A DNA stretch of 64,000 nucleotides. Origin: Actinomycetes bacterium (GTDB lineage: Bacteria; Auribacterota; JAJCYG01). Position numbers and translations under genes: made by a program. Location: assembly GCA_029263055.1 (NCBI GenBank), contig JAJCYG010000099.1:64083-128082 (forward strand), read 5' to 3'. Shown here in pieces: positions 1 to 64,000 of this stretch (within the stretch, counting starts at the first letter, position 1; the number at the start of each line of letters is the position of its first letter). The notes under the pieces are model-generated. The model saw only the letters and a list, made by a program, of their open reading frames with translations, was not told the origin of the DNA and searched no databases.

Positions 1-410
1 AAGCAGAACCTCTTTCCATTTACACTCAATTTGAGTTTGATGTGCCATTAGGTGAGAACGGTGATTGTTATGACCGGTATACTGTGCGCATGGAAGAGAT
101 GGAGCAAAGTTTGAGATTAGTGGAACAAGCGTTGGATAAACTGCCAGAGGGGGCTTTTCAATGTAAGCCAGCCCCTAAACGAATCAAGCCAGAAGCAGGC
201 GAGTATTATCAAGCCATTGAAGGCGGGCGTGGGGAGTTTGGTATTTATTTGGTTTCTGACGGAAAAGACAAGCCCTACCGTGTGAAATTACGGACGCCTT
301 GTTTTTCAAATTTGAGTTTGCTTTCAGAAGTGAGTAAAGGGTTGACCATGCCAGACATGGTGGCCATTTTGGGTAGTTTAGATTTAGTCATTCCAGATAT
401 TGATAGGTAA
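1..410 (+). CDS. nuoD: NADH-quinone oxidoreductase subunit D (49-kDa subunit), C-terminal part; 5' end lies upstream of the window
   Basis: Frame 3 is open from nt 3 (AEPLSIYTQFEFDVPLGENGDCYDRYTVRMEE...), a typical NuoD C-terminus; nuoH starts 5 nt after the stop; the track ORF 42..410 is just the first internal Met. Confidence 0.85.
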   Translation, partial: AEPLSIYTQFEFDVPLGENGDCYDRYTVRMEEMEQSLRLVEQALDKLPEGAFQCKPAPKRIKPEAGEYYQAIEGGRGEFGIYLVSDGKDKPYRVKLRTPCFSNLSLLSEVSKGLTMPDMVAILGSLDLVIPDIDR

Positions 411-415
411 TAAAA

Positions 416-1372
416 TTGGATATGCTACTGGTAATGCTTAAAATTGGAATGTATGCGGCGATTGTGATTGGCTTTATCACAGTCAATGCGCTTTTTTTGG
501 TTTGGATGGAACGAAAAGTTTCTGCCAAAATCCAATTGCGCCATGGACCCATGGAAGTGGGTTGGCATGGAACATTTCAAACCTTTGCTGACGCGATCAA
601 GCTGTTTGGAAAAGAGCTGATTACGCCCGTTAATATTGATAAGGTTCCTTATCTCTTGGCGCCCATGCTGGCGATGTTTCCAACGATCTTAATCTTTTTA
701 GTGATTCCTATTGGAGAGAACCTGCACATCCTTGACTTGAATGTAGGTGTACTTTACATCTTTGCGTTTTCAGCTTTGGGGGTTCTCTCCATCTTTATGG
801 CTGGTTATGGGTCGAATAACAAATACTCTATGTTAGGAGCGGTTCGGGGAGTGGCCCAAAGTTTGGCTTATGAAATCCCTCTTCTGCTTTCTATCTTAGG
901 GGTGATCATGATCTGCGGCACGTTAAATCTAAAAGGGATTGTGATGGCGCAAGACAATGTTTGGTTTGTTCTGTATCAGCCTTTGGCTTTTGTGATCTTT
1001 TTTATCTCTACATTAGCTGAAACTAATCGAGCGCCATTTGATTTGCCAGAAGCTGAGTCTGAAATTATTGCTGGGTTTCATACAGAGTATTCAGGCATTC
1101 GTTTTGCGATGTTCTTTTTATCAGAGTACACGCATATGTTTATAGTGTCTGCTTTGGCCACGATTCTCTTTTTAGGGGGATGGAACGGTCCGTTTTTACC
1201 TGAACCGGTTTGGTTTCTCTTAAAAGTCTATTTTTTAATTTTTATGATGATGTGGATTCGATTTACATTTCCACGCATTCGAATCGATCAGTTGATGACT
1301 TTAGGGTGGAAGATTTTGATTCCACTTGCTTTGGTAAATCTTTTAGTTACTGGAATCGTGTTGAAACTATAA
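416..1372 (+). CDS. nuoH: NADH-quinone oxidoreductase subunit H (membrane subunit)
   Basis: 318 aa polytopic protein; NuoH/ND1 signature region GPMEVGWHGTFQTFADAIKLF and EAESEIIAGFHTEYSG; position between nuoD and nuoI. Confidence 0.9.
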   Translation: MDMLLVMLKIGMYAAIVIGFITVNALFLVWMERKVSAKIQLRHGPMEVGWHGTFQTFADAIKLFGKELITPVNIDKVPYLLAPMLAMFPTILIFLVIPIGENLHILDLNVGVLYIFAFSALGVLSIFMAGYGSNNKYSMLGAVRGVAQSLAYEIPLLLSILGVIMICGTLNLKGIVMAQDNVWFVLYQPLAFVIFFISTLAETNRAPFDLPEAESEIIAGFHTEYSGIRFAMFFLSEYTHMFIVSALATILFLGGWNGPFLPEPVWFLLKVYFLIFMMMWIRFTFPRIRIDQLMTLGWKILIPLALVNLLVTGIVLKL

Positions 1373-1888
1373 ATGAAAAATTTATTTAATTACTTCAAAG
1401 AAATACTTGTTGGTTTGTGGTCTCTGATTACAGGGATGGAAGTGACATTGCGTTATATGTTTAAAAAGCCTGTCACGGTTCAATACCCCAAAGAAAAGTT
1501 GACCATGACTAAAAACTTTCGTGGCCCGATTCAGTTTGTTTTGTTTGATAAGACTGGAAGTCATGACTGCATAGGTTGTTTTTTATGCGCGAAAGCATGT
1601 CCTACAGATTGTTATACCATTGAAGCGGCTAAAACAGAAGGGGGGCAAAAGCGTCCGACTCGTTTTGAGTACAATGTGTTGCAATGTAGTTTGTGTAATT
1701 TGTGCGTCCAGGTTTGTCCCACTAAGACACTTGAACATTCTAGAGATTACGAAGCCGCCGCTTATTCACCTGATGAGTACCGAGCGATTAACTTTATTGA
1801 GCATGTTGGTAAGCGAGCCACGGCACAAGGTATGACCTCAAAATTAGGGAAGCCTGTTGTTGAACAAGAAGAGAAGCCCGCATCATGA
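1373..1888 (+). CDS. nuoI: NADH-quinone oxidoreductase subunit I (2x[4Fe-4S] ferredoxin-type)
   Basis: Two CxxCxxCxxxCP motifs (CIGCFLCAKACP, CSLCNLCVQVCP); start abuts nuoH stop. Confidence 0.9.
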   Translation: MKNLFNYFKEILVGLWSLITGMEVTLRYMFKKPVTVQYPKEKLTMTKNFRGPIQFVLFDKTGSHDCIGCFLCAKACPTDCYTIEAAKTEGGQKRPTRFEYNVLQCSLCNLCVQVCPTKTLEHSRDYEAAAYSPDEYRAINFIEHVGKRATAQGMTSKLGKPVVEQEEKPAS

Positions 1889-2388
1889 TTAAAGAATTGA
1901 TTTTTTTATTATTTGCTGGAGGAGCGGTTGGGTTTGCCTTATTGGCTGTGAGCCTAAAGAATCTGTTCCATGCTGCGCTTTGTTTGGCTGCCACTCTTTT
2001 TAGTGTTGCCGGCATCTTTATCTTTTTAGGAAGCGAGTTCTTAGCTGTGATTCAATTGCTTGTTTACTTTGGTGCGATTGGGATTTTAATTATTTTTACC
2101 ATTATGATTTCGCCACCTGCTCTTTTAAAGAATGAAACCAAGTCTGTCAGTAAATTCTTTTTTGCGCTTGCAGCAGCAGGTTCGTTGTTTTTTATCTTGT
2201 TTGCTCTGCTTGCTCAATCAACATTAGAAACCGAGACCGTAGAATTAGGTTTGGTCTCGATTAGTCAGCTTGGTACGCTCTTGTTGACTGATTTTGTGTT
2301 TCCATTTGAAGTGATTGCTTTGGTATTGCTGTTAGCGATTGTCGGAGCAATCATTCATGCGTGGGGAGGGGCTGAAGGCCATGAGTGA
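1885..2388 (+). CDS. nuoJ: NADH-quinone oxidoreductase subunit J
   Basis: 167 aa, 5 hydrophobic helices, operon position between nuoI and nuoK; 4-nt overlap with nuoI. Confidence 0.85.
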   Translation: MIKELIFLLFAGGAVGFALLAVSLKNLFHAALCLAATLFSVAGIFIFLGSEFLAVIQLLVYFGAIGILIIFTIMISPPALLKNETKSVSKFFFALAAAGSLFFILFALLAQSTLETETVELGLVSISQLGTLLLTDFVFPFEVIALVLLLAIVGAIIHAWGGAEGHE

Positions 2389-2692
2389 TCAACTCTCAAC
2401 GTATCTTGTTTTAGCTGCGCTTCTCTTTTCAATTGGTCTGTTTGGTTTGCTTTATCGCCGTTCCTTAATAGGGATGTTGATTTCGCTTGAGCTGATGCTT
2501 AACAGTGTGAATATTAATTTGGTTGCCTTTGATCGGTTTATGACCCCTGATAAAGGGACCGGACAAATTTTTGCCATCTTTGTGATTGCCATTGCGGCGG
2601 CTGAAGCTGCGGTTGGGTTGTCGATCATCTTAGCTTTTTTTCGCCGCTACAAATCTATTGATGTGGAACAACCTGGGGAGTTAAAAGGATAA
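2381..2692 (+). CDS. nuoK: NADH-quinone oxidoreductase subunit K
   Basis: About 100 aa, 3-helix protein MSDQLSTYLVLAALLFSIGLFGLL... typical NuoK N-terminus; ATG at 2381 overlaps the nuoJ TGA (ATGAGTGA); the track ORF starts earlier at 2339 but the N-terminal extension would overlap nuoJ. Confidence 0.8.
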   Translation: MSDQLSTYLVLAALLFSIGLFGLLYRRSLIGMLISLELMLNSVNINLVAFDRFMTPDKGTGQIFAIFVIAIAAAEAAVGLSIILAFFRRYKSIDVEQPGELKG

Positions 2693-4518
2693 TGGAATCA
2701 TTGCTTCTTTCACTCATTTTGATTTCACCTTTTGTGGCGGCTTGGGGCATCTTGTTGTTTTTCTTTCGCAACCGTCAAATCGCGCCCATTTTTTCTGTTG
2801 TGTTGATGGGGGTTTCTGCGGTTTCAACATTGATTCTTCTTTTTACACACTTGCATTCTGCACCGATTGAAATCAGTTCTGTCTGGTTAGACCTAGGTGA
2901 TCGTCAAGTGATTATGGGCTTTTATCTGGATCCCTTAAGTTTGCTGATGCTCGCAATAGTTGGGGTGATTAGTTTCTTAGCTCAACTTTATTCCTTAGGT
3001 TATATGAAGGATGATGAAGACAGACCACGCTACTTTGCTTGGATGTCTCTCTTTAGTTGGTCCATGCTCTTTTTTGTGGCTGCCAGCAATATATTGCAAG
3101 CCTTGATCTTTTGGGAGTTAGTCGGTCTTTTTTCTTATCTGCTCATTGGTTTTTGGTACCACAAATCAAGCGCTGCAGCTGCGGCCAAAAAAGCATTTTA
3201 CTTAACTCGTTTAGGGGACATTGGTTTTTTTATTGGAGTCTTGCTTCTTTTAAGTTGGTTAGGAAATATTTCGTTTGCTCAATTAAATGCAGAAGCAGTC
3301 TTAGCCAATCATTCTCCAACCGCTCTTTTTATAGTTTGTCTCTTAATCTTTTGTGGTGTGGCAGGAAAGTCAGCTCAGTTCCCATTGCATAGTTGGTTGC
3401 CAGATGCCATGGAAGGTCCCACACCTGTTTCATCTTTGATTCACTCTGCCACCATGGTGGCTGCGGGAGTCTACTTGCTTGCACGTGCGTTTCCACTTTT
3501 TAGTGGTTCTCCTGAGGCAATGCACTTGTTCTTATTTATTGCCACCATCACTACTTTAATCGCAGCTTTCCTCGGCTTGATTGAAAAAGATATTAAACGC
3601 ATTATGGCTTATTCCACAGTGAGTCAGCTTGGGATGATGGTGATGGCCATTGCTGCGGGAAGTATGCAAGCAGGTATGTTTCATTTATTGACCCATGCCT
3701 TTTTCAAATCAATGCTCTTTCTTGTGGCTGGGATCTTGATTCATTCATTAGGAACCAATGATATTTTTGAATTGGCTTCCAAAGGGGCCCGCAAACATAA
3801 AGTGGCTTGGCTTGGTTTGATTGTGGGTTGTTTTGCCTTGAGCGGCTTGTTCCCCTTTTCAGGCTTCTTTAGTAAAGAAGCAATTTATGATGCGTTGTTG
3901 CATGGCCCGCATCCCATCTATTTTTACTTTGCGCTTTTCGGGAGTTTCTTAACTGCAGTCTATAGCTTTCGTTTGATCTTTGTTTTAGCTTTTCCAAAAG
4001 AAGAACAAAATGCCCACCGCCATGAAGAAAAGGTCATGAACTTACCGGTTCTTTTCTTGGCAGCAACCACCTTGGTTCTTGGTTTCTTTGGTGGAAAAAT
4101 AATGCATTTTCTCGGAGCAGGGGCACATCACAGCGAAGGCATGGAAAAAATTATTGCCATGAGTGTTACAGGGTTGATCGCGGGCGCTTTGATTTCATAT
4201 CTAAACTTTGGTGTCAAAAATAAACGTGGAGCCACTCTTGGTCTGTTTGACAAAGTCCCTGTCTTAACAACCGTGATACAAAATAAATTTTATGTGGATC
4301 ATGTGATCTACTTTTTATTCCGCCAAGGTTACATGGGTCTCTCGAAAGTGCTTCATTGGATTGACCTGAATGTGATTAATGCTTTGGTCAATTTAGTGGG
4401 ACGAAGCGTGATTGAACTAGGGCGATGGACCACTAAAATTCAAGCTGGTCTTGTGCAAGTCTATTTAGGAATTGGTTTTATTGGAATTGCCTTAGTGGTG
4501 GTCTTTTATCTGTTATAG
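2692..4518 (+). CDS. nuoL: NADH-quinone oxidoreductase subunit L (antiporter-like)
   Basis: 608 aa polytopic; Mrp/NuoL-family motifs (WLPDAMEGPTPVSSLIHSATMVAAGVYL); start overlaps nuoK stop. Confidence 0.9.
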   Translation: MESLLLSLILISPFVAAWGILLFFFRNRQIAPIFSVVLMGVSAVSTLILLFTHLHSAPIEISSVWLDLGDRQVIMGFYLDPLSLLMLAIVGVISFLAQLYSLGYMKDDEDRPRYFAWMSLFSWSMLFFVAASNILQALIFWELVGLFSYLLIGFWYHKSSAAAAAKKAFYLTRLGDIGFFIGVLLLLSWLGNISFAQLNAEAVLANHSPTALFIVCLLIFCGVAGKSAQFPLHSWLPDAMEGPTPVSSLIHSATMVAAGVYLLARAFPLFSGSPEAMHLFLFIATITTLIAAFLGLIEKDIKRIMAYSTVSQLGMMVMAIAAGSMQAGMFHLLTHAFFKSMLFLVAGILIHSLGTNDIFELASKGARKHKVAWLGLIVGCFALSGLFPFSGFFSKEAIYDALLHGPHPIYFYFALFGSFLTAVYSFRLIFVLAFPKEEQNAHRHEEKVMNLPVLFLAATTLVLGFFGGKIMHFLGAGAHHSEGMEKIIAMSVTGLIAGALISYLNFGVKNKRGATLGLFDKVPVLTTVIQNKFYVDHVIYFLFRQGYMGLSKVLHWIDLNVINALVNLVGRSVIELGRWTTKIQAGLVQVYLGIGFIGIALVVVFYLL

Positions 4519-4527
4519 GAATTTAAA

Positions 4528-5973
4528 ATGAACTGGATTGTACCAACAATTATATTAGCACCCGTGATTGGTGTGCTGGCTATTTTGCTTTCTCCAAAAG
4601 AAGCAGAAGCGCGGATCCGTTGCATTTCTGCATTGGCAACAGGGGCCACTTTATTAGCATCGCTGCTTCTCTTTTTTGTGTATGACCAAGCAGAAGCCGG
4701 GATTCAATTTATTTGGCGTATACCTGTTAGTGAAGCGTTAGGCATTAACTTAATTTTTGGAGTGGATGGAATCAATATTCCACTTCTAGTGTTAACAGCT
4801 GTGGTCGGTGTGGCAGGGGTTTTCTCTATGTGGCGCCTCACAAATCGAGTTAAAGAATTTTACGCCCTCTTCTTATTATTACTCGGTGGCATGTATGGTG
4901 GCTTTCTCTGCTTTGACCTTTTCTTTTTCTTTCTCTTTTATGAGTTAGCAGTGCTGCCAATGTATTTGCTTGTGACATTATGGGGTTCTAAAAACCGTGA
5001 GTATGCAGCCATGAAACTAACAATTTATTTGTTAGGGGCTTCTTGCTTAGTCATCACAGCCTTCTTAATGATCTATCAAGAAGCAGGATTAAAAACATTT
5101 GATTACTTAATCTTAGTGGAGCAAGCCAACTTTTCACCTGAATTTCAAAAATGGGTTTTCTTAATGCTCTTTATTGGATTTGGGGTTTTGGCCGCTCTGT
5201 TTCCTTTTCATACATGGTCACCTGATGGATATGCCGCAGCGCCAACTGCAGCAAGTATGGTTCATGCGGGTGTGCTGAAGCAGCTCGGGATTTATGGTAT
5301 TTTGCGTTTGGCGATTGGCTTGTGCCCAGAAGGTTTGCCGCATTGGTCTTTCTTAATGGGCTTTTTAGCGGTCTGCAACATTGTTTACGCCGCCATCATT
5401 GCAGCGAAACAGAAAGATTTAAAGTACATGATTGGGTATTCAAGTGTGGCTCATATGGGTGTGGTGATCTTAGGGCTTTCAACCATGTCAACTTTGGGTT
5501 ACACCGGGGTTGTTTATCAAATGTTTGCCCATGGTATGGTGACAGCGCTTCTCTTTTCCTGCATCGGTTATATCTATGAAACAACCGGCATACGTAACAT
5601 GGATCAGCTGGGTGGATTGGCTAAGCAGTTTCCTTTAATTGCCTTTGCGTTTGTGATGGCTGGTTTGGCCAACGTGGGTATGCCTGGTTTAGCAGGATTT
5701 CCTGCAGAGGTTCAGATTTTCTTAGCCGCACTTAGAAGTAATGTGATTTTCGGAGTGATTGGAATTTTTGGCATCATGTTTAGCACAATCTATATTTTTC
5801 GTGCCTTGCAACGGAGCTTGTTTGGCCCCATGGATGACAAGTTTAAACAATATGCCGATGCTAATTTTGTGATGGCATTTCCACGTTACCTGATAGTGGT
5901 CTTTTTACTCTTTTTTGGATTTTTTCCACAACTGCTTGTTCGGTTTATTCGGACAGCCACCGAGGGAATGTAG
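4528..5973 (+). CDS. nuoM: NADH-quinone oxidoreductase subunit M
   Basis: 481 aa antiporter-like subunit (HTWSPDGYAAAPTAASMVHAGVLKQLGIYGILR); operon order L-M-N. Confidence 0.9.
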   Translation: MNWIVPTIILAPVIGVLAILLSPKEAEARIRCISALATGATLLASLLLFFVYDQAEAGIQFIWRIPVSEALGINLIFGVDGINIPLLVLTAVVGVAGVFSMWRLTNRVKEFYALFLLLLGGMYGGFLCFDLFFFFLFYELAVLPMYLLVTLWGSKNREYAAMKLTIYLLGASCLVITAFLMIYQEAGLKTFDYLILVEQANFSPEFQKWVFLMLFIGFGVLAALFPFHTWSPDGYAAAPTAASMVHAGVLKQLGIYGILRLAIGLCPEGLPHWSFLMGFLAVCNIVYAAIIAAKQKDLKYMIGYSSVAHMGVVILGLSTMSTLGYTGVVYQMFAHGMVTALLFSCIGYIYETTGIRNMDQLGGLAKQFPLIAFAFVMAGLANVGMPGLAGFPAEVQIFLAALRSNVIFGVIGIFGIMFSTIYIFRALQRSLFGPMDDKFKQYADANFVMAFPRYLIVVFLLFFGFFPQLLVRFIRTATEGM

Positions 5974-7389
5974 ATGAACCATTGGTTTTTACTTAGCCCA
6001 GAATTGTTGATTGCTGTATCGAGCTTTCTCTTTCTTTATTTGTCCTCTCATACAAAGAATGGAAAACGTGATTTTACGCTCGCTTTGTTGGTTTCATTGG
6101 GAGCCGTAGTTCTTTCTGTGATGACTCTTGATTCTGAGGGGTCTCTTTTTAGTGGGACCTACAAAATTAATTTCTTCTCTCAAATCTTTAAGCTGATTTT
6201 ATCTTTAGGTCTGTTTCTATTGGTTTGGTTAAGCCGCAATCTTTCTGATTTAGATGAGCGGGTCGGCACAGAATATTTTTACTTTCTCTTCTCAGCCACA
6301 TTAGGCTTTTTACTTTTGCCAAGTTGTTCGGAGTTCATTACTTTGTTTGTGGCATTAGAGTTGTCTTCGATTGCACTTTATATTTTGATTCCACTTCGAA
6401 AAGGAGATGGCATTGATGCTGAAGCAGGAATCAAGTACTTGCTCATGAGTGCGGCTGCCACAGCTGTTTTCTTATACGGAGCAAGCTTGCTTTATGGAAT
6501 GGTTAAAACAACTGATTTAACCGTTGCAGCCACTCTTTTATCTCAAGGCGGGCTTTCACCGTTAGCTTATGTGGCGCTTTTCTTAACATCAGTTGCCTTC
6601 TTCTTTAAATTAGCTGTGGTCCCATTTCATTTTTGGGCCCCTGATGTGTATCAAAGTGCGAACAATCAAGTCACAGCTTTGATTGCCACCCTTTCAAAAG
6701 TAGTGGCTGTCGCCATCTTGCTTCGTTTTTTGCCAATGGGAGAGGGGAGTGCCAAGCTTGTTTTTATCTTAACTCTGCTAGCCATCTTTTCATTGTTAAT
6801 CGGAAACTTGGCAGCCATCTGGCAACAAGATGCCAAACGTCTTTTAGCTTATTCAAGCGTGGCCCAAGCAGGCTATCTCTTAATCGGTTTTGTGGCGCTC
6901 AGCGATGAAGGGTATCGTGCGGTATTTTATTATGTTTCAACTTATCTTTTTGCCACGATCGCCGTGTTTCATGTCATCACAAAATTAAGCCAAGATGGCC
7001 GTAACTTAAAACTGAATGACTTTATTGGCTTGTCTCAACGTTCACCCCTTTTAGCCTTAACTTTACTTCTAAGCCTTTTCTCATTAGCAGGCATTCCACC
7101 TCTAGTTGGTTTTGCCGCAAAATGGTTTGTCTTTACCGCGGCCGTAGAACAAGGCCATGTCCTGCTTGTTCTCTTTGCCTTCATTATGTCAGTGGTTTCA
7201 CTCTATTACTATTTAACCCTCATCAAAAAAGCCTATGTCGACAAATCAGATCAACCTCTTACAGCTCTATCCTTAACATGGGATGAGCAACTCGTAAGCA
7301 TTGGCTTAATCCTCTTCCTCGTCCTCTTCGGAATCTTCCCAGGCTGGATTCTTAACCTTGGAGACAAGGTCGCTAGAGCTATTGGGTAG
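5974..7389 (+). CDS. nuoN: NADH-quinone oxidoreductase subunit N
   Basis: 471 aa antiporter-like subunit (FHFWAPDVYQSANNQVTALIATLSKV); TGA/ATG junction with nuoM (TAGATG). Confidence 0.85.
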   Translation: MNHWFLLSPELLIAVSSFLFLYLSSHTKNGKRDFTLALLVSLGAVVLSVMTLDSEGSLFSGTYKINFFSQIFKLILSLGLFLLVWLSRNLSDLDERVGTEYFYFLFSATLGFLLLPSCSEFITLFVALELSSIALYILIPLRKGDGIDAEAGIKYLLMSAAATAVFLYGASLLYGMVKTTDLTVAATLLSQGGLSPLAYVALFLTSVAFFFKLAVVPFHFWAPDVYQSANNQVTALIATLSKVVAVAILLRFLPMGEGSAKLVFILTLLAIFSLLIGNLAAIWQQDAKRLLAYSSVAQAGYLLIGFVALSDEGYRAVFYYVSTYLFATIAVFHVITKLSQDGRNLKLNDFIGLSQRSPLLALTLLLSLFSLAGIPPLVGFAAKWFVFTAAVEQGHVLLVLFAFIMSVVSLYYYLTLIKKAYVDKSDQPLTALSLTWDEQLVSIGLILFLVLFGIFPGWILNLGDKVARAIG

Positions 7390-7443
7390 ACCAACTTGTT
7401 ATGGTATACTATTACCAAGAATCAAAATAGGTAATTTAAAATC

Positions 7444-7734
7444 ATGGATATCGAGATACTTCTTAAAAATAAAAGAGAAGAAATTTTAAAAGTAGCAGCA
7501 AAACATGGAGCTAAAAATATCCGTGTGTTTGGTTCTGTTGCTCGTGGTGAAGCAGACCAAGAAAGTGACATTGATTTTTTAGTTGATTTTGAATCTGGTA
7601 GAAGCTTGATGGATGTTGGTTCTTTATTAATGGATTTACAAGATCTATTAGGTCGTCGTGTTGATATTGTGGAGCCAGAAGGTCTTCATTGGTATATTCG
7701 AGATAAAATTCTCAAAGAAGCCATTGCAATATGA
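7444..7734 (+). CDS. Nucleotidyltransferase-domain protein, MNT-type antitoxin (Pol-beta superfamily)
   Basis: 96 aa; GSVARGEADQESDIDFLVDF = GS...(D/E)hD minimal nucleotidyltransferase motif; 4-nt overlap (ATGA) with the downstream HEPN gene. Confidence 0.8.
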   Translation: MDIEILLKNKREEILKVAAKHGAKNIRVFGSVARGEADQESDIDFLVDFESGRSLMDVGSLLMDLQDLLGRRVDIVEPEGLHWYIRDKILKEAIAI

Positions 7735-8072
7735 AGGGTGACAGTCTTTACCTTATTCATATCAAAGAATCAATAGAACGAATCCAAGAATATACTCATG
7801 AAGGTAAAGATGTCTTTAGTACAGATGTAAAGACTCAAGATGCTGTTTTAAGAAATCTTCACACTCTAACAGAATCAACACAAAAACTTTCTCCAAAACT
7901 TAAGGAAGAACACCCTGATATAGATTGGCGAGGTATATCCGGTTTTAGGAATATTCTTGTTCATGATTATCTTGGTGTTAATGTCGAGAGAGTTTGGGTT
8001 GTTGTTCAAAAAGAGCTCCCTTTGTTAAATGATAAAGTACGTTCTATTCTTCAAGAATTAGGTGAAATTTAA
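7731..8072 (+). CDS. HepT/DUF86-type HEPN-domain toxin
   Basis: 113 aa; R-x4-H-x-Y HEPN motif (RNILVHDY); translationally coupled to the upstream MNT gene, the classical MNT-HepT type II/VII TA architecture. Confidence 0.8.
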   Translation: MKGDSLYLIHIKESIERIQEYTHEGKDVFSTDVKTQDAVLRNLHTLTESTQKLSPKLKEEHPDIDWRGISGFRNILVHDYLGVNVERVWVVVQKELPLLNDKVRSILQELGEI

Positions 8073-8085
8073 TCTACTCGGTTTT

Positions 8086-9360
8086 CTACTTTTTAATTGC
8101 TTGCCAGGTGCGTTGGCTGGCGCCGTGGTGGGTGGTGAAGATGGAGGCAGCTTGTTGGCCGGTTTGGATTGCTTGGTCGGGATGGTGGAGTAGGTCTGTT
8201 ATTTTTTCTTCGAGCTCAGTTTTGTCTGAGACACAAAATGCTCCCCTTAATTTTAAGAGTTCGCCGGCGGCTTGGCGGAAGTTTTCCATGTGAGGGCCAA
8301 AGAGAATGGGTTTGGCAAAGATGGCTGGCTCTAATGGGTTTTGGCCGCCAAAACCAGATAAGCTCCGTCCCACATAAACAATGTTAGCTAGTCCATAAAC
8401 TTTATAAAGTTCTCCAATGGTGTCTAAAAGAATAATAGGGGAGCGGGCATTGCGTTTGCCTAATTTAGAACGAAGGGTATAGTTGAGCCCTAGTTTGGTT
8501 AAGTTTTTTTCAATCTCTTTCACGCGGGTGAGGTGGCGAGGGGCTAAGATTAGTCGCAGCGTATAGAATTTTTTGCTGAGCTCTTGATAGATTTCAGCAC
8601 AGATTTTTTCTTCATTGCCGTGTGTGCTTCCTGCAACCAAAATGAGATCGGTCTGCTCTACTCCATAAATCTGTTTGATCTCATCTATTTCAATGGCACT
8701 TGGTTTTTTTAAGTTAGCTGCATCAAACTTAATGTTTCCGGTGACCTGACACTTGTTTGAATCAAGCCCAAGTCCTTCAAACCGTTTCTGATCTTCATTG
8801 GTTTGAACCAGAACATGATCAAATTGGTTTAATACATGTTTAACCCAGATATGAACAAGCTGATACCGTTTATAAGAATGATCTGAAATGCGCCCATTGA
8901 TTAAGCTAAGAGGGATCTTTTTCTTTTTTGCCACACTCACAAAACTAGGCCAGAGCTCGGTTTCTAAAATCCAAATCATTTTTGGATTTATCTGATTCAG
9001 TACTTTTTGAGCAATGGGGTAAAGATCAATGGGGAAATAAACACAATTTAATTTTTTGCTTCGAAGCAAATCAATTCCTGTCATGGTGGTGGCACTAAAA
9101 AAGAGTTGGTACTGAGGAAAAGTAAGTTTGATCTCATCTAAGAAGGGGATGATGGTCTGTATTTCACCCACGCTAGATCCATGAATCCAGAGAACTGGTT
9201 TTTTGGATTCAGAGAGTGTTTGTTTAAGAAAGCCGAGTCGTTCGCCGAGTCCTGCTCTGTAATGCTTTTGGGTGAGAACCAACAGTATTAGAATAGGTGA
9301 GGCACAAATTAAGATGATAAAAAGAAATAAGTTATAAAGGAGTAAGAACATAATAGTCAA
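8086..9360 (-). CDS. waaA: 3-deoxy-D-manno-octulosonic acid (KDO) transferase
   Basis: 424 aa; N-terminal TM anchor then LWIHGSSVGEIQTIIPFLDEIK... (GT30 KdtA signature HGSSVGE); implies lipid A/LPS-type outer membrane. Confidence 0.85.
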   Translation of the reverse strand: MTIMFLLLYNLFLFIILICASPILILLVLTQKHYRAGLGERLGFLKQTLSESKKPVLWIHGSSVGEIQTIIPFLDEIKLTFPQYQLFFSATTMTGIDLLRSKKLNCVYFPIDLYPIAQKVLNQINPKMIWILETELWPSFVSVAKKKKIPLSLINGRISDHSYKRYQLVHIWVKHVLNQFDHVLVQTNEDQKRFEGLGLDSNKCQVTGNIKFDAANLKKPSAIEIDEIKQIYGVEQTDLILVAGSTHGNEEKICAEIYQELSKKFYTLRLILAPRHLTRVKEIEKNLTKLGLNYTLRSKLGKRNARSPIILLDTIGELYKVYGLANIVYVGRSLSGFGGQNPLEPAIFAKPILFGPHMENFRQAAGELLKLRGAFCVSDKTELEEKITDLLHHPDQAIQTGQQAASIFTTHHGASQRTWQAIKK

Positions 9361-10271
9361 GCTCTTGGATGGGCTGAAACATAAACTTTTTTCAGCAGCT
9401 CGGTGGTGACATGTGTGTAGATTTGTGTGGTTGATAAATTTTTGTGCCCTAAGAGTTCTTGAACTGAACGTAAGTCAGCGCCGCGTTGTAATAAGTGTGT
9501 GGCAAACGAGTGGCGCAAGGTATGCGGTGTTACTTTTTTAGAGGTGATCTGGATCACGTATGTTTTAAGTATGCGTTCAATGCTACGGGTTGTAAGACGA
9601 CCCCCTTTAGAGTTCACAAAGAACGCTTCTTTAGCAGGGATGGTTTTAAATCCTTTACGAGCTGCTTTGCCTGTTTTAAAGAAAACAGCCCGGATGTCTA
9701 AGTAAGCATTCATGGCTCGAATAGCGGGCATGCCGAGAGGGCAGAGTCGTTCTTTTTTCCCTTTCCCTTTTACCTTGATGATTTCACCCAGCAAATCAAC
9801 ATCGCTTAAGTTTAATCCTGCTAATTCACTTACCCGGGTACCACAAGAATAGAGTGTTTCAAAGATAGCTTTATCTCGCATCCCTGCTGGATCATTGGTT
9901 TTAGGGAGAGATAAGAATGCTTCAACTTCTTCTTCGGTTAAGAAGTGAGGCAGTTTTTTTTCTTTTTTAGGTGTATGGAGTGAGCTGGCAGGATTGGTTT
10001 TTAAAATGCCTTCACGGACTAAAAATTTAAAAAAGGAACGGAGAGAGGCGCATTTTCGGGCAATAGACGATTTCACATATTCTTTGTCATGCAGTGTACC
10101 TAAAAAACGGCGGAGCATTAAATGGTCTACAGATTTTAATGAAGAAATATTGCTCTTTTTTAAAAAATCAAAAAACTGATTCAAGTCTCGTTTATACGCA
10201 CTGGCTGTATGTTGTGAGATATTCTTGATTGTTTCAAGGGTTTGAAGAAAGTCTTTCAGATAAGCTTGCAT
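9357..10271 (-). CDS. Tyrosine site-specific recombinase, XerC/XerD family
   Basis: 304 aa; C-terminal catalytic region HTLRHSFATHLLQRGADLRSVQELLGHKNLSTTQIYTHV (R..HxxR..Y); cannot distinguish XerC from XerD from sequence alone. Confidence 0.85.
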   Translation of the reverse strand: MQAYLKDFLQTLETIKNISQHTASAYKRDLNQFFDFLKKSNISSLKSVDHLMLRRFLGTLHDKEYVKSSIARKCASLRSFFKFLVREGILKTNPASSLHTPKKEKKLPHFLTEEEVEAFLSLPKTNDPAGMRDKAIFETLYSCGTRVSELAGLNLSDVDLLGEIIKVKGKGKKERLCPLGMPAIRAMNAYLDIRAVFFKTGKAARKGFKTIPAKEAFFVNSKGGRLTTRSIERILKTYVIQITSKKVTPHTLRHSFATHLLQRGADLRSVQELLGHKNLSTTQIYTHVTTELLKKVYVSAHPRA

Positions 10272-10302
10272 AGCTTCTATTGTAACATAGATTTAGGGTG
10301 CT

Positions 10303-12519
10303 TTAGTCTACTTGGGTAGGAGGGAGTTTGGAGTTAGGATCTAAGGCTTTTAATGGAGGAATCCCTTGCCAGTCTTTAAATTCTCCGGTGGCTCCTTTTT
10401 CCCGTGCTTCTTCTTCAGTGTTGGCAATAAAGTCGCAATCAGGATAGCCGGTACAGCCAAAGAATGGGCGTCCTCTTTTGGATTTACGTTTGCTTAAATC
10501 TTTTTTACATTTGGGGCAGCTAAAGCCTGTTGGTAGTGATTTAGCATTGTAGCATTTGGGAAAGGCGCTACAGGCTAAGAATTGACCTCGGCGGCCTGAC
10601 TTGATAACCATTGGGCTATCACACTTATCACATTTTTGATCAGTGGGAATGGGTCCTTGCTTGATCGCCTGCATCTCAACTTCAGCTTTTTCTAAATCTC
10701 TCATCAAGGGAGCATAGAACTCTTTTAAGGTTTCAAGACGGGTTCCTTTTCCTTCTTCAATGTCATCCAGTTCTTGTTCCATTTTAGATGTAAACTTCAC
10801 ATCAAAGAGATCAGGAAAGTGTTTCACCAATAAAATGACGACAACGCGTCCTAATTCTGATGGAACTAATCGGCCTTTTTCTTTTTGCACGTAAATTCGT
10901 TTGGTGATTGTGGCAATAGTAGGGGCGTACGTACTTGGACGTCCAATGCCCAGTTCTTCTAATATTTTGATTAAAGTTGCCTCTGAATAACGAGCTGGAG
11001 GCTTGGTAAAATGTTGAGTCGGTCTGATCTCTTTTAAGTTTAAGCTCTCGCCTGCTTCTAATGGAGGAAGAATCCGGGTTTCGTCCTTTTCTTCATCATC
11101 ATCGTCGTCATCATCATCTTTTTTCTTTTTCTTTTTTGCAGCAGTGAGTTCTGTGCCTGAGATGAGCATAAATCCATCAAAAAGAACTTCAGTTCCGGTG
11201 GCTCTAAAAATATATTTGTCTGCAGCTTCAATTTCAGCCGCAGTGGTAAGCAATTGCGCATCTGCCATTTGGCAGGCCACAAAGCGTTCCCAAATCAGTT
11301 TGTACAAAGTGAGCTGATCTTTATTTAAAAATTTACTCATTGCTTCTGGATCACGAAAAACAGAAGAGGGGCGAACACATTCGTGAGCTTCTTGAGCTCC
11401 TTTTTTTGATTTATAAAAGTTAGGTTTTTCTGGCAAGTAAGCAGCAGGGTATTTGCCCGTAATGTACTTGCGCAATTCATTGAGTGCTTGTTGAGAAATA
11501 TTAAAAGAATCTGTTCTCATATAAGTGATCAGACCTGTGGAGCCTTCTTCACCAATTTCAATTCCTTCATACAGCTGTTGTGCCACCATCATGGTTTTTT
11601 GTGCAGACCATTTAAGACGATTGACTCCAGCTTGTTGAAGTGTTGAGGTAATAAATGGGGCATAAGGGTGGCGTTTCTTTTCTTTTTTATCGACTTTTTT
11701 AACTGTGTAAGTGGCGCCTTTAAGTGCAGCTAAAATCGTGTCAGACTCTTCTTTGATTTTGATTTCAGCTTTTTCACCGTCGATTTTATCGAGAAAAGTG
11801 ACAAAAGGTGTTTTAGGAGCCATGTTCTTAAAAAGATCTGCTGCGATTTTCCAATATTCTTCTGGATTAAATTTTTCAATCAAATCTTCTCGTTCGCAGA
11901 TTAAACGAAGCGCGACTGTTTGAACCCGGCCAGCAGATAAACCTGAGGCAACCTTTTTCCATAAAAGAGGACTGACTTTGTAACCTAGAATGCGGTCTAA
12001 GATTCGGCGAGTTTGTTGTGACTCTACTTTATTGATATTGATTTTTCCGGCATGATCAAACGCATCTAAAACAGCTTGTTTGGTGATTTCGTTAAAAGAG
12101 ACACGATAAATTTTATCTTTATCTTCAGTTAAGATTTCAGCTAAATGCCAGGCAATGGCTTCTCCTTCGCGGTCTGGATCAGGAGCAAGGTAAATGCGTT
12201 TGCAGCGTTCGGCATCATATTTAAGGTCTTTGACCAGTTCTTTACGGTCGCGGATGATATTGTATTTAGGCAAAAAGTCATTATCAGGATCAACTCCTAA
12301 GCGGTATTTAGGGAGATCACGAATATGCCCCATGGAGGCTTTAAGAATATAGTCTGTGCCAAGATACTTATTGATGGTCTTTGCTTTCGCAGGGGACTCA
12401 ACAATCACCAAAGACTTGTTCGTTTTACGAACTGTCTTCTTTTTGGACCGTTTCTTGGTGGTCTTTTTCTTGGTCGTCTTCTTCTTCTTGGTTGTTGTCT
12501 TCTTCTTAATTGTTGCCAT
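10303..12519 (-). CDS. topA: DNA topoisomerase I with N-terminal lysine-rich tail, internal poly-K/poly-D-E insert and C-terminal zinc-ribbon repeats
   Basis: 738 aa; Toprim region LVIVESPAKAKTINKYLG, active-site region YMRTDSFNIS, C-terminal C4 ribbons (CDKCDSP..., CPKCKKD...); N-terminus MATIKKKTTTKKKKTTKKKTTKKRSKKK; insert AAKKKKKKDDDDDDDDEEKDE. Confidence 0.9.
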   Translation of the reverse strand: MATIKKKTTTKKKKTTKKKTTKKRSKKKTVRKTNKSLVIVESPAKAKTINKYLGTDYILKASMGHIRDLPKYRLGVDPDNDFLPKYNIIRDRKELVKDLKYDAERCKRIYLAPDPDREGEAIAWHLAEILTEDKDKIYRVSFNEITKQAVLDAFDHAGKININKVESQQTRRILDRILGYKVSPLLWKKVASGLSAGRVQTVALRLICEREDLIEKFNPEEYWKIAADLFKNMAPKTPFVTFLDKIDGEKAEIKIKEESDTILAALKGATYTVKKVDKKEKKRHPYAPFITSTLQQAGVNRLKWSAQKTMMVAQQLYEGIEIGEEGSTGLITYMRTDSFNISQQALNELRKYITGKYPAAYLPEKPNFYKSKKGAQEAHECVRPSSVFRDPEAMSKFLNKDQLTLYKLIWERFVACQMADAQLLTTAAEIEAADKYIFRATGTEVLFDGFMLISGTELTAAKKKKKKDDDDDDDDEEKDETRILPPLEAGESLNLKEIRPTQHFTKPPARYSEATLIKILEELGIGRPSTYAPTIATITKRIYVQKEKGRLVPSELGRVVVILLVKHFPDLFDVKFTSKMEQELDDIEEGKGTRLETLKEFYAPLMRDLEKAEVEMQAIKQGPIPTDQKCDKCDSPMVIKSGRRGQFLACSAFPKCYNAKSLPTGFSCPKCKKDLSKRKSKRGRPFFGCTGYPDCDFIANTEEEAREKGATGEFKDWQGIPPLKALDPNSKLPPTQVD

Positions 12520-12561
12520 GTTCTTATAACATACCTGCTAATGAGTGATTGCACAAGTCGA

Positions 12562-13662
12562 CTAAAGCTTCACATAATATTGGCCTGGGAGCTGTTTGAC
12601 AAGGTTTTTTATCTCAAGGGTCAATAGGGTCTCAATGGTCTGATTTGGCTTAAGTCCTGTGTTATTAATAAGTTGCTCCAAATAAACCTCTTCATTTGAG
12701 AGGTTTTCCCACACCATTTTCTCTTGATCTGAGAGCCCTGGAGGGGAGCTGTTAAGGGGAAGTTCTTCATTTATATTGTTTTTAAAGAGGGGACTCTCCA
12801 GTTCTTCAATAATGTCTCCAACTTGAGTCACACATTTGGCCCCTTGTTGGATTAAGAGGTTGGGTCCTTCTGAGACCTTTGAATCAATCGGCCCAGGAAT
12901 GGCTAAAACCGGCTTTCCTTGCTCTAAAGCAAAGTCTGCTGTGATAAAGGCTCCGCTCCGTTTGGCAGCCTCTACAACCAAGACTGCTTTAGAGAGCCCT
13001 GAGATAATTCGGTTTCGCTGTGGGAAGTTACGTGGTAAAGGGGCAAAGTTCATGGGAAACTCAGATAGCATGGCTCCGTGCTGGCAAATCTGTTCAGCCA
13101 AAGATTCGTTGTCAGGTGGAAAAAGAGGAGTGGCGAGTCCTTGGCCAATCACGGCAAGAGTTCGTCCCTTTGCTTGTAATGCTCCTTTGTGCGCATGCGT
13201 GTCAATGCCCCAAGCAAGTCCGCTCACAATCGTCCAATTTTTTTGTGCCATTTGTTGAGCCAGGTTTAAAGTTGTTTTGGTGCCGTAGATTGTTGCGCGG
13301 CGCGAACCCACAATGCCAAGTGCGCGTTGGTCTTGAGGAAGCAATGTGCCTTTGCAATAAAGTAACAAGGGAGGATCTGGAATCTCTAATAAAGAAGGTG
13401 GGAAGTTAGGGTGATCATATGCAAGCACTGTGATGTTATTTTGTTCAATCAGTTTAATTTCTTCATCTAAATCAAATTTATCTGACCAATGTGAAATCAA
13501 ATGAGCGATTCGTTTGGTAAAAAATTTAGAGAGTGTGCTCTCTGATTGATTGACAATATTCTCAGTTGTTTTAAACAGAGTGAGCAGTTCTTGAAACCGA
13601 GGCCACCGAATGTCTTTTTGAAGGGCATTTAATATAAGGATAGATTCAAGACGGTTAGCCAT
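12562..13662 (-). CDS. dprA: DNA-processing protein DprA (Smf)
   Basis: 366 aa; Rossmann-like DprA core GIVGSRRATIYG...IVSGLAWGIDTHAHKGAL...TLAVIGQGL; conserved dprA-topA synteny. Confidence 0.85.
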   Translation of the reverse strand: MANRLESILILNALQKDIRWPRFQELLTLFKTTENIVNQSESTLSKFFTKRIAHLISHWSDKFDLDEEIKLIEQNNITVLAYDHPNFPPSLLEIPDPPLLLYCKGTLLPQDQRALGIVGSRRATIYGTKTTLNLAQQMAQKNWTIVSGLAWGIDTHAHKGALQAKGRTLAVIGQGLATPLFPPDNESLAEQICQHGAMLSEFPMNFAPLPRNFPQRNRIISGLSKAVLVVEAAKRSGAFITADFALEQGKPVLAIPGPIDSKVSEGPNLLIQQGAKCVTQVGDIIEELESPLFKNNINEELPLNSSPPGLSDQEKMVWENLSNEEVYLEQLINNTGLKPNQTIETLLTLEIKNLVKQLPGQYYVKL

Positions 13663-14743
13663 TTAAGGACTCCTGAATCACTTCATTAAGAAGGTCTTCA
13701 GGTACGTCCGTGCGTTGAGCCACTTTTCCTATTTTTTCTAATAGGATAAATTTAAGTTTACCGTCTTGTACTTTTTTATCGACATTCATATGTTTTCTAA
13801 CATTTTCTACAGAAAGCCCTTTAACTTGAGTTAAAAGACCTGCTTTTTGAATGAGCTGTTCAATCGCATTAACTTCATCGATTTTACACAGGCCCATCTT
13901 ATGAGAAAGCTTGGCTGCGGCAACCATACCCACAGCAATGGCTTCGCCATGGCGTAAATCTTTATATCCTTCAGCAGCTTCATAGGCGTGGCCAAAGGTG
14001 TGGCCGTAATTTAATACGGCGCGCATGCCTAATTCTTTTTCATCCATTTCAACAACCATGGCTTTGATTTCACATGACTTGGCAATGGCAGTTGTTAAAG
14101 GCTCTGTCTCTAAATTTAAAAGCGCTTCCATGTTTTTATCTAAAAAATTTAAAAAAGCATGATCCCAAATAATGCCGTACTTAATGATTTCAGCAATGCC
14201 TGCTTTAAATTCGCGTTCAGGTAATGTTTTTAAAACATCTAAATCAATTTGAACAGAGCGGGGTTGATAAAAAGCCCCAACTAAATTTTTTCCTTCAGGC
14301 AAGTTGATTCCTGTTTTGCCCCCAACACTGGAGTCGACTTGAGCTAAAAGAGTGGTGGGGATCTGAACAAATGGAATGCCACGTAAATAAGTGGAAGCCA
14401 CAAATCCACCTAAGTCACCCACTACGCCGCCGCCAAGTGTTAATAAGAAAGAACGTCTGTCTAATTTGAGTTCTAACATTTTTTTCCAAATACCGGTTGC
14501 CGTTTCAATGGCTTTAGAAGGCTCGCCTGCTGGAATTTCAATTAAAGAAAGATCAAAACCATTATCAGTCAAATGATCTAAAATCTTTTTTCCGAAATGA
14601 GGAAAGACATTAGAGTCTGTAATGAGCGCTCCCTTTTTACTCAAAGAAAGATCGCTTAATACTGAAGCAAGATTGGCAAGTGTGTTGCTTCCTACGTTAA
14701 TGTCATAACTCCGTTCACCTAAGCGAACATGAACTGTTTTCAT
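13655..14743 (-). CDS. aroB: 3-dehydroquinate synthase
   Basis: 362 aa; DHQS motifs LGGGVVGDLGGFVASTYLRGIPFVQIPTTLLAQVDSSVGGKTGIN and HGEAIAVGM; overlaps aroK start. Confidence 0.85.
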   Translation of the reverse strand: MKTVHVRLGERSYDINVGSNTLANLASVLSDLSLSKKGALITDSNVFPHFGKKILDHLTDNGFDLSLIEIPAGEPSKAIETATGIWKKMLELKLDRRSFLLTLGGGVVGDLGGFVASTYLRGIPFVQIPTTLLAQVDSSVGGKTGINLPEGKNLVGAFYQPRSVQIDLDVLKTLPEREFKAGIAEIIKYGIIWDHAFLNFLDKNMEALLNLETEPLTTAIAKSCEIKAMVVEMDEKELGMRAVLNYGHTFGHAYEAAEGYKDLRHGEAIAVGMVAAAKLSHKMGLCKIDEVNAIEQLIQKAGLLTQVKGLSVENVRKHMNVDKKVQDGKLKFILLEKIGKVAQRTDVPEDLLNEVIQESLNG

Positions 14744-15261
14744 TTAGTCTGTCCTAGTTTCTTTATAATTTTTTTAGCTGATTCACAAGCGGTCTGTCCG
14801 GTTGTAGAAACAGAAAAAGCAGCTGCTTTCTTATATAGCGGCCGTCGTGATTTTAATAACTTTTGCATGGTTTGAAAAGCATTTTTTGTATTTAATAGAG
14901 GACGTTTCTTATTTTTTGATGTTCTAGAATAGATTTCCCTCTGGCCTGCAGTTAAGCAAACCACCGTGGATTTGCTTTGCATGTCCCGTATATTGAGGGG
15001 ATTGACCACAATTCCACCCCCGGTTGAGATCACACGCTTTTTCTTCTTAAGTGCTTTTTGCAGCATGCGTCGTTCCACACGCCGAAAATAAGGCTCGCCC
15101 GAATCTGAAAAAATCTGAGCAATAGACCGTTTCTCAGCTTTCTCAATCTCAGTATCTATATCGAGAACCTGCCACTTGATCTTACGCGCCAAATAGCGTG
15201 CGACCGAAGTTTTGCCTGTTCCCATAAATCCGATAAGTAAAATATTTTCTGTTTTCATCAA
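14740..15261 (-). CDS. aroK: Shikimate kinase
   Basis: 173 aa; P-loop ILLIGFMGTGKTSV at N-terminus, size and context with aroB. Confidence 0.8.
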   Translation of the reverse strand: MMKTENILLIGFMGTGKTSVARYLARKIKWQVLDIDTEIEKAEKRSIAQIFSDSGEPYFRRVERRMLQKALKKKKRVISTGGGIVVNPLNIRDMQSKSTVVCLTAGQREIYSRTSKNKKRPLLNTKNAFQTMQKLLKSRRPLYKKAAAFSVSTTGQTACESAKKIIKKLGQTK

Positions 15262-15276
15262 TTGATCTCGTATTAA

Positions 15277-16389
15277 TTACCAATTTAAATTATAGCTTGA
15301 ACTCCGCCCTTTTGAAGGATTTTTCTTTAAAAAGCCTTTATCGAGCAATTCTGATATTTCTCGAAAGGCAGTGGCACGACTTATTTTTGCCATGGAAACA
15401 TACTTTCTTGTTGTTAATCCTCCTTGAAACCCTTGTTTTCCTGCATTCAAAAGTTTGTTCACAATCTTGATTTGTCTTGAATTGAGGTTGGCTTGATTGT
15501 GTTTTTGCCAAAACCGAGATTTTGCCAAAACATTTTCAATTAATTTTTCGGCATTGGTGACAGCTCGCTCGTGACAACCTAAATACCATTTTAGCCATTC
15601 TGTAACATTAAGCTCTCCTTTTTGGCTTTTTTCTAAAATACGATAGTATTCTTTTCTTTCTTCCATTATTTGAGAGGAAAGGCTGTAATAGCGTCGATTT
15701 AGATTTTCATCTTGGGCCAAAGCCATGTCTGTTAAGGCTCGGGCAATGCGTCCATTTCCATCTTCAAAGGGATGGATTGTGACAAAGTAAAAGTGTGCGA
15801 GTCCTGATCGAATGATTCCTTCTTCTTTGTTAAGAGTTGTTTTCCACCACAATAAAAACTGTTTAATTTCTGCTTCTATATTTTTTCCTGGTGGGGCTTC
15901 ATAATGAATTTTTTCTTTACCTATTGGTCCCGACAAAACTCTCATAGGTTCATTTCGCTTTCGCCATTTTCCTGTTTGAATAGGACGGAGTCCTACCTGT
16001 CCTGTAGGAAAGAGAGCTGCTTGCCAATGTTTGAGTCGAGTGGTTGTTAGCGGTTGCTCAAACTGTTGAGTGGCATCTAATAAGACTTCAACTAATCCAT
16101 CGATTGACCGGTTAGATGGGGGCATGCCAGCAGAGGGGAGCCCTAGGTGTTGTGCGACAGAAGAGCGAACGGATTCTTTGTTTAACTGTTCTCCTTCAAT
16201 AGCTGAAGTCTTGAGTGCTTCTTCAGTTAAAATGTTGGCTTGAGCTTCTTGGTTGAGTTCAAATCCTAAATTTGAGACCTTGCTCAACAGCTTTCCTTGA
16301 GCCAAACGGGCAGAACTGATCAAGGGGAGTAAGCTTTTGCTTTCCCATTTAAATTTCGGCCAGTTTTGATGTTGCCAGATATAAGGCAA
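15277..16389 (-). CDS. Fic/Doc family protein (class II Fic, carries its own inhibitory motif)
   Basis: 370 aa; Fic active-site motif HPFEDGNGRIARAL; N-terminal TSAIEG fits the [ST]xxxE[GN] autoinhibitory helix; TTG start preceded by AGGAGGG. Confidence 0.8.
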   Translation of the reverse strand: MPYIWQHQNWPKFKWESKSLLPLISSARLAQGKLLSKVSNLGFELNQEAQANILTEEALKTSAIEGEQLNKESVRSSVAQHLGLPSAGMPPSNRSIDGLVEVLLDATQQFEQPLTTTRLKHWQAALFPTGQVGLRPIQTGKWRKRNEPMRVLSGPIGKEKIHYEAPPGKNIEAEIKQFLLWWKTTLNKEEGIIRSGLAHFYFVTIHPFEDGNGRIARALTDMALAQDENLNRRYYSLSSQIMEERKEYYRILEKSQKGELNVTEWLKWYLGCHERAVTNAEKLIENVLAKSRFWQKHNQANLNSRQIKIVNKLLNAGKQGFQGGLTTRKYVSMAKISRATAFREISELLDKGFLKKNPSKGRSSSYNLNW

Positions 16390-16493
16390 TTAGCCCTCCT
16401 AATCGCTTCAAATTATGAAGCAATTATACATGCTAATCGCTTCATTTACAAGAGGGTCATGTAAGTTCTTTGTTGTGAACTATTTAAGTGAGA

Positions 16494-17315
16494 CTACTGA
16501 GCAAAACTAAAGTACCAATTCCACACGGTATCACCAAAGAAGAGGGCGAGCAGGGCGCCTAAGGCTAAATAAGGGCCAAACGGGAGTTTGCTTTTCCAGC
16601 CCCCTTTTCCCATTAGAAGTAGGGGAATGCTGATAAGAGATCCGACAACTGAGCCAAAAAAGAGAGTGAGGCAGACTTTTTCAATGCCTAAAAATGTGCC
16701 GATCATGGCGAGCAGTTTGATATCGCCCATCCCCATGGCATCTTTCTTTAAAATCATTTTTCCAATCACAGCAATGGCTAAAAGAAGGGCGCCTCCAAAA
16801 AAGCCTGAAAAGAGTGAGATGAGCAGTCCCCAAAGCGGAGTCGATTGATCCATGACAGAGGGGATTAAGAAAGAAGCAGCCAGTCCGAGAGGAATACCTC
16901 CTAAGCTGATGGAGTCAGGGATGAGGTAGAATTCGATATCAATAAATGAAGCGACAATCAAACCAATCACAAAGAGAGAATAAAAAACAAAGAAGAGTAG
17001 TGGTGCGGTTGAAGTTAAACTGAGTTGGTAGACTGAAGTTAAAAGAATGCCTGTTGTCAGTTCCACAAAGAAATAGCGAGAAGAAATATGAATGTGGCAA
17101 TGATGGCATTTTCCTTTTAAAAGAAGATAGCTGACTAACGGAATATTAAAATACCATTCAATCGGTCGTTTGCAATGGGTGCAGTGTGAACGCGGAGCCA
17201 CAATGGATTCGTTGCGCGGCATGCGATAGATGCAAACATTTAAGAAGCTTCCAATGGAAACGCTTAAAATGAAAACAACAAAAAGTTGAAAAAATAAAGG
17301 GGTTTCGGTCCACAT
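16494..17315 (-). CDS. Type IV prepilin leader peptidase (A24 family)
   Basis: 273 aa polytopic; N-terminal Cys pairs (CIYRMP... CTHCKRPI... CHHCHIH) typical of PilD/A24 zinc-binding loop, then the 6-TM peptidase core. Confidence 0.75.
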   Translation of the reverse strand: MWTETPLFFQLFVVFILSVSIGSFLNVCIYRMPRNESIVAPRSHCTHCKRPIEWYFNIPLVSYLLLKGKCHHCHIHISSRYFFVELTTGILLTSVYQLSLTSTAPLLFFVFYSLFVIGLIVASFIDIEFYLIPDSISLGGIPLGLAASFLIPSVMDQSTPLWGLLISLFSGFFGGALLLAIAVIGKMILKKDAMGMGDIKLLAMIGTFLGIEKVCLTLFFGSVVGSLISIPLLLMGKGGWKSKLPFGPYLALGALLALFFGDTVWNWYFSFAQ

Positions 17316-17318
17316 AAT

Positions 17319-18320
17319 TTAGTTAAAACTAAATCGAACAGGAGGAGCCATAAACTCAGGGCCAATTGGAGTATGAATCTCTTCAGCCACAATCTGATCG
17401 ATTTGTTTGAGTGTTTCAGAGTAGATCCGTTTTTTGAGTGTTTGTGCGTTTTGTTTGGCTTGAGTGGCGTTACGTGCGCCAACCAAGGCACTGGTGACAC
17501 CTGGTTGATTTAGCGTCCATAAAATAGCGAGTTGGCCCACGCTCATGTCGTGTGCTTTGGCTAAGGTTTCAAGCCGAGTCACGCAGTTTAAGTACATCTT
17601 TAATTGCGCGCCTTTAAATTTAGGATCGGCACTACGAATATCTGTATCAGGAAACGAAGCTGATTCTTTAAATTTACCTGAGAGAAGGCCGCGGCATAAA
17701 GCGCCGTAAGTTAATGTGCCGACATTTTTTTTCACACACCATGGCAATGTTTTTTCTTCAATGCCTCGTTCGTATAAATTGTAAGGAGGTTGAAGCGAAG
17801 CAAGGAGCGTGTATTTACGTGCTTCATTCATTTGTGCAATGCTGTAGTTGCTTACACCAATGGCTCTGATTTTCCCTGATTCTAAAATTCTATTTAAGGT
17901 TTGCATGGTCTCTTTGATTGGGGTGGTTAAGTCTGGCCAATGAATTTGATAGAGATCAATCACATCGGTTTGCAATCGTTTGAGGCTGTCATCCACTTCT
18001 TTGATTAAACGTTTGCGACTTGAATTGCGGCGAATTTTACTTTGATCGCGGCTCCATTCAAGTCCCCCTTTTGTGGCTAAGAGTACTTGGTCGCGGCATT
18101 TGGCTTGCTTGATTGCTTTACCTACAATGGTTTCTGATTTTCCGAATCCATAAACAGGGGCTGTATCAATAAGGTTGATGCCGTTTTTAACAGAACAGAC
18201 AATGGCTTGGATCGCTTCGTTTTCTTGGCTGCCACCCCACATCCAGCCTCCAGTGACCCAGGTGCCTAGACCAATCGGAGAGACTTGAAGATCGCTTTTG
18301 CCTAATTTTCTGAGCGACAT
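17319..18320 (-). CDS. Aldo/keto reductase family oxidoreductase
   Basis: 333 aa; AKR hallmarks (IDTAPVYGFGKSE, LQTDVIDLYQIHWPD, IRAIGVSNYS). Confidence 0.8.
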   Translation of the reverse strand: MSLRKLGKSDLQVSPIGLGTWVTGGWMWGGSQENEAIQAIVCSVKNGINLIDTAPVYGFGKSETIVGKAIKQAKCRDQVLLATKGGLEWSRDQSKIRRNSSRKRLIKEVDDSLKRLQTDVIDLYQIHWPDLTTPIKETMQTLNRILESGKIRAIGVSNYSIAQMNEARKYTLLASLQPPYNLYERGIEEKTLPWCVKKNVGTLTYGALCRGLLSGKFKESASFPDTDIRSADPKFKGAQLKMYLNCVTRLETLAKAHDMSVGQLAILWTLNQPGVTSALVGARNATQAKQNAQTLKKRIYSETLKQIDQIVAEEIHTPIGPEFMAPPVRFSFN

Positions 18321-19174
18321 AAGTATTTTTCTAAAGCGGTTTGCATGGTTTCAACAGGAGCTGGTTTGCCTGTCCAAAATTCAAATGAGAGGGCGCCTTG
18401 GTGAACAAGCATACTCAGTCCATTGAGCACTTCCATTTTGGATTGTTTGGCCACTTGAATCCAATTGGTTTCGCCATGATAAATCAGGTCGTAGAACAAC
18501 GTCCCTTTTTTAAAGAAAATAGGGGAGACAGGAATTGGATCGCTTGGATTTAACCCGAGTGTTGTGGCATTAACCACAATATCAATGTGTTCTAAATCTT
18601 CTTTAGAACGAATTTGATGATCTTCTAAAACATGGGGTGAGCAATAAGTAAAATGGTGATCAATGTGTTGTGATAAAAGATCAGCCCGTTCCCGTGTTCG
18701 ATTGTAAAGATAAAGTTCTTTAACGCCAGCATCTGCAAGTGCCACAGCAACGGCGCGAGCGGCTCCGCCAGCTCCTAAGACTAAAGCATTTTTACCTTTT
18801 GGATTAATTCCTTTTTCTTCAAGAGAACGGATAAAACCAATTCCATCGGTATTGTGGCCGTGGAGTTTATTTCCTTTAAAAAGAACGGTATTAATGGCGC
18901 AAATCTTTTTAGCTTCTTCTGAAATGGTGTCCATTAAAGTGAGAGCTGCTTGTTTGTGGGGGACTGTGATATTGACCCCGGAAACACCCATTTGAGGGAG
19001 TGTCTTAAGAACTGTTTCTAGATTATCCACACCTACTGGAAAAGGGACGTAGGTTGCTTTGATGCCGAGTTCTTGAAACGCGGCGTTTTGCATGACCGGT
19101 GAAAGCGTGTGCTTAATAGGGTGGCCAATGATTCCAAAAAGTTTAGTGTCACCGTTTAATTGAATATTTCCCAT
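18302..19174 (-). CDS. aroE: Shikimate dehydrogenase
   Basis: 290 aa; N-terminal shikimate-binding region LFGIIGHPIKHTLSPVMQNAAF and NAD(P) Rossmann LVLGAGGAARAVAVAL. Confidence 0.8.
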   Translation of the reverse strand: MGNIQLNGDTKLFGIIGHPIKHTLSPVMQNAAFQELGIKATYVPFPVGVDNLETVLKTLPQMGVSGVNITVPHKQAALTLMDTISEEAKKICAINTVLFKGNKLHGHNTDGIGFIRSLEEKGINPKGKNALVLGAGGAARAVAVALADAGVKELYLYNRTRERADLLSQHIDHHFTYCSPHVLEDHQIRSKEDLEHIDIVVNATTLGLNPSDPIPVSPIFFKKGTLFYDLIYHGETNWIQVAKQSKMEVLNGLSMLVHQGALSFEFWTGKPAPVETMQTALEKYLCRSEN

Positions 19175-19177
19175 AGT

Positions 19178-20725
19178 TTATACGAAGCTTGAGCCTTTCT
19201 TTTGTTTGCCCTTTTTTTGGCTATAATACAACACTTTGTTACATGCATTCAAATAGGCTTTTGCACTCGCTTCAATCACGTCCGTTGAAGCTGACTTGCC
19301 AATGGCTGTTCCTTTAGAGGTTTTGACTCGCACAGAGACTTCGCCTAAGGCATCTTTGCCTCGTGTGACAGAGTGAATATTGTATTCTAAAAGTTCCCCT
19401 TTTAACCCAACAATGCGGTCAATGGTCTTTAAAGCGGCATCCACAGGTCCATCGCCACAAGCGGCATCTTGAATCACTTTTTTATCTTTGATCAATTTGA
19501 CAGTGGCTGTTGGAACGGTTTTGTTTCCACTTGAAACGCTAATATATTCTAATGAGTAAGCTTCAGGAATAGAAGAGATCTCATCTTCAATGATGGCGGT
19601 TAAGTCTTCATCATAGATGGTCTTCTTTTTATCGGCTAATTTTTTAAAGCGTTCAAATGCTTGATCTAATTCTTTATCAGAAAGTTTGATCCCTAATTTG
19701 TTCAAGCGAGACTTAAAGGCGTGACGGCCTGAATGTTTTCCCATCACTAACTTGCTTTCAGACAATCCCACATCAGCCGGGTTCATGATTTCATAGGTTT
19801 CACGTTCTTTTAAAATACCATCTTGGTGAATGCCTGATTCATGAGCAAATGCGTTTTCACCCACGATTGCTTTATTGGGTTGAACGACCATGCCAGTGAT
19901 TAACGAAACCATTCGAGATGCTTTCATGATCTCTTTGGTTTTGATGTTGGTTTTTAAACCTTTAAAATAATCTTTACGTGTTTTAATGGCCATGGCAATT
20001 TCTTCCATGGAAGCATTACCGGCACGCTCGCCAATGCCGTTAATGGTGCATTCGATTTGTCGGGCGCCGTTTTTGACTGCTTCTAAAGAATTGGCAACAG
20101 CCAACCCTAAATCATTATGGCAGTGCACACTGATGATTGCTTTATCTGTTGCCGGGGCATGTTCTCTTAAGTAGCGGATTAATTTTCCGAATTCTCCTGG
20201 GATAGCGTAGCCAACTGTGTCAGGAATATTAACGGTTCGAGCCCCTGCTTTAATCACAGCTTGAACTACCTGGGCCAAAAAAGCAGGCTCGGTGCGTGAC
20301 GCATCTTCAGGTGAAAACTCCACATCAGTGGTGAACTTCCGTGCATATTTCACAGAATCAACCGCTTGTTTTAATATTTCATCTTCTGCTTTTTTTAATT
20401 TGTATTTCATGTGAATTTTAGAGGTGGCTAAAAAGACATGGATCCGACGGTTTTTATTCTTTTTTAAGGCTTCAGCCGCACGATCAATATCTTTCTTTAA
20501 AGAGCGAGCCAACCCAGCAATAGTAGGGCCTTTAATCTCTTTAGCAATGGTTTGCACTGCTTCAAAGTCACCAGGTGAGGCAATAGGAAAGCCTGCTTCA
20601 ATCACATCGACATTTAAGCGAGACAATTGTTGGGCCACTTCAAGCTTTTCGCGCAAGTTCATACTGGCGCCTGGGCATTGTTCTCCATCACGTAAAGTTG
20701 TGTCAAAAATTGTAATATTTTCCAT
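19178..20725 (-). CDS. 2-isopropylmalate synthase / citramalate synthase (LeuA/CimA family, with C-terminal LeuA-dimer regulatory domain)
   Basis: 515 aa; DRE-TIM metallolyase N-terminus [34 protein letters not shown]; no other leu genes in the window, so LeuA vs CimA is undetermined. Confidence 0.8.
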
Positions 20726-20809
20726 AATCTCTTCTTCTTAAATTAAACGCTCAAACTCCTTGAGTGGAAAGCATTATCCCTTCTTTTATGGCAAAAGTCA
20801 AATGGAGTT

Positions 20810-23692
20810 CTATAGGGAAGCTTCGACTGCAGAAGTAGGGAATATTTCTGATTCTAAAGGGATGTTTGAAATTAAAAAACGGTCTTGAACTGTTGAGAGG
20901 TATTTGGGAACGGTGGTGCGCCAAAAATAGTCTTCTTCTAAATCCTTAGAAATTTTATCGAGTTGGCCTGAGGCGTCAGCAGAAATGATCTGGTTGATTA
21001 GTTCTAATTGGACCATGCCTCTTTTTAAAAACCGTTTGCTTTCTTTAAAATTACTTTTTTTAGCTAAGGAATAACTCTTTATAATATAGAGCTGAGCTAA
21101 TTGTTCTTTGGTTTTAATTGATAGGTATCGATGTTGTTGCTCAACTTTTTTTCTTCTAAGCCCATATTCTTTAGCTTGTGCCATGATTTCTTCTTGGTCT
21201 TTAAGTTGTAAATAGGCGGCAGCATAATCAACTTCATCTAAAATGTCTTCTTCTTGTTCTTCAAACTCTTTAAGTTCAGCAAGCTTTTGATAAAAACTGA
21301 GTTTATTCAAAACTCTAAAACTTTTAATTGCTGGGTTTAGGTAATAGAGGACTTCATCTGGATTAACCTCTTCTTTGCTTAGAGCATTTAATGCTTCTTT
21401 AAAATTAAAGGTATAGTTGTTGAAGTCCCCTTGTTTATTAAGGGGTAATCGTTGAAAAGAACTAAAGCTTGTTTCAAAAGATTTGGTTTTCTTTTTCCAG
21501 AGTGTTTGTCTAAAAAGATATTCTAAAAGACTTGTGTAAGTTGAGAATGAATTAAGTGAGCGAGGAGAAACCATGACGTTTGTTCTATATGAATAAATAA
21601 AAAGTAGAATAGAAATCTTAACAGTGAGCCATCCATTACTTAATTGTGATCTAGAAAAAGTATAGATTTTATAAACGATAAATGATGCTCCTACAATGAG
21701 TGCGGTAGAGGTGGAAAAGATTAAAATGGGTATAGAAAAAGTGACAAAGAGGAAAGTGAAAATGCCTGCACCACTGCTTATAAGAAAGTCTTTCCATCCT
21801 TTTTCTCTGCGGCTGGCTTTGGTGACTCCAATAGCCGCGATCAGGCCTATTCCTATTAATGAAGGATGGGTGTAGGGCCATAAGTTGTGAGTCCAATCAA
21901 TGAGGTCATATATGAATTTAAAATTCATCATGTTCCCTTCAGCAAGGAAAAGGGGAAAGAGTAGAGGCCATGCCATGGAGTTGAGTCGAACCCCATTAGA
22001 TTTTTTGGTTTTTGTTACAGAAGGTTTTTTCTTAATTTTAGGTTTGGCGCCAAATCGTCCTTTTCTTGGTTTCTTTTTAGGTGAAAGCGGTGCATAAAAA
22101 GAGGCTAGAATTCGGCTCTGTTTGCCTAAAAGTTCAGCAAGTTTGGCTAAGTTAAGATGAAGCACTTTGCCTTCGGTATAAAGAATGTTTTCTCCATTAG
22201 CAGGGAGGTTAAATGTGACAGCCCCTCGTCTATAGTTTGATTCAAAGACGAGATGTGTATCTGAATGAATAAAAATTTCTTCAGTGATGTACGCGCCTGA
22301 AGAAGTGGTTGTTTCAAAAACAATAGGAGTGGGTCCTTTAGAATGAAGGTAGCCAAACGAGATCCCTAAAGTGCGTGTTTTGTCAGAGCCAGGCGTAATA
22401 GCAAGAGCCATTTCATTTTCATGAGTGAGTTTGTTTTGGTTGTTTAGATGAAACAAACTTCCTTTGATGGGTCCATCGTCATATGTGAGCGAAATTTCAT
22501 GGTGTTGAATTTCGTCAGATTCTGTTGATGGGATAAAACGTCGATAAAGAGAATGGGTCCTTCCATTTCGAACGGTTTTCATGTTGGAGAGCATTGTTAG
22601 AAAATGTTTTTTTAAAGCTTCTTTTGCTTGGTAAAATCGCTCTAGCCATTCTATTCTTGTTTTTTCTTCTTCTGATAGTTCTGTTTCTTCAGGTGGTGTG
22701 GCATTGTTGTTTTGATCTTGATCTTGTTCTTTCTTGCTTGCTTGACTGTTTGAAAGCAGAGCTCTTAAATTAAGATTGGCTTTAAAAATTCTTTTAATGA
22801 AAGTGTCATTCACATAGCGTTTGATCAGTATGTCGAGATCTTTTCGATTCATGCCGGTTTTAGCTAAAATTTGTTCGTCTTTAAAAATAGGGTGTAACAT
22901 CAGGTGAATGTGCGCTCCAGTTGGGTTTTTCTCAAATTCTCTTAGCACAAGAGGGAGCATGCGAACTCTAAGGCGATCTGTTCTTACTTGCCATAAGTGA
23001 TTTAAGAAGTAGTGGAGTATTTTATCACGCATTGAAAAAGAAACAATTCCTTCAAACTGACTCACTTCAATTGTGGCGAGAAATTCTTCAAGTGCATCTG
23101 CTGTTTCATCAGAAAGAACTCTTTTTTCTTCATTAATGGTTTCAAGACCATAAGTAACGGTATCAATCCAAAAACTCTTTTTTCTTCCTGGTCCGTTTAA
23201 AACTCTCTTTGTTTGAATTTGAGGAACATGTTTGATTAATAAGTTTAGAGCCTTTTCATGACAGGCTTCATCAGGAGCTGTTTTAAGGACTAAGCCAAAG
23301 GCGCTCGCAAAGTAATAACTATCCAAATGTTCTTCTAAAAAGAATTGAAAGGGGGTGAGCAATCTAAAAAAATCTTCTGAATTTTCCACGACAACTTTAT
23401 CTAATCCTTCTAAAAGAAGGTTTCCATTTCTTCTATTGAGCTCATAATGACTATTGGCTTGTATGGTTAAAAATCTAAAAATCGCTTGAGGAGTTAAGTG
23501 GAGCCTTTGTTTTGTTTTCAACTTTAAAACAAATGGAGGTGAATCTGGTGTTTGAATTGTTTTGGGCACAGCTGTTTTAGGGGCCAAAAATGAGAGATGG
23601 CGCTGAGTTGCTTCAGGCACACCAAAAGTGATCAGCAAGAACAAGCTGATTGCTTTTATCCAAATGTTGAATCGATACTTACTTTTAGACAC
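20810..23692 (-). CDS. Large hypothetical protein (960 aa): signal/TM N-terminus, central cluster of hydrophobic helices, coiled-coil-rich C-terminus
   Basis: Long uninterrupted ORF with coding-like composition; no recognisable catalytic motif; central region (about aa 560-700) holds several closely spaced TM helices. Confidence 0.6.
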   Translation of the reverse strand: MSKSKYRFNIWIKAISLFLLITFGVPEATQRHLSFLAPKTAVPKTIQTPDSPPFVLKLKTKQRLHLTPQAIFRFLTIQANSHYELNRRNGNLLLEGLDKVVVENSEDFFRLLTPFQFFLEEHLDSYYFASAFGLVLKTAPDEACHEKALNLLIKHVPQIQTKRVLNGPGRKKSFWIDTVTYGLETINEEKRVLSDETADALEEFLATIEVSQFEGIVSFSMRDKILHYFLNHLWQVRTDRLRVRMLPLVLREFEKNPTGAHIHLMLHPIFKDEQILAKTGMNRKDLDILIKRYVNDTFIKRIFKANLNLRALLSNSQASKKEQDQDQNNNATPPEETELSEEEKTRIEWLERFYQAKEALKKHFLTMLSNMKTVRNGRTHSLYRRFIPSTESDEIQHHEISLTYDDGPIKGSLFHLNNQNKLTHENEMALAITPGSDKTRTLGISFGYLHSKGPTPIVFETTTSSGAYITEEIFIHSDTHLVFESNYRRGAVTFNLPANGENILYTEGKVLHLNLAKLAELLGKQSRILASFYAPLSPKKKPRKGRFGAKPKIKKKPSVTKTKKSNGVRLNSMAWPLLFPLFLAEGNMMNFKFIYDLIDWTHNLWPYTHPSLIGIGLIAAIGVTKASRREKGWKDFLISSGAGIFTFLFVTFSIPILIFSTSTALIVGASFIVYKIYTFSRSQLSNGWLTVKISILLFIYSYRTNVMVSPRSLNSFSTYTSLLEYLFRQTLWKKKTKSFETSFSSFQRLPLNKQGDFNNYTFNFKEALNALSKEEVNPDEVLYYLNPAIKSFRVLNKLSFYQKLAELKEFEEQEEDILDEVDYAAAYLQLKDQEEIMAQAKEYGLRRKKVEQQHRYLSIKTKEQLAQLYIIKSYSLAKKSNFKESKRFLKRGMVQLELINQIISADASGQLDKISKDLEEDYFWRTTVPKYLSTVQDRFLISNIPLESEIFPTSAVEASL

Positions 23693-23828
23693 GTCTAGAA
23701 CCTCTTATTAAACAGATACTTATATCAAATCGACCTGATTCTGTCAATGCTTGAATTGAGGCCAGCTTGACGGAGTGACATTCTTAACGTAAGTTGATCT
23801 TTGGAAGCAGTTTAGTTCATCAGGGAGG

Positions 23829-24131
23829 ATGAAAATGAAGCGTCAAAAAAGTTGGTTTTTAGGTTTGTTGATTGTTTTGGCATTAGTTGCCATGCCCTGT
23901 CTTGGAATGGCTGATGAAATGAAAGCCACACCTATTGCGACAGATGTAGGAGCGTGGGAACAGTTGAGTGGAGTTCTTATGATTCCAGTCGACATCTTGT
24001 TGGCCATGACTTATGCCGAGGGAGAAATGGCTGAAGAGGGCCGTCTTTACGAAGGGGATTATGCGCGCCATGGTTATAACCGCAAGCACGCTCGTTGGTG
24101 GGATCCCTTTTTCTTTCATCATGGAAAGTAG
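23829..24131 (+). CDS. Small secreted hypothetical protein (100 aa)
   Basis: AGGGAGG RBS 6 nt upstream of ATG; N-terminal signal-peptide-like segment WFLGLLIVLALVAMPCLGMA. Confidence 0.45.
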   Translation: MKMKRQKSWFLGLLIVLALVAMPCLGMADEMKATPIATDVGAWEQLSGVLMIPVDILLAMTYAEGEMAEEGRLYEGDYARHGYNRKHARWWDPFFFHHGK

Positions 24132-24138
24132 TTAAAAT

Positions 24139-24354
24139 GTGAAACAATTTTTTGTTTTAATTTTAATCTTAAGCCTTGCTTTCATTCCTATGGAAGTTCA
24201 AGCCAAAGAGGTGGATATAGAAATCAACCTCTTTACTATTGTAGATGATCTGATCGCACTCCCATTTGCGATTCTAAACATCATCTTAGGCCCTTCAGAA
24301 ACCACGCTCCCAACAGCCGAAGATGTCTCCGACCCAGACCCAATCATGATCTAG
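24139..24354 (+). CDS. Small secreted hypothetical protein (71 aa, GTG start)
   Basis: Signal-peptide-like N-terminus FFVLILILSLAFIPMEVQA; acidic C-terminus; low confidence (GTG start, no obvious RBS). Confidence 0.3.
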   Translation: MKQFFVLILILSLAFIPMEVQAKEVDIEINLFTIVDDLIALPFAILNIILGPSETTLPTAEDVSDPDPIMI

Positions 24355-24452
24355 CAGCTTGTGGATAACCGGGGTCAGGCCCCGTTATCCACAGGCCGTG
24401 TCTTTGAAAGCATTTGTTTAACTCCTTAAAGGCAGTGTGTTAAACTCTTTTT

Positions 24453-25112
24453 ATGTTTCCTACTTTAGTCCGTGATTTTAAAGCTGTTTTTGAAAGAGAT
24501 CCTGCAGCCCAAGCTACCTTGGGGTGGCTTGAGGTTTTGTTGAGCTACTCGGGTTGGCATGCGGTTTTTGCGTATCGCTTTAATCATATTTTAAAAACAA
24601 AGTTACATATTCCTGTGTTGCCGCGTTTGCTTTCTCAAATTGTAAAAATTTTTACCGGTGTTGAGATTCATCCTGCGGCACAAATTGGAAAAGGTTTTTT
24701 TATTGATCATGGCATGGGTGTGGTGATTGGGGAGACAACTGAAATTGGCGATGATGTGACTATTTTTCAAGGTGTTACTTTGGGTGGAACCGGTAAAGCG
24801 GTTTGCAAACGACATCCCACGATTGGAAACAATGTGACGATTGGTGCGGGAGCAAAAGTTTTAGGCGGGGTTAAGATTGGAGACCATGTTAAGATTGGTG
24901 CCGGCTCTGTTGTTGTGCACGATGTACCAGCTAATTGCACGGTTGTCGGTGTGCCGGGTCGAGTGGTCCGCCGAAAAGGAAAAGAAGTTCCTAATATTGA
25001 TTTAGATTCAGCAGACTTACCTGATCCTTTGATTGGAAAGTTGGCTAAGATCCAACGTGAAATGCATTCTATAGAAAAATATATCGAAGAACTTAAGAAG
25101 GGTAAAAAGTAG
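24453..25112 (+). CDS. cysE: Serine O-acetyltransferase
   Basis: 219 aa; SAT N-terminal domain plus left-handed beta-helix hexapeptide repeats (GVEIHPAAQIGKGFFIDHGMGVVIGETTEIGDDVTIFQGVTLGG). Confidence 0.85.
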   Translation: MFPTLVRDFKAVFERDPAAQATLGWLEVLLSYSGWHAVFAYRFNHILKTKLHIPVLPRLLSQIVKIFTGVEIHPAAQIGKGFFIDHGMGVVIGETTEIGDDVTIFQGVTLGGTGKAVCKRHPTIGNNVTIGAGAKVLGGVKIGDHVKIGAGSVVVHDVPANCTVVGVPGRVVRRKGKEVPNIDLDSADLPDPLIGKLAKIQREMHSIEKYIEELKKGKK

Positions 25113-25483
25113 TGACCGTTGTCCGCAAAAAATTAGGTACCTCTTCTGAAAATCTTGCCTCTGAGTATTTAATTCGTCAAGGATTTCAACTCATAGAAAA
25201 AAATTATCGTTGTCCGATTGGCGAAATTGATTTGATTGTTCGTGATCAAAGCCATCTTGTTTTTGTGGAAGTGAAGTCAAAACGATCCATTAAATATGGT
25301 ATACCTGCTTATGCTGTTAATTGGCGCAAACAAAATAAATTAGTTCAATTAGCTAAGTGGTATTTGAAATCAAATAGAATCGATAAACAGTCTTGCCGAT
25401 TTGATGTGGTATCGATCCACTGGCCTCTTGGAGAAGAGGCCGAGATCAAACATGTTCGAAATGCCTTTTCTTCCCGCCGCTAA
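25112..25483 (+). CDS. yraN: YraN family (UPF0102) predicted endonuclease
   Basis: 123 aa; AEYLIRQGFQLIEKNYRCPIGEIDLIVRDQSHLVFVEVKSKRS matches the UPF0102/YraN restriction-endonuclease-like fold. Confidence 0.75.
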   Translation: MTVVRKKLGTSSENLASEYLIRQGFQLIEKNYRCPIGEIDLIVRDQSHLVFVEVKSKRSIKYGIPAYAVNWRKQNKLVQLAKWYLKSNRIDKQSCRFDVVSIHWPLGEEAEIKHVRNAFSSRR

Positions 25484-25723
25484 TTAATCGAGTTTGGAGT
25501 GAGAGCCATCACAAAAGGGTGATCCTTGAGTGTGCTTACACTGACAAAGAGCCACTTTCTTTTTCTCATCAATTGTAAATGGGAGAGGGGTGAAATCTGT
25601 TCCTGCATGCCCGCCATCACAAAAAGGTTGGTTTTGGGATAAACCGCATTGGCACCATTTATAAGTACCTGCTTCTAGTTCGATGACAGCTGGTTTTTTA
25701 TCGGCTATTTTGGGATCACTCAT
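25484..25723 (-). CDS. CDGSH iron-sulfur domain protein (two CDGSH-type motifs)
   Basis: CQCGLSQNQPFCDGGHAG and CQCKHTQGSPFCDGSHS; likely start at the internal Met (MSDPKIADKK, nt 25723) rather than track start 25771, which would overlap the upstream gene by 56 nt. Confidence 0.7.
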   Translation of the reverse strand: MSDPKIADKKPAVIELEAGTYKWCQCGLSQNQPFCDGGHAGTDFTPLPFTIDEKKKVALCQCKHTQGSPFCDGSHSKLD

Positions 25724-26663
25724 TGTTTTCTCCTTTTGCTCGTATCCATTTTTTAATAGAGAAATAGTCACTTTGTTTTGAAAACCAATCTAAGGTCCAA
25801 GTCTCTTTCATGGAAAAAGTCTCTTTTGGTTTTAGTTTAATTAAAGGGCTGTGCACCTCTACTTCAAAGTAGGGGAATGAGCCTGAGTCAAAAACTTCAG
25901 TCACACATTCGTGAGGATAATCTGTGCTTAAGTTGGTTTCAAATGTTTTTAAGTAACCGAGCCATTTATCTTGATCTGTTTCTAATAGCGCACAAATCCA
26001 GCCTTCATCACTGTCATTTCCATATTTAAAGTTTTCTTTTTGATCGCAGTTTAAAATAACAATGTCTTCATTGAAGCTAAGGTGACTCTCTTTGTTTTTT
26101 GTTGAAAGCCCTTCGTCATCATAACCTTTAACTTTTTTATCAAATTTAGAACTGTGGTGAAGTGGCATGAGTACTTTACCAGGTCCTTTTATTTGAGTGA
26201 CATCCCAAATGCCCCAAGAGGCTTCCTCTGAATTATGATTGGTCATGGTTTGATCCACATGAACTTGTCCTGAATCAGAAAGTGAAATTGTTCTTCCAAA
26301 CTGCATGCCTGTTTCTCGGCAAATAGGGCTGGTTAAGATGACTGCATTTTGATCAATGGTATAAGCATAAGGTCCACTGTCTAAATCAAAGAAGGGGAGT
26401 TTGTCATTCCAATTATCTTGAGGGGCAAGCCATGTTTTATATCCACCATAATGAAGCCAGCCTAAATCTTTTTTATGAGCAGGGGTTTCTAATTCAAATT
26501 TCTTTCCATGTAATTCTGGAAGCGTAAAAAAAGTTTCAATATCATCTAAAGTCAGGCTGATGATGCGGCCACCAATATCAGGTGTGATTTCAAGCGTGAT
26601 CCGGTCAGTTTTTAACTGAAGGCTTTTCCATCCGTGACATTCTTGTTCTTTGATTTGATTCAT
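25716..26663 (-). CDS. Hypothetical protein (315 aa), probably all-beta
   Basis: Coding-like ORF, 8-nt overlap with the CDGSH gene; no diagnostic motif recognised. Confidence 0.55.
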   Translation of the reverse strand: MNQIKEQECHGWKSLQLKTDRITLEITPDIGGRIISLTLDDIETFFTLPELHGKKFELETPAHKKDLGWLHYGGYKTWLAPQDNWNDKLPFFDLDSGPYAYTIDQNAVILTSPICRETGMQFGRTISLSDSGQVHVDQTMTNHNSEEASWGIWDVTQIKGPGKVLMPLHHSSKFDKKVKGYDDEGLSTKNKESHLSFNEDIVILNCDQKENFKYGNDSDEGWICALLETDQDKWLGYLKTFETNLSTDYPHECVTEVFDSGSFPYFEVEVHSPLIKLKPKETFSMKETWTLDWFSKQSDYFSIKKWIRAKGENNE

Positions 26664-26716
26664 AGTTGCGACTCAATAATGATTTCCATGCTTATTTGAT
26701 TGGCCTATAATAGCAC

Positions 26717-27364
26717 ATGCTTTGTCCTCTATGTGAATCACAAAAGTGTGCTCTCTTCTATGAGAGAGAAGATAAACGATATGGAACGCGAGTCTATATT
26801 CGGTGTGGTGAATGCCGTTTGATCTTTCTTTCGCCCGAACATCGTTTTGATTTGGAGCAAGAAAAAACGCGTTACGATACTCATGAGAATGATCCGAATG
26901 ATCCTGGGTATGTTGCTTTTTTAAGCAAGCTTGCCAATCCTTTAAACGAACAGTTAAAACCAAGCGCGCAGGGTCTTGACTTTGGATGTGGCCCTGGACC
27001 TACAATGAAAGTTATTTTGGAGGAAAAAGGACACCACATTGAAAATTATGATCCGATCTATTTTTTTAATGAAGCATTGCTTTTAAAGCAATATGACTTT
27101 ATTACCTGCACTGAAGCAATCGAACATTTCTATCAACCTAAAAAAGAATTTGATCTGCTTAAAAAATGCCTGAAGCCAAATGGAATTTTAGGCATCATGA
27201 CTGAAGTTTTACATGATGAAAAAACCTTTCCTGATTGGTGGTATCACAAAGACCCGACTCACGTCTGTTTCTACCAGCCCCAAACTTTTGAGTGGATTGC
27301 TCAGTATTACAATTGGAAAAATGAGCCTGTCTCAAAAAATGTGGTTTTCTTTAAGCAGCTTTAA
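26717..27364 (+). CDS. Class I SAM-dependent methyltransferase with N-terminal zinc ribbon
   Basis: 215 aa; CPLC...CGEC N-terminal ribbon; SAM motif I LDFGCGPGP. Confidence 0.75.
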   Translation: MLCPLCESQKCALFYEREDKRYGTRVYIRCGECRLIFLSPEHRFDLEQEKTRYDTHENDPNDPGYVAFLSKLANPLNEQLKPSAQGLDFGCGPGPTMKVILEEKGHHIENYDPIYFFNEALLLKQYDFITCTEAIEHFYQPKKEFDLLKKCLKPNGILGIMTEVLHDEKTFPDWWYHKDPTHVCFYQPQTFEWIAQYYNWKNEPVSKNVVFFKQL

Positions 27365-27650
27365 CCACATGTAAAACTGTTTTTAGGCCAAACGGTTTGA
27401 GGTATTTGTCTAGGGTGGACTGTTTGGGGTGGCGGCGGCCTTTGACAAAATCGACAATGTTTGAAGGGGCTTGACCTGTGAGTTTGGCAAATTCTTTAAC
27501 TCCCATACTTTCGATAGTTACACGAAGAGCTTTATTAAGAGAAAAGCCATCTTCTCCTTCCATGAGTGTTTCTAAAAACCCTCTTCTATATTTTTTACTT
27601 AATTTTAATTCTCTACTAATAACAATGTCATAGTTTTTAGATCTTCTCAT
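27351..27650 (-). CDS. HTH-type addiction-module antidote-like protein (HigA/TIGR02684-like), apparently orphan
   Basis: 99 aa; C-terminal HTH (SMGVKEFAKLTGQAPSNIVDFVKGRRHPKQSTLDKYLKPFG) typical of killer-antidote pair antitoxins; no intact partner toxin ORF in the 170-nt upstream gap. Confidence 0.6.
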   Translation of the reverse strand: MRRSKNYDIVISRELKLSKKYRRGFLETLMEGEDGFSLNKALRVTIESMGVKEFAKLTGQAPSNIVDFVKGRRHPKQSTLDKYLKPFGLKTVLHVVKAA

Positions 27651-27821
27651 TATAATGTCTCCAAAACTTTTTAGATTCCTTAATATCTTTGAATTGGCTC
27701 TTTTTCTGAAAGCTTATGAATCCATGATGTAAATGGTTGCCGCCCATTTGCATCAATATAAGCGTCGAATTTAGTTGTTTTAAAGTTATCAAAATAGATA
27801 ATTTAGGTCAAGTTTTTTCTC

Positions 27822-29387
27822 CTATTCTCTGGTTGTTTTCCAGAAGGAGCGATCGAGAGAGCGGAATTGGACCGCTTCAGCAATGTGAGTGGATTCGATT
27901 TGTGGTTTGGCTTCAAGGTCGGCGATGGTGCGGGCGACTTTTAATATTTTGTGAAAAGCTCGGGCGCTGATTTGGAGTTGCTTGATGGCTTGGTGGAGTA
28001 AGCGTTCGCTTTCAGAGTGGAGTGAGCAAAATTGTTTGATCTCTTTGGGAGACATGGCCGCATTAGTGTAGATGGGGATTTTTTGGAAGCGTTTTAATTG
28101 GCATTGGCGTGCAGATTCAACCCGTTCTCGAATAGAAGCTGAATTTTCTGAAGCTTCTTTTTTTTGAATCAGTTCCGTTGCTTTAACTGCAGGCACATTT
28201 AAATGAAGATCTATTCGGTCGAGTAGAGGCCCTGAAACTTTAGACCAATATTTTTGTACTTGTAGTGGACGGCATCGACAGGTTCGTTTTGCATTTGAGA
28301 AATGTCCGCAGGGGCATGGATTCATAGCCACAACAAGCATAAAGTTAGAAGGAAACACAAGCGTTCGAGTGGCGCGATTAATAGTGACAGTGCGCTCTTC
28401 CATGGGTTGGCGTAACACTTCTAAAGCATCACGTCTAAATTCAGGCAGTTCATCTAAAAAAAGAACGCCATTGTGTGACAAGCTTACTTCACCGGGTGTG
28501 GGATAGGCGCCGCCGCCAACCAAGCCAACGCTAGAGATGGTGTGATGAGGTGAGCGAAAAGGGCGCGTTCCTACAATCCCATTTTTAGGGGATAGTTTTT
28601 TTGAAATGCTATGAATTTTAGTTGTTTCTAAAGCCTCATCTAAAGACATGGCTGGCAAAATAGTGGGGAGTCGAGAAGCAAGCATTGTCTTACCTGCTCC
28701 GGGAGGACCCACCATTAATAAATTATGTCCACCAGCAGCAGCGATTTCCATGCCGCGCTTTACGTGATGTTGTCCGCGTACTTCGGCAAAATCAATCGCA
28801 TAACTAATTGAGTGAGTGAGTTCCATTGGATTATATGGAGTGGCAATAATTTTTTTATTTCCGTTTAAGTAATCCATTGTTTCTTTTAGTGTTTCAACCG
28901 GAATAATAGAAACACCTTCAACCACACTTGCTTCAGTTGCATTTTGTTTGGGTAAAATTAAACGTTTGATATTTTGTTGTCGACAAAACATGGCAACATT
29001 TAATGCTCCTTTAATCGGTCTCAAGCGGCCATCTAATGCAAGCTCGCCTAAAAAAAGAGTTTTCTCTAAAGCGGTTTGTTCAATTTGATTTGAAGCCGAT
29101 AAAATACCGAGTGCAATGGGCAGGTCAAAACTAGCCCCTTCTTTTTTAATTGAAGCGGGAGCTAAGTTAATGGTGACTCGATCGACTGGGTAGACAAAGT
29201 CACTGTTTTCAATGGCAGCTTTGATTCGATCCCGGCTTTCGCGAATAGTGGAATCTGGCAATCCAATAATCACCTCTGTTGGCAGCCCGTTTGAAATATC
29301 AACTTCGACTTCAATAAAGTAGCCTTCGACACCAAGTACTCCTGCAGTTAAAACATGCGTCATCATATTGACCTCCAGATGTGACAA
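27822..29387 (-). CDS. YifB/ComM family Mg-chelatase-like AAA+ ATPase
   Basis: 521 aa; Walker A GPPGAGKT, Lon-like N-terminal domain, C-terminal ComM domain with CxxC (NPCPCGHFSNAKRTCRC); true start probably the internal MMTHVLTAGVLG (about nt 29366). Confidence 0.85.
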   Translation of the reverse strand: MSHLEVNMMTHVLTAGVLGVEGYFIEVEVDISNGLPTEVIIGLPDSTIRESRDRIKAAIENSDFVYPVDRVTINLAPASIKKEGASFDLPIALGILSASNQIEQTALEKTLFLGELALDGRLRPIKGALNVAMFCRQQNIKRLILPKQNATEASVVEGVSIIPVETLKETMDYLNGNKKIIATPYNPMELTHSISYAIDFAEVRGQHHVKRGMEIAAAGGHNLLMVGPPGAGKTMLASRLPTILPAMSLDEALETTKIHSISKKLSPKNGIVGTRPFRSPHHTISSVGLVGGGAYPTPGEVSLSHNGVLFLDELPEFRRDALEVLRQPMEERTVTINRATRTLVFPSNFMLVVAMNPCPCGHFSNAKRTCRCRPLQVQKYWSKVSGPLLDRIDLHLNVPAVKATELIQKKEASENSASIRERVESARQCQLKRFQKIPIYTNAAMSPKEIKQFCSLHSESERLLHQAIKQLQISARAFHKILKVARTIADLEAKPQIESTHIAEAVQFRSLDRSFWKTTRE

Positions 29388-29520
29388 ATTTGTGTTTGAT
29401 TTTTAGGTTAAGTTACATATTTGTAAGGATTTGCTTTGATTTAAGTGATTCCAGTCAAAGAGATGGATAAAGCAATTTTAGTGCCTGACAGAGAAACAGG
29501 GTCTGTGGTAAACTTTTCCG

Positions 29521-30309
29521 ATGAAATTAGGAGAAGAGATGGTCCAGGAACAGAATAAAGAAGCCGAGCTTGCTTATTACAGACAGTATGCCCAAAACCT
29601 TGAAGGGGCAGGAGAAGACTTTACCGAAGAGATCTTTAATATGCTCTTTGATAAGTTTGGTGCTGTAAATGGAAATGGGGCATTGCTCCTTGATGCAGGC
29701 TGTGGTTCGGGTATCTATGGCAAGCGTTTGGCTCAGCGTGGTTATCAAGCAACCGGAGCTGATTTGTGCGATGACATGGTAGAAATTGCCAACACACGTA
29801 ATCCTGTTGAAGGCTTTAAAGCCATTCAAGGTGATTTGGAAGACCTTTCTCTTTTTCCTGAAAACCATTTTGATGTGATCTTTTTTGGTCAAATGCTTCA
29901 CCACTTTCCTAATATTGCTAAAGTGATGAAAGCAACGCACCACTGGTTGAAGCCAGGTGGCAAAATGATGATCTTAGAACCGAATGGTTCTAATCCTGTT
30001 AATTTAATCAGTAAAGAGATTGGCAAGGTAATGTCCTTTTTTAGCAATGCTATGAAAGCTTCTATTGGAACGGAAAATGAACGAAGCTTAGGTCACAAAG
30101 AAATTTTAGGTTATCTTGATCAAAATCAAATGAAGATCTTGCAAAAGTTTTCTTTAGATTTTCGTGTTGAAATTCCAGAGGGGGATCCGATTCCTCCGGT
30201 GTTGCGTTTTATGGTGGGCGTGCGCGAGTTGACTTATCGACTTGTTGCCAACATCCTTCCTATTATGAATCGTGGTCGCATCATGCTCATGATTGCAGAA
30301 AAAGTGTGA
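29521..30309 (+). CDS. Class I SAM-dependent methyltransferase
   Basis: 262 aa; motif I LLDAGCGSGIYGKRL, acidic post-I residue, Methyltransf_11/25-like. Confidence 0.7.
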   Translation: MKLGEEMVQEQNKEAELAYYRQYAQNLEGAGEDFTEEIFNMLFDKFGAVNGNGALLLDAGCGSGIYGKRLAQRGYQATGADLCDDMVEIANTRNPVEGFKAIQGDLEDLSLFPENHFDVIFFGQMLHHFPNIAKVMKATHHWLKPGGKMMILEPNGSNPVNLISKEIGKVMSFFSNAMKASIGTENERSLGHKEILGYLDQNQMKILQKFSLDFRVEIPEGDPIPPVLRFMVGVRELTYRLVANILPIMNRGRIMLMIAEKV

Positions 30310-30719
30310 TGAGACGTTTATCGGTTCTCTTTCTTTTAATCTTCTTTTCTTTTAGCTCTGTCCCTCCTGTTTATTCTGTTGAACGTATTGAACGATTAAA
30401 AAGTCGTGTCAAAAGAGGGGTTAATTTTTATCGTGATGGTCGTTTTACAATCTCTAAGTTGACCAAGCAAGGTTTGGGAAGTGGAGCTACTTTGATCCGA
30501 GGTTTGGTGACTAATGACACTAATCGAAGAGCAGTTTCAGTTCAATTAGAGGTCACATGTTATGACAAAGAAAGTGATTTGATTGACTCTAAATTATTTG
30601 AAATCAACTACCTTGACTCCCGCCAAACCCAACCCTTCAAAGTCCGTATCCGAGAACGCGAAGACATCATCACCTTATTCGAAGCCAATATCCAGGACGT
30701 TATCTGGGACGAATTTTAG
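30306..30719 (+). CDS. Small secreted hypothetical protein
   Basis: 137 aa; signal peptide LSVLFLLIFFSFSSVPPVYS; 4-nt overlap with the upstream methyltransferase. Confidence 0.5.
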   Translation: MMRRLSVLFLLIFFSFSSVPPVYSVERIERLKSRVKRGVNFYRDGRFTISKLTKQGLGSGATLIRGLVTNDTNRRAVSVQLEVTCYDKESDLIDSKLFEINYLDSRQTQPFKVRIREREDIITLFEANIQDVIWDEF

Positions 30720-30745
30720 TATTAGGGAAATTTAAGGCACACTGC

Positions 30746-30965
30746 GTGTCGAAATGTTTCCACAAAGGGCCGTTCCATAAGCAACTTGCCGCCCGGCAAG
30801 TCACTTATTCCACTCATACTCGGATCCACACCCAGAAAAAGTTGCCTTCTTAGGCAGGGTCTCCCTCCGGTTCTGCTTCGCTGCACCTGCGGGAGCCCCT
30901 GTCGGAAGTCAACTTTCTCTGGGCCCCTGTCTCCTCAGATGCCCTTTGTGGAAACATTTCGACAC
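30746..30965. repeat. 220-bp unit closed by a perfect 25-bp inverted repeat (GTGTCGAAATGTTTCCACAAAGGGC / GCCCTTTGTGGAAACATTTCGACAC) enclosing about 170 nt of GC-rich, hairpin-dense sequence
   Basis: Read directly: arms at 30746-30770 and 30941-30965; internal local hairpins (CTTGCCGCCCGGCAAG; ATAAGCAACTTGCC/GGCAAGTCACTTAT); the left arm sequence also forms the 5' end of the second repeat copy at 58738. Confidence 0.7.
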
Positions 30966-31010
30966 TCCGTTGATCAAGTCTATATTTATAAAAGAATATT
31001 TAACCACGTA

Positions 31011-31235
31011 AAAATAATCTGAAAGATGTTTCCCCCGAACCTTTAAGGAATGTTGCCGCAAAGACGGAGCAAAAAATGTGAGGGAAAGAGCAAGACTGGT
31101 GTCTGAACGGAGCCTCGCGCCGAATGTGCGAAGCCATTCGGACCAGAGGCGCAGTGAGTTCATTCTTGCCCTCACATTTTTTGCGCAGTCTGCTGCAAAT
31201 TCCGGGTGAGGGGGAGACATCTTTCAGATTATTTT
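31011..31235. mobile_element. MITE-like element: 25-bp terminal inverted repeats (AAAATAATCTGAAAGATGTTTCCCC ... GGGGAGACATCTTTCAGATTATTTT, 1 mismatch) flanking a core of about 175 bp that is itself a long imperfect palindrome
   Basis: Read directly; core (31046-31210) is nearly identical, a few substitutions over about 170 nt, to 58752-58944; no ORF of its own (overlapping track ORFs are artefacts of the repeat). Confidence 0.6.
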
Positions 31236-31244
31236 GGACCTAGC

Positions 31245-32450
31245 TCAATCTGAAACAAAGAACGGGTTGAAGTTGACTTCAGGGGCGGCGAAGATCATCC
31301 ATAGGGCGCCGATGCTTGGAAAAGGGAGGTTGTGTGGCCAGGCTAGTTGAGGGGGGCCAATGATGTGTGGGAATCTTCCTGAAGGGAGTTTTAGTTTTTC
31401 CATTTCTGAATAAAAGTAATTGGCTTGTTGCAAAAAGCCGAGTTGTCTAAAAGCTAAAATCGCTCCAGCCACTCCTTCAATCCAAATCGAGTTATCAACA
31501 ATGCCATCTCCGTTTGTGTCTAGACGAGGATCATACGAATAGGTTACTTTTGAAAAACCTTCTGCTTTATTGGAGCGGGTGCGGTATTGCAACATCCACT
31601 TGAGTGCCATTTTATATTTTAAAGGAGATCGGCCGTGCAGTTTCTCCGTTGCTTTTAGAGAGAGAAGAGGCCATGTTTGAGAATCAAGCATTTCAGGAAA
31701 CGAAGAGATGTCTCCTTTGCTATTTAAAAAAGCGACGGCGAAATGTTCTTTTTGCCATAACTTATCTGTTAAAAATCGAGCCACTAAACGGCCTGCTTCA
31801 CGATAGCGAATTCGATTAAGTGGTTTTTGGGCAAAGACAGACATGGCGTAAAAGGCAGCCAAGCAGTTGGCATTTGCCTCGGTATTGCGCACATCTGAAT
31901 AAGGATAAGCCTTACCCAGTTTGACGCCGCCATAAGTAAAACTATTTGGATTTTTATCTTGATGGCTTAAAAGCCAGTCTGTATTTTTTTCAGCAAGTTT
32001 CCAAGCAAGTGGGTCTTTAGTTTTTTTGTAATAATGAAGCAGTGCCAACACCATCCAAGCATTAGGGCCGGTTGCGCGGTTCCATGCTGTAATCCGACCT
32101 GTTTGAATATGAAACGCGTCAGCCCAGGGGCCGTCTTCATCTTGGAGTTTTTCAAATCCCTGCACAATCTCTTTGGCTAATTGTAGATCTTTTTCTTCAC
32201 CTCTAAGCACCAGTAAGATTAGAGCTATAGCATTGGTGTAGGTATAAGAATTATGTGGATTAGAAGGGTCTGCTGAAGAGAGTGTTAATTTGGTTAGACT
32301 GTTTTGCTGTGAGATTAACCAATCATAATCAGCTTTAAACGGATCTAAATTATGTGCGGCAAAAGAAGTCGGCGTTGGTATTCCTACCAATAAAAGAGAG
32401 AGGAAAATAAGAAGTTGTTTTTTAATTTTCATGGAAAAGGAAGGTAACAC
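31245..32450 (-). CDS. Secreted hypothetical protein (401 aa), possibly alpha/alpha-toroid fold
   Basis: Signal peptide KKQLLIFLSLLLVGIPTPTSFA; repetitive helical hairpin-like segments (NAIALILLVLRGEEKDL..., NAWMVLALLHYYKKTKD...); function unknown. Confidence 0.6.
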   Translation of the reverse strand: MLPSFSMKIKKQLLIFLSLLLVGIPTPTSFAAHNLDPFKADYDWLISQQNSLTKLTLSSADPSNPHNSYTYTNAIALILLVLRGEEKDLQLAKEIVQGFEKLQDEDGPWADAFHIQTGRITAWNRATGPNAWMVLALLHYYKKTKDPLAWKLAEKNTDWLLSHQDKNPNSFTYGGVKLGKAYPYSDVRNTEANANCLAAFYAMSVFAQKPLNRIRYREAGRLVARFLTDKLWQKEHFAVAFLNSKGDISSFPEMLDSQTWPLLSLKATEKLHGRSPLKYKMALKWMLQYRTRSNKAEGFSKVTYSYDPRLDTNGDGIVDNSIWIEGVAGAILAFRQLGFLQQANYFYSEMEKLKLPSGRFPHIIGPPQLAWPHNLPFPSIGALWMIFAAPEVNFNPFFVSD

Positions 32451-32505
32451 AAAGGGTATTTTAATTCAAGTTAAACTATTTAAGTCTTTCTTTTAGAGCG
32501 ATCTG

Positions 32506-34020
32506 CTAAAGATTGGTTTGAACTGGCACCTTGTTTAGGTGGGCTTGGATTTCTTCAGATGAAAGGAGTCTTTTTTCTTCGAGTTCTTTTTTGTGCAGCT
32601 GTGTGATTTGCTCTTTGTTGGTGTAGGTTAGTCCCCGTTCTTTTAAAAGTGCTTCTAAGTTTGTTTGAGTTTGAGTCTTTTTGTGAAAGATCTCTTTTAG
32701 ATGACCCATTAAATCCCAAATGCCATTAGCGACATCTTGTTTGGCTTCCCCCACTAAACCGCTGCTTGGACGTCGGGCCCATCCAAAAGCCCAAATCAAA
32801 CGTTCTTTATAAACAAGCCGATAGGGAAAGTTCGGTATAGGAACAGGCCACCCTTTTTCTGTTTCTAGTCCTAGCTCAGGGTTGATCACACTGCCAATGG
32901 AATAAATAAATGTGTCAATAGGGATGGTTTTATTATCGCACTCAATCTTTAATGCTTTAACTCGCCCTGATTTTGTTCCAAGAACCAACTTGTTGTGGGA
33001 TAAATGAATTTTAGCTAATTGGTTTTTTTCGTTACGTTCTAGCTCTTCAGGTTGAGTGAGAAAATGGAATGAAACAGTGGGACCTGTTGGGTTAAATGTT
33101 TCTTTTCCAAGCGCGACGTTTTTAATGAAATTAATTTTTTCTTCGGGAATGAGCATGTTGTGCATCAGAGTGGTGACATCTTTTTCTAGACTACCTGTTA
33201 GTTTATGCTCGTTGACTTTGGGTTCTTTGGTCCGTTCATCTAAAACAACGCCACCTGTATCGCTATCAATAATAATATCTAAAAAATAGGGAAGGGATTG
33301 GCCTTCAGCTTCCATCTCTTTTTGTTCTTCGTAAATAACGTGGAGCACTCTCTTGAGTTCAAGGTCTAATTTAATCGGATCAATGGTATCAATGAGTTCT
33401 TTAACTTCAGGATGTTTCATTTTAAATTCAAATGGCCCACGTCGGGCAAAAACTGTAATCTCTTTGACCACATCTTGTTTTTCATGGGTGAGCCAGTAGA
33501 TCATGTCTGCGGTTACGTTTCCCATCCCTAATATAGCGACATGTTCTCCAATATGGAGTTGATAGTCTTTATAGCCAGGAGCTTGGTTGTAGCATTGGGC
33601 CACATCATAGGCATTGTGCACGCCAAGTAGTTCAATCCCTTTAATGGAAAGAGGTTTGCTGCCGCGTGAGCCTGTTGCCAGGACAAGGGCATTGGGTTCT
33701 AACGAAAGAAGATCCTCTAATGTTAAGTCGTGTCCTCCACCTACAGACAGCCCGCCATAATAACCAATAAAGTTAGGGTCATCTAAAATTTTAGAAAAAG
33801 CGCGTAATAAACCGAGTTTCATTTTTTTGTCTTTATCGTAACGAATAAAGTATCGGGTTCCGCCACCAATGGCGTGATCGCGGTTAATCATTAATACTTG
33901 GTAGCCTTCGTTCATGAGGCTGCGAGCTGTGTAAAAGCCAGTAGCCCCTCCGCCGAGAATAACGACTTGAGAGGGAGTGCTTGCTGTCTCTGTTGCTGAA
34001 TTATTTTCTGATGCAATCAT
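32506..34020 (-). CDS. FAD/NAD(P)-binding oxidoreductase, adrenodoxin-reductase / FprA (ferredoxin-NADP+ reductase) family, paralog 1
   Basis: 504 aa; FAD Rossmann VVILGGGATGFYTA, second NADP Rossmann HVAILGMGNVTADMIYWL, FprA-like blocks VFARRGPFEFKM, FHFLTQPEEL, AFGWARRPSSGLVGEAKQD, same order as in FprA/AdR-type enzymes. Confidence 0.7.
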   Translation of the reverse strand: MIASENNSATETASTPSQVVILGGGATGFYTARSLMNEGYQVLMINRDHAIGGGTRYFIRYDKDKKMKLGLLRAFSKILDDPNFIGYYGGLSVGGGHDLTLEDLLSLEPNALVLATGSRGSKPLSIKGIELLGVHNAYDVAQCYNQAPGYKDYQLHIGEHVAILGMGNVTADMIYWLTHEKQDVVKEITVFARRGPFEFKMKHPEVKELIDTIDPIKLDLELKRVLHVIYEEQKEMEAEGQSLPYFLDIIIDSDTGGVVLDERTKEPKVNEHKLTGSLEKDVTTLMHNMLIPEEKINFIKNVALGKETFNPTGPTVSFHFLTQPEELERNEKNQLAKIHLSHNKLVLGTKSGRVKALKIECDNKTIPIDTFIYSIGSVINPELGLETEKGWPVPIPNFPYRLVYKERLIWAFGWARRPSSGLVGEAKQDVANGIWDLMGHLKEIFHKKTQTQTNLEALLKERGLTYTNKEQITQLHKKELEEKRLLSSEEIQAHLNKVPVQTNL

Positions 34021-34037
34021 ATTGGGATTATACCAAG

Positions 34038-35810
34038 TTAGAGGCTCTGTTCTAGTCTAAATTGCTCGAATCGACCCCAAACTTCGGGTTGAGTGAGTAA
34101 GGTTTTTGAGTCAAGTTCTTGAAGGTGAAGTCTTAGAGCTTGATCTTGAGTGACCCAGTTTAGGTCTTTTGTTCTTAAAAGTGTTTCAACCTTTTTTGCT
34201 GTGAGCTGACTTGGTTTTAAGACCAGTCCTTTAGTTGCGTTTTGAGCATCTGTTTTGGCTAAGCCAGCTAAACCAGAACTTGGTTTGCGATTCCAGCCAG
34301 AAACACGCAAGGGGACTGAATCTTTATTTGAAGAGGGAATTTTAAAAGGGTCTTCTACCTCTGTAATAGGTTGGCCCCATTTTGTTGGGACACCTAGCTC
34401 TGGATCAACTAAGCTTCCAATAGAATAGATGAAGTAGTCTGTTGCGATAGAGGCGCTGTCAGTTTGTTCAGGTTTGATGCGAGCTGAGTTAGAGTCGTAT
34501 GTGAGCTTGTTACGGGCTAATCGAGTCTCTTTTAAATTTATTCCTGCTTCGTCTGAAAGAAATTCAATCGGTTGGGTTAAAAATTGAAATGAAAGTTTTA
34601 AATTGTTTTTGTCAAATTCAAACGTATTGGCTAAAACTTTATTGTAAGTTGAAACTGAAAGCATTCTTTTGAGAACGGTTTCAATATCTTGGTCCATCTC
34701 TCCTGTGAGCGGAAACTCAACTTGTGTGAAATAAGGAAACGACGCACCACTTTTATTTAGTTTTGCTTCTTCTAAGTAAATGGTTTCTAAGACTCTTCTA
34801 ATTTCTCCTCGAAGTTGGTCTATTTCGATAAAGGAGAGAACCTCTTTTGCTTCATTAGGGTTCATTTTGAATTCAAACGGTCCTCGTCGAGCAAAGACAG
34901 AAACGTCTGTTGTTTTAGATTCAAATAAGAGCGGTTTTGATTTGACCGTCCTATTTTCTTGATTGAATTCAATAAAACCAAGGTAATGTAATAAGCGGAG
35001 TGTAAAATCAAATTGGGTGACAAATTTTTTAAATTGATCTTTAGGACTGAGTTCTTTAATAGCACTTTTTAATTGATCAATAAAAACCTCATCCTGTTCT
35101 GAGTTTAAAGAATCAAATGCTTGGGCAAATCGGTTGATAAAAGCGAGCCAGACAATCATGTCTGCAGTCACATTTCCAACACCCAGTATGCCGATATGTC
35201 CGCTTAGTTTTAATTCACTGAGTTCATAGCCGGGAGCAATATTGTATTGTTGGGCAATTTGGTAGGCGTCATAAATTTTTCCTAATTCAATTCCTGGTAT
35301 GTTTGGAGTGTTGCTGGTGCGGGAGCCTGCTGCTAAATAAATGAGGCTCGGTTTAAGCTGGGCAAGTTCATCTAAAGTAATATCTCCGTTTGCACCTACT
35401 TTAATGCCTCCGTAATAGCCTTCAAAGTGTTCGTTGCTTAAGGTGCTGGCAAAACGTTTTAACATTCCTGATTTGAGTTTGATTTTATCGGGTCGAATGA
35501 GAAAGCGGGTTCCGCCTCCAATGGGCCCATCTTCATTGAGCATTAAGACTCTGTTGCCTTGTTTGATGAGCGCTTCAGCGGCATAAAAGCCAGAGGCGCC
35601 TCCTCCGACAATGATGACGAGAGGGGGTTGGAGCTTAGTTGAGGGAGAAAGTGCCTGAGAGTTTAGCCTGTTTATAGGGTTAGGGCTTAATGCCATATAG
35701 AGTGAAAGAAAGAGCATCAGACTCAAATAAAACAAACGGCAGAGCAACATATTAAGACCTATTTTAAAGTGATTTTCTTCACAAATGTTTACCAAAAAAC
35801 CGGTCTCCAA
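34038..35810 (-). CDS. FprA/adrenodoxin-reductase family oxidoreductase, paralog 2, with N-terminal membrane anchor
   Basis: 590 aa; hydrophobic N-terminus (LLCRLFYLSLMLFLSLYMAL) then IIVGGGASGFYAAEAL, GGGTRFLIRPDK, HIGILGVGNVTADMIVWL, VFARRGPFEFKM, FQFLTQPIEF; clear paralog of the downstream gene. Confidence 0.65.
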   Translation of the reverse strand: METGFLVNICEENHFKIGLNMLLCRLFYLSLMLFLSLYMALSPNPINRLNSQALSPSTKLQPPLVIIVGGGASGFYAAEALIKQGNRVLMLNEDGPIGGGTRFLIRPDKIKLKSGMLKRFASTLSNEHFEGYYGGIKVGANGDITLDELAQLKPSLIYLAAGSRTSNTPNIPGIELGKIYDAYQIAQQYNIAPGYELSELKLSGHIGILGVGNVTADMIVWLAFINRFAQAFDSLNSEQDEVFIDQLKSAIKELSPKDQFKKFVTQFDFTLRLLHYLGFIEFNQENRTVKSKPLLFESKTTDVSVFARRGPFEFKMNPNEAKEVLSFIEIDQLRGEIRRVLETIYLEEAKLNKSGASFPYFTQVEFPLTGEMDQDIETVLKRMLSVSTYNKVLANTFEFDKNNLKLSFQFLTQPIEFLSDEAGINLKETRLARNKLTYDSNSARIKPEQTDSASIATDYFIYSIGSLVDPELGVPTKWGQPITEVEDPFKIPSSNKDSVPLRVSGWNRKPSSGLAGLAKTDAQNATKGLVLKPSQLTAKKVETLLRTKDLNWVTQDQALRLHLQELDSKTLLTQPEVWGRFEQFRLEQSL

Positions 35811-35841
35811 GCAAGAAGGCTTATGATAAAATAAGAGGCTT

Positions 35842-36906
35842 ATGAATAATCCGGCTCAAATTATTTTTGCAAGTGCTTTAGGGGCATCAGTCTTGATACA
35901 TGGAATGGTCTATTCCGGGCTAGAGGTCTCTTCTATGATTGTTCCGGCTCAGCCTATTCAGGTCATGCCTCAAATGAAGCGCCCTCCTAAAGTGACGTTT
36001 GAATTCACAGATGCTCCTGATGACTTAAAAGATGAAGAGACGCCTCTAAAACAGACAAATAAGATTTCGAGTAAAAACAGTTCTGCGCGTGATTTGATTG
36101 CGGACAAAGTTAAATCTCCGCAAACAGGGCCAGCAGCGCCTGTAGTTAAAGATGGGGCGCAGCAATTGGCTAAAAAAAATCAGCCAGATCTTTACATACA
36201 AGATAAGAAAGGAGCGCAGGTTCCAAATCAAGATTACCTCACTCCTTTAGATCAGAAGCTTCCTTTAGAAGAAACATTTGAAGCCGAGCCTGATAAAAAA
36301 GAAGAAGCGATTGCTGAAATGAAAAAAGATTTGATTAGTTTAGAGAAATTAAAAAAAGATTTAGATAAAAAACTGTCTAAAAAAAGAGAAGACTTACTTG
36401 AGAAGCAAAAGAAAAAAGTTCAAAAAGAACGAACTCAAGAGATGAGTCAAACATATACGCCTCAAGGTAATGCCAAACAAGATAAGCGGGTTGTTGTTTA
36501 TGATCCGACACGCAACGTAGACACTTATCAAGCAGAGATGGTTCAAAAATTTGTGGCGACAGCCATTGATATTGGCTCTCCTTCATTTAGTTCTAACAAA
36601 CATATTTTAGGTCCTTACTTGGATCGTCTCAAAAGTCGAGTGTCACCGTTATGGCATTTGAAATTAGAATCACAAGATTCAGGAAGGCTCTTTAACACGA
36701 AAAAAGTGGTAATAGGGGTTCAAATATTAAAAGATGGAAGTTTAGGCGCGTTATTGATTCTTCAAGATTTTGGAGATGATCTGTTTAATAAACTTTGCTT
36801 AGACACTTTTATTGAGCTTGCCCCTTTTGAGTTTTTACCCACAGAGTGGAAGCAAGAGAGTGGGTTGGACCATTTGAATCTTATTTATCGATTTAAGGCG
36901 TATTAG
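35842..36906 (+). CDS. TonB/TolA-like protein candidate (N-terminal TM anchor, Pro/charged linker, C-terminal TonB-C-like domain)
   Basis: 354 aa; TM IIFASALGASVLIHGMVYSG; linker rich in P, K, E, D; C-terminus VVIGVQILKDGSLGALLILQDFGDDLFNKLCLDTFIELAPFEFLP resembles the TonB C-terminal beta-beta-alpha-beta fold ending F.P; assignment tentative. Confidence 0.4.
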   Translation: MNNPAQIIFASALGASVLIHGMVYSGLEVSSMIVPAQPIQVMPQMKRPPKVTFEFTDAPDDLKDEETPLKQTNKISSKNSSARDLIADKVKSPQTGPAAPVVKDGAQQLAKKNQPDLYIQDKKGAQVPNQDYLTPLDQKLPLEETFEAEPDKKEEAIAEMKKDLISLEKLKKDLDKKLSKKREDLLEKQKKKVQKERTQEMSQTYTPQGNAKQDKRVVVYDPTRNVDTYQAEMVQKFVATAIDIGSPSFSSNKHILGPYLDRLKSRVSPLWHLKLESQDSGRLFNTKKVVIGVQILKDGSLGALLILQDFGDDLFNKLCLDTFIELAPFEFLPTEWKQESGLDHLNLIYRFKAY

Positions 36907-36909
36907 AAC

Positions 36910-38568
36910 ATGAAACAAAACAGCTTTGTTTTTCTTCTTTTTATTTTGTTAACAGCCATCATGACTTTTCCTTTGGTCAAGACAATGTCTGTTTTTATGG
37001 ATACCACTGGAGATCCTTTTTTTAATGCATGGACCTTAGCTTGGACTCAGCATCAGCTCTTAACAGATCCGCTTCATTTGTTTGATGCTAATATTTTTTA
37101 TCCTTATAAATTGACTTTGGCTTTTTCAGAGCATCAAGTGGCTTCAGCTTTGTTGGCTCTGCCTGTTTATCTTTTAGGAGGAAGTCCTATCCTCGTTCAC
37201 AATGTGGTTTTTTTCTTAACATTTGTTCTTTCTGGTTTTGGACTTTATCTTTTAGTTAAAGATCTAACAGGAAATTCTCTTGCTGCAATTTTAGCTGGAA
37301 TGGCGTTTGCGTTTAGTTCTTACCGTTTTTCTCAATTAGCACACCTCCAGATTTTAGCATTTCAATGGATGCCATTTGCTTTAGTCTATTTGCATCGAGC
37401 ACTCAACCAACCTCAGTGGAAAAACTTTTTGCTTATGGGGCTGTTTGTTTTTCTTGTTTTAATGTCTTCTAATTACTTAGGTCTTATTTTTCTTATTTTT
37501 ATCAGCTTTTTTCTTCTTATTGTGGTTCCAAAAAAATGGTTTGAAGAAAAGGGGAGAGGGTTGAGACGTTGTTTTTTTACGTTGCTTGCTGTTGGAATTT
37601 TATTTCTTCCTTTTGCTTTGCCATATGTGAAAGTGAAAGAGGAATATGGTTTTTCTCGAGAATTAATTGATATGAAGCAGTACAGTGCTCGGGCTGAAAA
37701 CTATTTAGGTGTGAGCACTAATCACAAGTTCTATCCTAATAAATTAAAGAAAATGGGCAAGCCTGAAAGCAGACTCTTTTTTGGTTTTCTTGTGATGGGG
37801 ATGGCGTTTTTAGGTTTGTTGTTAGCTAAGAACATTTCTTTACGTATTCGTTTAGGCTATGGTGTTGTTTTATTGCTCTCATTTTTACTCTCAATGGGAG
37901 GAGGGGCAAAACTTTTTGGAATCAACTTAAATGGTTGGCCATACCAATTCTTTTATTCCTATGTGCCTGGCTTTGATGGAATGCGTGTGCCAGCCCGATT
38001 TGCGATTAATGTCGGTCTTTGCTTGGCTGTGCTAGCTGGATTTGGATTTGCTCTTGTGTTTCAAAAAATAAAGGGAAAACTTCTTTCTTGTTGTTTGGTC
38101 TTTCTTTTAAGCGCCGGGATTTTAGCTGAAGCATGGGCTGCTCCTTTAAGATATATTCACTTTGCTTTCAAAGCGCCTCCTGTTCACCCTTGGTTGGGGC
38201 ATCAAGATGATGTTGATGGGGTTGTTTTTTTACCTGCTTATATTAATAACTCAGTCCATTTAGAGATGAATTATATTTTTTGGTCTAATCTTCATTGGAA
38301 AAAAATAATGAATGGCTATAGTGGGTTTTTTCCTGCTGAGTGGAATGAATTTAAGTTAAAGCTTCGAGAATTTCCAACTAAAGAAACGGTTGATCATCTG
38401 CGTCGAGTAGGGGTAAACTATGTGGTGATTAACAAACACAAATATCCGCAAGATATGCTGAATAGAATGGAAAAGCGGATCAAGCGTTTTTCAAACGAAT
38501 TAGAACAGATTAAGAATTGGGGCGGTCAAACGGTTTATCGCCTTAAAATGAAAGGGATTGAAAATTGA
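36910..38568 (+). CDS. Polytopic membrane protein, putative GT-C-fold glycosyltransferase-like protein
   Basis: 552 aa, more than 10 predicted TM helices; N-terminal region with conserved acidic residues (DTTGDPFFNAW...) as in lipid-linked glycosyl/aminoarabinose transferases; overlaps the start of the downstream epimerase gene (TTGA). Confidence 0.55.
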   Translation: MKQNSFVFLLFILLTAIMTFPLVKTMSVFMDTTGDPFFNAWTLAWTQHQLLTDPLHLFDANIFYPYKLTLAFSEHQVASALLALPVYLLGGSPILVHNVVFFLTFVLSGFGLYLLVKDLTGNSLAAILAGMAFAFSSYRFSQLAHLQILAFQWMPFALVYLHRALNQPQWKNFLLMGLFVFLVLMSSNYLGLIFLIFISFFLLIVVPKKWFEEKGRGLRRCFFTLLAVGILFLPFALPYVKVKEEYGFSRELIDMKQYSARAENYLGVSTNHKFYPNKLKKMGKPESRLFFGFLVMGMAFLGLLLAKNISLRIRLGYGVVLLLSFLLSMGGGAKLFGINLNGWPYQFFYSYVPGFDGMRVPARFAINVGLCLAVLAGFGFALVFQKIKGKLLSCCLVFLLSAGILAEAWAAPLRYIHFAFKAPPVHPWLGHQDDVDGVVFLPAYINNSVHLEMNYIFWSNLHWKKIMNGYSGFFPAEWNEFKLKLREFPTKETVDHLRRVGVNYVVINKHKYPQDMLNRMEKRIKRFSNELEQIKNWGGQTVYRLKMKGIEN

Positions 38569-39440
38569 AATCAGTATTAGTAACTGGAGCTGATGGGATT
38601 GTTGGAAAACGTTTGATTGAGAAACTTGTTAAAGAAGGGATTGTGCCTGAAGTTTTTGTTCGAACAGACCGAGAAAAAGCATTTTTTGATTCTCATAAAG
38701 TTGAAATGATTGTTGGCTCGGCAAAAGATTCTTCTTTATTAGAGAGCCTTGTTAAAGGGAAAGAAGCTGTGATTCATTTGATTGGTTCGTTTGCTCCTGA
38801 AAATGGAGATTCCCTTGACGATGTGAACAACATGATTAGTTATAACCTGCTTAATGCAGCCCAAGATAATGGCGTGCAAAAATTTATTTATCTTTCTGCT
38901 TATGGTGCTTCTGTTGCTGTTCGCAATCCTTTCTTGGTGAGTAAAGGAAATGCAGAAGTTGATATTATGCAGGGAGAAGTTCCTTATTTTATTTTAAAAG
39001 CAGCGCCGATTTATTCTAAAGAGACCTGTTTGGGCGAGTTGCTTCAAGAGTTTGTTCAAACTAAAAAAGCGCAGTTAATTGGAACTGGAAAACAACAGAT
39101 TCAACCGATCTTCTTAGACGATGTGATTGAATATTTGTACCAAGCTTTAGTCGACCCTAATGCGCGTCAACAAGTGTTAGAAATTGGGGGTCCTGACAAA
39201 GTGAGCTACGAAGAATTAGTTCAGCTTGCTTCAGAAGTTTCAGGCCAAGCTATTCAAATTAAAAAAGTCCCTTCTTTTTTAAAATCTCTTTTAGCTCCAG
39301 TAAAATTAAAAGGGAAATTACTTCCAGAAGATGTGGTTGACTTTTATAGCCGTGATACATTCATCTCAAAAGAACGTGCAGACAAAGTTATTCCTCTCAC
39401 ATTAGTTTCATTACGCGATGGTCTGAAAAAAATTCTGTAA
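38565..39440 (+). CDS. NAD(P)-dependent epimerase/dehydratase (NmrA/SDR-like)
   Basis: 291 aa; N-terminal GxxGxxG Rossmann VLVTGADGIVGKRLIEKL; TTG start translationally coupled to the upstream gene. Confidence 0.7.
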   Translation: MKSVLVTGADGIVGKRLIEKLVKEGIVPEVFVRTDREKAFFDSHKVEMIVGSAKDSSLLESLVKGKEAVIHLIGSFAPENGDSLDDVNNMISYNLLNAAQDNGVQKFIYLSAYGASVAVRNPFLVSKGNAEVDIMQGEVPYFILKAAPIYSKETCLGELLQEFVQTKKAQLIGTGKQQIQPIFLDDVIEYLYQALVDPNARQQVLEIGGPDKVSYEELVQLASEVSGQAIQIKKVPSFLKSLLAPVKLKGKLLPEDVVDFYSRDTFISKERADKVIPLTLVSLRDGLKKIL

Positions 39441-39536
39441 ATTTGTTTGACATTATGTCCGACTCAAATTAACTTAATGACTGAAAAAATTTTATGATTC
39501 CGATCTAATGGGTTGTTAAAAAAGGAGGATCACACA

Positions 39537-39794
39537 GTGGCAACGGGTACTGTAAAATGGTTTAGTGATAAAAAAGGTTTTGGTTTTATTGTCGATGAGC
39601 AAGGACGCGATGTTTTTGTGCACTACACTGAAATTAAAGAAGATGGTTTTCGTTCTTTAAAAGAAGGCGAAAAAGTAGACTATGAATTGATTGAAGATGT
39701 CAAAGGATTGAAAGCCAAGCAAGTTCAAAAAGCAGCTGGTTCTTCCGATGGCACATCTCAAGAAGAGTCTCAACCAGAAGAAGTAACGATCTAA
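39537..39794 (+). CDS. cspA: Cold-shock protein (CspA family) with short acidic C-terminal tail
   Basis: GTG start 7 nt after AAAGGAGG gives MATGTVKWFSDKKGFGFI...RDVFVHYTEI (RNP1/RNP2 motifs); the track ORF begins at an upstream TTG (39513) that overlaps the RBS. Confidence 0.8.
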   Translation: MATGTVKWFSDKKGFGFIVDEQGRDVFVHYTEIKEDGFRSLKEGEKVDYELIEDVKGLKAKQVQKAAGSSDGTSQEESQPEEVTI

Positions 39795-39824
39795 GGATCT
39801 TTTAAGATTCCATTGATTTAGAGC

Positions 39825-39864
39825 AGCCCCTCTTTCATCGAAAGATTGAAGAGGGGCTTTTTTA
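39825..39864 (+). terminator. Rho-independent terminator after cspA
   Basis: GCCCCTCTTTC...GAAAGATTGAAGAGGGGC hairpin followed by CTTTTTTATT. Confidence 0.65.
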
Positions 39865-39891
39865 TTGAAAAAAGCCGGTATTTTTATATAA
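39864..39891 (+). promoter_or_regulatory. Sigma70-like promoter for the FmdB-family gene (TTGAAA-N16-TATAAT)
   Basis: TTGAAA at 39864-39869, TATAAT at 39886-39891, about 55 nt upstream of the ATG at 39948. Confidence 0.4.
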
Positions 39892-39947
39892 TACTCGCCC
39901 AGCTCCAAGGAGTTGCAGAAATTAGTATATAGTGGAGAACGGTTTCA

Positions 39948-40226
39948 ATGCCAACATATGATTATGCATGCAAAAAATGCGAAGAAGTTTTTGAAGTTTT
40001 TCACAACATGACAGCCACTCCAGAAGTGACCTGTGAAAAGTGTGGTAGTACAGATGTGGAAAAACAAATTGGAGCAGGGGCAGGGCTTGTTTTTAAAGGA
40101 AGCGGTTTTTATGAAACTGATTATAAAAAGAAGCCAAGTCCAAAAGAGTCTAAAAAATCAACTCCAAAGAAAAAAGAAGACTCTTCTCCAAAAAAGAGCC
40201 CTGATACAGGGACTAAATCTAATTAA
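39948..40226 (+). CDS. FmdB-family zinc-ribbon protein
   Basis: MPTYDYACKKCEEVFEV...CEKCGSTDVEKQIGAGAGLVFKGSGFY: the canonical FmdB (TIGR02605-like) two-CxxC ribbon; Lys/Ser-rich tail. Confidence 0.7.
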   Translation: MPTYDYACKKCEEVFEVFHNMTATPEVTCEKCGSTDVEKQIGAGAGLVFKGSGFYETDYKKKPSPKESKKSTPKKKEDSSPKKSPDTGTKSN

Positions 40227-40232
40227 GCAAGT

Positions 40233-41054
40233 TTGAGGCCTCTTATGTTAAAACGACATGTTGTTCTTTTTAGCTTGATCGTTTTTTCTTTTGCTTCTTC
40301 TTCCTTAGCAGAAACCAATCTCTATCAAGTTTTCTCTCTTGATGATCAATTTGTAGTCTATTCAGAAGATCCAAAACTGGCCCAAGAAGGGGCTGCCATT
40401 GCTGAAGAGACCCGTAACCTTTTGTTTAAAGAACTTGGCTGGATGAACTACAGCCAGTATCCGACTCAAGTCTGGTTTGAAAAGGGGAGAGCAGACATTG
40501 AATTTGCAGTCCAACGACGTCAAGCAAGCTGGCTCAAAAAAGTAACCCTTCCTGTTGAAGAAAATTTGAATCAAGTGGGTTTGCCTCGTGAAGTGATTCG
40601 TTTGGCTCTTTTTGAATTTGCTCTTAGTGGCGAGTCTCAAGTCAAAATAAAGCCTCAAGAATTTCCTTTATGGCTTGTAGAGGGGTTGAGACTAAAAATA
40701 AGCCGAACTTTGAATAAGGGGAAGGCAACCACTCTATTTATGAATGTTGAAGAACTTTTCTCGCAAGAAGAGCAGTTTTCTAACTCTGTGGAACAAGAGC
40801 AATTCGCACGCCTCTCTAAAGAGTTTCTTACCTTTCTTCAGAACTTGCCAAATGGCCAAAAGAAGCTAAAAGAATATCTTCAAGCAATGAATTCTGCTCA
40901 AAGTCGTTCAGAAACTTTTTTCAAAGTCTATTCAGAAACTTTTCCAGACTTTCAACAATTACAATTTGCCTGGAATATTTCCTCACCTGACGAACCTAAA
41001 CAAGAGCGCCAAGAAGTGATTTTAAAGTATCTTGATGCCTTAGATGTGGAGTAA
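40233..41054 (+). CDS. Secreted hypothetical protein (273 aa)
   Basis: Signal peptide VVLFSLIVFSFASSSLA; no recognisable domain. Confidence 0.55.
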   Translation: MRPLMLKRHVVLFSLIVFSFASSSLAETNLYQVFSLDDQFVVYSEDPKLAQEGAAIAEETRNLLFKELGWMNYSQYPTQVWFEKGRADIEFAVQRRQASWLKKVTLPVEENLNQVGLPREVIRLALFEFALSGESQVKIKPQEFPLWLVEGLRLKISRTLNKGKATTLFMNVEELFSQEEQFSNSVEQEQFARLSKEFLTFLQNLPNGQKKLKEYLQAMNSAQSRSETFFKVYSETFPDFQQLQFAWNISSPDEPKQERQEVILKYLDALDVE

Positions 41055-41057
41055 GTC

Positions 41058-41909
41058 TTATTTTCCCCAATCGCGGGCGTAGCGAAAGTCTCGGCCGATT
41101 GTTCGCAAGGAGAGTTTGGCGATGAGTGGGAGGCGGCGTTTGTATTGGGAGAGTTGGACTTTTCGTTGGATTTGGTCAATCCGTTCTGCTTCAAAGCCTA
41201 GTTCAATCAGTTCTTCCCGTGTTTGGCGTTCATCAACCAAATGGTAGAGAATCAAATCAGCTTCATCATAGGTAAAGCCTAATTCTTGTTCATCGCTTTG
41301 GCCTAACCATAAGTCGGCTGAAGGGGGTTTGTCTAAAATCGATGCAGGCACTTTTAAATGCTGAGAGAGTTGGCGTACTTGTCCTTTGTACAAATCTCCA
41401 ATAGGATTAATGGCTGAAGCCATATCACCGAATTGAGTTCCATATCCCAGTAAGAGTTCGGTTTTGTTGCTTGTGCCTAATACGAGTGCATTTTCTTTGG
41501 CTGAATAGTCATAGAGAATGGTCATTCGTTCTCGAGCCATTTTGTTTCCACGGCGTAGGGATGAGGCACGAGGAAAATGTTTGAAGTAAGCATTGATCAT
41601 GGGTGTGATCTCAAGGACAAAAGATTGCATTCCTGTTTTGTCTATGACTTGTTTGGCATCTGAAATAGATTCTTTGCTGCTTGTGGCATAAGGCATCAGA
41701 ATGCCTGTCACATTTTTAGGGCCTAAAGCTTTTGCGGCTAAAACAGCCACAAGCGCAGAGTCAATTCCGCCAGAGAGACCCAGAACCACTTTTGAAAAAC
41801 CAACTTTAGTCACTTCTTCACGGATGAAGTCGACTAAAATCTGTTCGACATATTTGGCATCAATAGTCAGCAGGTCAGAAAGGTTTTTTAAATTGTTCGT
41901 TTTGGACAC
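41058..41909 (-). CDS. nadE: NAD+ synthetase, synthetase (PP-loop ATPase) domain; probably the C-terminal half of a frameshifted glutamine-dependent NadE
   Basis: 283 aa; PP-loop [17 protein letters not shown]; GTG-started ORF overlaps the upstream C-N hydrolase ORF by 35 nt in the +1 frame; the overlap contains an A6 run. Confidence 0.75.
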
Positions 41910-42735
41910 GTTGAAGTTCTCTTAATGTGAGTTCAAATTTTTCATCTCGGAGCAATGGGTTTTGCGTGCGTATTCGAGTTAAGCTGTTGAGCGAAAGTGT
42001 GGCTGTGATCAAGTCTGTTTTATTTTCTTTGGCTTTAGCTAAAACTTTGCCTGTAGGATCTATAATTTCTGAACCACCCCAAAAGTGAACCCCATCTTCA
42101 AATCCAACCCGATTCACATAAAGTACAAACACGGTATAAAATTGAGCATAGAAACGGTTGAGTTGTTCCCATGTTTGGCTTGATTGGAGTTTGCCCTCTT
42201 TGCTAAGGCCTCGGCCAGGACTGCTCGAAGGAACAATTAAAAAGCTCGCTTTATCTAGAACAGCCGTATAAGGAAGCATAGGGTGCCACATATCTTCGCA
42301 AATTAAGACTGAAGAGCGGCCAAACTGAGTGTCAAAGGCGCGCATTCGGTCGCCTTGAGCCAAGTAACGTTGTTCGTCAAACAAACCGTAAGTTGGAAGG
42401 TATATTTTTCTGTGGATGTGCTTGAGTTTGCCTTTTTCAAAATAAGCTGTTGAGTTATAGAGGTGGGCATCATTACCTTGTTCGACAAAGCCAAATGCAA
42501 TTGAAATCTTTTTACTTTCACGTGCTAAGCGCTGGATTATTTTATCTTTTAAGGTAAGCGCCACATCTGTGACTTGATCTCTTAAAAAATAACCGGTTAA
42601 ACTTAATTCAGGAAAAAGAATTAACTGGGCTTTCTTTTTTTGTGCCGCAGCGATTTGTTCTAAGTGAATATCTAAGTTTTTATTTAGATTGCCTAGAGTT
42701 GGCTTGATTTGAGCGAGAGCTACATTTAACTTCAT
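41875..42735 (-). CDS. Carbon-nitrogen hydrolase (nitrilase superfamily) domain; glutaminase half of glutamine-dependent NAD+ synthetase
   Basis: 286 aa; C-N hydrolase catalytic triad context ([26 protein letters not shown]); directly followed by the synthetase domain ORF. Confidence 0.75.
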
Positions 42736-43352
42736 TAGTTTTTTCCTAGCTGTTTTAAATATTCAGTCGCTTCTTTATTCCACTTAGTGGAGTCTTTTGT
42801 TTTGCGATATTGCTCAAAATATTTTTTAGCTTTCTTTTTTTGACCTAGTTCAAAGTGAACTTTGCCTAATTGGTACATGGCATCCCAATCGTCTTTATCT
42901 GATTTCAGCGCTTTTTCAAAATCAACCCGTGCAGACTTTAGTTCGCCATTTAAAAAGAAGATTCGCCCTGAAGCATAAAAGTCTTCAGCTTCTTCCTCTT
43001 CTTCGATTGTCTCAAAGGCTTTAGTTTCTTCTTCAATATCTTTTTTAGCTGTAATTTCTGTTTTCTTTTTCTTTTTTTCTTTAACCGGTTCTTCCTCAAC
43101 TTAAGGCAGGGGTTGATTTGAGGCCAAGTCCATATAATCTAAATAGTTGTAGACCCAAATCAATCCAGCTAAGACTTCGCACAAAACCCCAATAGGGAGG
43201 CCGAGCGGATGATCGAGTAAAAAGAAGAGCCCCCCCACCAACATACAGTCCCAAAACGCAAGCGTGAGGGTCCAGCCACGCACCTTCTTGTCATAAAGAA
43301 GCTGCCCATACCCAGGAAACAAAGCCGGATGTTTTCTCAGAAATGCTTTCAT
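42735..43352 (-). pseudogene. Membrane-anchored TPR-repeat protein interrupted by an in-frame TAA (43101-43103); could be a pseudogene, programmed readthrough or a sequencing error
   Basis: ORF 43101..43352 (83 aa, two TM helices) continues in the same frame after the TAA: VEEEPVKEKKKK...AEDFYASGRIFFLNGELKSARVDFEKALKSDKDDWDAMYQLGKVHFELGQKKKAKKYFEQY... (two TPR motifs) ending at TAA 42735-42737, which overlaps the ATG of the C-N hydrolase gene (TAATG); the downstream part has no in-frame start codon until 47 aa from its end. Confidence 0.5.
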
Positions 43353-43402
43353 AAGGGGACCATTTTACCCCTTTTAATGACCTGACTCAATGGGAACTTT
43401 AA

Positions 43403-44146
43403 CTAGAGGTTTTCAAGATTTTCGATGGGGATGGCGTAGCTGATGCCAGTGGGCATTTTGAATTTTGTTTTGGATTGTGTCTCTTTAAAGTGCCCGCTAC
43501 TCATGATGCCTAAGAGCTTGCCGGTATTGGGGTCAAATACTGGACCGCCACTGTGGCCTTGATAGACCACGGCATCTAAATGAAAAATATTAAATTTTGA
43601 GATGAGGGCTTTTCTGATTTCAGGGCTCAGACCTTTTGTGGAGACAATAGGAATAATATTGGGGCTGATCGAGCTGATAATACCTGTGTGAGTGGTGGGG
43701 TGAAGTCCTAGTTGAATGCCGTAGGGATAACCTGTAAAGGCAATGCTATCTCCTTCACGTAGTTTTGTGGAGTCTCCTTTTTTAAGATAAGGAAAATCAG
43801 TTCCTTCAATCTTTATAATGGCTAAATCGTTTCGGCTGTTTTGTGAAACAACTTTAGCTGCGTAGCCTCGTTTTGTGGAATCTTTGTAAAGATAAACACG
43901 TAAGTAATCGAGTTGATTCTCTTGAGCAATCGCATCAATCACATGATTGGCTGTGACAATAAGTCCGTCCGATGAAATGAGAGCGCCTGTTCCATTAAAA
44001 AGAGAGCGAGGCTTACGTTTGATATGGAATGTGCCAACCGCAACCACAGAGGTCTTAATTTGTTCAATCACATCGGGAAGAGGTTCGGTTTCAGCTCGTG
44101 GTGTCCAGAAAGTAAGAATAAGTAAAGCGCTTAAAAGTTTTTTCAT
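43403..44146 (-). CDS. Trypsin-like serine protease (S1 family), secreted
   Basis: Catalytic His region LIVTANHVIDA, Ser region GHSGGPVFD; signal peptide MKKLLSALLILTFWTPRA suggests start at 44146 rather than track start 44266. Confidence 0.7.
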   Translation of the reverse strand: MKKLLSALLILTFWTPRAETEPLPDVIEQIKTSVVAVGTFHIKRKPRSLFNGTGALISSDGLIVTANHVIDAIAQENQLDYLRVYLYKDSTKRGYAAKVVSQNSRNDLAIIKIEGTDFPYLKKGDSTKLREGDSIAFTGYPYGIQLGLHPTTHTGIISSISPNIIPIVSTKGLSPEIRKALISKFNIFHLDAVVYQGHSGGPVFDPNTGKLLGIMSSGHFKETQSKTKFKMPTGISYAIPIENLENL

Positions 44147-44419
44147 TGGGTTGACTCTATCAACTCTTTTCACGTGTGTCAAAAACCCAAATGGAGCCGA
44201 TACGTTTACCTCAGGAACTGTGACGCCCCCTTTAATCAAAAGTGGAAGGGCCATCATATATTTCATTAAAGGTGGGAGTTTCTACTTTAGCGGCGTAGAG
44301 ATTTATAATAATGAAGAGAAGGGCTGAGGTTAAGGTAACCCAAAGCCAAAAACCTTTTTCTGGATGTGTGAACTTTGTAGAAAGAATTCAGTCCCTTTTT
44401 TGTTACAATACCGCAACTT

Positions 44420-45811
44420 ATGAAAGAATTAAAGGCAAAACAACGCAATTTATTACGGGAATTAATCCAAAAGCACAAAGAGGCGTGTGATTATTTGGAG
44501 ATTCGTTTGGAGCAGTCTGCAGAAAGCGGGCTTGTGTTTAGTGGAAAAGAATTGGAATCACTCACCCAAAAGCAAGAACAAGGGGGTTATGTTCGAGCTT
44601 TGATTAAAGGGGGATGGGGAGAAGCGAGTTTTAACGACCTCTCACAAATTGAAAGCTATGTGCAGCAAGCGATTCAATCAGCTAAACGAATTGGCAAAGG
44701 AACTTCTCAGCTCGCTTCTGTGAATGGAGTTGAAGATGATGTTGCTTTAGACCTTAAAGAAGATCCTCGCACTCTTGCATTAGAAGAAAAGGTCAAACTC
44801 TTTTCAAATTATAACCAACAAATATTAAAAGCAGATCCATTGATTACAAGTAGTCGTGTCGGTTATTTTGATCAACATAAAATTTTGTGGATTGCCAATA
44901 GTTTTGGCACTAACATTGTGCAGGAAAAACTCGACTTGGCGGGTCGCATGACTGCGATTGCCACAAATGGAAAAAATAGCCAAGCTTATGGTACGACGTT
45001 TGGAAGTAGTAATAATTTTGGTGTGACCCGTAACTTAGAAAAGCAAGTTACCAAGGCTTGTGCAGATGCGGTTGAACTTGTTAAAGCCCCGAAAGTTAAA
45101 GGGGGTTCTTACCCGGTTGTGATTGATCCTATTCTGACAGGTGTGTTTGCGCATGAAGCATTTGGCCATTTGAGTGAAGGGGATAATGTGTATGAAAGCG
45201 AACAAATGAAACAAGTGATGAAACTTGGAACAGAATTTGGTCGTCCTATTTTAAATATTTTTGACACCGGTTTAACGACTGGATCGCGTGCTTATATGAA
45301 GTATGACGACGAGGGAGTGCCTACAGAAGAGACGCCACTAATTAAAGAAGGAAAATTAGTTGGGCGATTGCATTCGCTTGAAACCGCTGGAAAGATGAAA
45401 GAAAAACCAACCGGAAGTGCGCGCGCCATGTCATATAAGTTTCCGCCGATTTGTCGGATGCGTAATACCTGTATTGGACCTGGAACCAGTTCGTTTGAAG
45501 AGATGATCAAAGATATTGAGTTAGGCGTCTACGCAGTTGAAACCAATGGCGGACAAACCAATGGGGAAATTTTTGCATTTGTTGCTTCTAAAGGTTACAT
45601 GATTCGAAACGGTCAAATTGCAGAAATGGTTCGAGATGTTTCCTTATCAGGAAATGTGTTTGAGACGTTGAAAAAAATTGATGCCATTGGTAGTGATTAC
45701 ACGGTCCGTGATGCAGCAGGGGGATGTGGTAAAGGGGGGCAGTGGCCTTTACCCACAGCAGAATCAGGTCCTCATATTCGTATTGAATCGGCTGTGGTAG
45801 GTGGCGTATGA
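44420..45811 (+). CDS. tldD: Metalloprotease TldD
   Basis: 463 aa; TldD zinc motif GVFAHEAFGHLSEGD; PmbA/TldD family fold; followed by paralogous pmbA. Confidence 0.85.
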   Translation: MKELKAKQRNLLRELIQKHKEACDYLEIRLEQSAESGLVFSGKELESLTQKQEQGGYVRALIKGGWGEASFNDLSQIESYVQQAIQSAKRIGKGTSQLASVNGVEDDVALDLKEDPRTLALEEKVKLFSNYNQQILKADPLITSSRVGYFDQHKILWIANSFGTNIVQEKLDLAGRMTAIATNGKNSQAYGTTFGSSNNFGVTRNLEKQVTKACADAVELVKAPKVKGGSYPVVIDPILTGVFAHEAFGHLSEGDNVYESEQMKQVMKLGTEFGRPILNIFDTGLTTGSRAYMKYDDEGVPTEETPLIKEGKLVGRLHSLETAGKMKEKPTGSARAMSYKFPPICRMRNTCIGPGTSSFEEMIKDIELGVYAVETNGGQTNGEIFAFVASKGYMIRNGQIAEMVRDVSLSGNVFETLKKIDAIGSDYTVRDAAGGCGKGGQWPLPTAESGPHIRIESAVVGGV

Positions 45812-47151
45812 AAAAAATAATCCAAAAGGCACTTAAAAAAGGGGCTGACCAAGCAGAACTTTTTGTGATTGAAAGTAAAGATCAAGGCGTTTTGTTTGAA
45901 AATGGAACCTTAAAAAAAATCGAAGGATCGCAAAGTCAAGGTGGAGCATTGCGCGTGTTACGAAATGGCAAGCTTGGTTTTGCAACCACCACTGATTTTG
46001 ATTCTGAAGATTCTTTAATTGATCAAGCGATTGCTGCTTCTGAATTTGGCTCTCCTTTTAAATTTGATTTTGCTCCAAATGCTGAATTTAAAGAATTGAT
46101 TCCTTTTGATCCTCAAATTGAAACATTTGATGAAGAGCAAATGCTTAATATTGGCTCTCAGGCGATCAGTCATATGAAAGCTTATGACGCCAATATCTTG
46201 AGTTCTTGTTCTATCGGTAAATCAATTCAAACCATTTCAGTTGTCACTTCAAATGGATGTGAAGAAAGTTATGATCGTTCCTATTTTGGATTTTCTCTAA
46301 GCGGACAATTGGTGGAACCCGGTAATTTTTTAGAAAACTATGATGGCATCGAACAAACGAGAATTGATTTTGATTTGGGAAGTTACTTGTCGAGTGTGAT
46401 TCAACCCTTTCGTCAGGGAAGAAAAAATATTTCAATCTCTTCAGGTAAGTATCAAGTGATTTTAACGCCGCGTGCATTAAGTGGACTTTTTCTTGCCTTG
46501 GAACAAGGGCTTAATGGAAATAATGTGGCAAAAGGGATCTCTCCTTTAAAAGATAAACACTCTCAAAAAGTTTTAGATGAACGGATCAATCTTTATGCGG
46601 ACGGCACATTAAAAGGAACAGCCTCTTACGCGCCTTTTGATGATGAAGGAACCCCTTCTCAAAAAAACATTCTTTTTCAAAATGGCGTCTTAAAAAATTA
46701 CTTACTTGATTTACAAAGCGCTGAAAAATTAAATATGTACCCTTCAGGCAATGCAATGCGTCGCAACCGTCTCTACATGAACCGCGATTACTTAGAATTG
46801 CCTTCTCCTTCAATTAACAGTTGGGTTATGGATGGAGGAGCTCGTCAATTTGATGAAATATTTTTAGACGTTAAAGAAGCTGTTTTAGTCGATCAAATCA
46901 TGGGATTACTCATGAGCTGCCAAGTTAATGGCGATTTTTCTGGAACCATTTCATTGGGCTATCATGTTAAGGATGGCCAAGTCACAGGCCGAGTCAAAGA
47001 CTGTATGATCGCGGGTAACATCTACGACCTTTTAAGCGAAGTCCATCTTCAAGAGATTTCCCAAGACCAACGCTGGATTTTAGGCGCCCATGGCGGCACA
47101 CATATGCTTCCCACTCTTTTCTTAAAAGATATTTTTCTTTCAACTAAATAA
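45808..47151 (+). CDS. pmbA: Metalloprotease PmbA/TldE
   Basis: 447 aa; PmbA_TldD family, 4-nt overlap with tldD. Confidence 0.8.
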   Translation: MKKIIQKALKKGADQAELFVIESKDQGVLFENGTLKKIEGSQSQGGALRVLRNGKLGFATTTDFDSEDSLIDQAIAASEFGSPFKFDFAPNAEFKELIPFDPQIETFDEEQMLNIGSQAISHMKAYDANILSSCSIGKSIQTISVVTSNGCEESYDRSYFGFSLSGQLVEPGNFLENYDGIEQTRIDFDLGSYLSSVIQPFRQGRKNISISSGKYQVILTPRALSGLFLALEQGLNGNNVAKGISPLKDKHSQKVLDERINLYADGTLKGTASYAPFDDEGTPSQKNILFQNGVLKNYLLDLQSAEKLNMYPSGNAMRRNRLYMNRDYLELPSPSINSWVMDGGARQFDEIFLDVKEAVLVDQIMGLLMSCQVNGDFSGTISLGYHVKDGQVTGRVKDCMIAGNIYDLLSEVHLQEISQDQRWILGAHGGTHMLPTLFLKDIFLSTK

Positions 47152-47153
47152 TT

Positions 47154-48182
47154 TTAGTTTTGCAGTGTTTTTTCTACAAGTTCATTGGCCACATAAAAGG
47201 GCGCAATGTTTTTTTCTTGAGCCACTGGAAGAATTTCGCGAAGGCGTTTGGGAATGATTGCCATGCGTGGCATTAAGGTGTGAATTTGATTCGTGTGTTC
47301 ACAATATAAATTAATAATGCCACCTGCATTGTTAACGTAATCAGGCGCATGCCAGATTCCTTTTTCATGAAGTTGAGTGGGATCTTTTTCTTCATCATCA
47401 AATTGATTGTTGGCTGCACCAGCGACGATCTTGCAATTTAATTGATTGATGGTTTCTTTATTTAACGCTCCTCCATAGGCACAAGGAGCAAACACATCTA
47501 CTTCTTGTTTGAAGATATCTTTGGGATCAACCGCGGTTGCTTTTAAATTCTTTTTAACGCGTTCTAAATTTTTTTCATTAGGATCGCAGACAATTAATTC
47601 AGCGCCGACTTTAAATAAACGTTCAGCCAAAGGATAACCTACGTTGCCCACTCCTTGTATGGCCACTTTTATTCCTTCGAGGCGACGCATGTCAAACAGC
47701 ACTTCTAATAAAGTAGCAATTCCTTGAAAGACACCTAATGCGGTGACGGGTGATGGATCTCCTTCACGGTTTGTTCCAGTTACAGACTTTGTTGTTTTGC
47801 GGATTGCTTTCATATCTTCAATGGCAGTACCTGAATCTTCGGCCGCTAAGTAAGCTCCTTTTAAAGAATCAATCACTTTGCCAAGTTCGTTAAAAAGAGC
47901 AGGGCTCTTATCTTTATGTGGATCTCCAAATAAAACGCATTTGCCGCCACCTAAAGGAAGATCGGCTGCTGCGGCTTTATAGGTCATGGCGCGTGAAAGT
48001 TTAAGCACATCGGTTAAAGCTTCGTCTTCATTTTGATATGGACGCATGCGTACGCCCCCCATAGAAGGGCCTAATTTGGTTGAGTGAACCGCAATCAAGC
48101 CTTTAAGGCGCAGTTTGGCATTCTCAAAGGAGATAAGTTGTTCGTAACCAGGCTGTTTTAATTGCTTTATCGTGGTGTCCAT
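47154..48182 (-). CDS. Glu/Leu/Phe/Val dehydrogenase family enzyme (leucine/valine-dehydrogenase-like size)
   Basis: 342 aa; catalytic-lysine motif PLGGGKCVLFGDP and Rossmann IQGVGNVGYPLAERL. Confidence 0.75.
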   Translation of the reverse strand: MDTTIKQLKQPGYEQLISFENAKLRLKGLIAVHSTKLGPSMGGVRMRPYQNEDEALTDVLKLSRAMTYKAAAADLPLGGGKCVLFGDPHKDKSPALFNELGKVIDSLKGAYLAAEDSGTAIEDMKAIRKTTKSVTGTNREGDPSPVTALGVFQGIATLLEVLFDMRRLEGIKVAIQGVGNVGYPLAERLFKVGAELIVCDPNEKNLERVKKNLKATAVDPKDIFKQEVDVFAPCAYGGALNKETINQLNCKIVAGAANNQFDDEEKDPTQLHEKGIWHAPDYVNNAGGIINLYCEHTNQIHTLMPRMAIIPKRLREILPVAQEKNIAPFYVANELVEKTLQN

Positions 48183-48296
48183 TCTGAAGCTCCCTATAGT
48201 ATCAATATAGCATATGCACTTATGAGCAGGGGCTCTCTAAGTGATTTACTTATCCCTACCAGATAGTGTACACTAAACCCCTGTATAACAAAATGT

Positions 48297-48326
48297 TTGA
48301 CCTAATCATCAATTTGTGGCTACAAT
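48297..48326 (+). promoter_or_regulatory. Sigma70-like promoter (TTGACC-N18-TACAAT) for the small secreted-protein gene
   Basis: TTGACC 48297-48302, TACAAT 48321-48326; GGAGGGG RBS at 48359-48365 before ATG 48368. Confidence 0.35.
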
Positions 48327-48367
48327 AAAGATACGTCTTTTGAGGTATAATTATAACGGAGGGGAGC

Positions 48368-48673
48368 ATGAAAAGAGTTTTCGTTTTATTTTTAGTGGGT
48401 CTGTTTTGTATAGGGGCTATGGGCATGTCGGCCGAAGCTGATCCTGTTGATAAATTGGGTCGGGGTACTGTCAATGTGTTGACAGGTTGGTTAGAAGTGC
48501 CTAAGACCATTTACGAAGATAGTGTGGCACACAATCCTATTTTTGGTGGTACATTTGGATTGTTGCACGGAGTAGCAGGCGCTATTTACCGCGCAGGTGC
48601 AGGGTTGATTGATATTGTGACTGCTCCTTTTCCTCCGTATGATGTGCATATTGTTCCTGAATACGTTTTCTAA
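48368..48673 (+). CDS. Small secreted protein (101 aa); resembles the exosortase-system-associated small protein family (TIGR04073-like), tentative
   Basis: Signal peptide [21 protein letters not shown]; [18 protein letters not shown]...[17 protein letters not shown] pattern recalled from that family; from memory only. Confidence 0.5.
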
Positions 48674-48699
48674 ATAACGTAAGGGACAAAGGAGCCTGT

Positions 48700-50184
48700 A
48701 TGGGCCAGCTGTTTAAGAACTACATTGGTGGCAAGTGGGTTGGGGCAAGAAGTGGTAAAACATTTTCAAACCTCAACCCAGCCAACACTGATGACCTCGT
48801 AGGTCGCTTTCCTCTTTCCGATTCTAAAGATATTAATCTTGCTGTTGTTGCGGCTAAAAAAGCTTATGCTTCCTGGAATGAAGTTCCTCTGCCTGAGCGG
48901 GGTGACATCATTATGCGTGCCCGCGATATTTTAATTCGTGATAAACAAGAATTGGCAAAGCACATGACCCGTGAAATGGGAAAAGTGCTTAAAGAAACTT
49001 TGGGTGATGTGCAAGAAGCAATTGATATGGCAGGTTTTATTGCTGGTGAGGGGCGTCGCCTTTATGGTGAAACCACTCCTTCTGAATTAGCGAATAAATT
49101 TTGTATGACAGTCCGCGCTCCGATTGGTGTGTGTGGTTTGATTACGCCGTGGAACTTTCCTATGGCGATTCCTTCATGGAAAGTGTTGCCCGCCATTTTA
49201 TGTGGAAACACCGTTGTGTTTAAGCCTGCTGAAGACACACCTCTTTCTTCAATTCGAATGATCCAAGCTTTAGAGCGTGCTGGTCTTCCTCCCGGGGTGG
49301 TTAATTTAGTTTGTGGGTATGGTGAAACGGCTGGTGCGGCATTAGTCGATCATCCAGACGTCTCTTTAATTTCATTTACAGGTTCGTGTGAAGTGGGGCG
49401 CGAAGTCGCGTCAAAATGTGGGCAAGATTTAAAACGAGTTAGTTTGGAAATGGGCGGAAAAAATGCTCAGATAGTGATGGATGATGCTGACTTAGAGTTA
49501 GCCATTGAAGGAGCTGTGTGGGGCGCGTTTGGCACCACGGGTCAACGCTGCACAGCCACATCTCGTTTAATCGTACACGAAAAAGTAGTCGCTAAATTCA
49601 CAAAAATGCTGGTGGCGCGTGCTAAAAAAGTGAGTGTGGGCGATGGTCTTAAAAAGAATATTGAGATGGGCCCGATCATTAATGAAAAGCAACTTAAACA
49701 AGTTTTAAATTATATTGAAATAGGTAAAAAAGAGGGCGCTAAACTTTTGTGCGGTGGAAAACGTTTAGACAAAGGTAAATTTAAAAAAGGCTTTTTTGTC
49801 GAGCCAACCGTTTTTACAAATGTCACCCCTAAAATGCGCATTGCTCAAGAAGAAATCTTTGGGCCTGTTGTCTCAATCATAAAAGTTAAAAGTTTAGCTG
49901 AAGCCATTAAAGTGCATAACGGAACAGACTATGGTTTGTCTTCTTCAATTTACACACGTGATGTAAACCAAGCGTTTCAAGCCTTAACAAAAATGGAAGC
50001 AGGATTAACTTATGTCAATGGTCCCACCATTGGAGCTGAAGTGCACCTTCCTTTTGGAGGGGTCAAAAACACAGGCAATGGCCACCGCGAAGGGGGCAAA
50101 ACCGTCGTCGACATCTTCACAGAATGGCGCGCCATCTTTTTTGACTATTCTGGTAAGTTGCAAAAAGCACAAATAGACGATTGA
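48700..50184 (+). CDS. NAD(P)-dependent aldehyde dehydrogenase
   Basis: 494 aa; ALDH catalytic Glu/Cys motifs LEMGGKNA and [10 protein letters not shown], plus GSCEVG. Confidence 0.85.
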
Positions 50185-50208
50185 TGTTGATGTGAAAGGA
50201 GGCCAACA

Positions 50209-51456
50209 TTGAAAGTGCCTCATATTAAAACAAAGCTACCTGGTCCAAAGGCAAAAAAGATTATTGCCCGAGACCATAAAACTATCTCTTCCTGTTATAA
50301 TCCGCGACCATACCCTCTTGTTGTTGACTATGCTAAAGGGCTTGTCTTAACTGATGTGGATGGGAATAAGTTTCTCGATTTCACAGCAGGGATTGCTGTT
50401 TGTTCGACAGGGCATGCGCATCCTAAAGTGGTGGCTGCAATTCAAAAGCAAGCGTCCAAATTTTTGCATATGTGCGGGGCTGATTTTTATTATGAAAATC
50501 AGGTTGAGCTTTCTGAACGATTAGCTCGATTGGCTCCTGGAAATTTTAAGAAACAGGTCTTTTTTACAAACTCAGGTGCGGAAGCTGTTGAGGCGGCACT
50601 TAAGTGTGCCCGTTACACCACTAAAAGAAAAAAGATACTCGCTTTTTATGGCGCGTTCCATGGTCGGACCATGGGAGCGCTTTCGTTAACCAATTCTAAA
50701 GCCATTCAACGCAAACATTTTGGGCCCTTTGTTCCTGAAGTGGTGCATGCACCTTATGGGGATATTGATTTTATTGAAAACAAACTGTTTAAAAATTTAG
50801 TGGATCCTTCTGAATTAGCCGCTGTGTTTGTGGAGCCGATTCAGGGTGAAGGGGGCTATATTGTGCCGCCTAAAGGTTTTTTAAAAAAGCTGAGAGCTTT
50901 GGCCACGCGCCATAAGTTTTTGTTTATTTGCGACGAGATTCAAGCAGGGATGGGGCGAACAGGTAAGATGTTTGCTATTGAGCATGAGAACGTGGTCCCT
51001 GATATGGTTTTGTTGGCTAAAGGGATTGCTTCAGGTATGCCTATTGGAGCCTTGATTGCAAATGCGAAGTATATGACATGGGTTCCTGGTGCACACGGAT
51101 CAACGTTTGGAGGCAATCCTGTGTCGTGTGCCGCTGCGATTGAAACGTTGAACTTGATTGAAAAGAGCTTTATGGCTAATGCTAAGAAACAAGGGGATGA
51201 GCTTCGAAAGCATTTAGATCAAATGGCTCATGATTTTAAATCAGTTCAAGAAGTTCGGGGCCGTGGTTTGATGCAAGCAATCGAAATTGGGAATGCTAAA
51301 AAGAGAGATGCGATTGCTGAAGCTTGTTTTGAAAAAGGGTTGTTATTGCTTGGGTGTGGTGCCAGTGCAATACGGTTTAGCCCGGCGTTAAACGTGTCTA
51401 AGAGTGAAGTGTTAACTGCAGTTAAGATTTTAAGAGAAGTTCTAAATCAGTTTTAA
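50209..51456 (+). CDS. Class III pyridoxal-phosphate aminotransferase (ornithine/GABA/acetylornithine aminotransferase-like)
   Basis: 415 aa; TTG start 6 nt after AAAGGAGG; PLP-lysine region DEIQAGMGRTGKMFA; LPGPKAKK N-terminus typical of GabT/RocD. Confidence 0.85.
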   Translation: MKVPHIKTKLPGPKAKKIIARDHKTISSCYNPRPYPLVVDYAKGLVLTDVDGNKFLDFTAGIAVCSTGHAHPKVVAAIQKQASKFLHMCGADFYYENQVELSERLARLAPGNFKKQVFFTNSGAEAVEAALKCARYTTKRKKILAFYGAFHGRTMGALSLTNSKAIQRKHFGPFVPEVVHAPYGDIDFIENKLFKNLVDPSELAAVFVEPIQGEGGYIVPPKGFLKKLRALATRHKFLFICDEIQAGMGRTGKMFAIEHENVVPDMVLLAKGIASGMPIGALIANAKYMTWVPGAHGSTFGGNPVSCAAAIETLNLIEKSFMANAKKQGDELRKHLDQMAHDFKSVQEVRGRGLMQAIEIGNAKKRDAIAEACFEKGLLLLGCGASAIRFSPALNVSKSEVLTAVKILREVLNQF

Positions 51457-52094
51457 TCTTTTCTAAAACTCAAATCATCAATAAAAAGAGTGTCGCCTCG
51501 ACGGTTTCCGATACTATCTCCGAATTCAATTCCAACCACAACTAGTTTTGTTAAATCAATGCTTCGTTTTTCATATTTTTCACTGAACTTAGAAACTCGA
51601 CTTAAAGGAATATCAATGCGGCGCCAGTTGGTGGTTGCTGTGTTGTCATCAGGTGTGTACTTTACTGTTGGAAGATAACTTTTTGAATGGCCATCACGTA
51701 AGATGACGTTAAACCGTTCGCCTCCATTTTTTCCTCGAATCCAGAAGGAAAAATATTTGTATTGGCTTACATCTAAAGGTCGGACTGTAAGCGGTTCGGT
51801 TTTAGCATCTAAAATTGGGCCTAAGTTCATACTCATTGATCCCCAGTTTTCTTTGGCGCGTGGGCTGTTGACCAATTTAAACGAGGAGCTTCCTGTGTGA
51901 AGATAGCGAGGTTGAAAGTCGCTACTGTAAGATGTTAGCTGACCTGAAAAAGGATAGCCTGATCCCCAGACCTCTGGCTTACTCCCTAAATAACCTGGGG
52001 TGACCTCAAAATCAGTGACCAAAATTTCTGGATATCGATAAGAGAGAGGAGCTGCGACAACTGTGAGTAATAAAAAGCTGAGTAATAGGTTCAT
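51453..52094 (-). CDS. Secreted hypothetical protein, tandem paralog A
   Basis: 213 aa; signal peptide; shares blocks with the upstream gene (FWIRGKNGGERFNVILRDGH vs FWIKGKTGGEKVTIAFRDAH; TLFIDDLSF vs IFYIDDFYF). Confidence 0.6.
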   Translation of the reverse strand: MNLLLSFLLLTVVAAPLSYRYPEILVTDFEVTPGYLGSKPEVWGSGYPFSGQLTSYSSDFQPRYLHTGSSSFKLVNSPRAKENWGSMSMNLGPILDAKTEPLTVRPLDVSQYKYFSFWIRGKNGGERFNVILRDGHSKSYLPTVKYTPDDNTATTNWRRIDIPLSRVSKFSEKYEKRSIDLTKLVVVGIEFGDSIGNRRGDTLFIDDLSFRKD

Positions 52095-52780
52095 GATTCA
52101 GGCTCATCCTTTGCACTTTTTGCAAAATAAAAATCATCAATATAAAAAATATTGCCTTCGTTATTTCCGCGGTTTAATCCAAATTCTAAAATAACTTGAT
52201 CTAATTTTGAGAGGTCTATTTTTTCTTCAAGCTCTTTTAATGAGATGACAATTTTTTGCCATTTTTTTGAGAGACCTTCTGGTTTGGGGTCAATGGTTAC
52301 TTGTGGCAGATCATTGATTGCGTGGGCATCACGAAAGGCTATTGTGACCTTTTCTCCGCCAGTCTTTCCTTTAATCCAAAAAACAAGATAGTTGAAATTG
52401 CGGACATCTAAACTTTCAATCTTAATAGGAATAGATTCTGTATCAACTAGTTTTCCTAAGCCTAAGCTAAAAGTTGCCCAGCGGAGTTTTTCTTTAGCAA
52501 ATCCATTGGTACAAATAAAAGATTGTCCACCGCGGCGAACATTGAAATCTTGATAGTTAGGTGTGAGTTCCCCGTAATACCAGCTATGAGCCGCTTCAGT
52601 ATCTTCCCAATTAGGCTCGGCTGCGCCAAATACACCTACAGAACCGCCTAAATTGTTTGGATAGGATTCAAAGTCAGCAATGACCAGGGTTGATTCTTTT
52701 TGGGCATGAATGGAGTGTGGCGAGATTAAGATCTGCCAGGCAATCAAAAATGGATTGAGTTTTTTGAATAGTCTTCTCAT
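52091..52780 (-). CDS. Secreted hypothetical protein, tandem paralog B
   Basis: 229 aa; signal peptide LIAWQILISPHSIHA; paralogous to 51453..52094; 4-nt overlap. Confidence 0.6.
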   Translation of the reverse strand: MRRLFKKLNPFLIAWQILISPHSIHAQKESTLVIADFESYPNNLGGSVGVFGAAEPNWEDTEAAHSWYYGELTPNYQDFNVRRGGQSFICTNGFAKEKLRWATFSLGLGKLVDTESIPIKIESLDVRNFNYLVFWIKGKTGGEKVTIAFRDAHAINDLPQVTIDPKPEGLSKKWQKIVISLKELEEKIDLSKLDQVILEFGLNRGNNEGNIFYIDDFYFAKSAKDEPES

Positions 52781-52855
52781 ATCGAAATTTAAGGTAATAA
52801 CCTAACAAATGGACCCTTCATTGTCAAGGCTTAATCTTCGTGATACAATCCCCTT

Positions 52856-53767
52856 ATGGAAAAAATGACATCCGATTTTAATTTAAAATCGTTCTTAAAA
52901 CAAAACCAAAAATGTATAGACGATGCGTTGGAAGAGTTTATTCCCCAACCAGTTGGAGCGTTCGCCCAGATTCATGAGGCGATGCGTTATTCTATCTTTG
53001 CGGGCGGAAAGAGGTTGCGGCCGATTCTCTGTTTGGCCAGTTACCACATTTTTCAGTCTGAACAAGATGATTTAAGTTCTATTTTACCTGCTGCCAGTGC
53101 CTTAGAGATGGTTCATACTTATTCTTTGATTCATGATGATCTCCCCTCAATGGATAATGACGATTTTCGCCGAGGCAAGCCTACGAACCATAAAGTTTAT
53201 GGGGAGGCAGTGGCTGTTTTGGCTGGAGATGCGCTTTTGACCCTGGCTTTTGAAGTGGTGAGCAAAACAGAAAAGATTGGCTCAGAAACCGTTAATCAGG
53301 TGCTTCAAGAATTGGCGCTTCGAAGCGGAACGTTAGGATTGATTGGCGGACAAATTTTAGATTTAGATGCTGAAGGCAAGACTTTGTCTGGTGATCAACT
53401 TAAAGCCATTCATTTGCATAAAACTGCTGCTTTGATTCAAGCCTCGATTCGAATGGGAGCCATTGTTGGGGGCGCTGATGAAGCGCCGTTAAAATCACTC
53501 ACTTTATTTGGAGAAAAAGTAGGACTCGCATTTCAGATCGTGGATGATATTTTAGATGTTGAAAGCAGCACAGAAACTTTAGGAAAAACCGCAGGCAAAG
53601 ATGTGAACCAAGAAAAATCAACCTATCCCTCTGTTTATGGTTTAGCTGAATCAAAAAAAATGGCAGAAGCATTAAAAAATGAAGCGATTGAAGAAATTGA
53701 TTTGTTTGGAGAAAAAGGGGAGCCTCTTAAGTCGCTTGCTCTTTATGTCATTGAACGAAAGAATTAA
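52856..53767 (+). CDS. Polyprenyl diphosphate synthase (farnesyl/geranylgeranyl diphosphate synthase)
   Basis: 303 aa; first and second Asp-rich motifs LIHDDLPSMDNDDFRRGKPT and FQIVDDILD. Confidence 0.85.
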   Translation: MEKMTSDFNLKSFLKQNQKCIDDALEEFIPQPVGAFAQIHEAMRYSIFAGGKRLRPILCLASYHIFQSEQDDLSSILPAASALEMVHTYSLIHDDLPSMDNDDFRRGKPTNHKVYGEAVAVLAGDALLTLAFEVVSKTEKIGSETVNQVLQELALRSGTLGLIGGQILDLDAEGKTLSGDQLKAIHLHKTAALIQASIRMGAIVGGADEAPLKSLTLFGEKVGLAFQIVDDILDVESSTETLGKTAGKDVNQEKSTYPSVYGLAESKKMAEALKNEAIEEIDLFGEKGEPLKSLALYVIERKN

Positions 53768-53777
53768 CCCTCTCTAT

Positions 53778-56063
53778 TTAAGAAGTTCTTTTCCAATTAA
53801 ATAAGTGTTTTCCACTCCAATACCACCGTTGTTTGTTTTTATCCCGTTTAATTGAAAAGAGAACAAAGGAAGAAGTTTTTTCTTTAACAAATGAGATTTT
53901 ATTTTTTGTTAATTGTTCTTCAACATCCTTTGCTGTTTCATTAGGAACAACTAAAAGAGTTGGCTTTGAAAATGTTAGAACTCTATTTTTAAGGACCTCA
54001 TTATTAATTGGAGCTTGCCAGATATTGACCACATCTAAATGCCTTTGATTTTCTGATAGATGAGCTGAGAGCCAAACTGTTGAGTAAATTTTATGATTTG
54101 AATAGTTGTTTAATTTTTTGCTGAGGTGATCAATCTCTTCTTTTTTAAGTGTTTGTAAAGGAGTCTTGGTTTGGCGGTACAAGCAAATTTCTGCAAAGGC
54201 CCAGTAGTGGGGGTGCTGGCGATTTGGTTTAGTGAGTTCTACTTTGATAAAACGAACGGGTTTTCCATTGAGTGCGATTTCTTTGCGATCGTGCACGCCA
54301 TGATCAAAAGGGTGAGCTCCATCCCAGAAAAACCCCCATAAAGGGGCTATGCTGGGTGTTTCTTTCCAAGACTTTCCGTTGAGAGAGGTGCTAACTTTAA
54401 TTTCTTCTGCCACGCCATTAAGTGCGTTTCCAATATAGAGTTCCATCTTATTGATAGGTTCAGGGCGTGAAAGTTCTATGGTAAAACTCATTCCTTCAAC
54501 TTGTTTGGTTTTTGTCATCCAGACAGAACGTAAATTGTGATCTGCGGCTAAAGAAGTCTCGAGATTATTATCTGAAGCGTTTAATTTCCAGCTTGCAGGA
54601 TCAATTAAAATAGAAGCATTTCCTTTTTTGTTGAATGAAGAATAAAAATCAAAAGGGGCCGCATTAAATTTTTCATAATCAATATTTAAAGCTTGAAACG
54701 AGTCTTCTAACTTTTTATTGTGGCCAACTGTTAAAAAAGCAGGATTCCATAATGCATCGGTTTTTCGAGTATAAAGAGGGTAACGATCTAAAAAAGGATG
54801 TGGAAAGACTATTGTTTCACCCATATCAAATGTGGCAACAGGGCCAAGCCAATAAGTGTAGGTGTAAGCTCCGTAGACTTGTTTCTCTAAAAGAGTCTGT
54901 TTTGTTTTTTTCTTGGTGGCCATGTCTTCGCGAAAGCGTTTGATCCGTTCTGTATGAACAAAGGGGTGGCTTAATGAGTTATCTTGAAAAAAGATAATGA
55001 GCAGCAAACCAACAAAACCATATCCTAGCCAATGGCTTTTTTCTTTTAACGTTTGAAAGGCGCGTGCTAAAAATATCGGTAACACCGAATAGAGAGGGAG
55101 TAAATGACGTTGTGTGTTTTCTCCACCGTAAAAGCTGGCACTTTGTAGGTAAATAATGATCAGCAGAAAGGCAAATGGGAGCCAAAGTTCTTTTGGGTGT
55201 TTGCGTGTGAGAAGCCAGATTGCTGTAAAAATAAAAATAAGTATACTGAAAACCTTCCAAAACTCGGGTGTGCGGTCACGAATGCCTAAAACAAACATTA
55301 GTTTCCATTTAAAGAAACTAATCACATTGCTCCATAGATTGACTTCGCTATTTTTAAAAAAGATAGTGATAGAAGCAAAGTCATGTGTGAAGTTGTAAAT
55401 CCAAAAAGGAAGGCTTCCAATAAAGAACATGCCTAAAAGTAGAAAAAATTCTTTTTTGAAAAATATTTTTTTATCATGCCAAAGTAAAAACAGGCCGCAT
55501 GTAGCAAAGTAATAGAGACATAAGAAATTTGTCCACCATGCTAATCCTGCAATCAAACCAAACCAGAGAAAATATTTTTTTCTTTGGTTGAAAGTCGGTG
55601 TGCCAAAAACAATTTTAGCTGTCAGTAGCATTAGTAAACTTCCAAAAATCATGGTCTCTAAATACCCGTGTCGAGCCCATGCCCCATGTAAGACTAAAAA
55701 GTAAGGTCCAAAAGCTGTGAGCAGTGCAGCAACTAAGGCGCTTCCTTTGTTTTTTAAAAATTCATTGGCCAGTAAGTATGTGACGAAGATAAAGACTAAA
55801 GAGAGAAGTAGTGGAACGCTGTTTAAGGTGTAGCGATTAAGGCCAAACAGAGCAAATGGAATGGCATCGAGATAAGATTGTAGGGTACCCATATAATGGT
55901 AGCCCCATTGAAAAACAGGGAATTCACCTTGAAGTACATGCCAGCCCGCTAAACCAAAGATAGCTTGATCCGCGTCCATATGGGGTGCAAGCAAATAGCC
56001 TAATCGATAAATGGCTGCACCGATTAGAATCAAAGCTAAAGAAAGTGTTGTTTTACTTTTCAT
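53778..56063 (-). CDS. GT-C-fold membrane glycosyltransferase (ArnT/PMT-like) with C-terminal extracytoplasmic F5/8-type-C (discoidin-like) domain
   Basis: 761 aa; about 12 N-terminal TM helices with ArnT/PMT-like first loop (APHMDADQAIFGLAGWHVL); C-terminal 150 aa (SVWMTKTKQVEGMSFTIELSRPEPINKMELYIGN...WAFAEICLY) resembles a discoidin domain. Confidence 0.65.
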   Translation of the reverse strand: MKSKTTLSLALILIGAAIYRLGYLLAPHMDADQAIFGLAGWHVLQGEFPVFQWGYHYMGTLQSYLDAIPFALFGLNRYTLNSVPLLLSLVFIFVTYLLANEFLKNKGSALVAALLTAFGPYFLVLHGAWARHGYLETMIFGSLLMLLTAKIVFGTPTFNQRKKYFLWFGLIAGLAWWTNFLCLYYFATCGLFLLWHDKKIFFKKEFFLLLGMFFIGSLPFWIYNFTHDFASITIFFKNSEVNLWSNVISFFKWKLMFVLGIRDRTPEFWKVFSILIFIFTAIWLLTRKHPKELWLPFAFLLIIIYLQSASFYGGENTQRHLLPLYSVLPIFLARAFQTLKEKSHWLGYGFVGLLLIIFFQDNSLSHPFVHTERIKRFREDMATKKKTKQTLLEKQVYGAYTYTYWLGPVATFDMGETIVFPHPFLDRYPLYTRKTDALWNPAFLTVGHNKKLEDSFQALNIDYEKFNAAPFDFYSSFNKKGNASILIDPASWKLNASDNNLETSLAADHNLRSVWMTKTKQVEGMSFTIELSRPEPINKMELYIGNALNGVAEEIKVSTSLNGKSWKETPSIAPLWGFFWDGAHPFDHGVHDRKEIALNGKPVRFIKVELTKPNRQHPHYWAFAEICLYRQTKTPLQTLKKEEIDHLSKKLNNYSNHKIYSTVWLSAHLSENQRHLDVVNIWQAPINNEVLKNRVLTFSKPTLLVVPNETAKDVEEQLTKNKISFVKEKTSSFVLFSIKRDKNKQRWYWSGKHLFNWKRTS

Positions 56064-56085
56064 ACTTTTTGATCTGAATGAGCTG

Positions 56086-57174
56086 CTATTGTTTAACAGT
56101 ATACCAAAATTCAGGTTGGATCAATTTGAGGGCTTGTTTGAAATATTTTTCTGAGCCAGAGCCAATCACATTCATGAGTGATTGCCCCATAACAGTGGCC
56201 ATTCCCATTGGAATGCCAAGCGTTTTTTCGTGCCAAAGGTAAACACAACCTTTGCATATACCGCAATGTTTCTCATAAGTTTGGTCGACCATGCTTTGTC
56301 GAAACTCAACCATTTTATCGTTATTCCAAATCTCTTTTAGCGAGTGCGTATTGGTATCCCCAATCTCACATTCACCTTCAAAGTCAAAACAGCATGGCAC
56401 TACTTTTCCATTGGCTAAAATAGACATTGAGACCCAAAGGTAAGAGCATGGGGAATAGGTTTCTTCGGTCAAAGTTTTGGGTTTATATTGATCGGTGTTA
56501 TTTAAGGTGTTACCCCAATTGTGTGGAAAGCGGATATTAACTTCATCAATTGGAAGATCATCAAAAATTGTGTGGAATTTTTGTTCTAACTCATTTCCAG
56601 GAACATAGGTGTCTGAATCTGTGATTAAGGTTTGGAGCACGGTGTAAGGTTTTTTAACGCCAAGTTCTTTTTTGCGTTTTAAAAATTTAACAATGTTTTC
56701 AATGGTCTTTTCATATTTAGCGCCAACCCGAACTTTTTCATACTGTTCTTTGGTATAGCCATCAAATGAAAAGGAGATGTAGTCAAGGCCACTTTTAAAG
56801 ATCTCTTCGATGTATTTGTCTGTTAGTATTGTGGCGTTGGTATGAATAAGAGGGCGAATTCCTTTGTCCTCTGCATACCGAATCATTTTAAAGATATCTT
56901 TATGTAGAAAAGATTCTCCTCCCAAAAAGAGAAACGCAGACCCAATAAATTCAGAGGCTTCATCCACAATCTTTTTAAACTGTCCTAAAGGCATGTAGGT
57001 GATGTTTTCTTTGCTTTCTAAAACAGAGTTCGGGCAGACCACGCAAGCTAAGTTACATTGTCCTGTTGGTTCCAGCCATAAAAACTGAGGCAAATAGGGG
57101 AGTTTGACTGTCTTTTTATTATAGTGATACAGAGAACGGACACTGTTATTGAGAACTTTTAATTTATTAGCCAT
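56086..57174 (-). CDS. Radical SAM enzyme with C-terminal SPASM (auxiliary Fe-S cluster) domain
   Basis: 362 aa; CxxxCxxC at LEPTGQCNLACVVCP; C-terminal Cys cluster CSYLWVS...VVPCCFDFEGECEIGD...CGICKGC. Confidence 0.8.
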   Translation of the reverse strand: MANKLKVLNNSVRSLYHYNKKTVKLPYLPQFLWLEPTGQCNLACVVCPNSVLESKENITYMPLGQFKKIVDEASEFIGSAFLFLGGESFLHKDIFKMIRYAEDKGIRPLIHTNATILTDKYIEEIFKSGLDYISFSFDGYTKEQYEKVRVGAKYEKTIENIVKFLKRKKELGVKKPYTVLQTLITDSDTYVPGNELEQKFHTIFDDLPIDEVNIRFPHNWGNTLNNTDQYKPKTLTEETYSPCSYLWVSMSILANGKVVPCCFDFEGECEIGDTNTHSLKEIWNNDKMVEFRQSMVDQTYEKHCGICKGCVYLWHEKTLGIPMGMATVMGQSLMNVIGSGSEKYFKQALKLIQPEFWYTVKQ

Positions 57175-57183
57175 AACAACAAA

Positions 57184-57963
57184 TTACTCTTTTTTTGAAT
57201 GGGCTAAAGCTTCAATTTTAGTTGAGAGCTTAAACATAGAATATCTTTTGATACCCCATTTCCAGAATAAAAACTTTCTTAAGGTATTAAGTGTTTTGAG
57301 CCCATAAATAGAGCTGTTCACAAAATTTATTCGGGAAGCTTCTTCAAAGTAACGAGTAGGAATGCCTATCTCGCTAATTTTAAAACCACGTGCCACTGCT
57401 TGGGCCACGATTTCAGTATCAAAAACAAAATCATTCGAACACTCGTACCAGGCAATCTCATCTAAAAAGTGACGGGAGTAAGCACGCAACCCTGTGTGGT
57501 ATTCAGAAAGTTTGCGGTTAAAAGCAGTGTTCTCTGTCCATGTTAGAAATTTATTCGCAATAAATTTCCACATTGGCATCCCACCTTTTAAAGCACCTTC
57601 ACCCAGCATTCGTGAACCAAAGACCACATCGGCTTCACCGCTTACGATAGGGGCTACCATTTCAGGAAGCTTAGTTGCATCGTATTGATAGTCCGGGTGA
57701 ATCATCACGACAACATCTGCATCGTGTTTCAGAGCGGCTAAGTAACATGTTTTTTGATTGGCGCCATAACCAGAGTTGATCGAGTGAACAATGATTTCAA
57801 TTCCCAATCGTTGGGCGATTTCAACCGTGTTATCTTGACTTGCATCATCGACTAGAATAGTTTCATCCACTAAATCTTTTGGGATGTCTTTGTAAGTCCG
57901 TTCTAATGTTTTTGCGGCATGGTAAGCCGGCATGATCACAACTACTTTTTTACCTTGAATCAT
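57184..57963 (-). CDS. Family 2 glycosyltransferase (polyprenyl-phosphate sugar synthase, Dpm1/GtrB-like)
   Basis: 259 aa; GT-A motifs VVIMPAYHAAKTL, DDASQDNT, DxD-like HPDYQYD. Confidence 0.8.
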   Translation of the reverse strand: MIQGKKVVVIMPAYHAAKTLERTYKDIPKDLVDETILVDDASQDNTVEIAQRLGIEIIVHSINSGYGANQKTCYLAALKHDADVVVMIHPDYQYDATKLPEMVAPIVSGEADVVFGSRMLGEGALKGGMPMWKFIANKFLTWTENTAFNRKLSEYHTGLRAYSRHFLDEIAWYECSNDFVFDTEIVAQAVARGFKISEIGIPTRYFEEASRINFVNSSIYGLKTLNTLRKFLFWKWGIKRYSMFKLSTKIEALAHSKKE

Positions 57964-57972
57964 TTTTTACCT

Positions 57973-58668
57973 CTAATTGACAAATCGATATTTTAATAGA
58001 GTCCACAGAGCGGCAATGCCATCTCTCCAGGTTATTTTTTTGCCTTCATTAAATTCACGACCACAATATGAAATTGGCACTTCATAGATACGAATGCCCT
58101 GTTTCAAAATTTTTGCAGTTAGTTCGGGTTCAAAATCAAATCGATGAGAATTGATTGTTAAGCTTTGTATAATATCACGTTTTATCACCTTATAACATGT
58201 TTCCATGTCGGAAAGAGTTGAATTATAAAGAACATTGGTCATAAAGGAGAGAAACTTGTTTCCGACCCAATGGTGAAAAAACATGTTTCGGTGTTCTCCC
58301 GTAAACCTCGATCCATAAACGACTTCTGCTCTTCCTTTTTGAATAGGTAAGATTAATTTAGCGTAATCTTCAGGGTCATATTCCAAATCAGCATCTTGAA
58401 TCAGGACATAATCACCCGTGGCTGCGGTTAATCCGGTGCGAATCGAAGCCCCTTTTCCTTGATTAACTTGATGAGAGAGGAACTTTACAGAGCCGTTAAA
58501 TTCGGTTTCACAGATTTTACGGGTCCCATCTGTAGAGGCATCATCAATTAAAATGATCTCTTTTTCAATGCCTTCTAAAGAAACAGCTTGGACTTGCTTC
58601 ATGATCTCAAGCAAGGTTCCTTCTTCATTATAGACTGGAATAATTATCGAAAGTTTCATAAAGGCCAC
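57973..58668 (-). CDS. Family 2 glycosyltransferase (polyprenyl-phosphate glycosyltransferase, ArnC/Dpm1-like)
   Basis: 231 aa; SIIIPVYNEEGTL, IDDASTDGT, QDADLEYDPED (DxD). Confidence 0.8.
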   Translation of the reverse strand: MAFMKLSIIIPVYNEEGTLLEIMKQVQAVSLEGIEKEIILIDDASTDGTRKICETEFNGSVKFLSHQVNQGKGASIRTGLTAATGDYVLIQDADLEYDPEDYAKLILPIQKGRAEVVYGSRFTGEHRNMFFHHWVGNKFLSFMTNVLYNSTLSDMETCYKVIKRDIIQSLTINSHRFDFEPELTAKILKQGIRIYEVPISYCGREFNEGKKITWRDGIAALWTLLKYRFVN

Positions 58669-58737
58669 AACCCTAACAATTTTCCCCTATAAATACAACA
58701 AGAAAGGCCTGTGTTTGTCGTGTACTGAATTCAGGGT

Positions 58738-58969
58738 ACACTGCGTGTCGAAATGTTGCCACAAAGACGGAGCAAAAAATGTGAGGGAAAGAGCAAGACT
58801 GGTGTTTGAACGGAGCCCCGCGCCGAATGTGCGTCTGCCAAGGGGGCTTTAGCCCTCTGGCAGAAAGCCATTCGGACCAGAGGCGCAGTGAGTTCATTCT
58901 TGCCCTCACATTTTTTGCGCAGTCTGCTGCAAATTCCGGGTGAAGGGGAAACATCTTTTAGATTATTTT
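58738..58969. repeat. Second copy of the MITE-like core: the 5' segment ACACTGCGTGTCGAAATGTTGCCACAAAG, then a core nearly identical to 31046-31210 (a few substitutions) carrying a 31-nt dyad-symmetric insertion (58834-58864), then a right terminal inverted repeat GGGGAAACATCTTTTAGATTATTTT
   Basis: Read directly by aligning the two regions; lies in the divergent intergenic region between the GT2 gene and aroC; lacks the left terminal inverted repeat of the 31011 copy. Confidence 0.65.
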
Positions 58970-59052
58970 GGCACTAGCTGATGAACGTAGCGTAACCACC
59001 TATATGTCTAAAGGCTTGAAAGATGGGGGGAGGAGGTTTATACTAAGTCATT

Positions 59053-60132
59053 ATGAGTAGCATGTTTGGGCAATTATTCAGAGTTTCGACGTTTGGGGAG
59101 TCTCATGGCGGCGCTGTTGGCGTGGTGGTGGATGGCTGTCCTCCAATGTTAGCTATTTCTGAAAAAGAGGTCCAAAAGGAGCTGAATCGGCGTAAACCTG
59201 GGCAGAGCCGAATTACCACAGCCCGAAACGAAGCTGATCAAGTCCAAATCCTTTCTGGAGTCTTTCAAGGCAAAACCCTTGGAACCCCTATTTTAATGCT
59301 CGTGGGAAACACCGATGCCCGTTCTCAAGATTATAAGCAGATGCAAGATCTGTTTCGTCCCTCTCATGCTGATTTTACTTATCAAATGAAGTATGGCATT
59401 CGTAACTGGCAAGGGGGAGGTCGTTCTTCTGCACGTGAAACCATTGGTCGTGTGGCAGCAGGGGCTATTGCGAAAAAGCTTTTAAAAGAGCGTTATAAAA
59501 CAGAAATTTTAGCTTATGTGAAACAAGTTCATGATTTGTATGCTGAAGTCGATTCCAATAAAGTTCAATTAAAAGATATTGAGAAAAATATTGTTCGTTG
59601 TCCAGATGCTAAAGTGGCTAAAGAGATGATTGCGTTAATTGACCAGGTTCGCAAACAAGGCGATTCACTTGGGGGTGTCGTTGAAGCAGTGGCTCGTAAC
59701 GTTCCTATTGGTTGGGGGGAGCCTGTGTTTGATAAGCTCGAAGCTGATTTAGCTAAAGCCATGATGTCGCTTCCTGCTTCTAAAGGTTTTGAAATTGGAA
59801 GTGGTTTCTCTTCAATCATGATGACCGGTTCCGAGCATAATGATCCTTTTACACTTAAAGGAAACAAAGTTAAAACCAAATCAAATTTTTCCGGTGGCGT
59901 GCAAGGTGGCATTTCTAATGGAGAAAATATTGTGATTCGTACTGCGTTTAAACCAACTGCAACAATTATGAAATCCCAAGAAACAGTTTCCGTAAAAGGG
60001 AAAAAAGCAATCCTTAAAGCTAAAGGGCGTCACGATCCATGTGTGCTGCCTCGTGCTGTTCCTATGGTGGAGTCGATGATTGCTTTAGTCTTAGCGGATC
60101 ACGCTTTGCGCCATGAAGCACAGTGTCGCTAA
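59053..60132 (+). CDS. aroC: Chorismate synthase
   Basis: 359 aa; [28 protein letters not shown] and [25 protein letters not shown] motifs. Confidence 0.9.
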
Positions 60133-62543
60133 AGAGCAGATTCGATTGGTTCTGTAGAAGCTAATGCTAAAATCTCCTTTTCATTATCAAAACTAAATAA
60201 ACTTCTTAGTTCATCCATTTGTTGCTGAACTCTTTTCTTTCTTTCTTCAAATGTACCACTTCTAACTTTGTGTAAAAAAATCGGTGTTATTTCAGGAAAA
60301 TGGTAAACCAATATTTCAATTAAAGGAATGATCTCTTTAAATTCTTCCCGGTTATTTAAGATTTGTGATCTGACAATGGATTGAACCATCGCTATTTTTT
60401 CTTTGGGTTCTTTGATGAAGCCTTCTTCTCTTAAAACTTCTAGATCAGGAAGTTCTTTTAATAACTCTTGTGTATGAGCCTCTGAAAAAAAGAGTTTAAG
60501 TTGACTTCCTTTAGGATAAGTCACGTATGAAATGACTTGAGCTAAAAATTCTTCAATATTAGAGGTGCCCGGGATGGTTTTGTTATCAACAAATAAACTT
60601 TTTCTTTGAATAAGAAACCGGTTGTTGAGTTTGTTGAATAATTCACCAAGGGTTTGAATTGAAAAGAGTAAGTCTTCAAATGAAATCGTTTTTTCTCTTA
60701 GTCTGCTTCCTTGATAGTAAGATTTTATTTTCATTTGGACGTGTGAGTGGATGACTGCTTCATGGTGGATAACACCTAAAACAAAATCCCCAAAAGAGTC
60801 GACAAAAGCATTTTCTAATGTTTGGTTTGAGAGGGCTTGAGATAGAATTTTCCAAATCTTAAGTAAATGATCTTTGCTGATTCGAATCAAACCATTTTGA
60901 TTGGCTCCTAAAGGTTCGGCTAAAGAGTGTCGGGCAGTTTCTGTCATTCTAGAAGAGCTACCTCTTAAATTTTCTATGGCTTCACGGATGACTTCTTTAT
61001 CTAGAGAAGAAAATTGACTGATTGCTTCAGTTGCATTGTAAAAATTAACTTTCCCTTTAGCTAAAATCATTTCATTGGTTGCTTCAGCTGAAGGACCTAG
61101 TTGGGGTGTGATGAACTGTCCTCGTTGACGTAAGACTAAAATAACACCACCGTGCGTGCCAGAAACACCGGTTGCTGTATTGGCTGCAGTAGTGCCTACT
61201 CCTTGCCTACTCTGTATCGAAAGGATTTCTCCATTTACAATTTGTTGAACGGCTTCCGGAGTAAATGTGGTGCCGAGATTGGCATTGTCATGAGTTGCTT
61301 GAGAGAGTGCATTGGCAAAGCGAACTGTTTGAGCGCTATCAAGACCGCTATTTGCTGTCCCTAAAGTAAACGCAATGCCAGATGGATTTTGTGTGCCGAG
61401 TTGCTGTTTGATGCTATTGGGTTGAGTGGGATCAAGTGCTCTTACAAAATTTAGCTGGCCATTGCCGCTTGTATTTCCAAGAGTCATAACAGTACTGGTT
61501 TGCATGTCTGCGGCATAACCGGTGTCTAATGTTTGGTAATTACCGTTAGCCACTCCATTTGAATTACGTCCTTGGTTGAATCGTCCTTGAGTGTCATTCC
61601 ACAAGCTTTCAATAAATAAACGAAGATTAATGGCCGCTGTTCTGTACTGAGTGGCTTTTGTTGAATTTGTTGTGATGTTAGTAAACTCATTTAAAAAGGA
61701 AAATGCGGCAATATTTTCTTCTCCTGAAAGAGCTAACTGAGCACTGTTTTCAACAGCTTGTCCTGGAAATGTAGGGCGAGAGACGAGCGTGGTTAAAAGG
61801 TAGTCTGCAATGTTTTCTCCCATTGGAACAAATTGTCTGTCTCCAGTTTTGAGTGTGTAGAGGTTGATCGCCAATCCTGTAAAGGCAATAGCTCCTGTTT
61901 CTTTTTCTGTGAGGTCTTGAGTTGAGTTTGTTAAATGAAAACAAGCTGTAAAAGAGCCATCGGCATTTTGATTGGAGTGAAGAGTGCTTAAAATAGTTTG
62001 AGCCGTTTGTTGATAATTATTATTTGGAGCTTTGCTCTCAGCAACTAAGAGCGCCATAACAGCCATGGCTTGATTGTAAACGTGAGCAAATGAATTTGTA
62101 TTGGCTTCAAAACTTTTAACCAGTCCAACCAGGTTTGTGCGAGGCGTTCCGCTCGATTGAATGAGCTGCGTGGCGCGTTGGATTTGAAGCGTTAGCCAGT
62201 CTGCATGTTCTTGAATGCTTAAGTTTGGAGTTGGTAGTGTGGGTGCTTGTGTTGAAGGAGTGCGGCGTTTCTCAGAGCTACAGCCAATAATAGGGGCAAA
62301 TACAATGACTCCTAAAAGAGATCCGATTCCTGCAACCACAAGACGGCGATGCCGAAAAAAACGTTCTTCATTGGTTTCAGCTTTTATTTTGGGAGGTCCC
62401 CTAAAGATGGAGGGGCTTATGCTTGTTGAAATGATCTGTGATGGAACCGCTAAGTATTCTAGATCAGTATTGTGCTTGATTGGAGTGGATAGACTCAAGC
62501 AGAGGCAAACAAAAGCTGATAAAAACTTGAGCAGAAAAGACAT
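60129..62543 (-). CDS. Large secreted/lipoprotein-like hypothetical protein (804 aa)
   Basis: N-terminal signal peptide, then a hydrophobic segment ending in IIGCSS (possible lipobox); Asn/Gln/Thr-rich central part; helical C-terminus; no catalytic motif recognised. Confidence 0.6.
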
Positions 62544-62564
62544 GCATTAATGGTAGCAGCCTGT

Positions 62565-63773
62565 TTAAGCCCTGTCAATTAAGCAGACAAGTTCCATATG
62601 TGCGGTTTGGGGGAACATGTCTAGTAAAGTCACTTCTTTTAATGTGTAACCTTCTTGATTCAGTTTTGACAAGTCACGAGCGAGGGTTGCAGGATTACAA
62701 GAGACATAGATTAATTTATCGATCTTGTTTTTGACAATGGTTTCTAATACCTTGGCATCGCATCCTCTTCTTGGGGGATCTAAAAGCAACACTGGGGAGT
62801 TTTCTTTATTTTTCTCTAACACTTCAGCTAGTTTCTCTTCAACTTTTCCTTGAACAAAAGCGCTGTTTTTAATGTGGAGGATTTGATTGTTTTTCTTTGC
62901 GCAACCAATGGCACGAAAATCATATTCAATTCCAATTGATTTTTTTACATCAGGAGCAAACAAAAGGGTGAAAAGTCCGACGCCACAATAGGCATCAATG
63001 AATGTACTGTTAGGTTTAAGATCTAATTTATCTTTGACTTCTTCAACTAATTTTTCAAGCATTTCATGGTTGGTTTGAAAAAAAGAATCAAAGGGAGAAA
63101 GAAAGGCTTTGCCAGCTATTTGATCTTTGATTAAAGGGAGCGCTACTTTTCTCTCTTCTTCTCGTTCGAAAAAGAAATCTTTTTCTACTTCTTTAGAATT
63201 AACACGTGCGACCCATGTTCCTCTAAAATCATCTTGTTCTTTGCTGGCACCTTCACGAAAGACTTTTAACCGTTCATTAATTTTAGGATGGGCAATGGCG
63301 CATGTTTCAATATTAATGATTTGTCTGTTGTCTTCACCAATGAAACCGGCTTTCCATTCTGTTCCCTTTTTTTCAGCATGAATTTTTATTTTATTTCGAA
63401 AGCCAAAGTGAGTGTCTGAAGCAATTGTTTTGATCTCTGGAAAAGTCGTTAGTTTTCCAATGCGCTGAAAAAGATCTATGACCTGTTTCTTTTTTAAATC
63501 GAGTTGGTTGGAATAATCAGTATGCTGATACGCGCAACCTTGACATGATTCAAAGTATTCGCACTTTGGATCAATCCGTTTGGGACTTGCTTTTAGGATT
63601 TTGGTTACTCTTGCATTGGAGAATTTCTTCTTTTTCTCCACTATAGAGACTTCAACTTTTTCCCCTGGTAAGGTATTTGGGACAAAAATCACCTGTTTTT
63701 CGTGACGGCCAACACCAGCTCCACCAAAGGCGACATCTTCAATCGTAAGGGTTAAGTTTTCGTTTTTCTTCAT
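62565..63773 (-). CDS. rlmD: 23S rRNA (uracil-5)-methyltransferase RlmD/RumA family (TRAM + [4Fe-4S] + MTase)
   Basis: TRAM N-terminus MKKNENLTLTIEDVAFGGAGVGR, Cys cluster CEYFESCQGC, MTase motifs DAYCGVGLF and VSCNPATLARD; start taken at the internal Met (63773) instead of the track start 63854. Confidence 0.8.
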   Translation of the reverse strand: MKKNENLTLTIEDVAFGGAGVGRHEKQVIFVPNTLPGEKVEVSIVEKKKKFSNARVTKILKASPKRIDPKCEYFESCQGCAYQHTDYSNQLDLKKKQVIDLFQRIGKLTTFPEIKTIASDTHFGFRNKIKIHAEKKGTEWKAGFIGEDNRQIINIETCAIAHPKINERLKVFREGASKEQDDFRGTWVARVNSKEVEKDFFFEREEERKVALPLIKDQIAGKAFLSPFDSFFQTNHEMLEKLVEEVKDKLDLKPNSTFIDAYCGVGLFTLLFAPDVKKSIGIEYDFRAIGCAKKNNQILHIKNSAFVQGKVEEKLAEVLEKNKENSPVLLLDPPRRGCDAKVLETIVKNKIDKLIYVSCNPATLARDLSKLNQEGYTLKEVTLLDMFPQTAHMELVCLIDRA

Positions 63774-63835
63774 AATGGGCAGGATCCTAGCATGTTCCTC
63801 AAATTTCAGGTACACTAATTTAGGGGGAAAAATCA

Positions 63836-64000
63836 TGAAAGACCACGAAATCAAAGGGTTAGAGCTAAAAATAAGGACTTTTTTAGAGGATCAAAAGATC
63901 AGCCACCACCCTGAGTTTATTCACCAAATCTTACACTCAGGGTTTTCCCTAGCACGCGATAAAGCAGGCCGAGGAGATATTAAGCTAATTAATTCAGCAC
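63836..64000 (+). CDS. Partial ORF running off the window end (N-terminal 55 aa), unknown product
   Basis: ATG at 63836 preceded by GGGGGAAAAA; open to nt 64000 (MKDHEIKGLELKIRTFLEDQKISHHPEF...). Confidence 0.3.

Follow-up and report, generated by a model that had tools for sequence, protein, structure and literature searches.

Four tightly spaced genes in the window, the 64,000-nucleotide stretch of DNA analysed here, which comes from an uncultured PVC-like bacterium, combine two GT2 glycosyltransferases (GT2a and GT2b), a radical-SAM enzyme (rSAM) and a GT-C glycosyltransferase, and the locus raises the question of what a radical-SAM enzyme does between enzymes of sugar transfer. The answer that we regard as somewhat better than evenly supported is that all four belong to a single operon, that this operon serves glycosylation outside the cytoplasm by way of a sugar linked to polyprenyl phosphate, and that rSAM is an accessory tailoring enzyme in it.

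Table 1. Features of the locus and its surroundings (positions in the window)
Feature	Position	Strand	Description
Prenyl diphosphate synthase	52856..53767	+	short-chain FPP synthase by score
GT-C glycosyltransferase	53778..56063	-	761 aa
F5/8 type C (discoidin, CBM32-like) domain	54216..54569	-	GT-C aa 499-616; Pfam and Foldseek
D30-A-D32 motif	55968..55976	-	GT-C; translates to DAD; first extracytoplasmic loop, after TM1
rSAM	56086..57174	-	BtrN-like radical-SAM enzyme, 362 aa, cytoplasmic
Twitch/SPASM auxiliary-cluster domain	56245..56448	-	rSAM aa 243-310; Pfam SPASM 58.6 bits
CX3CX2C radical-SAM cluster motif	57034..57057	-	rSAM C40/C44/C47; CNLACVVC; invariant in 37/37 homologues
GT2b	57184..57963	-	259-aa GT2, no TM segments
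GT2a	57973..58668	-	DPM1/ArnC-class GT2, cytoplasmic, no TM segments
Intergenic region, divergent, aroC/GT2a	58669..59052	.	presumed promoter site
804-aa protein	60129..62543

Organization of the locus

The first-pass annotation described four tight, co-directional ORFs at 53778-58668, and this layout is exact: all lie on the minus strand, separated by 9, 9 and 22 nt. The GT2a ORF opens at a GTG (58668), and the ATG at 58659, giving 228 aa, is likely the true start on sequence grounds, because the same start is kept in two relatives (L004 and L006). Conservation in the region between aroC and GT2a is limited to about 45 nt ahead of the GT2a ATG; an Rfam search of this region returned no match at E ≤ 1, and a consensus promoter scan returned matches no better than shuffled controls.

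Two neighbours that had been tied to the cluster fall away. The prenyl diphosphate synthase, described as lying immediately upstream, is on the opposite strand and is convergent with the GT-C gene, with the two stop codons 10 nt apart; it scores as a short-chain FPP synthase (NF045485, 362 bits; cutoff 275) and is syntenic in 6/6 loci, including those that lack rSAM. It is a housekeeping FPP synthase, not an upstream member of the proposed operon. The 804-aa protein, suggested as an acceptor, is not conserved as a neighbour in related loci. The four-gene cluster contains no flippase gene, and none is obvious in the window; the cluster likewise holds no nucleotide-sugar synthesis gene by Pfam and no equivalents of ArnA, ArnB, ArnD, ArnE or ArnF.

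The glycosyltransferases

Both GT2 enzymes match Glycos_transf_2 in Pfam (120 bits for GT2a, 77 bits for GT2b). GT2a carries canonical motifs (DDxS and DADLEY), and its closest PDB matches are ArnC (6e-18) and PfDPMS (1.5e-17). GT2b, for which PfDPMS and ArnC are also closest, has HPDYQY at the place of the DXD motif and lacks a canonical DXD. Its closest NCBIfam families, AglJ, Dol-P-hexose transferase and PpgS, all score under cutoff; ArnC is also among the NCBIfam matches of the pair, and equivalog cutoffs are reached by neither enzyme. These matches agree with the earlier assignment of both as polyprenyl-phosphate GT2s. In other phyla, GT2b is the conserved partner directly upstream of GT-C(F5/8) genes; L008 and L011 (Nitrospirae) each carry an orthologue (287-289 bits) beside a GT-C gene. 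The core shared across phyla consists of GT2b and GT-C(F5/8), and the GT-C frequently has paralogues in tandem.

In the AF2 model of the GT-C protein (pLDDT 93.7), a catalytic domain with multiple TM segments occupies the N-terminal part (aa 1-393); an alpha/beta region on the periplasmic side, the F5/8 beta-sandwich and a further, C-terminal alpha/beta domain follow. The protein's PMT_2 Pfam score of 25.7 bits is marginally below the gathering threshold (GA, 26.1), and a sequence search against solved structures detected no solved GT-C as a relative; its identity as a GT-C is nevertheless rescued by fold, because Foldseek finds AftD (top match, E 8e-9) and ArnT (best compact structural match, TMt 0.62-0.64), and the oligosaccharyltransferases PglB and AglB also match. 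The F5_F8_type_C domain exceeds its threshold (29.9 bits; GA 28.2) and resembles CBM32 modules (Foldseek E 2e-6 to 4e-5, TMt 0.67-0.82), so the description of the 761-aa protein as a GT-C with an F5/8 domain stands. The proposed check for a conserved loop-1 Asp was also positive: all 18 homologues compared carry both D30 and D32, D32 is also kept throughout a 38-sequence set, and the two are candidate catalytic acidic residues.

A BtrN-like radical-SAM enzyme

The rSAM protein matches Radical_SAM (71 bits) and SPASM (58.6 bits) in Pfam, lacks TM segments and is modelled with a pLDDT of 91. Its top solved relative is BtrN, both by sequence (2e-15) and by fold (E 2e-14, TMt 0.74), followed in sequence by the sugar enzymes DesII and BlsE. 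In a profile search, BtrN is again first (2.6e-29, 105 bits) and all others reach at most 53 bits: GDGT-MAS is second at 53, SuiB and PqqE score 47 and anSME 35 bits (7e-8), which answers the question of whether the enzyme groups with anSME in favour of BtrN. The earlier label of a radical-SAM/SPASM enzyme is right as to the Pfam domains, but only four auxiliary cysteines (C243, C261, C307 and C310) are invariant family-wide. These align with the twitch-domain cysteines of BtrN, and the domain is therefore regarded as twitch-like; C262, C269 and C304 are additional, largely clade-specific cysteines.

The gene is found in four of six syntenic loci, and in the other two GT2b directly adjoins GT-C, with the remaining genes undisrupted. 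rSAM is thus optional, a property missed by the first-pass annotation, and in the preferred reading it would be a diversifying module. Where present in the clade, it is more conserved than its neighbour (77-85% identity, vs 47-63% for GT-C), indicating purifying selection on rSAM. More distant relatives were sampled in a small set of five independent contexts (L001, L016, L017, L018 and Brachyspira pBHWA1), all of which are glycan clusters, two of them carrying PMT_2 GT-Cs unrelated to the present GT-C.

Proposed pathway and its alternatives

In the proposed pathway, GT2b, and probably GT2a too, would load a sugar from its nucleotide form onto polyprenyl phosphate at the cytoplasmic membrane face. 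The cytoplasmic rSAM, acting on the lipid-linked sugar or its nucleotide precursor, would use a 5'-deoxyadenosyl radical to take hydrogen off a sugar carbon, so that a secondary alcohol would become a ketone, the sugar would be epimerised or some related rearrangement would follow; the altered sugar is proposed to be the one delivered. The donor would cross the membrane by an unlinked flippase encoded elsewhere, and GT-C, by means of its D30/D32 loop, would then attach the sugar to an acceptor glycan in the periplasm that its CBM32-like F5/8 domain keeps in place. The tight spacing, the GT2 matches to DPMS and ArnC, the modelled GT-C fold with its acidic loop and the cross-phylum adjacency of GT2b and GT-C(F5/8) all point to such a pathway, whereas the lack of a nearby flippase, the missing DXD in GT2b, the GT2 scores under NCBIfam cutoffs and the PMT_2 score below GA count against it.

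By analogy, the locus can be likened to the Gtr, Arn, mycobacterial decaprenyl-phosphate-arabinose (DPA) and GT136 'multi-component' systems. Three-component systems comprise GtrA/GtrB/Gtr* and, in C. youngae, PPPRS, MATE and the GT136 protein ORF12 with an optional epimerase, ORF13 (PMC11127046). In these, as proposed here, a polyprenyl-P-sugar made by a cytoplasmic synthase is transferred in the periplasm by a GT-C bearing a CBM at its C-terminus, and the identity of the sugar is changed by an accessory enzyme that only some loci encode; ORF13, which distinguishes the C. youngae O2 and O1 loci, mirrors the presence or absence of rSAM at an otherwise identical locus (PMC11127046). In contrast, donor synthesis here would fall to a pair of GT2s of the DPM1/ArnC class instead of a phosphoribosyl-type synthase, and the accessory role to a radical-SAM protein instead of an NAD-dependent SDR; the cluster encodes no flippase, and the GT-C shows no detectable sequence relationship to any solved GT-C.

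The Arn system (ArnC GT2, ArnD deformylase, ArnE/F flippase and ArnT GT-C) shares the order of GT2, lipid-linked tailoring and GT-C; ArnC is the top solved match of GT2a and ArnT matches the GT-C fold, and Arn-like genes also occur at L007, a locus with a homologous GT-C that encodes DegT, GT2, a polysaccharide deacetylase and a small EamA protein. However, ArnT acts on lipid A, Arn tailoring is hydrolytic, and the other Arn components have no equivalents here. In the DPA pathway (DprE1/E2; Emb/Aft), a lipid-linked sugar is redox-epimerised before use and a single donor feeds several CBM-bearing GT-C paralogues, among them AftD; PpgS of the PpgS/Rv3779 GalN pathway, with a profile of similar length (226 positions), is also among the best GT2b matches. 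The epimerisation is flavin/NADH-dependent, however, and lineage and cell envelope differ. BtrN itself, the twitch radical-SAM 2-deoxy-scyllo-inosamine dehydrogenase of butirosin synthesis, shares the four invariant cysteines, but identity is only ~21%, and rSAM exceeds BtrN by ~100 residues, has helices at both termini and three extra cysteines, and lies outside any aminoglycoside context. That a radical-SAM enzyme can tailor the sugar head group of a lipid has precedent, by reaction type, in calditol synthase (Cds) and HpnJ, which act on sugars already bound to isoprenoid lipids, although their products are final membrane lipids and not transient glycosyl donors (PMC13459092).

A variant of the same pathway, less probable but a serious contender, places rSAM earlier, on a soluble nucleotide sugar before GT2 loading, as DesII acts on TDP-sugars. 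The best PDB matches include DesII and BlsE, enzymes of nucleotide or nucleoside sugars, rSAM has no membrane segment, and the pBHWA1 relative lies amid rfbF, rfbC, an SDR epimerase and GDP-mannose dehydratase, neighbours that favour an NDP-sugar over a lipid-linked substrate for that relative. Against this stand the position of the gene exactly between GT2b and GT-C, its overlap with the GT2b ORF in L013 and L019, and a cluster devoid of nucleotide-sugar synthesis genes; in the Arn and DPA pathways, moreover, tailoring normally occurs at the lipid-linked stage.

It is unlikely that, in place of a polysaccharide, the pathway modifies lipid A in the manner of ArnT, or secreted proteins at Ser/Thr in the manner of PMTs. 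The ArnT-like fold and the PMT_2 match would suit such acceptors, as would host waaA, which implies Kdo-lipid A. ArnT itself, however, has no CBM module, and PMTs use MIR domains; the tandem GT-C paralogue arrays of relatives look like polysaccharide-building systems. The CBM32-like module is instead a feature shared with the glycan-acting Emb, AftD and GT136 (PMC11127046).

Modification of an isoprenoid carrier or membrane lipid, as by GDGT-MAS/Tes with substrate from the prenyl synthase, is very improbable: GDGT-MAS is the second profile match and the synthase is syntenic in all six loci, but GDGT-MAS aligns to the rSAM core alone (residues 34-148) while BtrN covers core and auxiliary domain, and the convergent FPP-type synthase is kept where rSAM is missing. 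There is equally little to recommend adjacency by chance or insertion, with rSAM a hitch-hiker that serves some other function, for instance in cofactor maturation; its absence from two loci and its top NCBIfam matches (W-cofactor maturase and AhbD) would fit, yet these matches cover only the core at 86-98 bits against cutoffs of 380-500, the gene holds its position and high identity in four diverged loci, and its family recurs beside glycan genes in independent contexts. Least probable is a RiPP, sactipeptide-like or anSME-like maturase, to which the SPASM match, weaker PDB matches (SuiB, SkfB, PqqE and anSME) and several NCBIfam peptide maturases far under cutoff might point, and which was rejected because BtrN is far ahead, four auxiliary cysteines and not seven are conserved, the model shows no N-terminal RRE domain (just one helix at residues 2-19), the intergenic gaps leave no space for a precursor-peptide gene and every sampled context is a glycan cluster; of the two roles offered earlier, sugar modification is thus favoured over peptide maturation.

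Glycosylation through a lipid-linked donor, the reading preferred here, is a pathway type already known, and a BtrN-like tailoring enzyme within it has not been described before. If this reading is true, relatives without rSAM would attach the unmodified sugar.

Organization of the cluster and its surroundings

The four genes of the cluster are co-directional on the minus strand, and the list of open reading frames matches exactly the coordinates reported in the first-pass annotation. They encode two GT2 enzymes (GT2a and GT2b), a radical-SAM protein, and a GT-C membrane protein, with intergenic gaps of 9, 9, and 22 nt. GC content is even along the cluster, and neither a tRNA gene nor an Rfam match was found in the window. 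The start of GT2a is most likely ATG 58659, which is kept in relatives and would yield a 228-aa protein, rather than the GTG. An unusually long stretch separates aroC from GT2a, and a 93-aa reading frame within it was judged spurious; conservation relative to two syntenic loci (L004 and L006) reaches only ~45 nt before the GT2a start codon, and no structured RNA or leader was detected in the region by Rfam at E ≤ 1. Sites returned by a promoter and terminator scan were no more numerous than in shuffled sequence, so the scan is uninformative on operon boundaries.

Positions of the cluster genes, neighbouring features, and genes of related loci
Feature	Locus	Position	Strand	Size	Remark
GT2a	window	57973–58668	−	231 aa	counted from GTG
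GT2b	window	57184–57963	−	259 aa	HPDYQY
Radical-SAM protein	window	56086–57174	−	362 aa	Radical_SAM + SPASM
Radical-SAM protein, aa 243–310	window	56245–56448			holds extra cysteines
GT-C membrane protein	window	53778–56063	−	761 aa	F5_F8_type_C
ispA, prenyl diphosphate synthase	window	52856–53767	+		
CBM30-like tandem paralogues	window	51453–52780	−	229 and 213 aa	
aroC–GT2a intergenic region	window	58669–59052		~385 nt	
Reading frame in that region	window	58673–58954		93 aa	spurious
804-aa protein	window	60129–62543	−	804 aa	
960-aa protein	window	20810–23692	−	960 aa	
Co-directional three-gene module	window	35842–39440	+	354, 552, and 291 aa	
waaA, Kdo transferase	window	8086–9360			
nuoL/M/N	window	2692–7389			
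GT2b orthologue	L008	5496–6257			HPDYQY
GT2b orthologue	L011	597–1364			HPDYQY
GT-C2 with F5/8 domain	L013	10232–13003			after first GT-C
GT-C2 with F5/8 domain	L019	4961–7693			after first GT-C
Arn-like gene set	L007	1–13813			two tandem GT-C(F5/8) genes
Radical-SAM and sugar genes	pBHWA1 (NC_012226.1)	3757–16515			eight radical-SAM-type genes

Including the window, six syntenic loci share the order GT2a–GT2b–[radical-SAM]–GT-C–[GT-C2], in which bracketed genes are optional, followed by ispA in convergent orientation and a pair of CBM30-like genes; where a contig is long enough, genes for aminotransferase and aldehyde dehydrogenase come next. The window and L004 have the radical-SAM gene and one GT-C, L013 and L019 have the radical-SAM gene and a second GT-C paralogue of 910–923 aa, and L006 (GCA_040960375.1) and L014 have no radical-SAM gene, with GT2b ending 3–6 nt before the GT-C start. 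Where the gene is present in L013 and L019, its start overlaps the GT2b stop. Identity to the window's proteins is 70–81% for GT2a, 78–90% for GT2b, 77–85% for the radical-SAM enzyme, and 47–63% for GT-C. Judged from these comparisons, the radical-SAM enzyme is dispensable for the locus, yet strongly conserved and constant in position where present, and GT-C is the fastest-evolving protein of the cluster. The second GT-C of L013 and L019 has no counterpart in the window and is nearest to an 889-aa GT-C of L007, a locus outside the clade, and the GT-C1/GT-C2 pair therefore seems ancient.

Two neighbours considered as parts of the pathway were rejected. The prenyl diphosphate synthase gene, described in the first-pass annotation as lying immediately upstream, is on the opposite strand and convergent with GT-C (stop codons 10 nt apart), and its product, at 362 bits, passes the cutoff of 275 for the short-chain FPP synthase family NF045485; it is thus neither upstream nor a long-chain carrier synthase, and was not retained as a pathway member. 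The 804-aa protein, suggested as an acceptor, has no homologue in L013, and the gene directly upstream of GT2a there encodes an unrelated 1292-aa HEAT-like repeat protein, so this candidate was also rejected. In the 804-aa protein, a hydrophobic segment lies at the N-terminus and there is a second transmembrane segment; both it and the 960-aa protein are without a Pfam or NCBIfam match.

The CBM30-like pair keeps its place past the convergent ispA in each of the six syntenic loci, and its members could be glycan-binding envelope proteins tied to what the cluster makes; the N-terminus of the 213-aa protein is clearly hydrophobic, and no hydrophobic segment was scored in its 229-aa paralogue. 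Elsewhere in the window, the co-directional three-gene module encodes a 354-aa protein, a 552-aa protein with nine transmembrane segments, and an NAD-dependent epimerase/dehydratase. The first two have no Pfam match, and the GT-C profile does not detect the module, which may also serve envelope glycans or lipids.

The glycosyltransferases

The GT-C protein matches F5_F8_type_C in Pfam at 29.9 bits (GA 28.2) and PMT_2 at 25.7 bits against a GA of 26.1, its homologues bear precomputed PF13231 matches, and its sequence has no PDB match at E ≤ 0.1. A hydropathy scan with a 19-residue window gives eight segments at a threshold of 1.5 and seven at 1.6. In an alignment of 18 GT-C homologues, R20, D30, and D32 are invariant within the motif PHMDxDQA right after the first transmembrane segment, and D32 is also invariant in a larger set of 38 sequences; the codons of D30 and D32 were checked in the DNA. 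These two residues provide conserved acidic side chains in the first extracytoplasmic loop, as in other GT-C enzymes, and the loop-1 acidic residue, whose absence was named in the first-pass annotation as a point against its reading, is present and invariant.

An AlphaFold (AF2) model built from the 18-homologue alignment (pLDDT 93.7, pTM 0.90) has a helical membrane domain to about residue 393, followed by an alpha/beta region, a beta-sandwich at about residues 493–635, and a further alpha/beta domain. Foldseek comparison of the membrane part with the PDB returns AftD (E 8e-9) and ArnT (E 3e-8, target TM-score 0.62–0.64), with further matches to PglB, AglB, and EmbC, and the beta-sandwich matches Gal/GalNAc-binding CBM32 modules with TM-scores of 0.67–0.82. 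In structural terms, the 761-aa protein is a GT-C enzyme that belongs with ArnT, AftD, and OST and carries a lectin-like module on the periplasmic side; its donor would be a polyprenyl-phosphate-linked sugar. CBM-type modules also occur in the glycan-acting Emb, AftD, and GT136 enzymes (PMC11127046), and the literature searched holds nothing specific on discoidin-bearing GT-Cs.

Both GT2 proteins match Glycos_transf_2 in Pfam (GT2a 120 bits, GT2b 77 bits), and the best PDB matches of both are the Pyrococcus Dol-P-Man synthase (PfDPMS) and ArnC. Their best NCBIfam matches are AglJ, Dol-P-hexose transferase, PpgS, and ArnC, the top score being 123 bits for AglJ against a cutoff of 325 and all others being lower; as every match falls far below its equivalog cutoff, no specific orthology can be claimed. 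A C-terminal transmembrane anchor is present in ArnC, GtrB, and PfDPMS, and absent in PpgS and human DPM1. Neither GT2a nor GT2b has a hydrophobic segment that could serve as such an anchor, and in this respect they match only the subclass without transmembrane segments. GT2a carries the canonical motifs DDxS and DADLEY. At the DXD position, GT2b has HPDYQY, which is kept in orthologues of other phyla, the motif being shared by the window's protein and those of L008 and L011, from the PVC-like clade to Nitrospirae. By its sequence motifs, the GT2b family appears to be an unusual metal-site variant within GT2 that is always found beside a GT-C.

Outside the clade, a GT2b orthologue (287–289 bits) lies directly upstream of GT-C(F5/8) in L008 and L011 (Nitrospirae MAG), and tandem GT-C paralogues are common (L007, L008, L009 from Methylomirabilota, and L011). 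In L007, the tandem genes are embedded among genes for an SDR epimerase, a hexapeptide acetyltransferase, a polysaccharide deacetylase, LPG_synthase_TM, DegT aminotransferases, a small EamA protein, and a GT2. A profile search of genome contigs with 11 GT-C sequences yielded four loci, the window's own genome not being among them. Since the pair of GT2b and GT-C(F5/8) recurs outside the clade, it constitutes a cross-phylum core, which Nitrospirota and Methylomirabilota share with PVC-like bacteria; the radical-SAM enzyme is an addition to this core that is peculiar to the clade of the window. L008 has a GT2a-like/GT-C and a GT2b-like/GT-C pair, and these, together with the two GT2s and two GT-Cs of L013 and L019, suggest two donor/transferase pairs, with one of the GT-Cs absent from the window.

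The radical-SAM enzyme

The radical-SAM protein scores 71 bits for Radical_SAM and 58.6 bits for SPASM in Pfam, and its CX3CX2C motif (C40, C44, and C47; codons checked) is invariant among homologues. A single-sequence PDB search ranks BtrN first (2e-15), then DesII and BlsE, which are sugar enzymes, and then SuiB and GDGT-MAS. A profile of 37 sequences matches BtrN at 2.6e-29 (105 bits) over the core and the C-terminal domain; the proposed BtrN active-site base falls outside the aligned segments. All other profile matches reach at most 53 bits, with the anaerobic sulfatase-maturase-type enzyme anSME at E 7e-8. The structural model (pLDDT 91), which shows the partial TIM-barrel core of the superfamily, also has BtrN as its first Foldseek match (E 2e-14, target TM-score 0.74). 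Clustering with anSME-type enzymes, which the first-pass annotation considered a point against its coupled-pathway reading, was not observed. Its alternative suggestion of a peptide maturase is not supported, as the gaps between the cluster genes leave no space for a precursor reading frame, the model has no RRE-like or extra N-terminal domain, and anSME appears only at that weaker E-value. No transmembrane segment was found in the protein by hydropathy scan.

The only family-invariant cysteines of the C-terminal region (C243, C261, C307, and C310) align in the profile alignment with cysteines of the BtrN C-terminal domain, which we take to be the auxiliary-cluster ligands of BtrN. A SPASM domain holds two auxiliary clusters and seven cysteines in the arrangement CX9-15GX4C...CX2CX5CX3C...C; in the window's protein, the first element is present as CX12GX4C, the second half reads CX2CX2C, and the seven-cysteine pattern is incomplete. 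As only four cysteines are invariant, the enzyme is of the twitch type at the family level rather than a full seven-cysteine SPASM protein, despite the Pfam SPASM match. Of the additional cysteines, C269 and C304 are shared by only 4 of the 37 sequences, the window's enzyme and the three nearest to it, and C262 is present in 19 of 37; the extra cysteines of the clade are possible ligands of a second auxiliary cluster or a possible hydrogen-donor cysteine.

The family comprises 766 representatives (50% identity) at E ≤ 1e-30, and the contexts of distant relatives were compared at five independent loci, a small sample. A Falkowbacteria homologue (40% identical) lies among GT2, GT1, GT4, methyltransferase, and other radical-SAM genes; L016 has three B12-radical-SAM genes, a methyltransferase, a GT2, and a PMT_2 GT-C; L017 has four GT2s, two methyltransferases, and a PMT_2 GT-C; and L018 has GT2, GT9, YdjC, and AsnB. 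On the plasmid pBHWA1 of Brachyspira hyodysenteriae, a 31%-identical homologue lies among rfbF, rfbC, an SDR, a GDP-mannose dehydratase, and GTs. Three places in the record of this 36-kb plasmid match the window's enzyme, and its eight radical-SAM-type genes alternate with sugar genes and a HAD hydrolase; seven of the eight bear the annotation "radical SAM protein" and the other "SPASM domain-containing protein". Neither PMT_2 protein, that of L016 or that of L017, has a detectable relation to the window's GT-C, so the association of radical-SAM enzymes with GT-Cs arose with different GT-C families.

Proposed pathway and its place in envelope glycosylation

The most economical reading of the cluster is a pathway of the Gtr/Arn/DPA type, whose sugar, chemistry, and acceptor we infer. 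One or both GT2 enzymes would form a polyprenyl-phosphate sugar at the cytoplasmic membrane face, the cytoplasmic BtrN-like enzyme would abstract a hydrogen from the sugar to give a keto, epimerised, or rearranged product, a flippase would carry the donor over the membrane, and GT-C would hand the sugar to a glycan bound by its CBM32-like module. As the radical-SAM enzyme lacks an export signal and depends on SAM and a reductant, it would have to act before flipping. A reaction like that of BtrN, the oxidation of a secondary alcohol in a carbohydrate or cyclitol, is one possible outcome by analogy. A lipid-linked sugar is favoured as the substrate by where the gene lies and by its overlap with GT2b; for the pBHWA1 relative, the gene context favours a nucleotide sugar. 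The full proposal, that the BtrN-like enzyme works at the membrane on a polyprenyl-phosphate sugar and that GT-C then installs the rare keto, epimerised, or rearranged sugar on the envelope glycan, is put forward tentatively and as rather unlikely to hold in its entirety.

The weak points of this pathway model are the flippase, which is absent from the cluster, not evident in the window, and perhaps encoded elsewhere in the genome, the non-canonical metal motif of GT2b, and the presence of two GT2s. No small multi-transmembrane reading frame that could encode a flippase (GtrA, SMR/ArnEF, or MATE) was found in or beside the cluster, and those multi-transmembrane reading frames that the window does have belong to the nuo genes and to other genes at a distance. 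Apart from what it said of the prenyl synthase, of the 804-aa protein as a possible acceptor, and of peptide maturation, the earlier idea of a coupled polyprenyl-phosphate sugar pathway was largely right.

Precedents exist for individual parts of the model. In C. youngae O2 as against O1, an optional epimerase alone sets the pentofuranose added by a promiscuous CBM-bearing GT-C (PMC11127046), an accessory enzyme that is present or absent much as the radical-SAM enzyme is across the syntenic loci. Cds and HpnJ are a precedent for radical-SAM tailoring of lipid-bound sugars, and a 2026 review of lipid-modifying radical-SAM enzymes leaves polyprenyl, undecaprenyl, and dolichol substrates unmentioned (PMC13459092). 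Nothing specific on radical-SAM enzymes in GT-C or polyprenyl pathways was found in the literature searched.

The window encodes waaA and nuoLMN, and the host is therefore a Gram-negative bacterium with Kdo-lipid A. The nearest named relatives of its TopA are Chlamydiae/Chlamydiota and Verrucomicrobiae MAGs (52–53% identity) and a Planctomycetes MAG (49%), which would place the host, roughly, in a deep PVC-like lineage. In NCBI, its proteins are represented only by an unannotated contig of 192 kb. The locus is of a known kind, a multi-component GT2/GT-C system for extracytoplasmic glycosylation, and its new element is a BtrN-like radical-SAM enzyme, probably for tailoring, that some of the loci have and others lack; no description of such a combination was found in the literature searched. 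Multi-component systems of GT2, flippase, and GT-C are a main bacterial route for decorating LPS, teichoic acids, and arabinans, and their accessory enzymes (ArnD, DprE1/E2, and the ORF13 epimerase) set antigenic identity and are drug targets.

If the proposed pathway is correct, radical-SAM carbohydrate chemistry would extend from antibiotic biosynthesis to envelope glycans, and a tailoring step for lipid-linked glycosyl donors not recognised before would be added, within an enzyme family of several hundred members. The presence or absence of the radical-SAM gene across the six syntenic loci provides a natural comparison series, and the model gives a first testable role both to this uncharacterised radical-SAM family and to the pair of GT2b and GT-C(F5/8).
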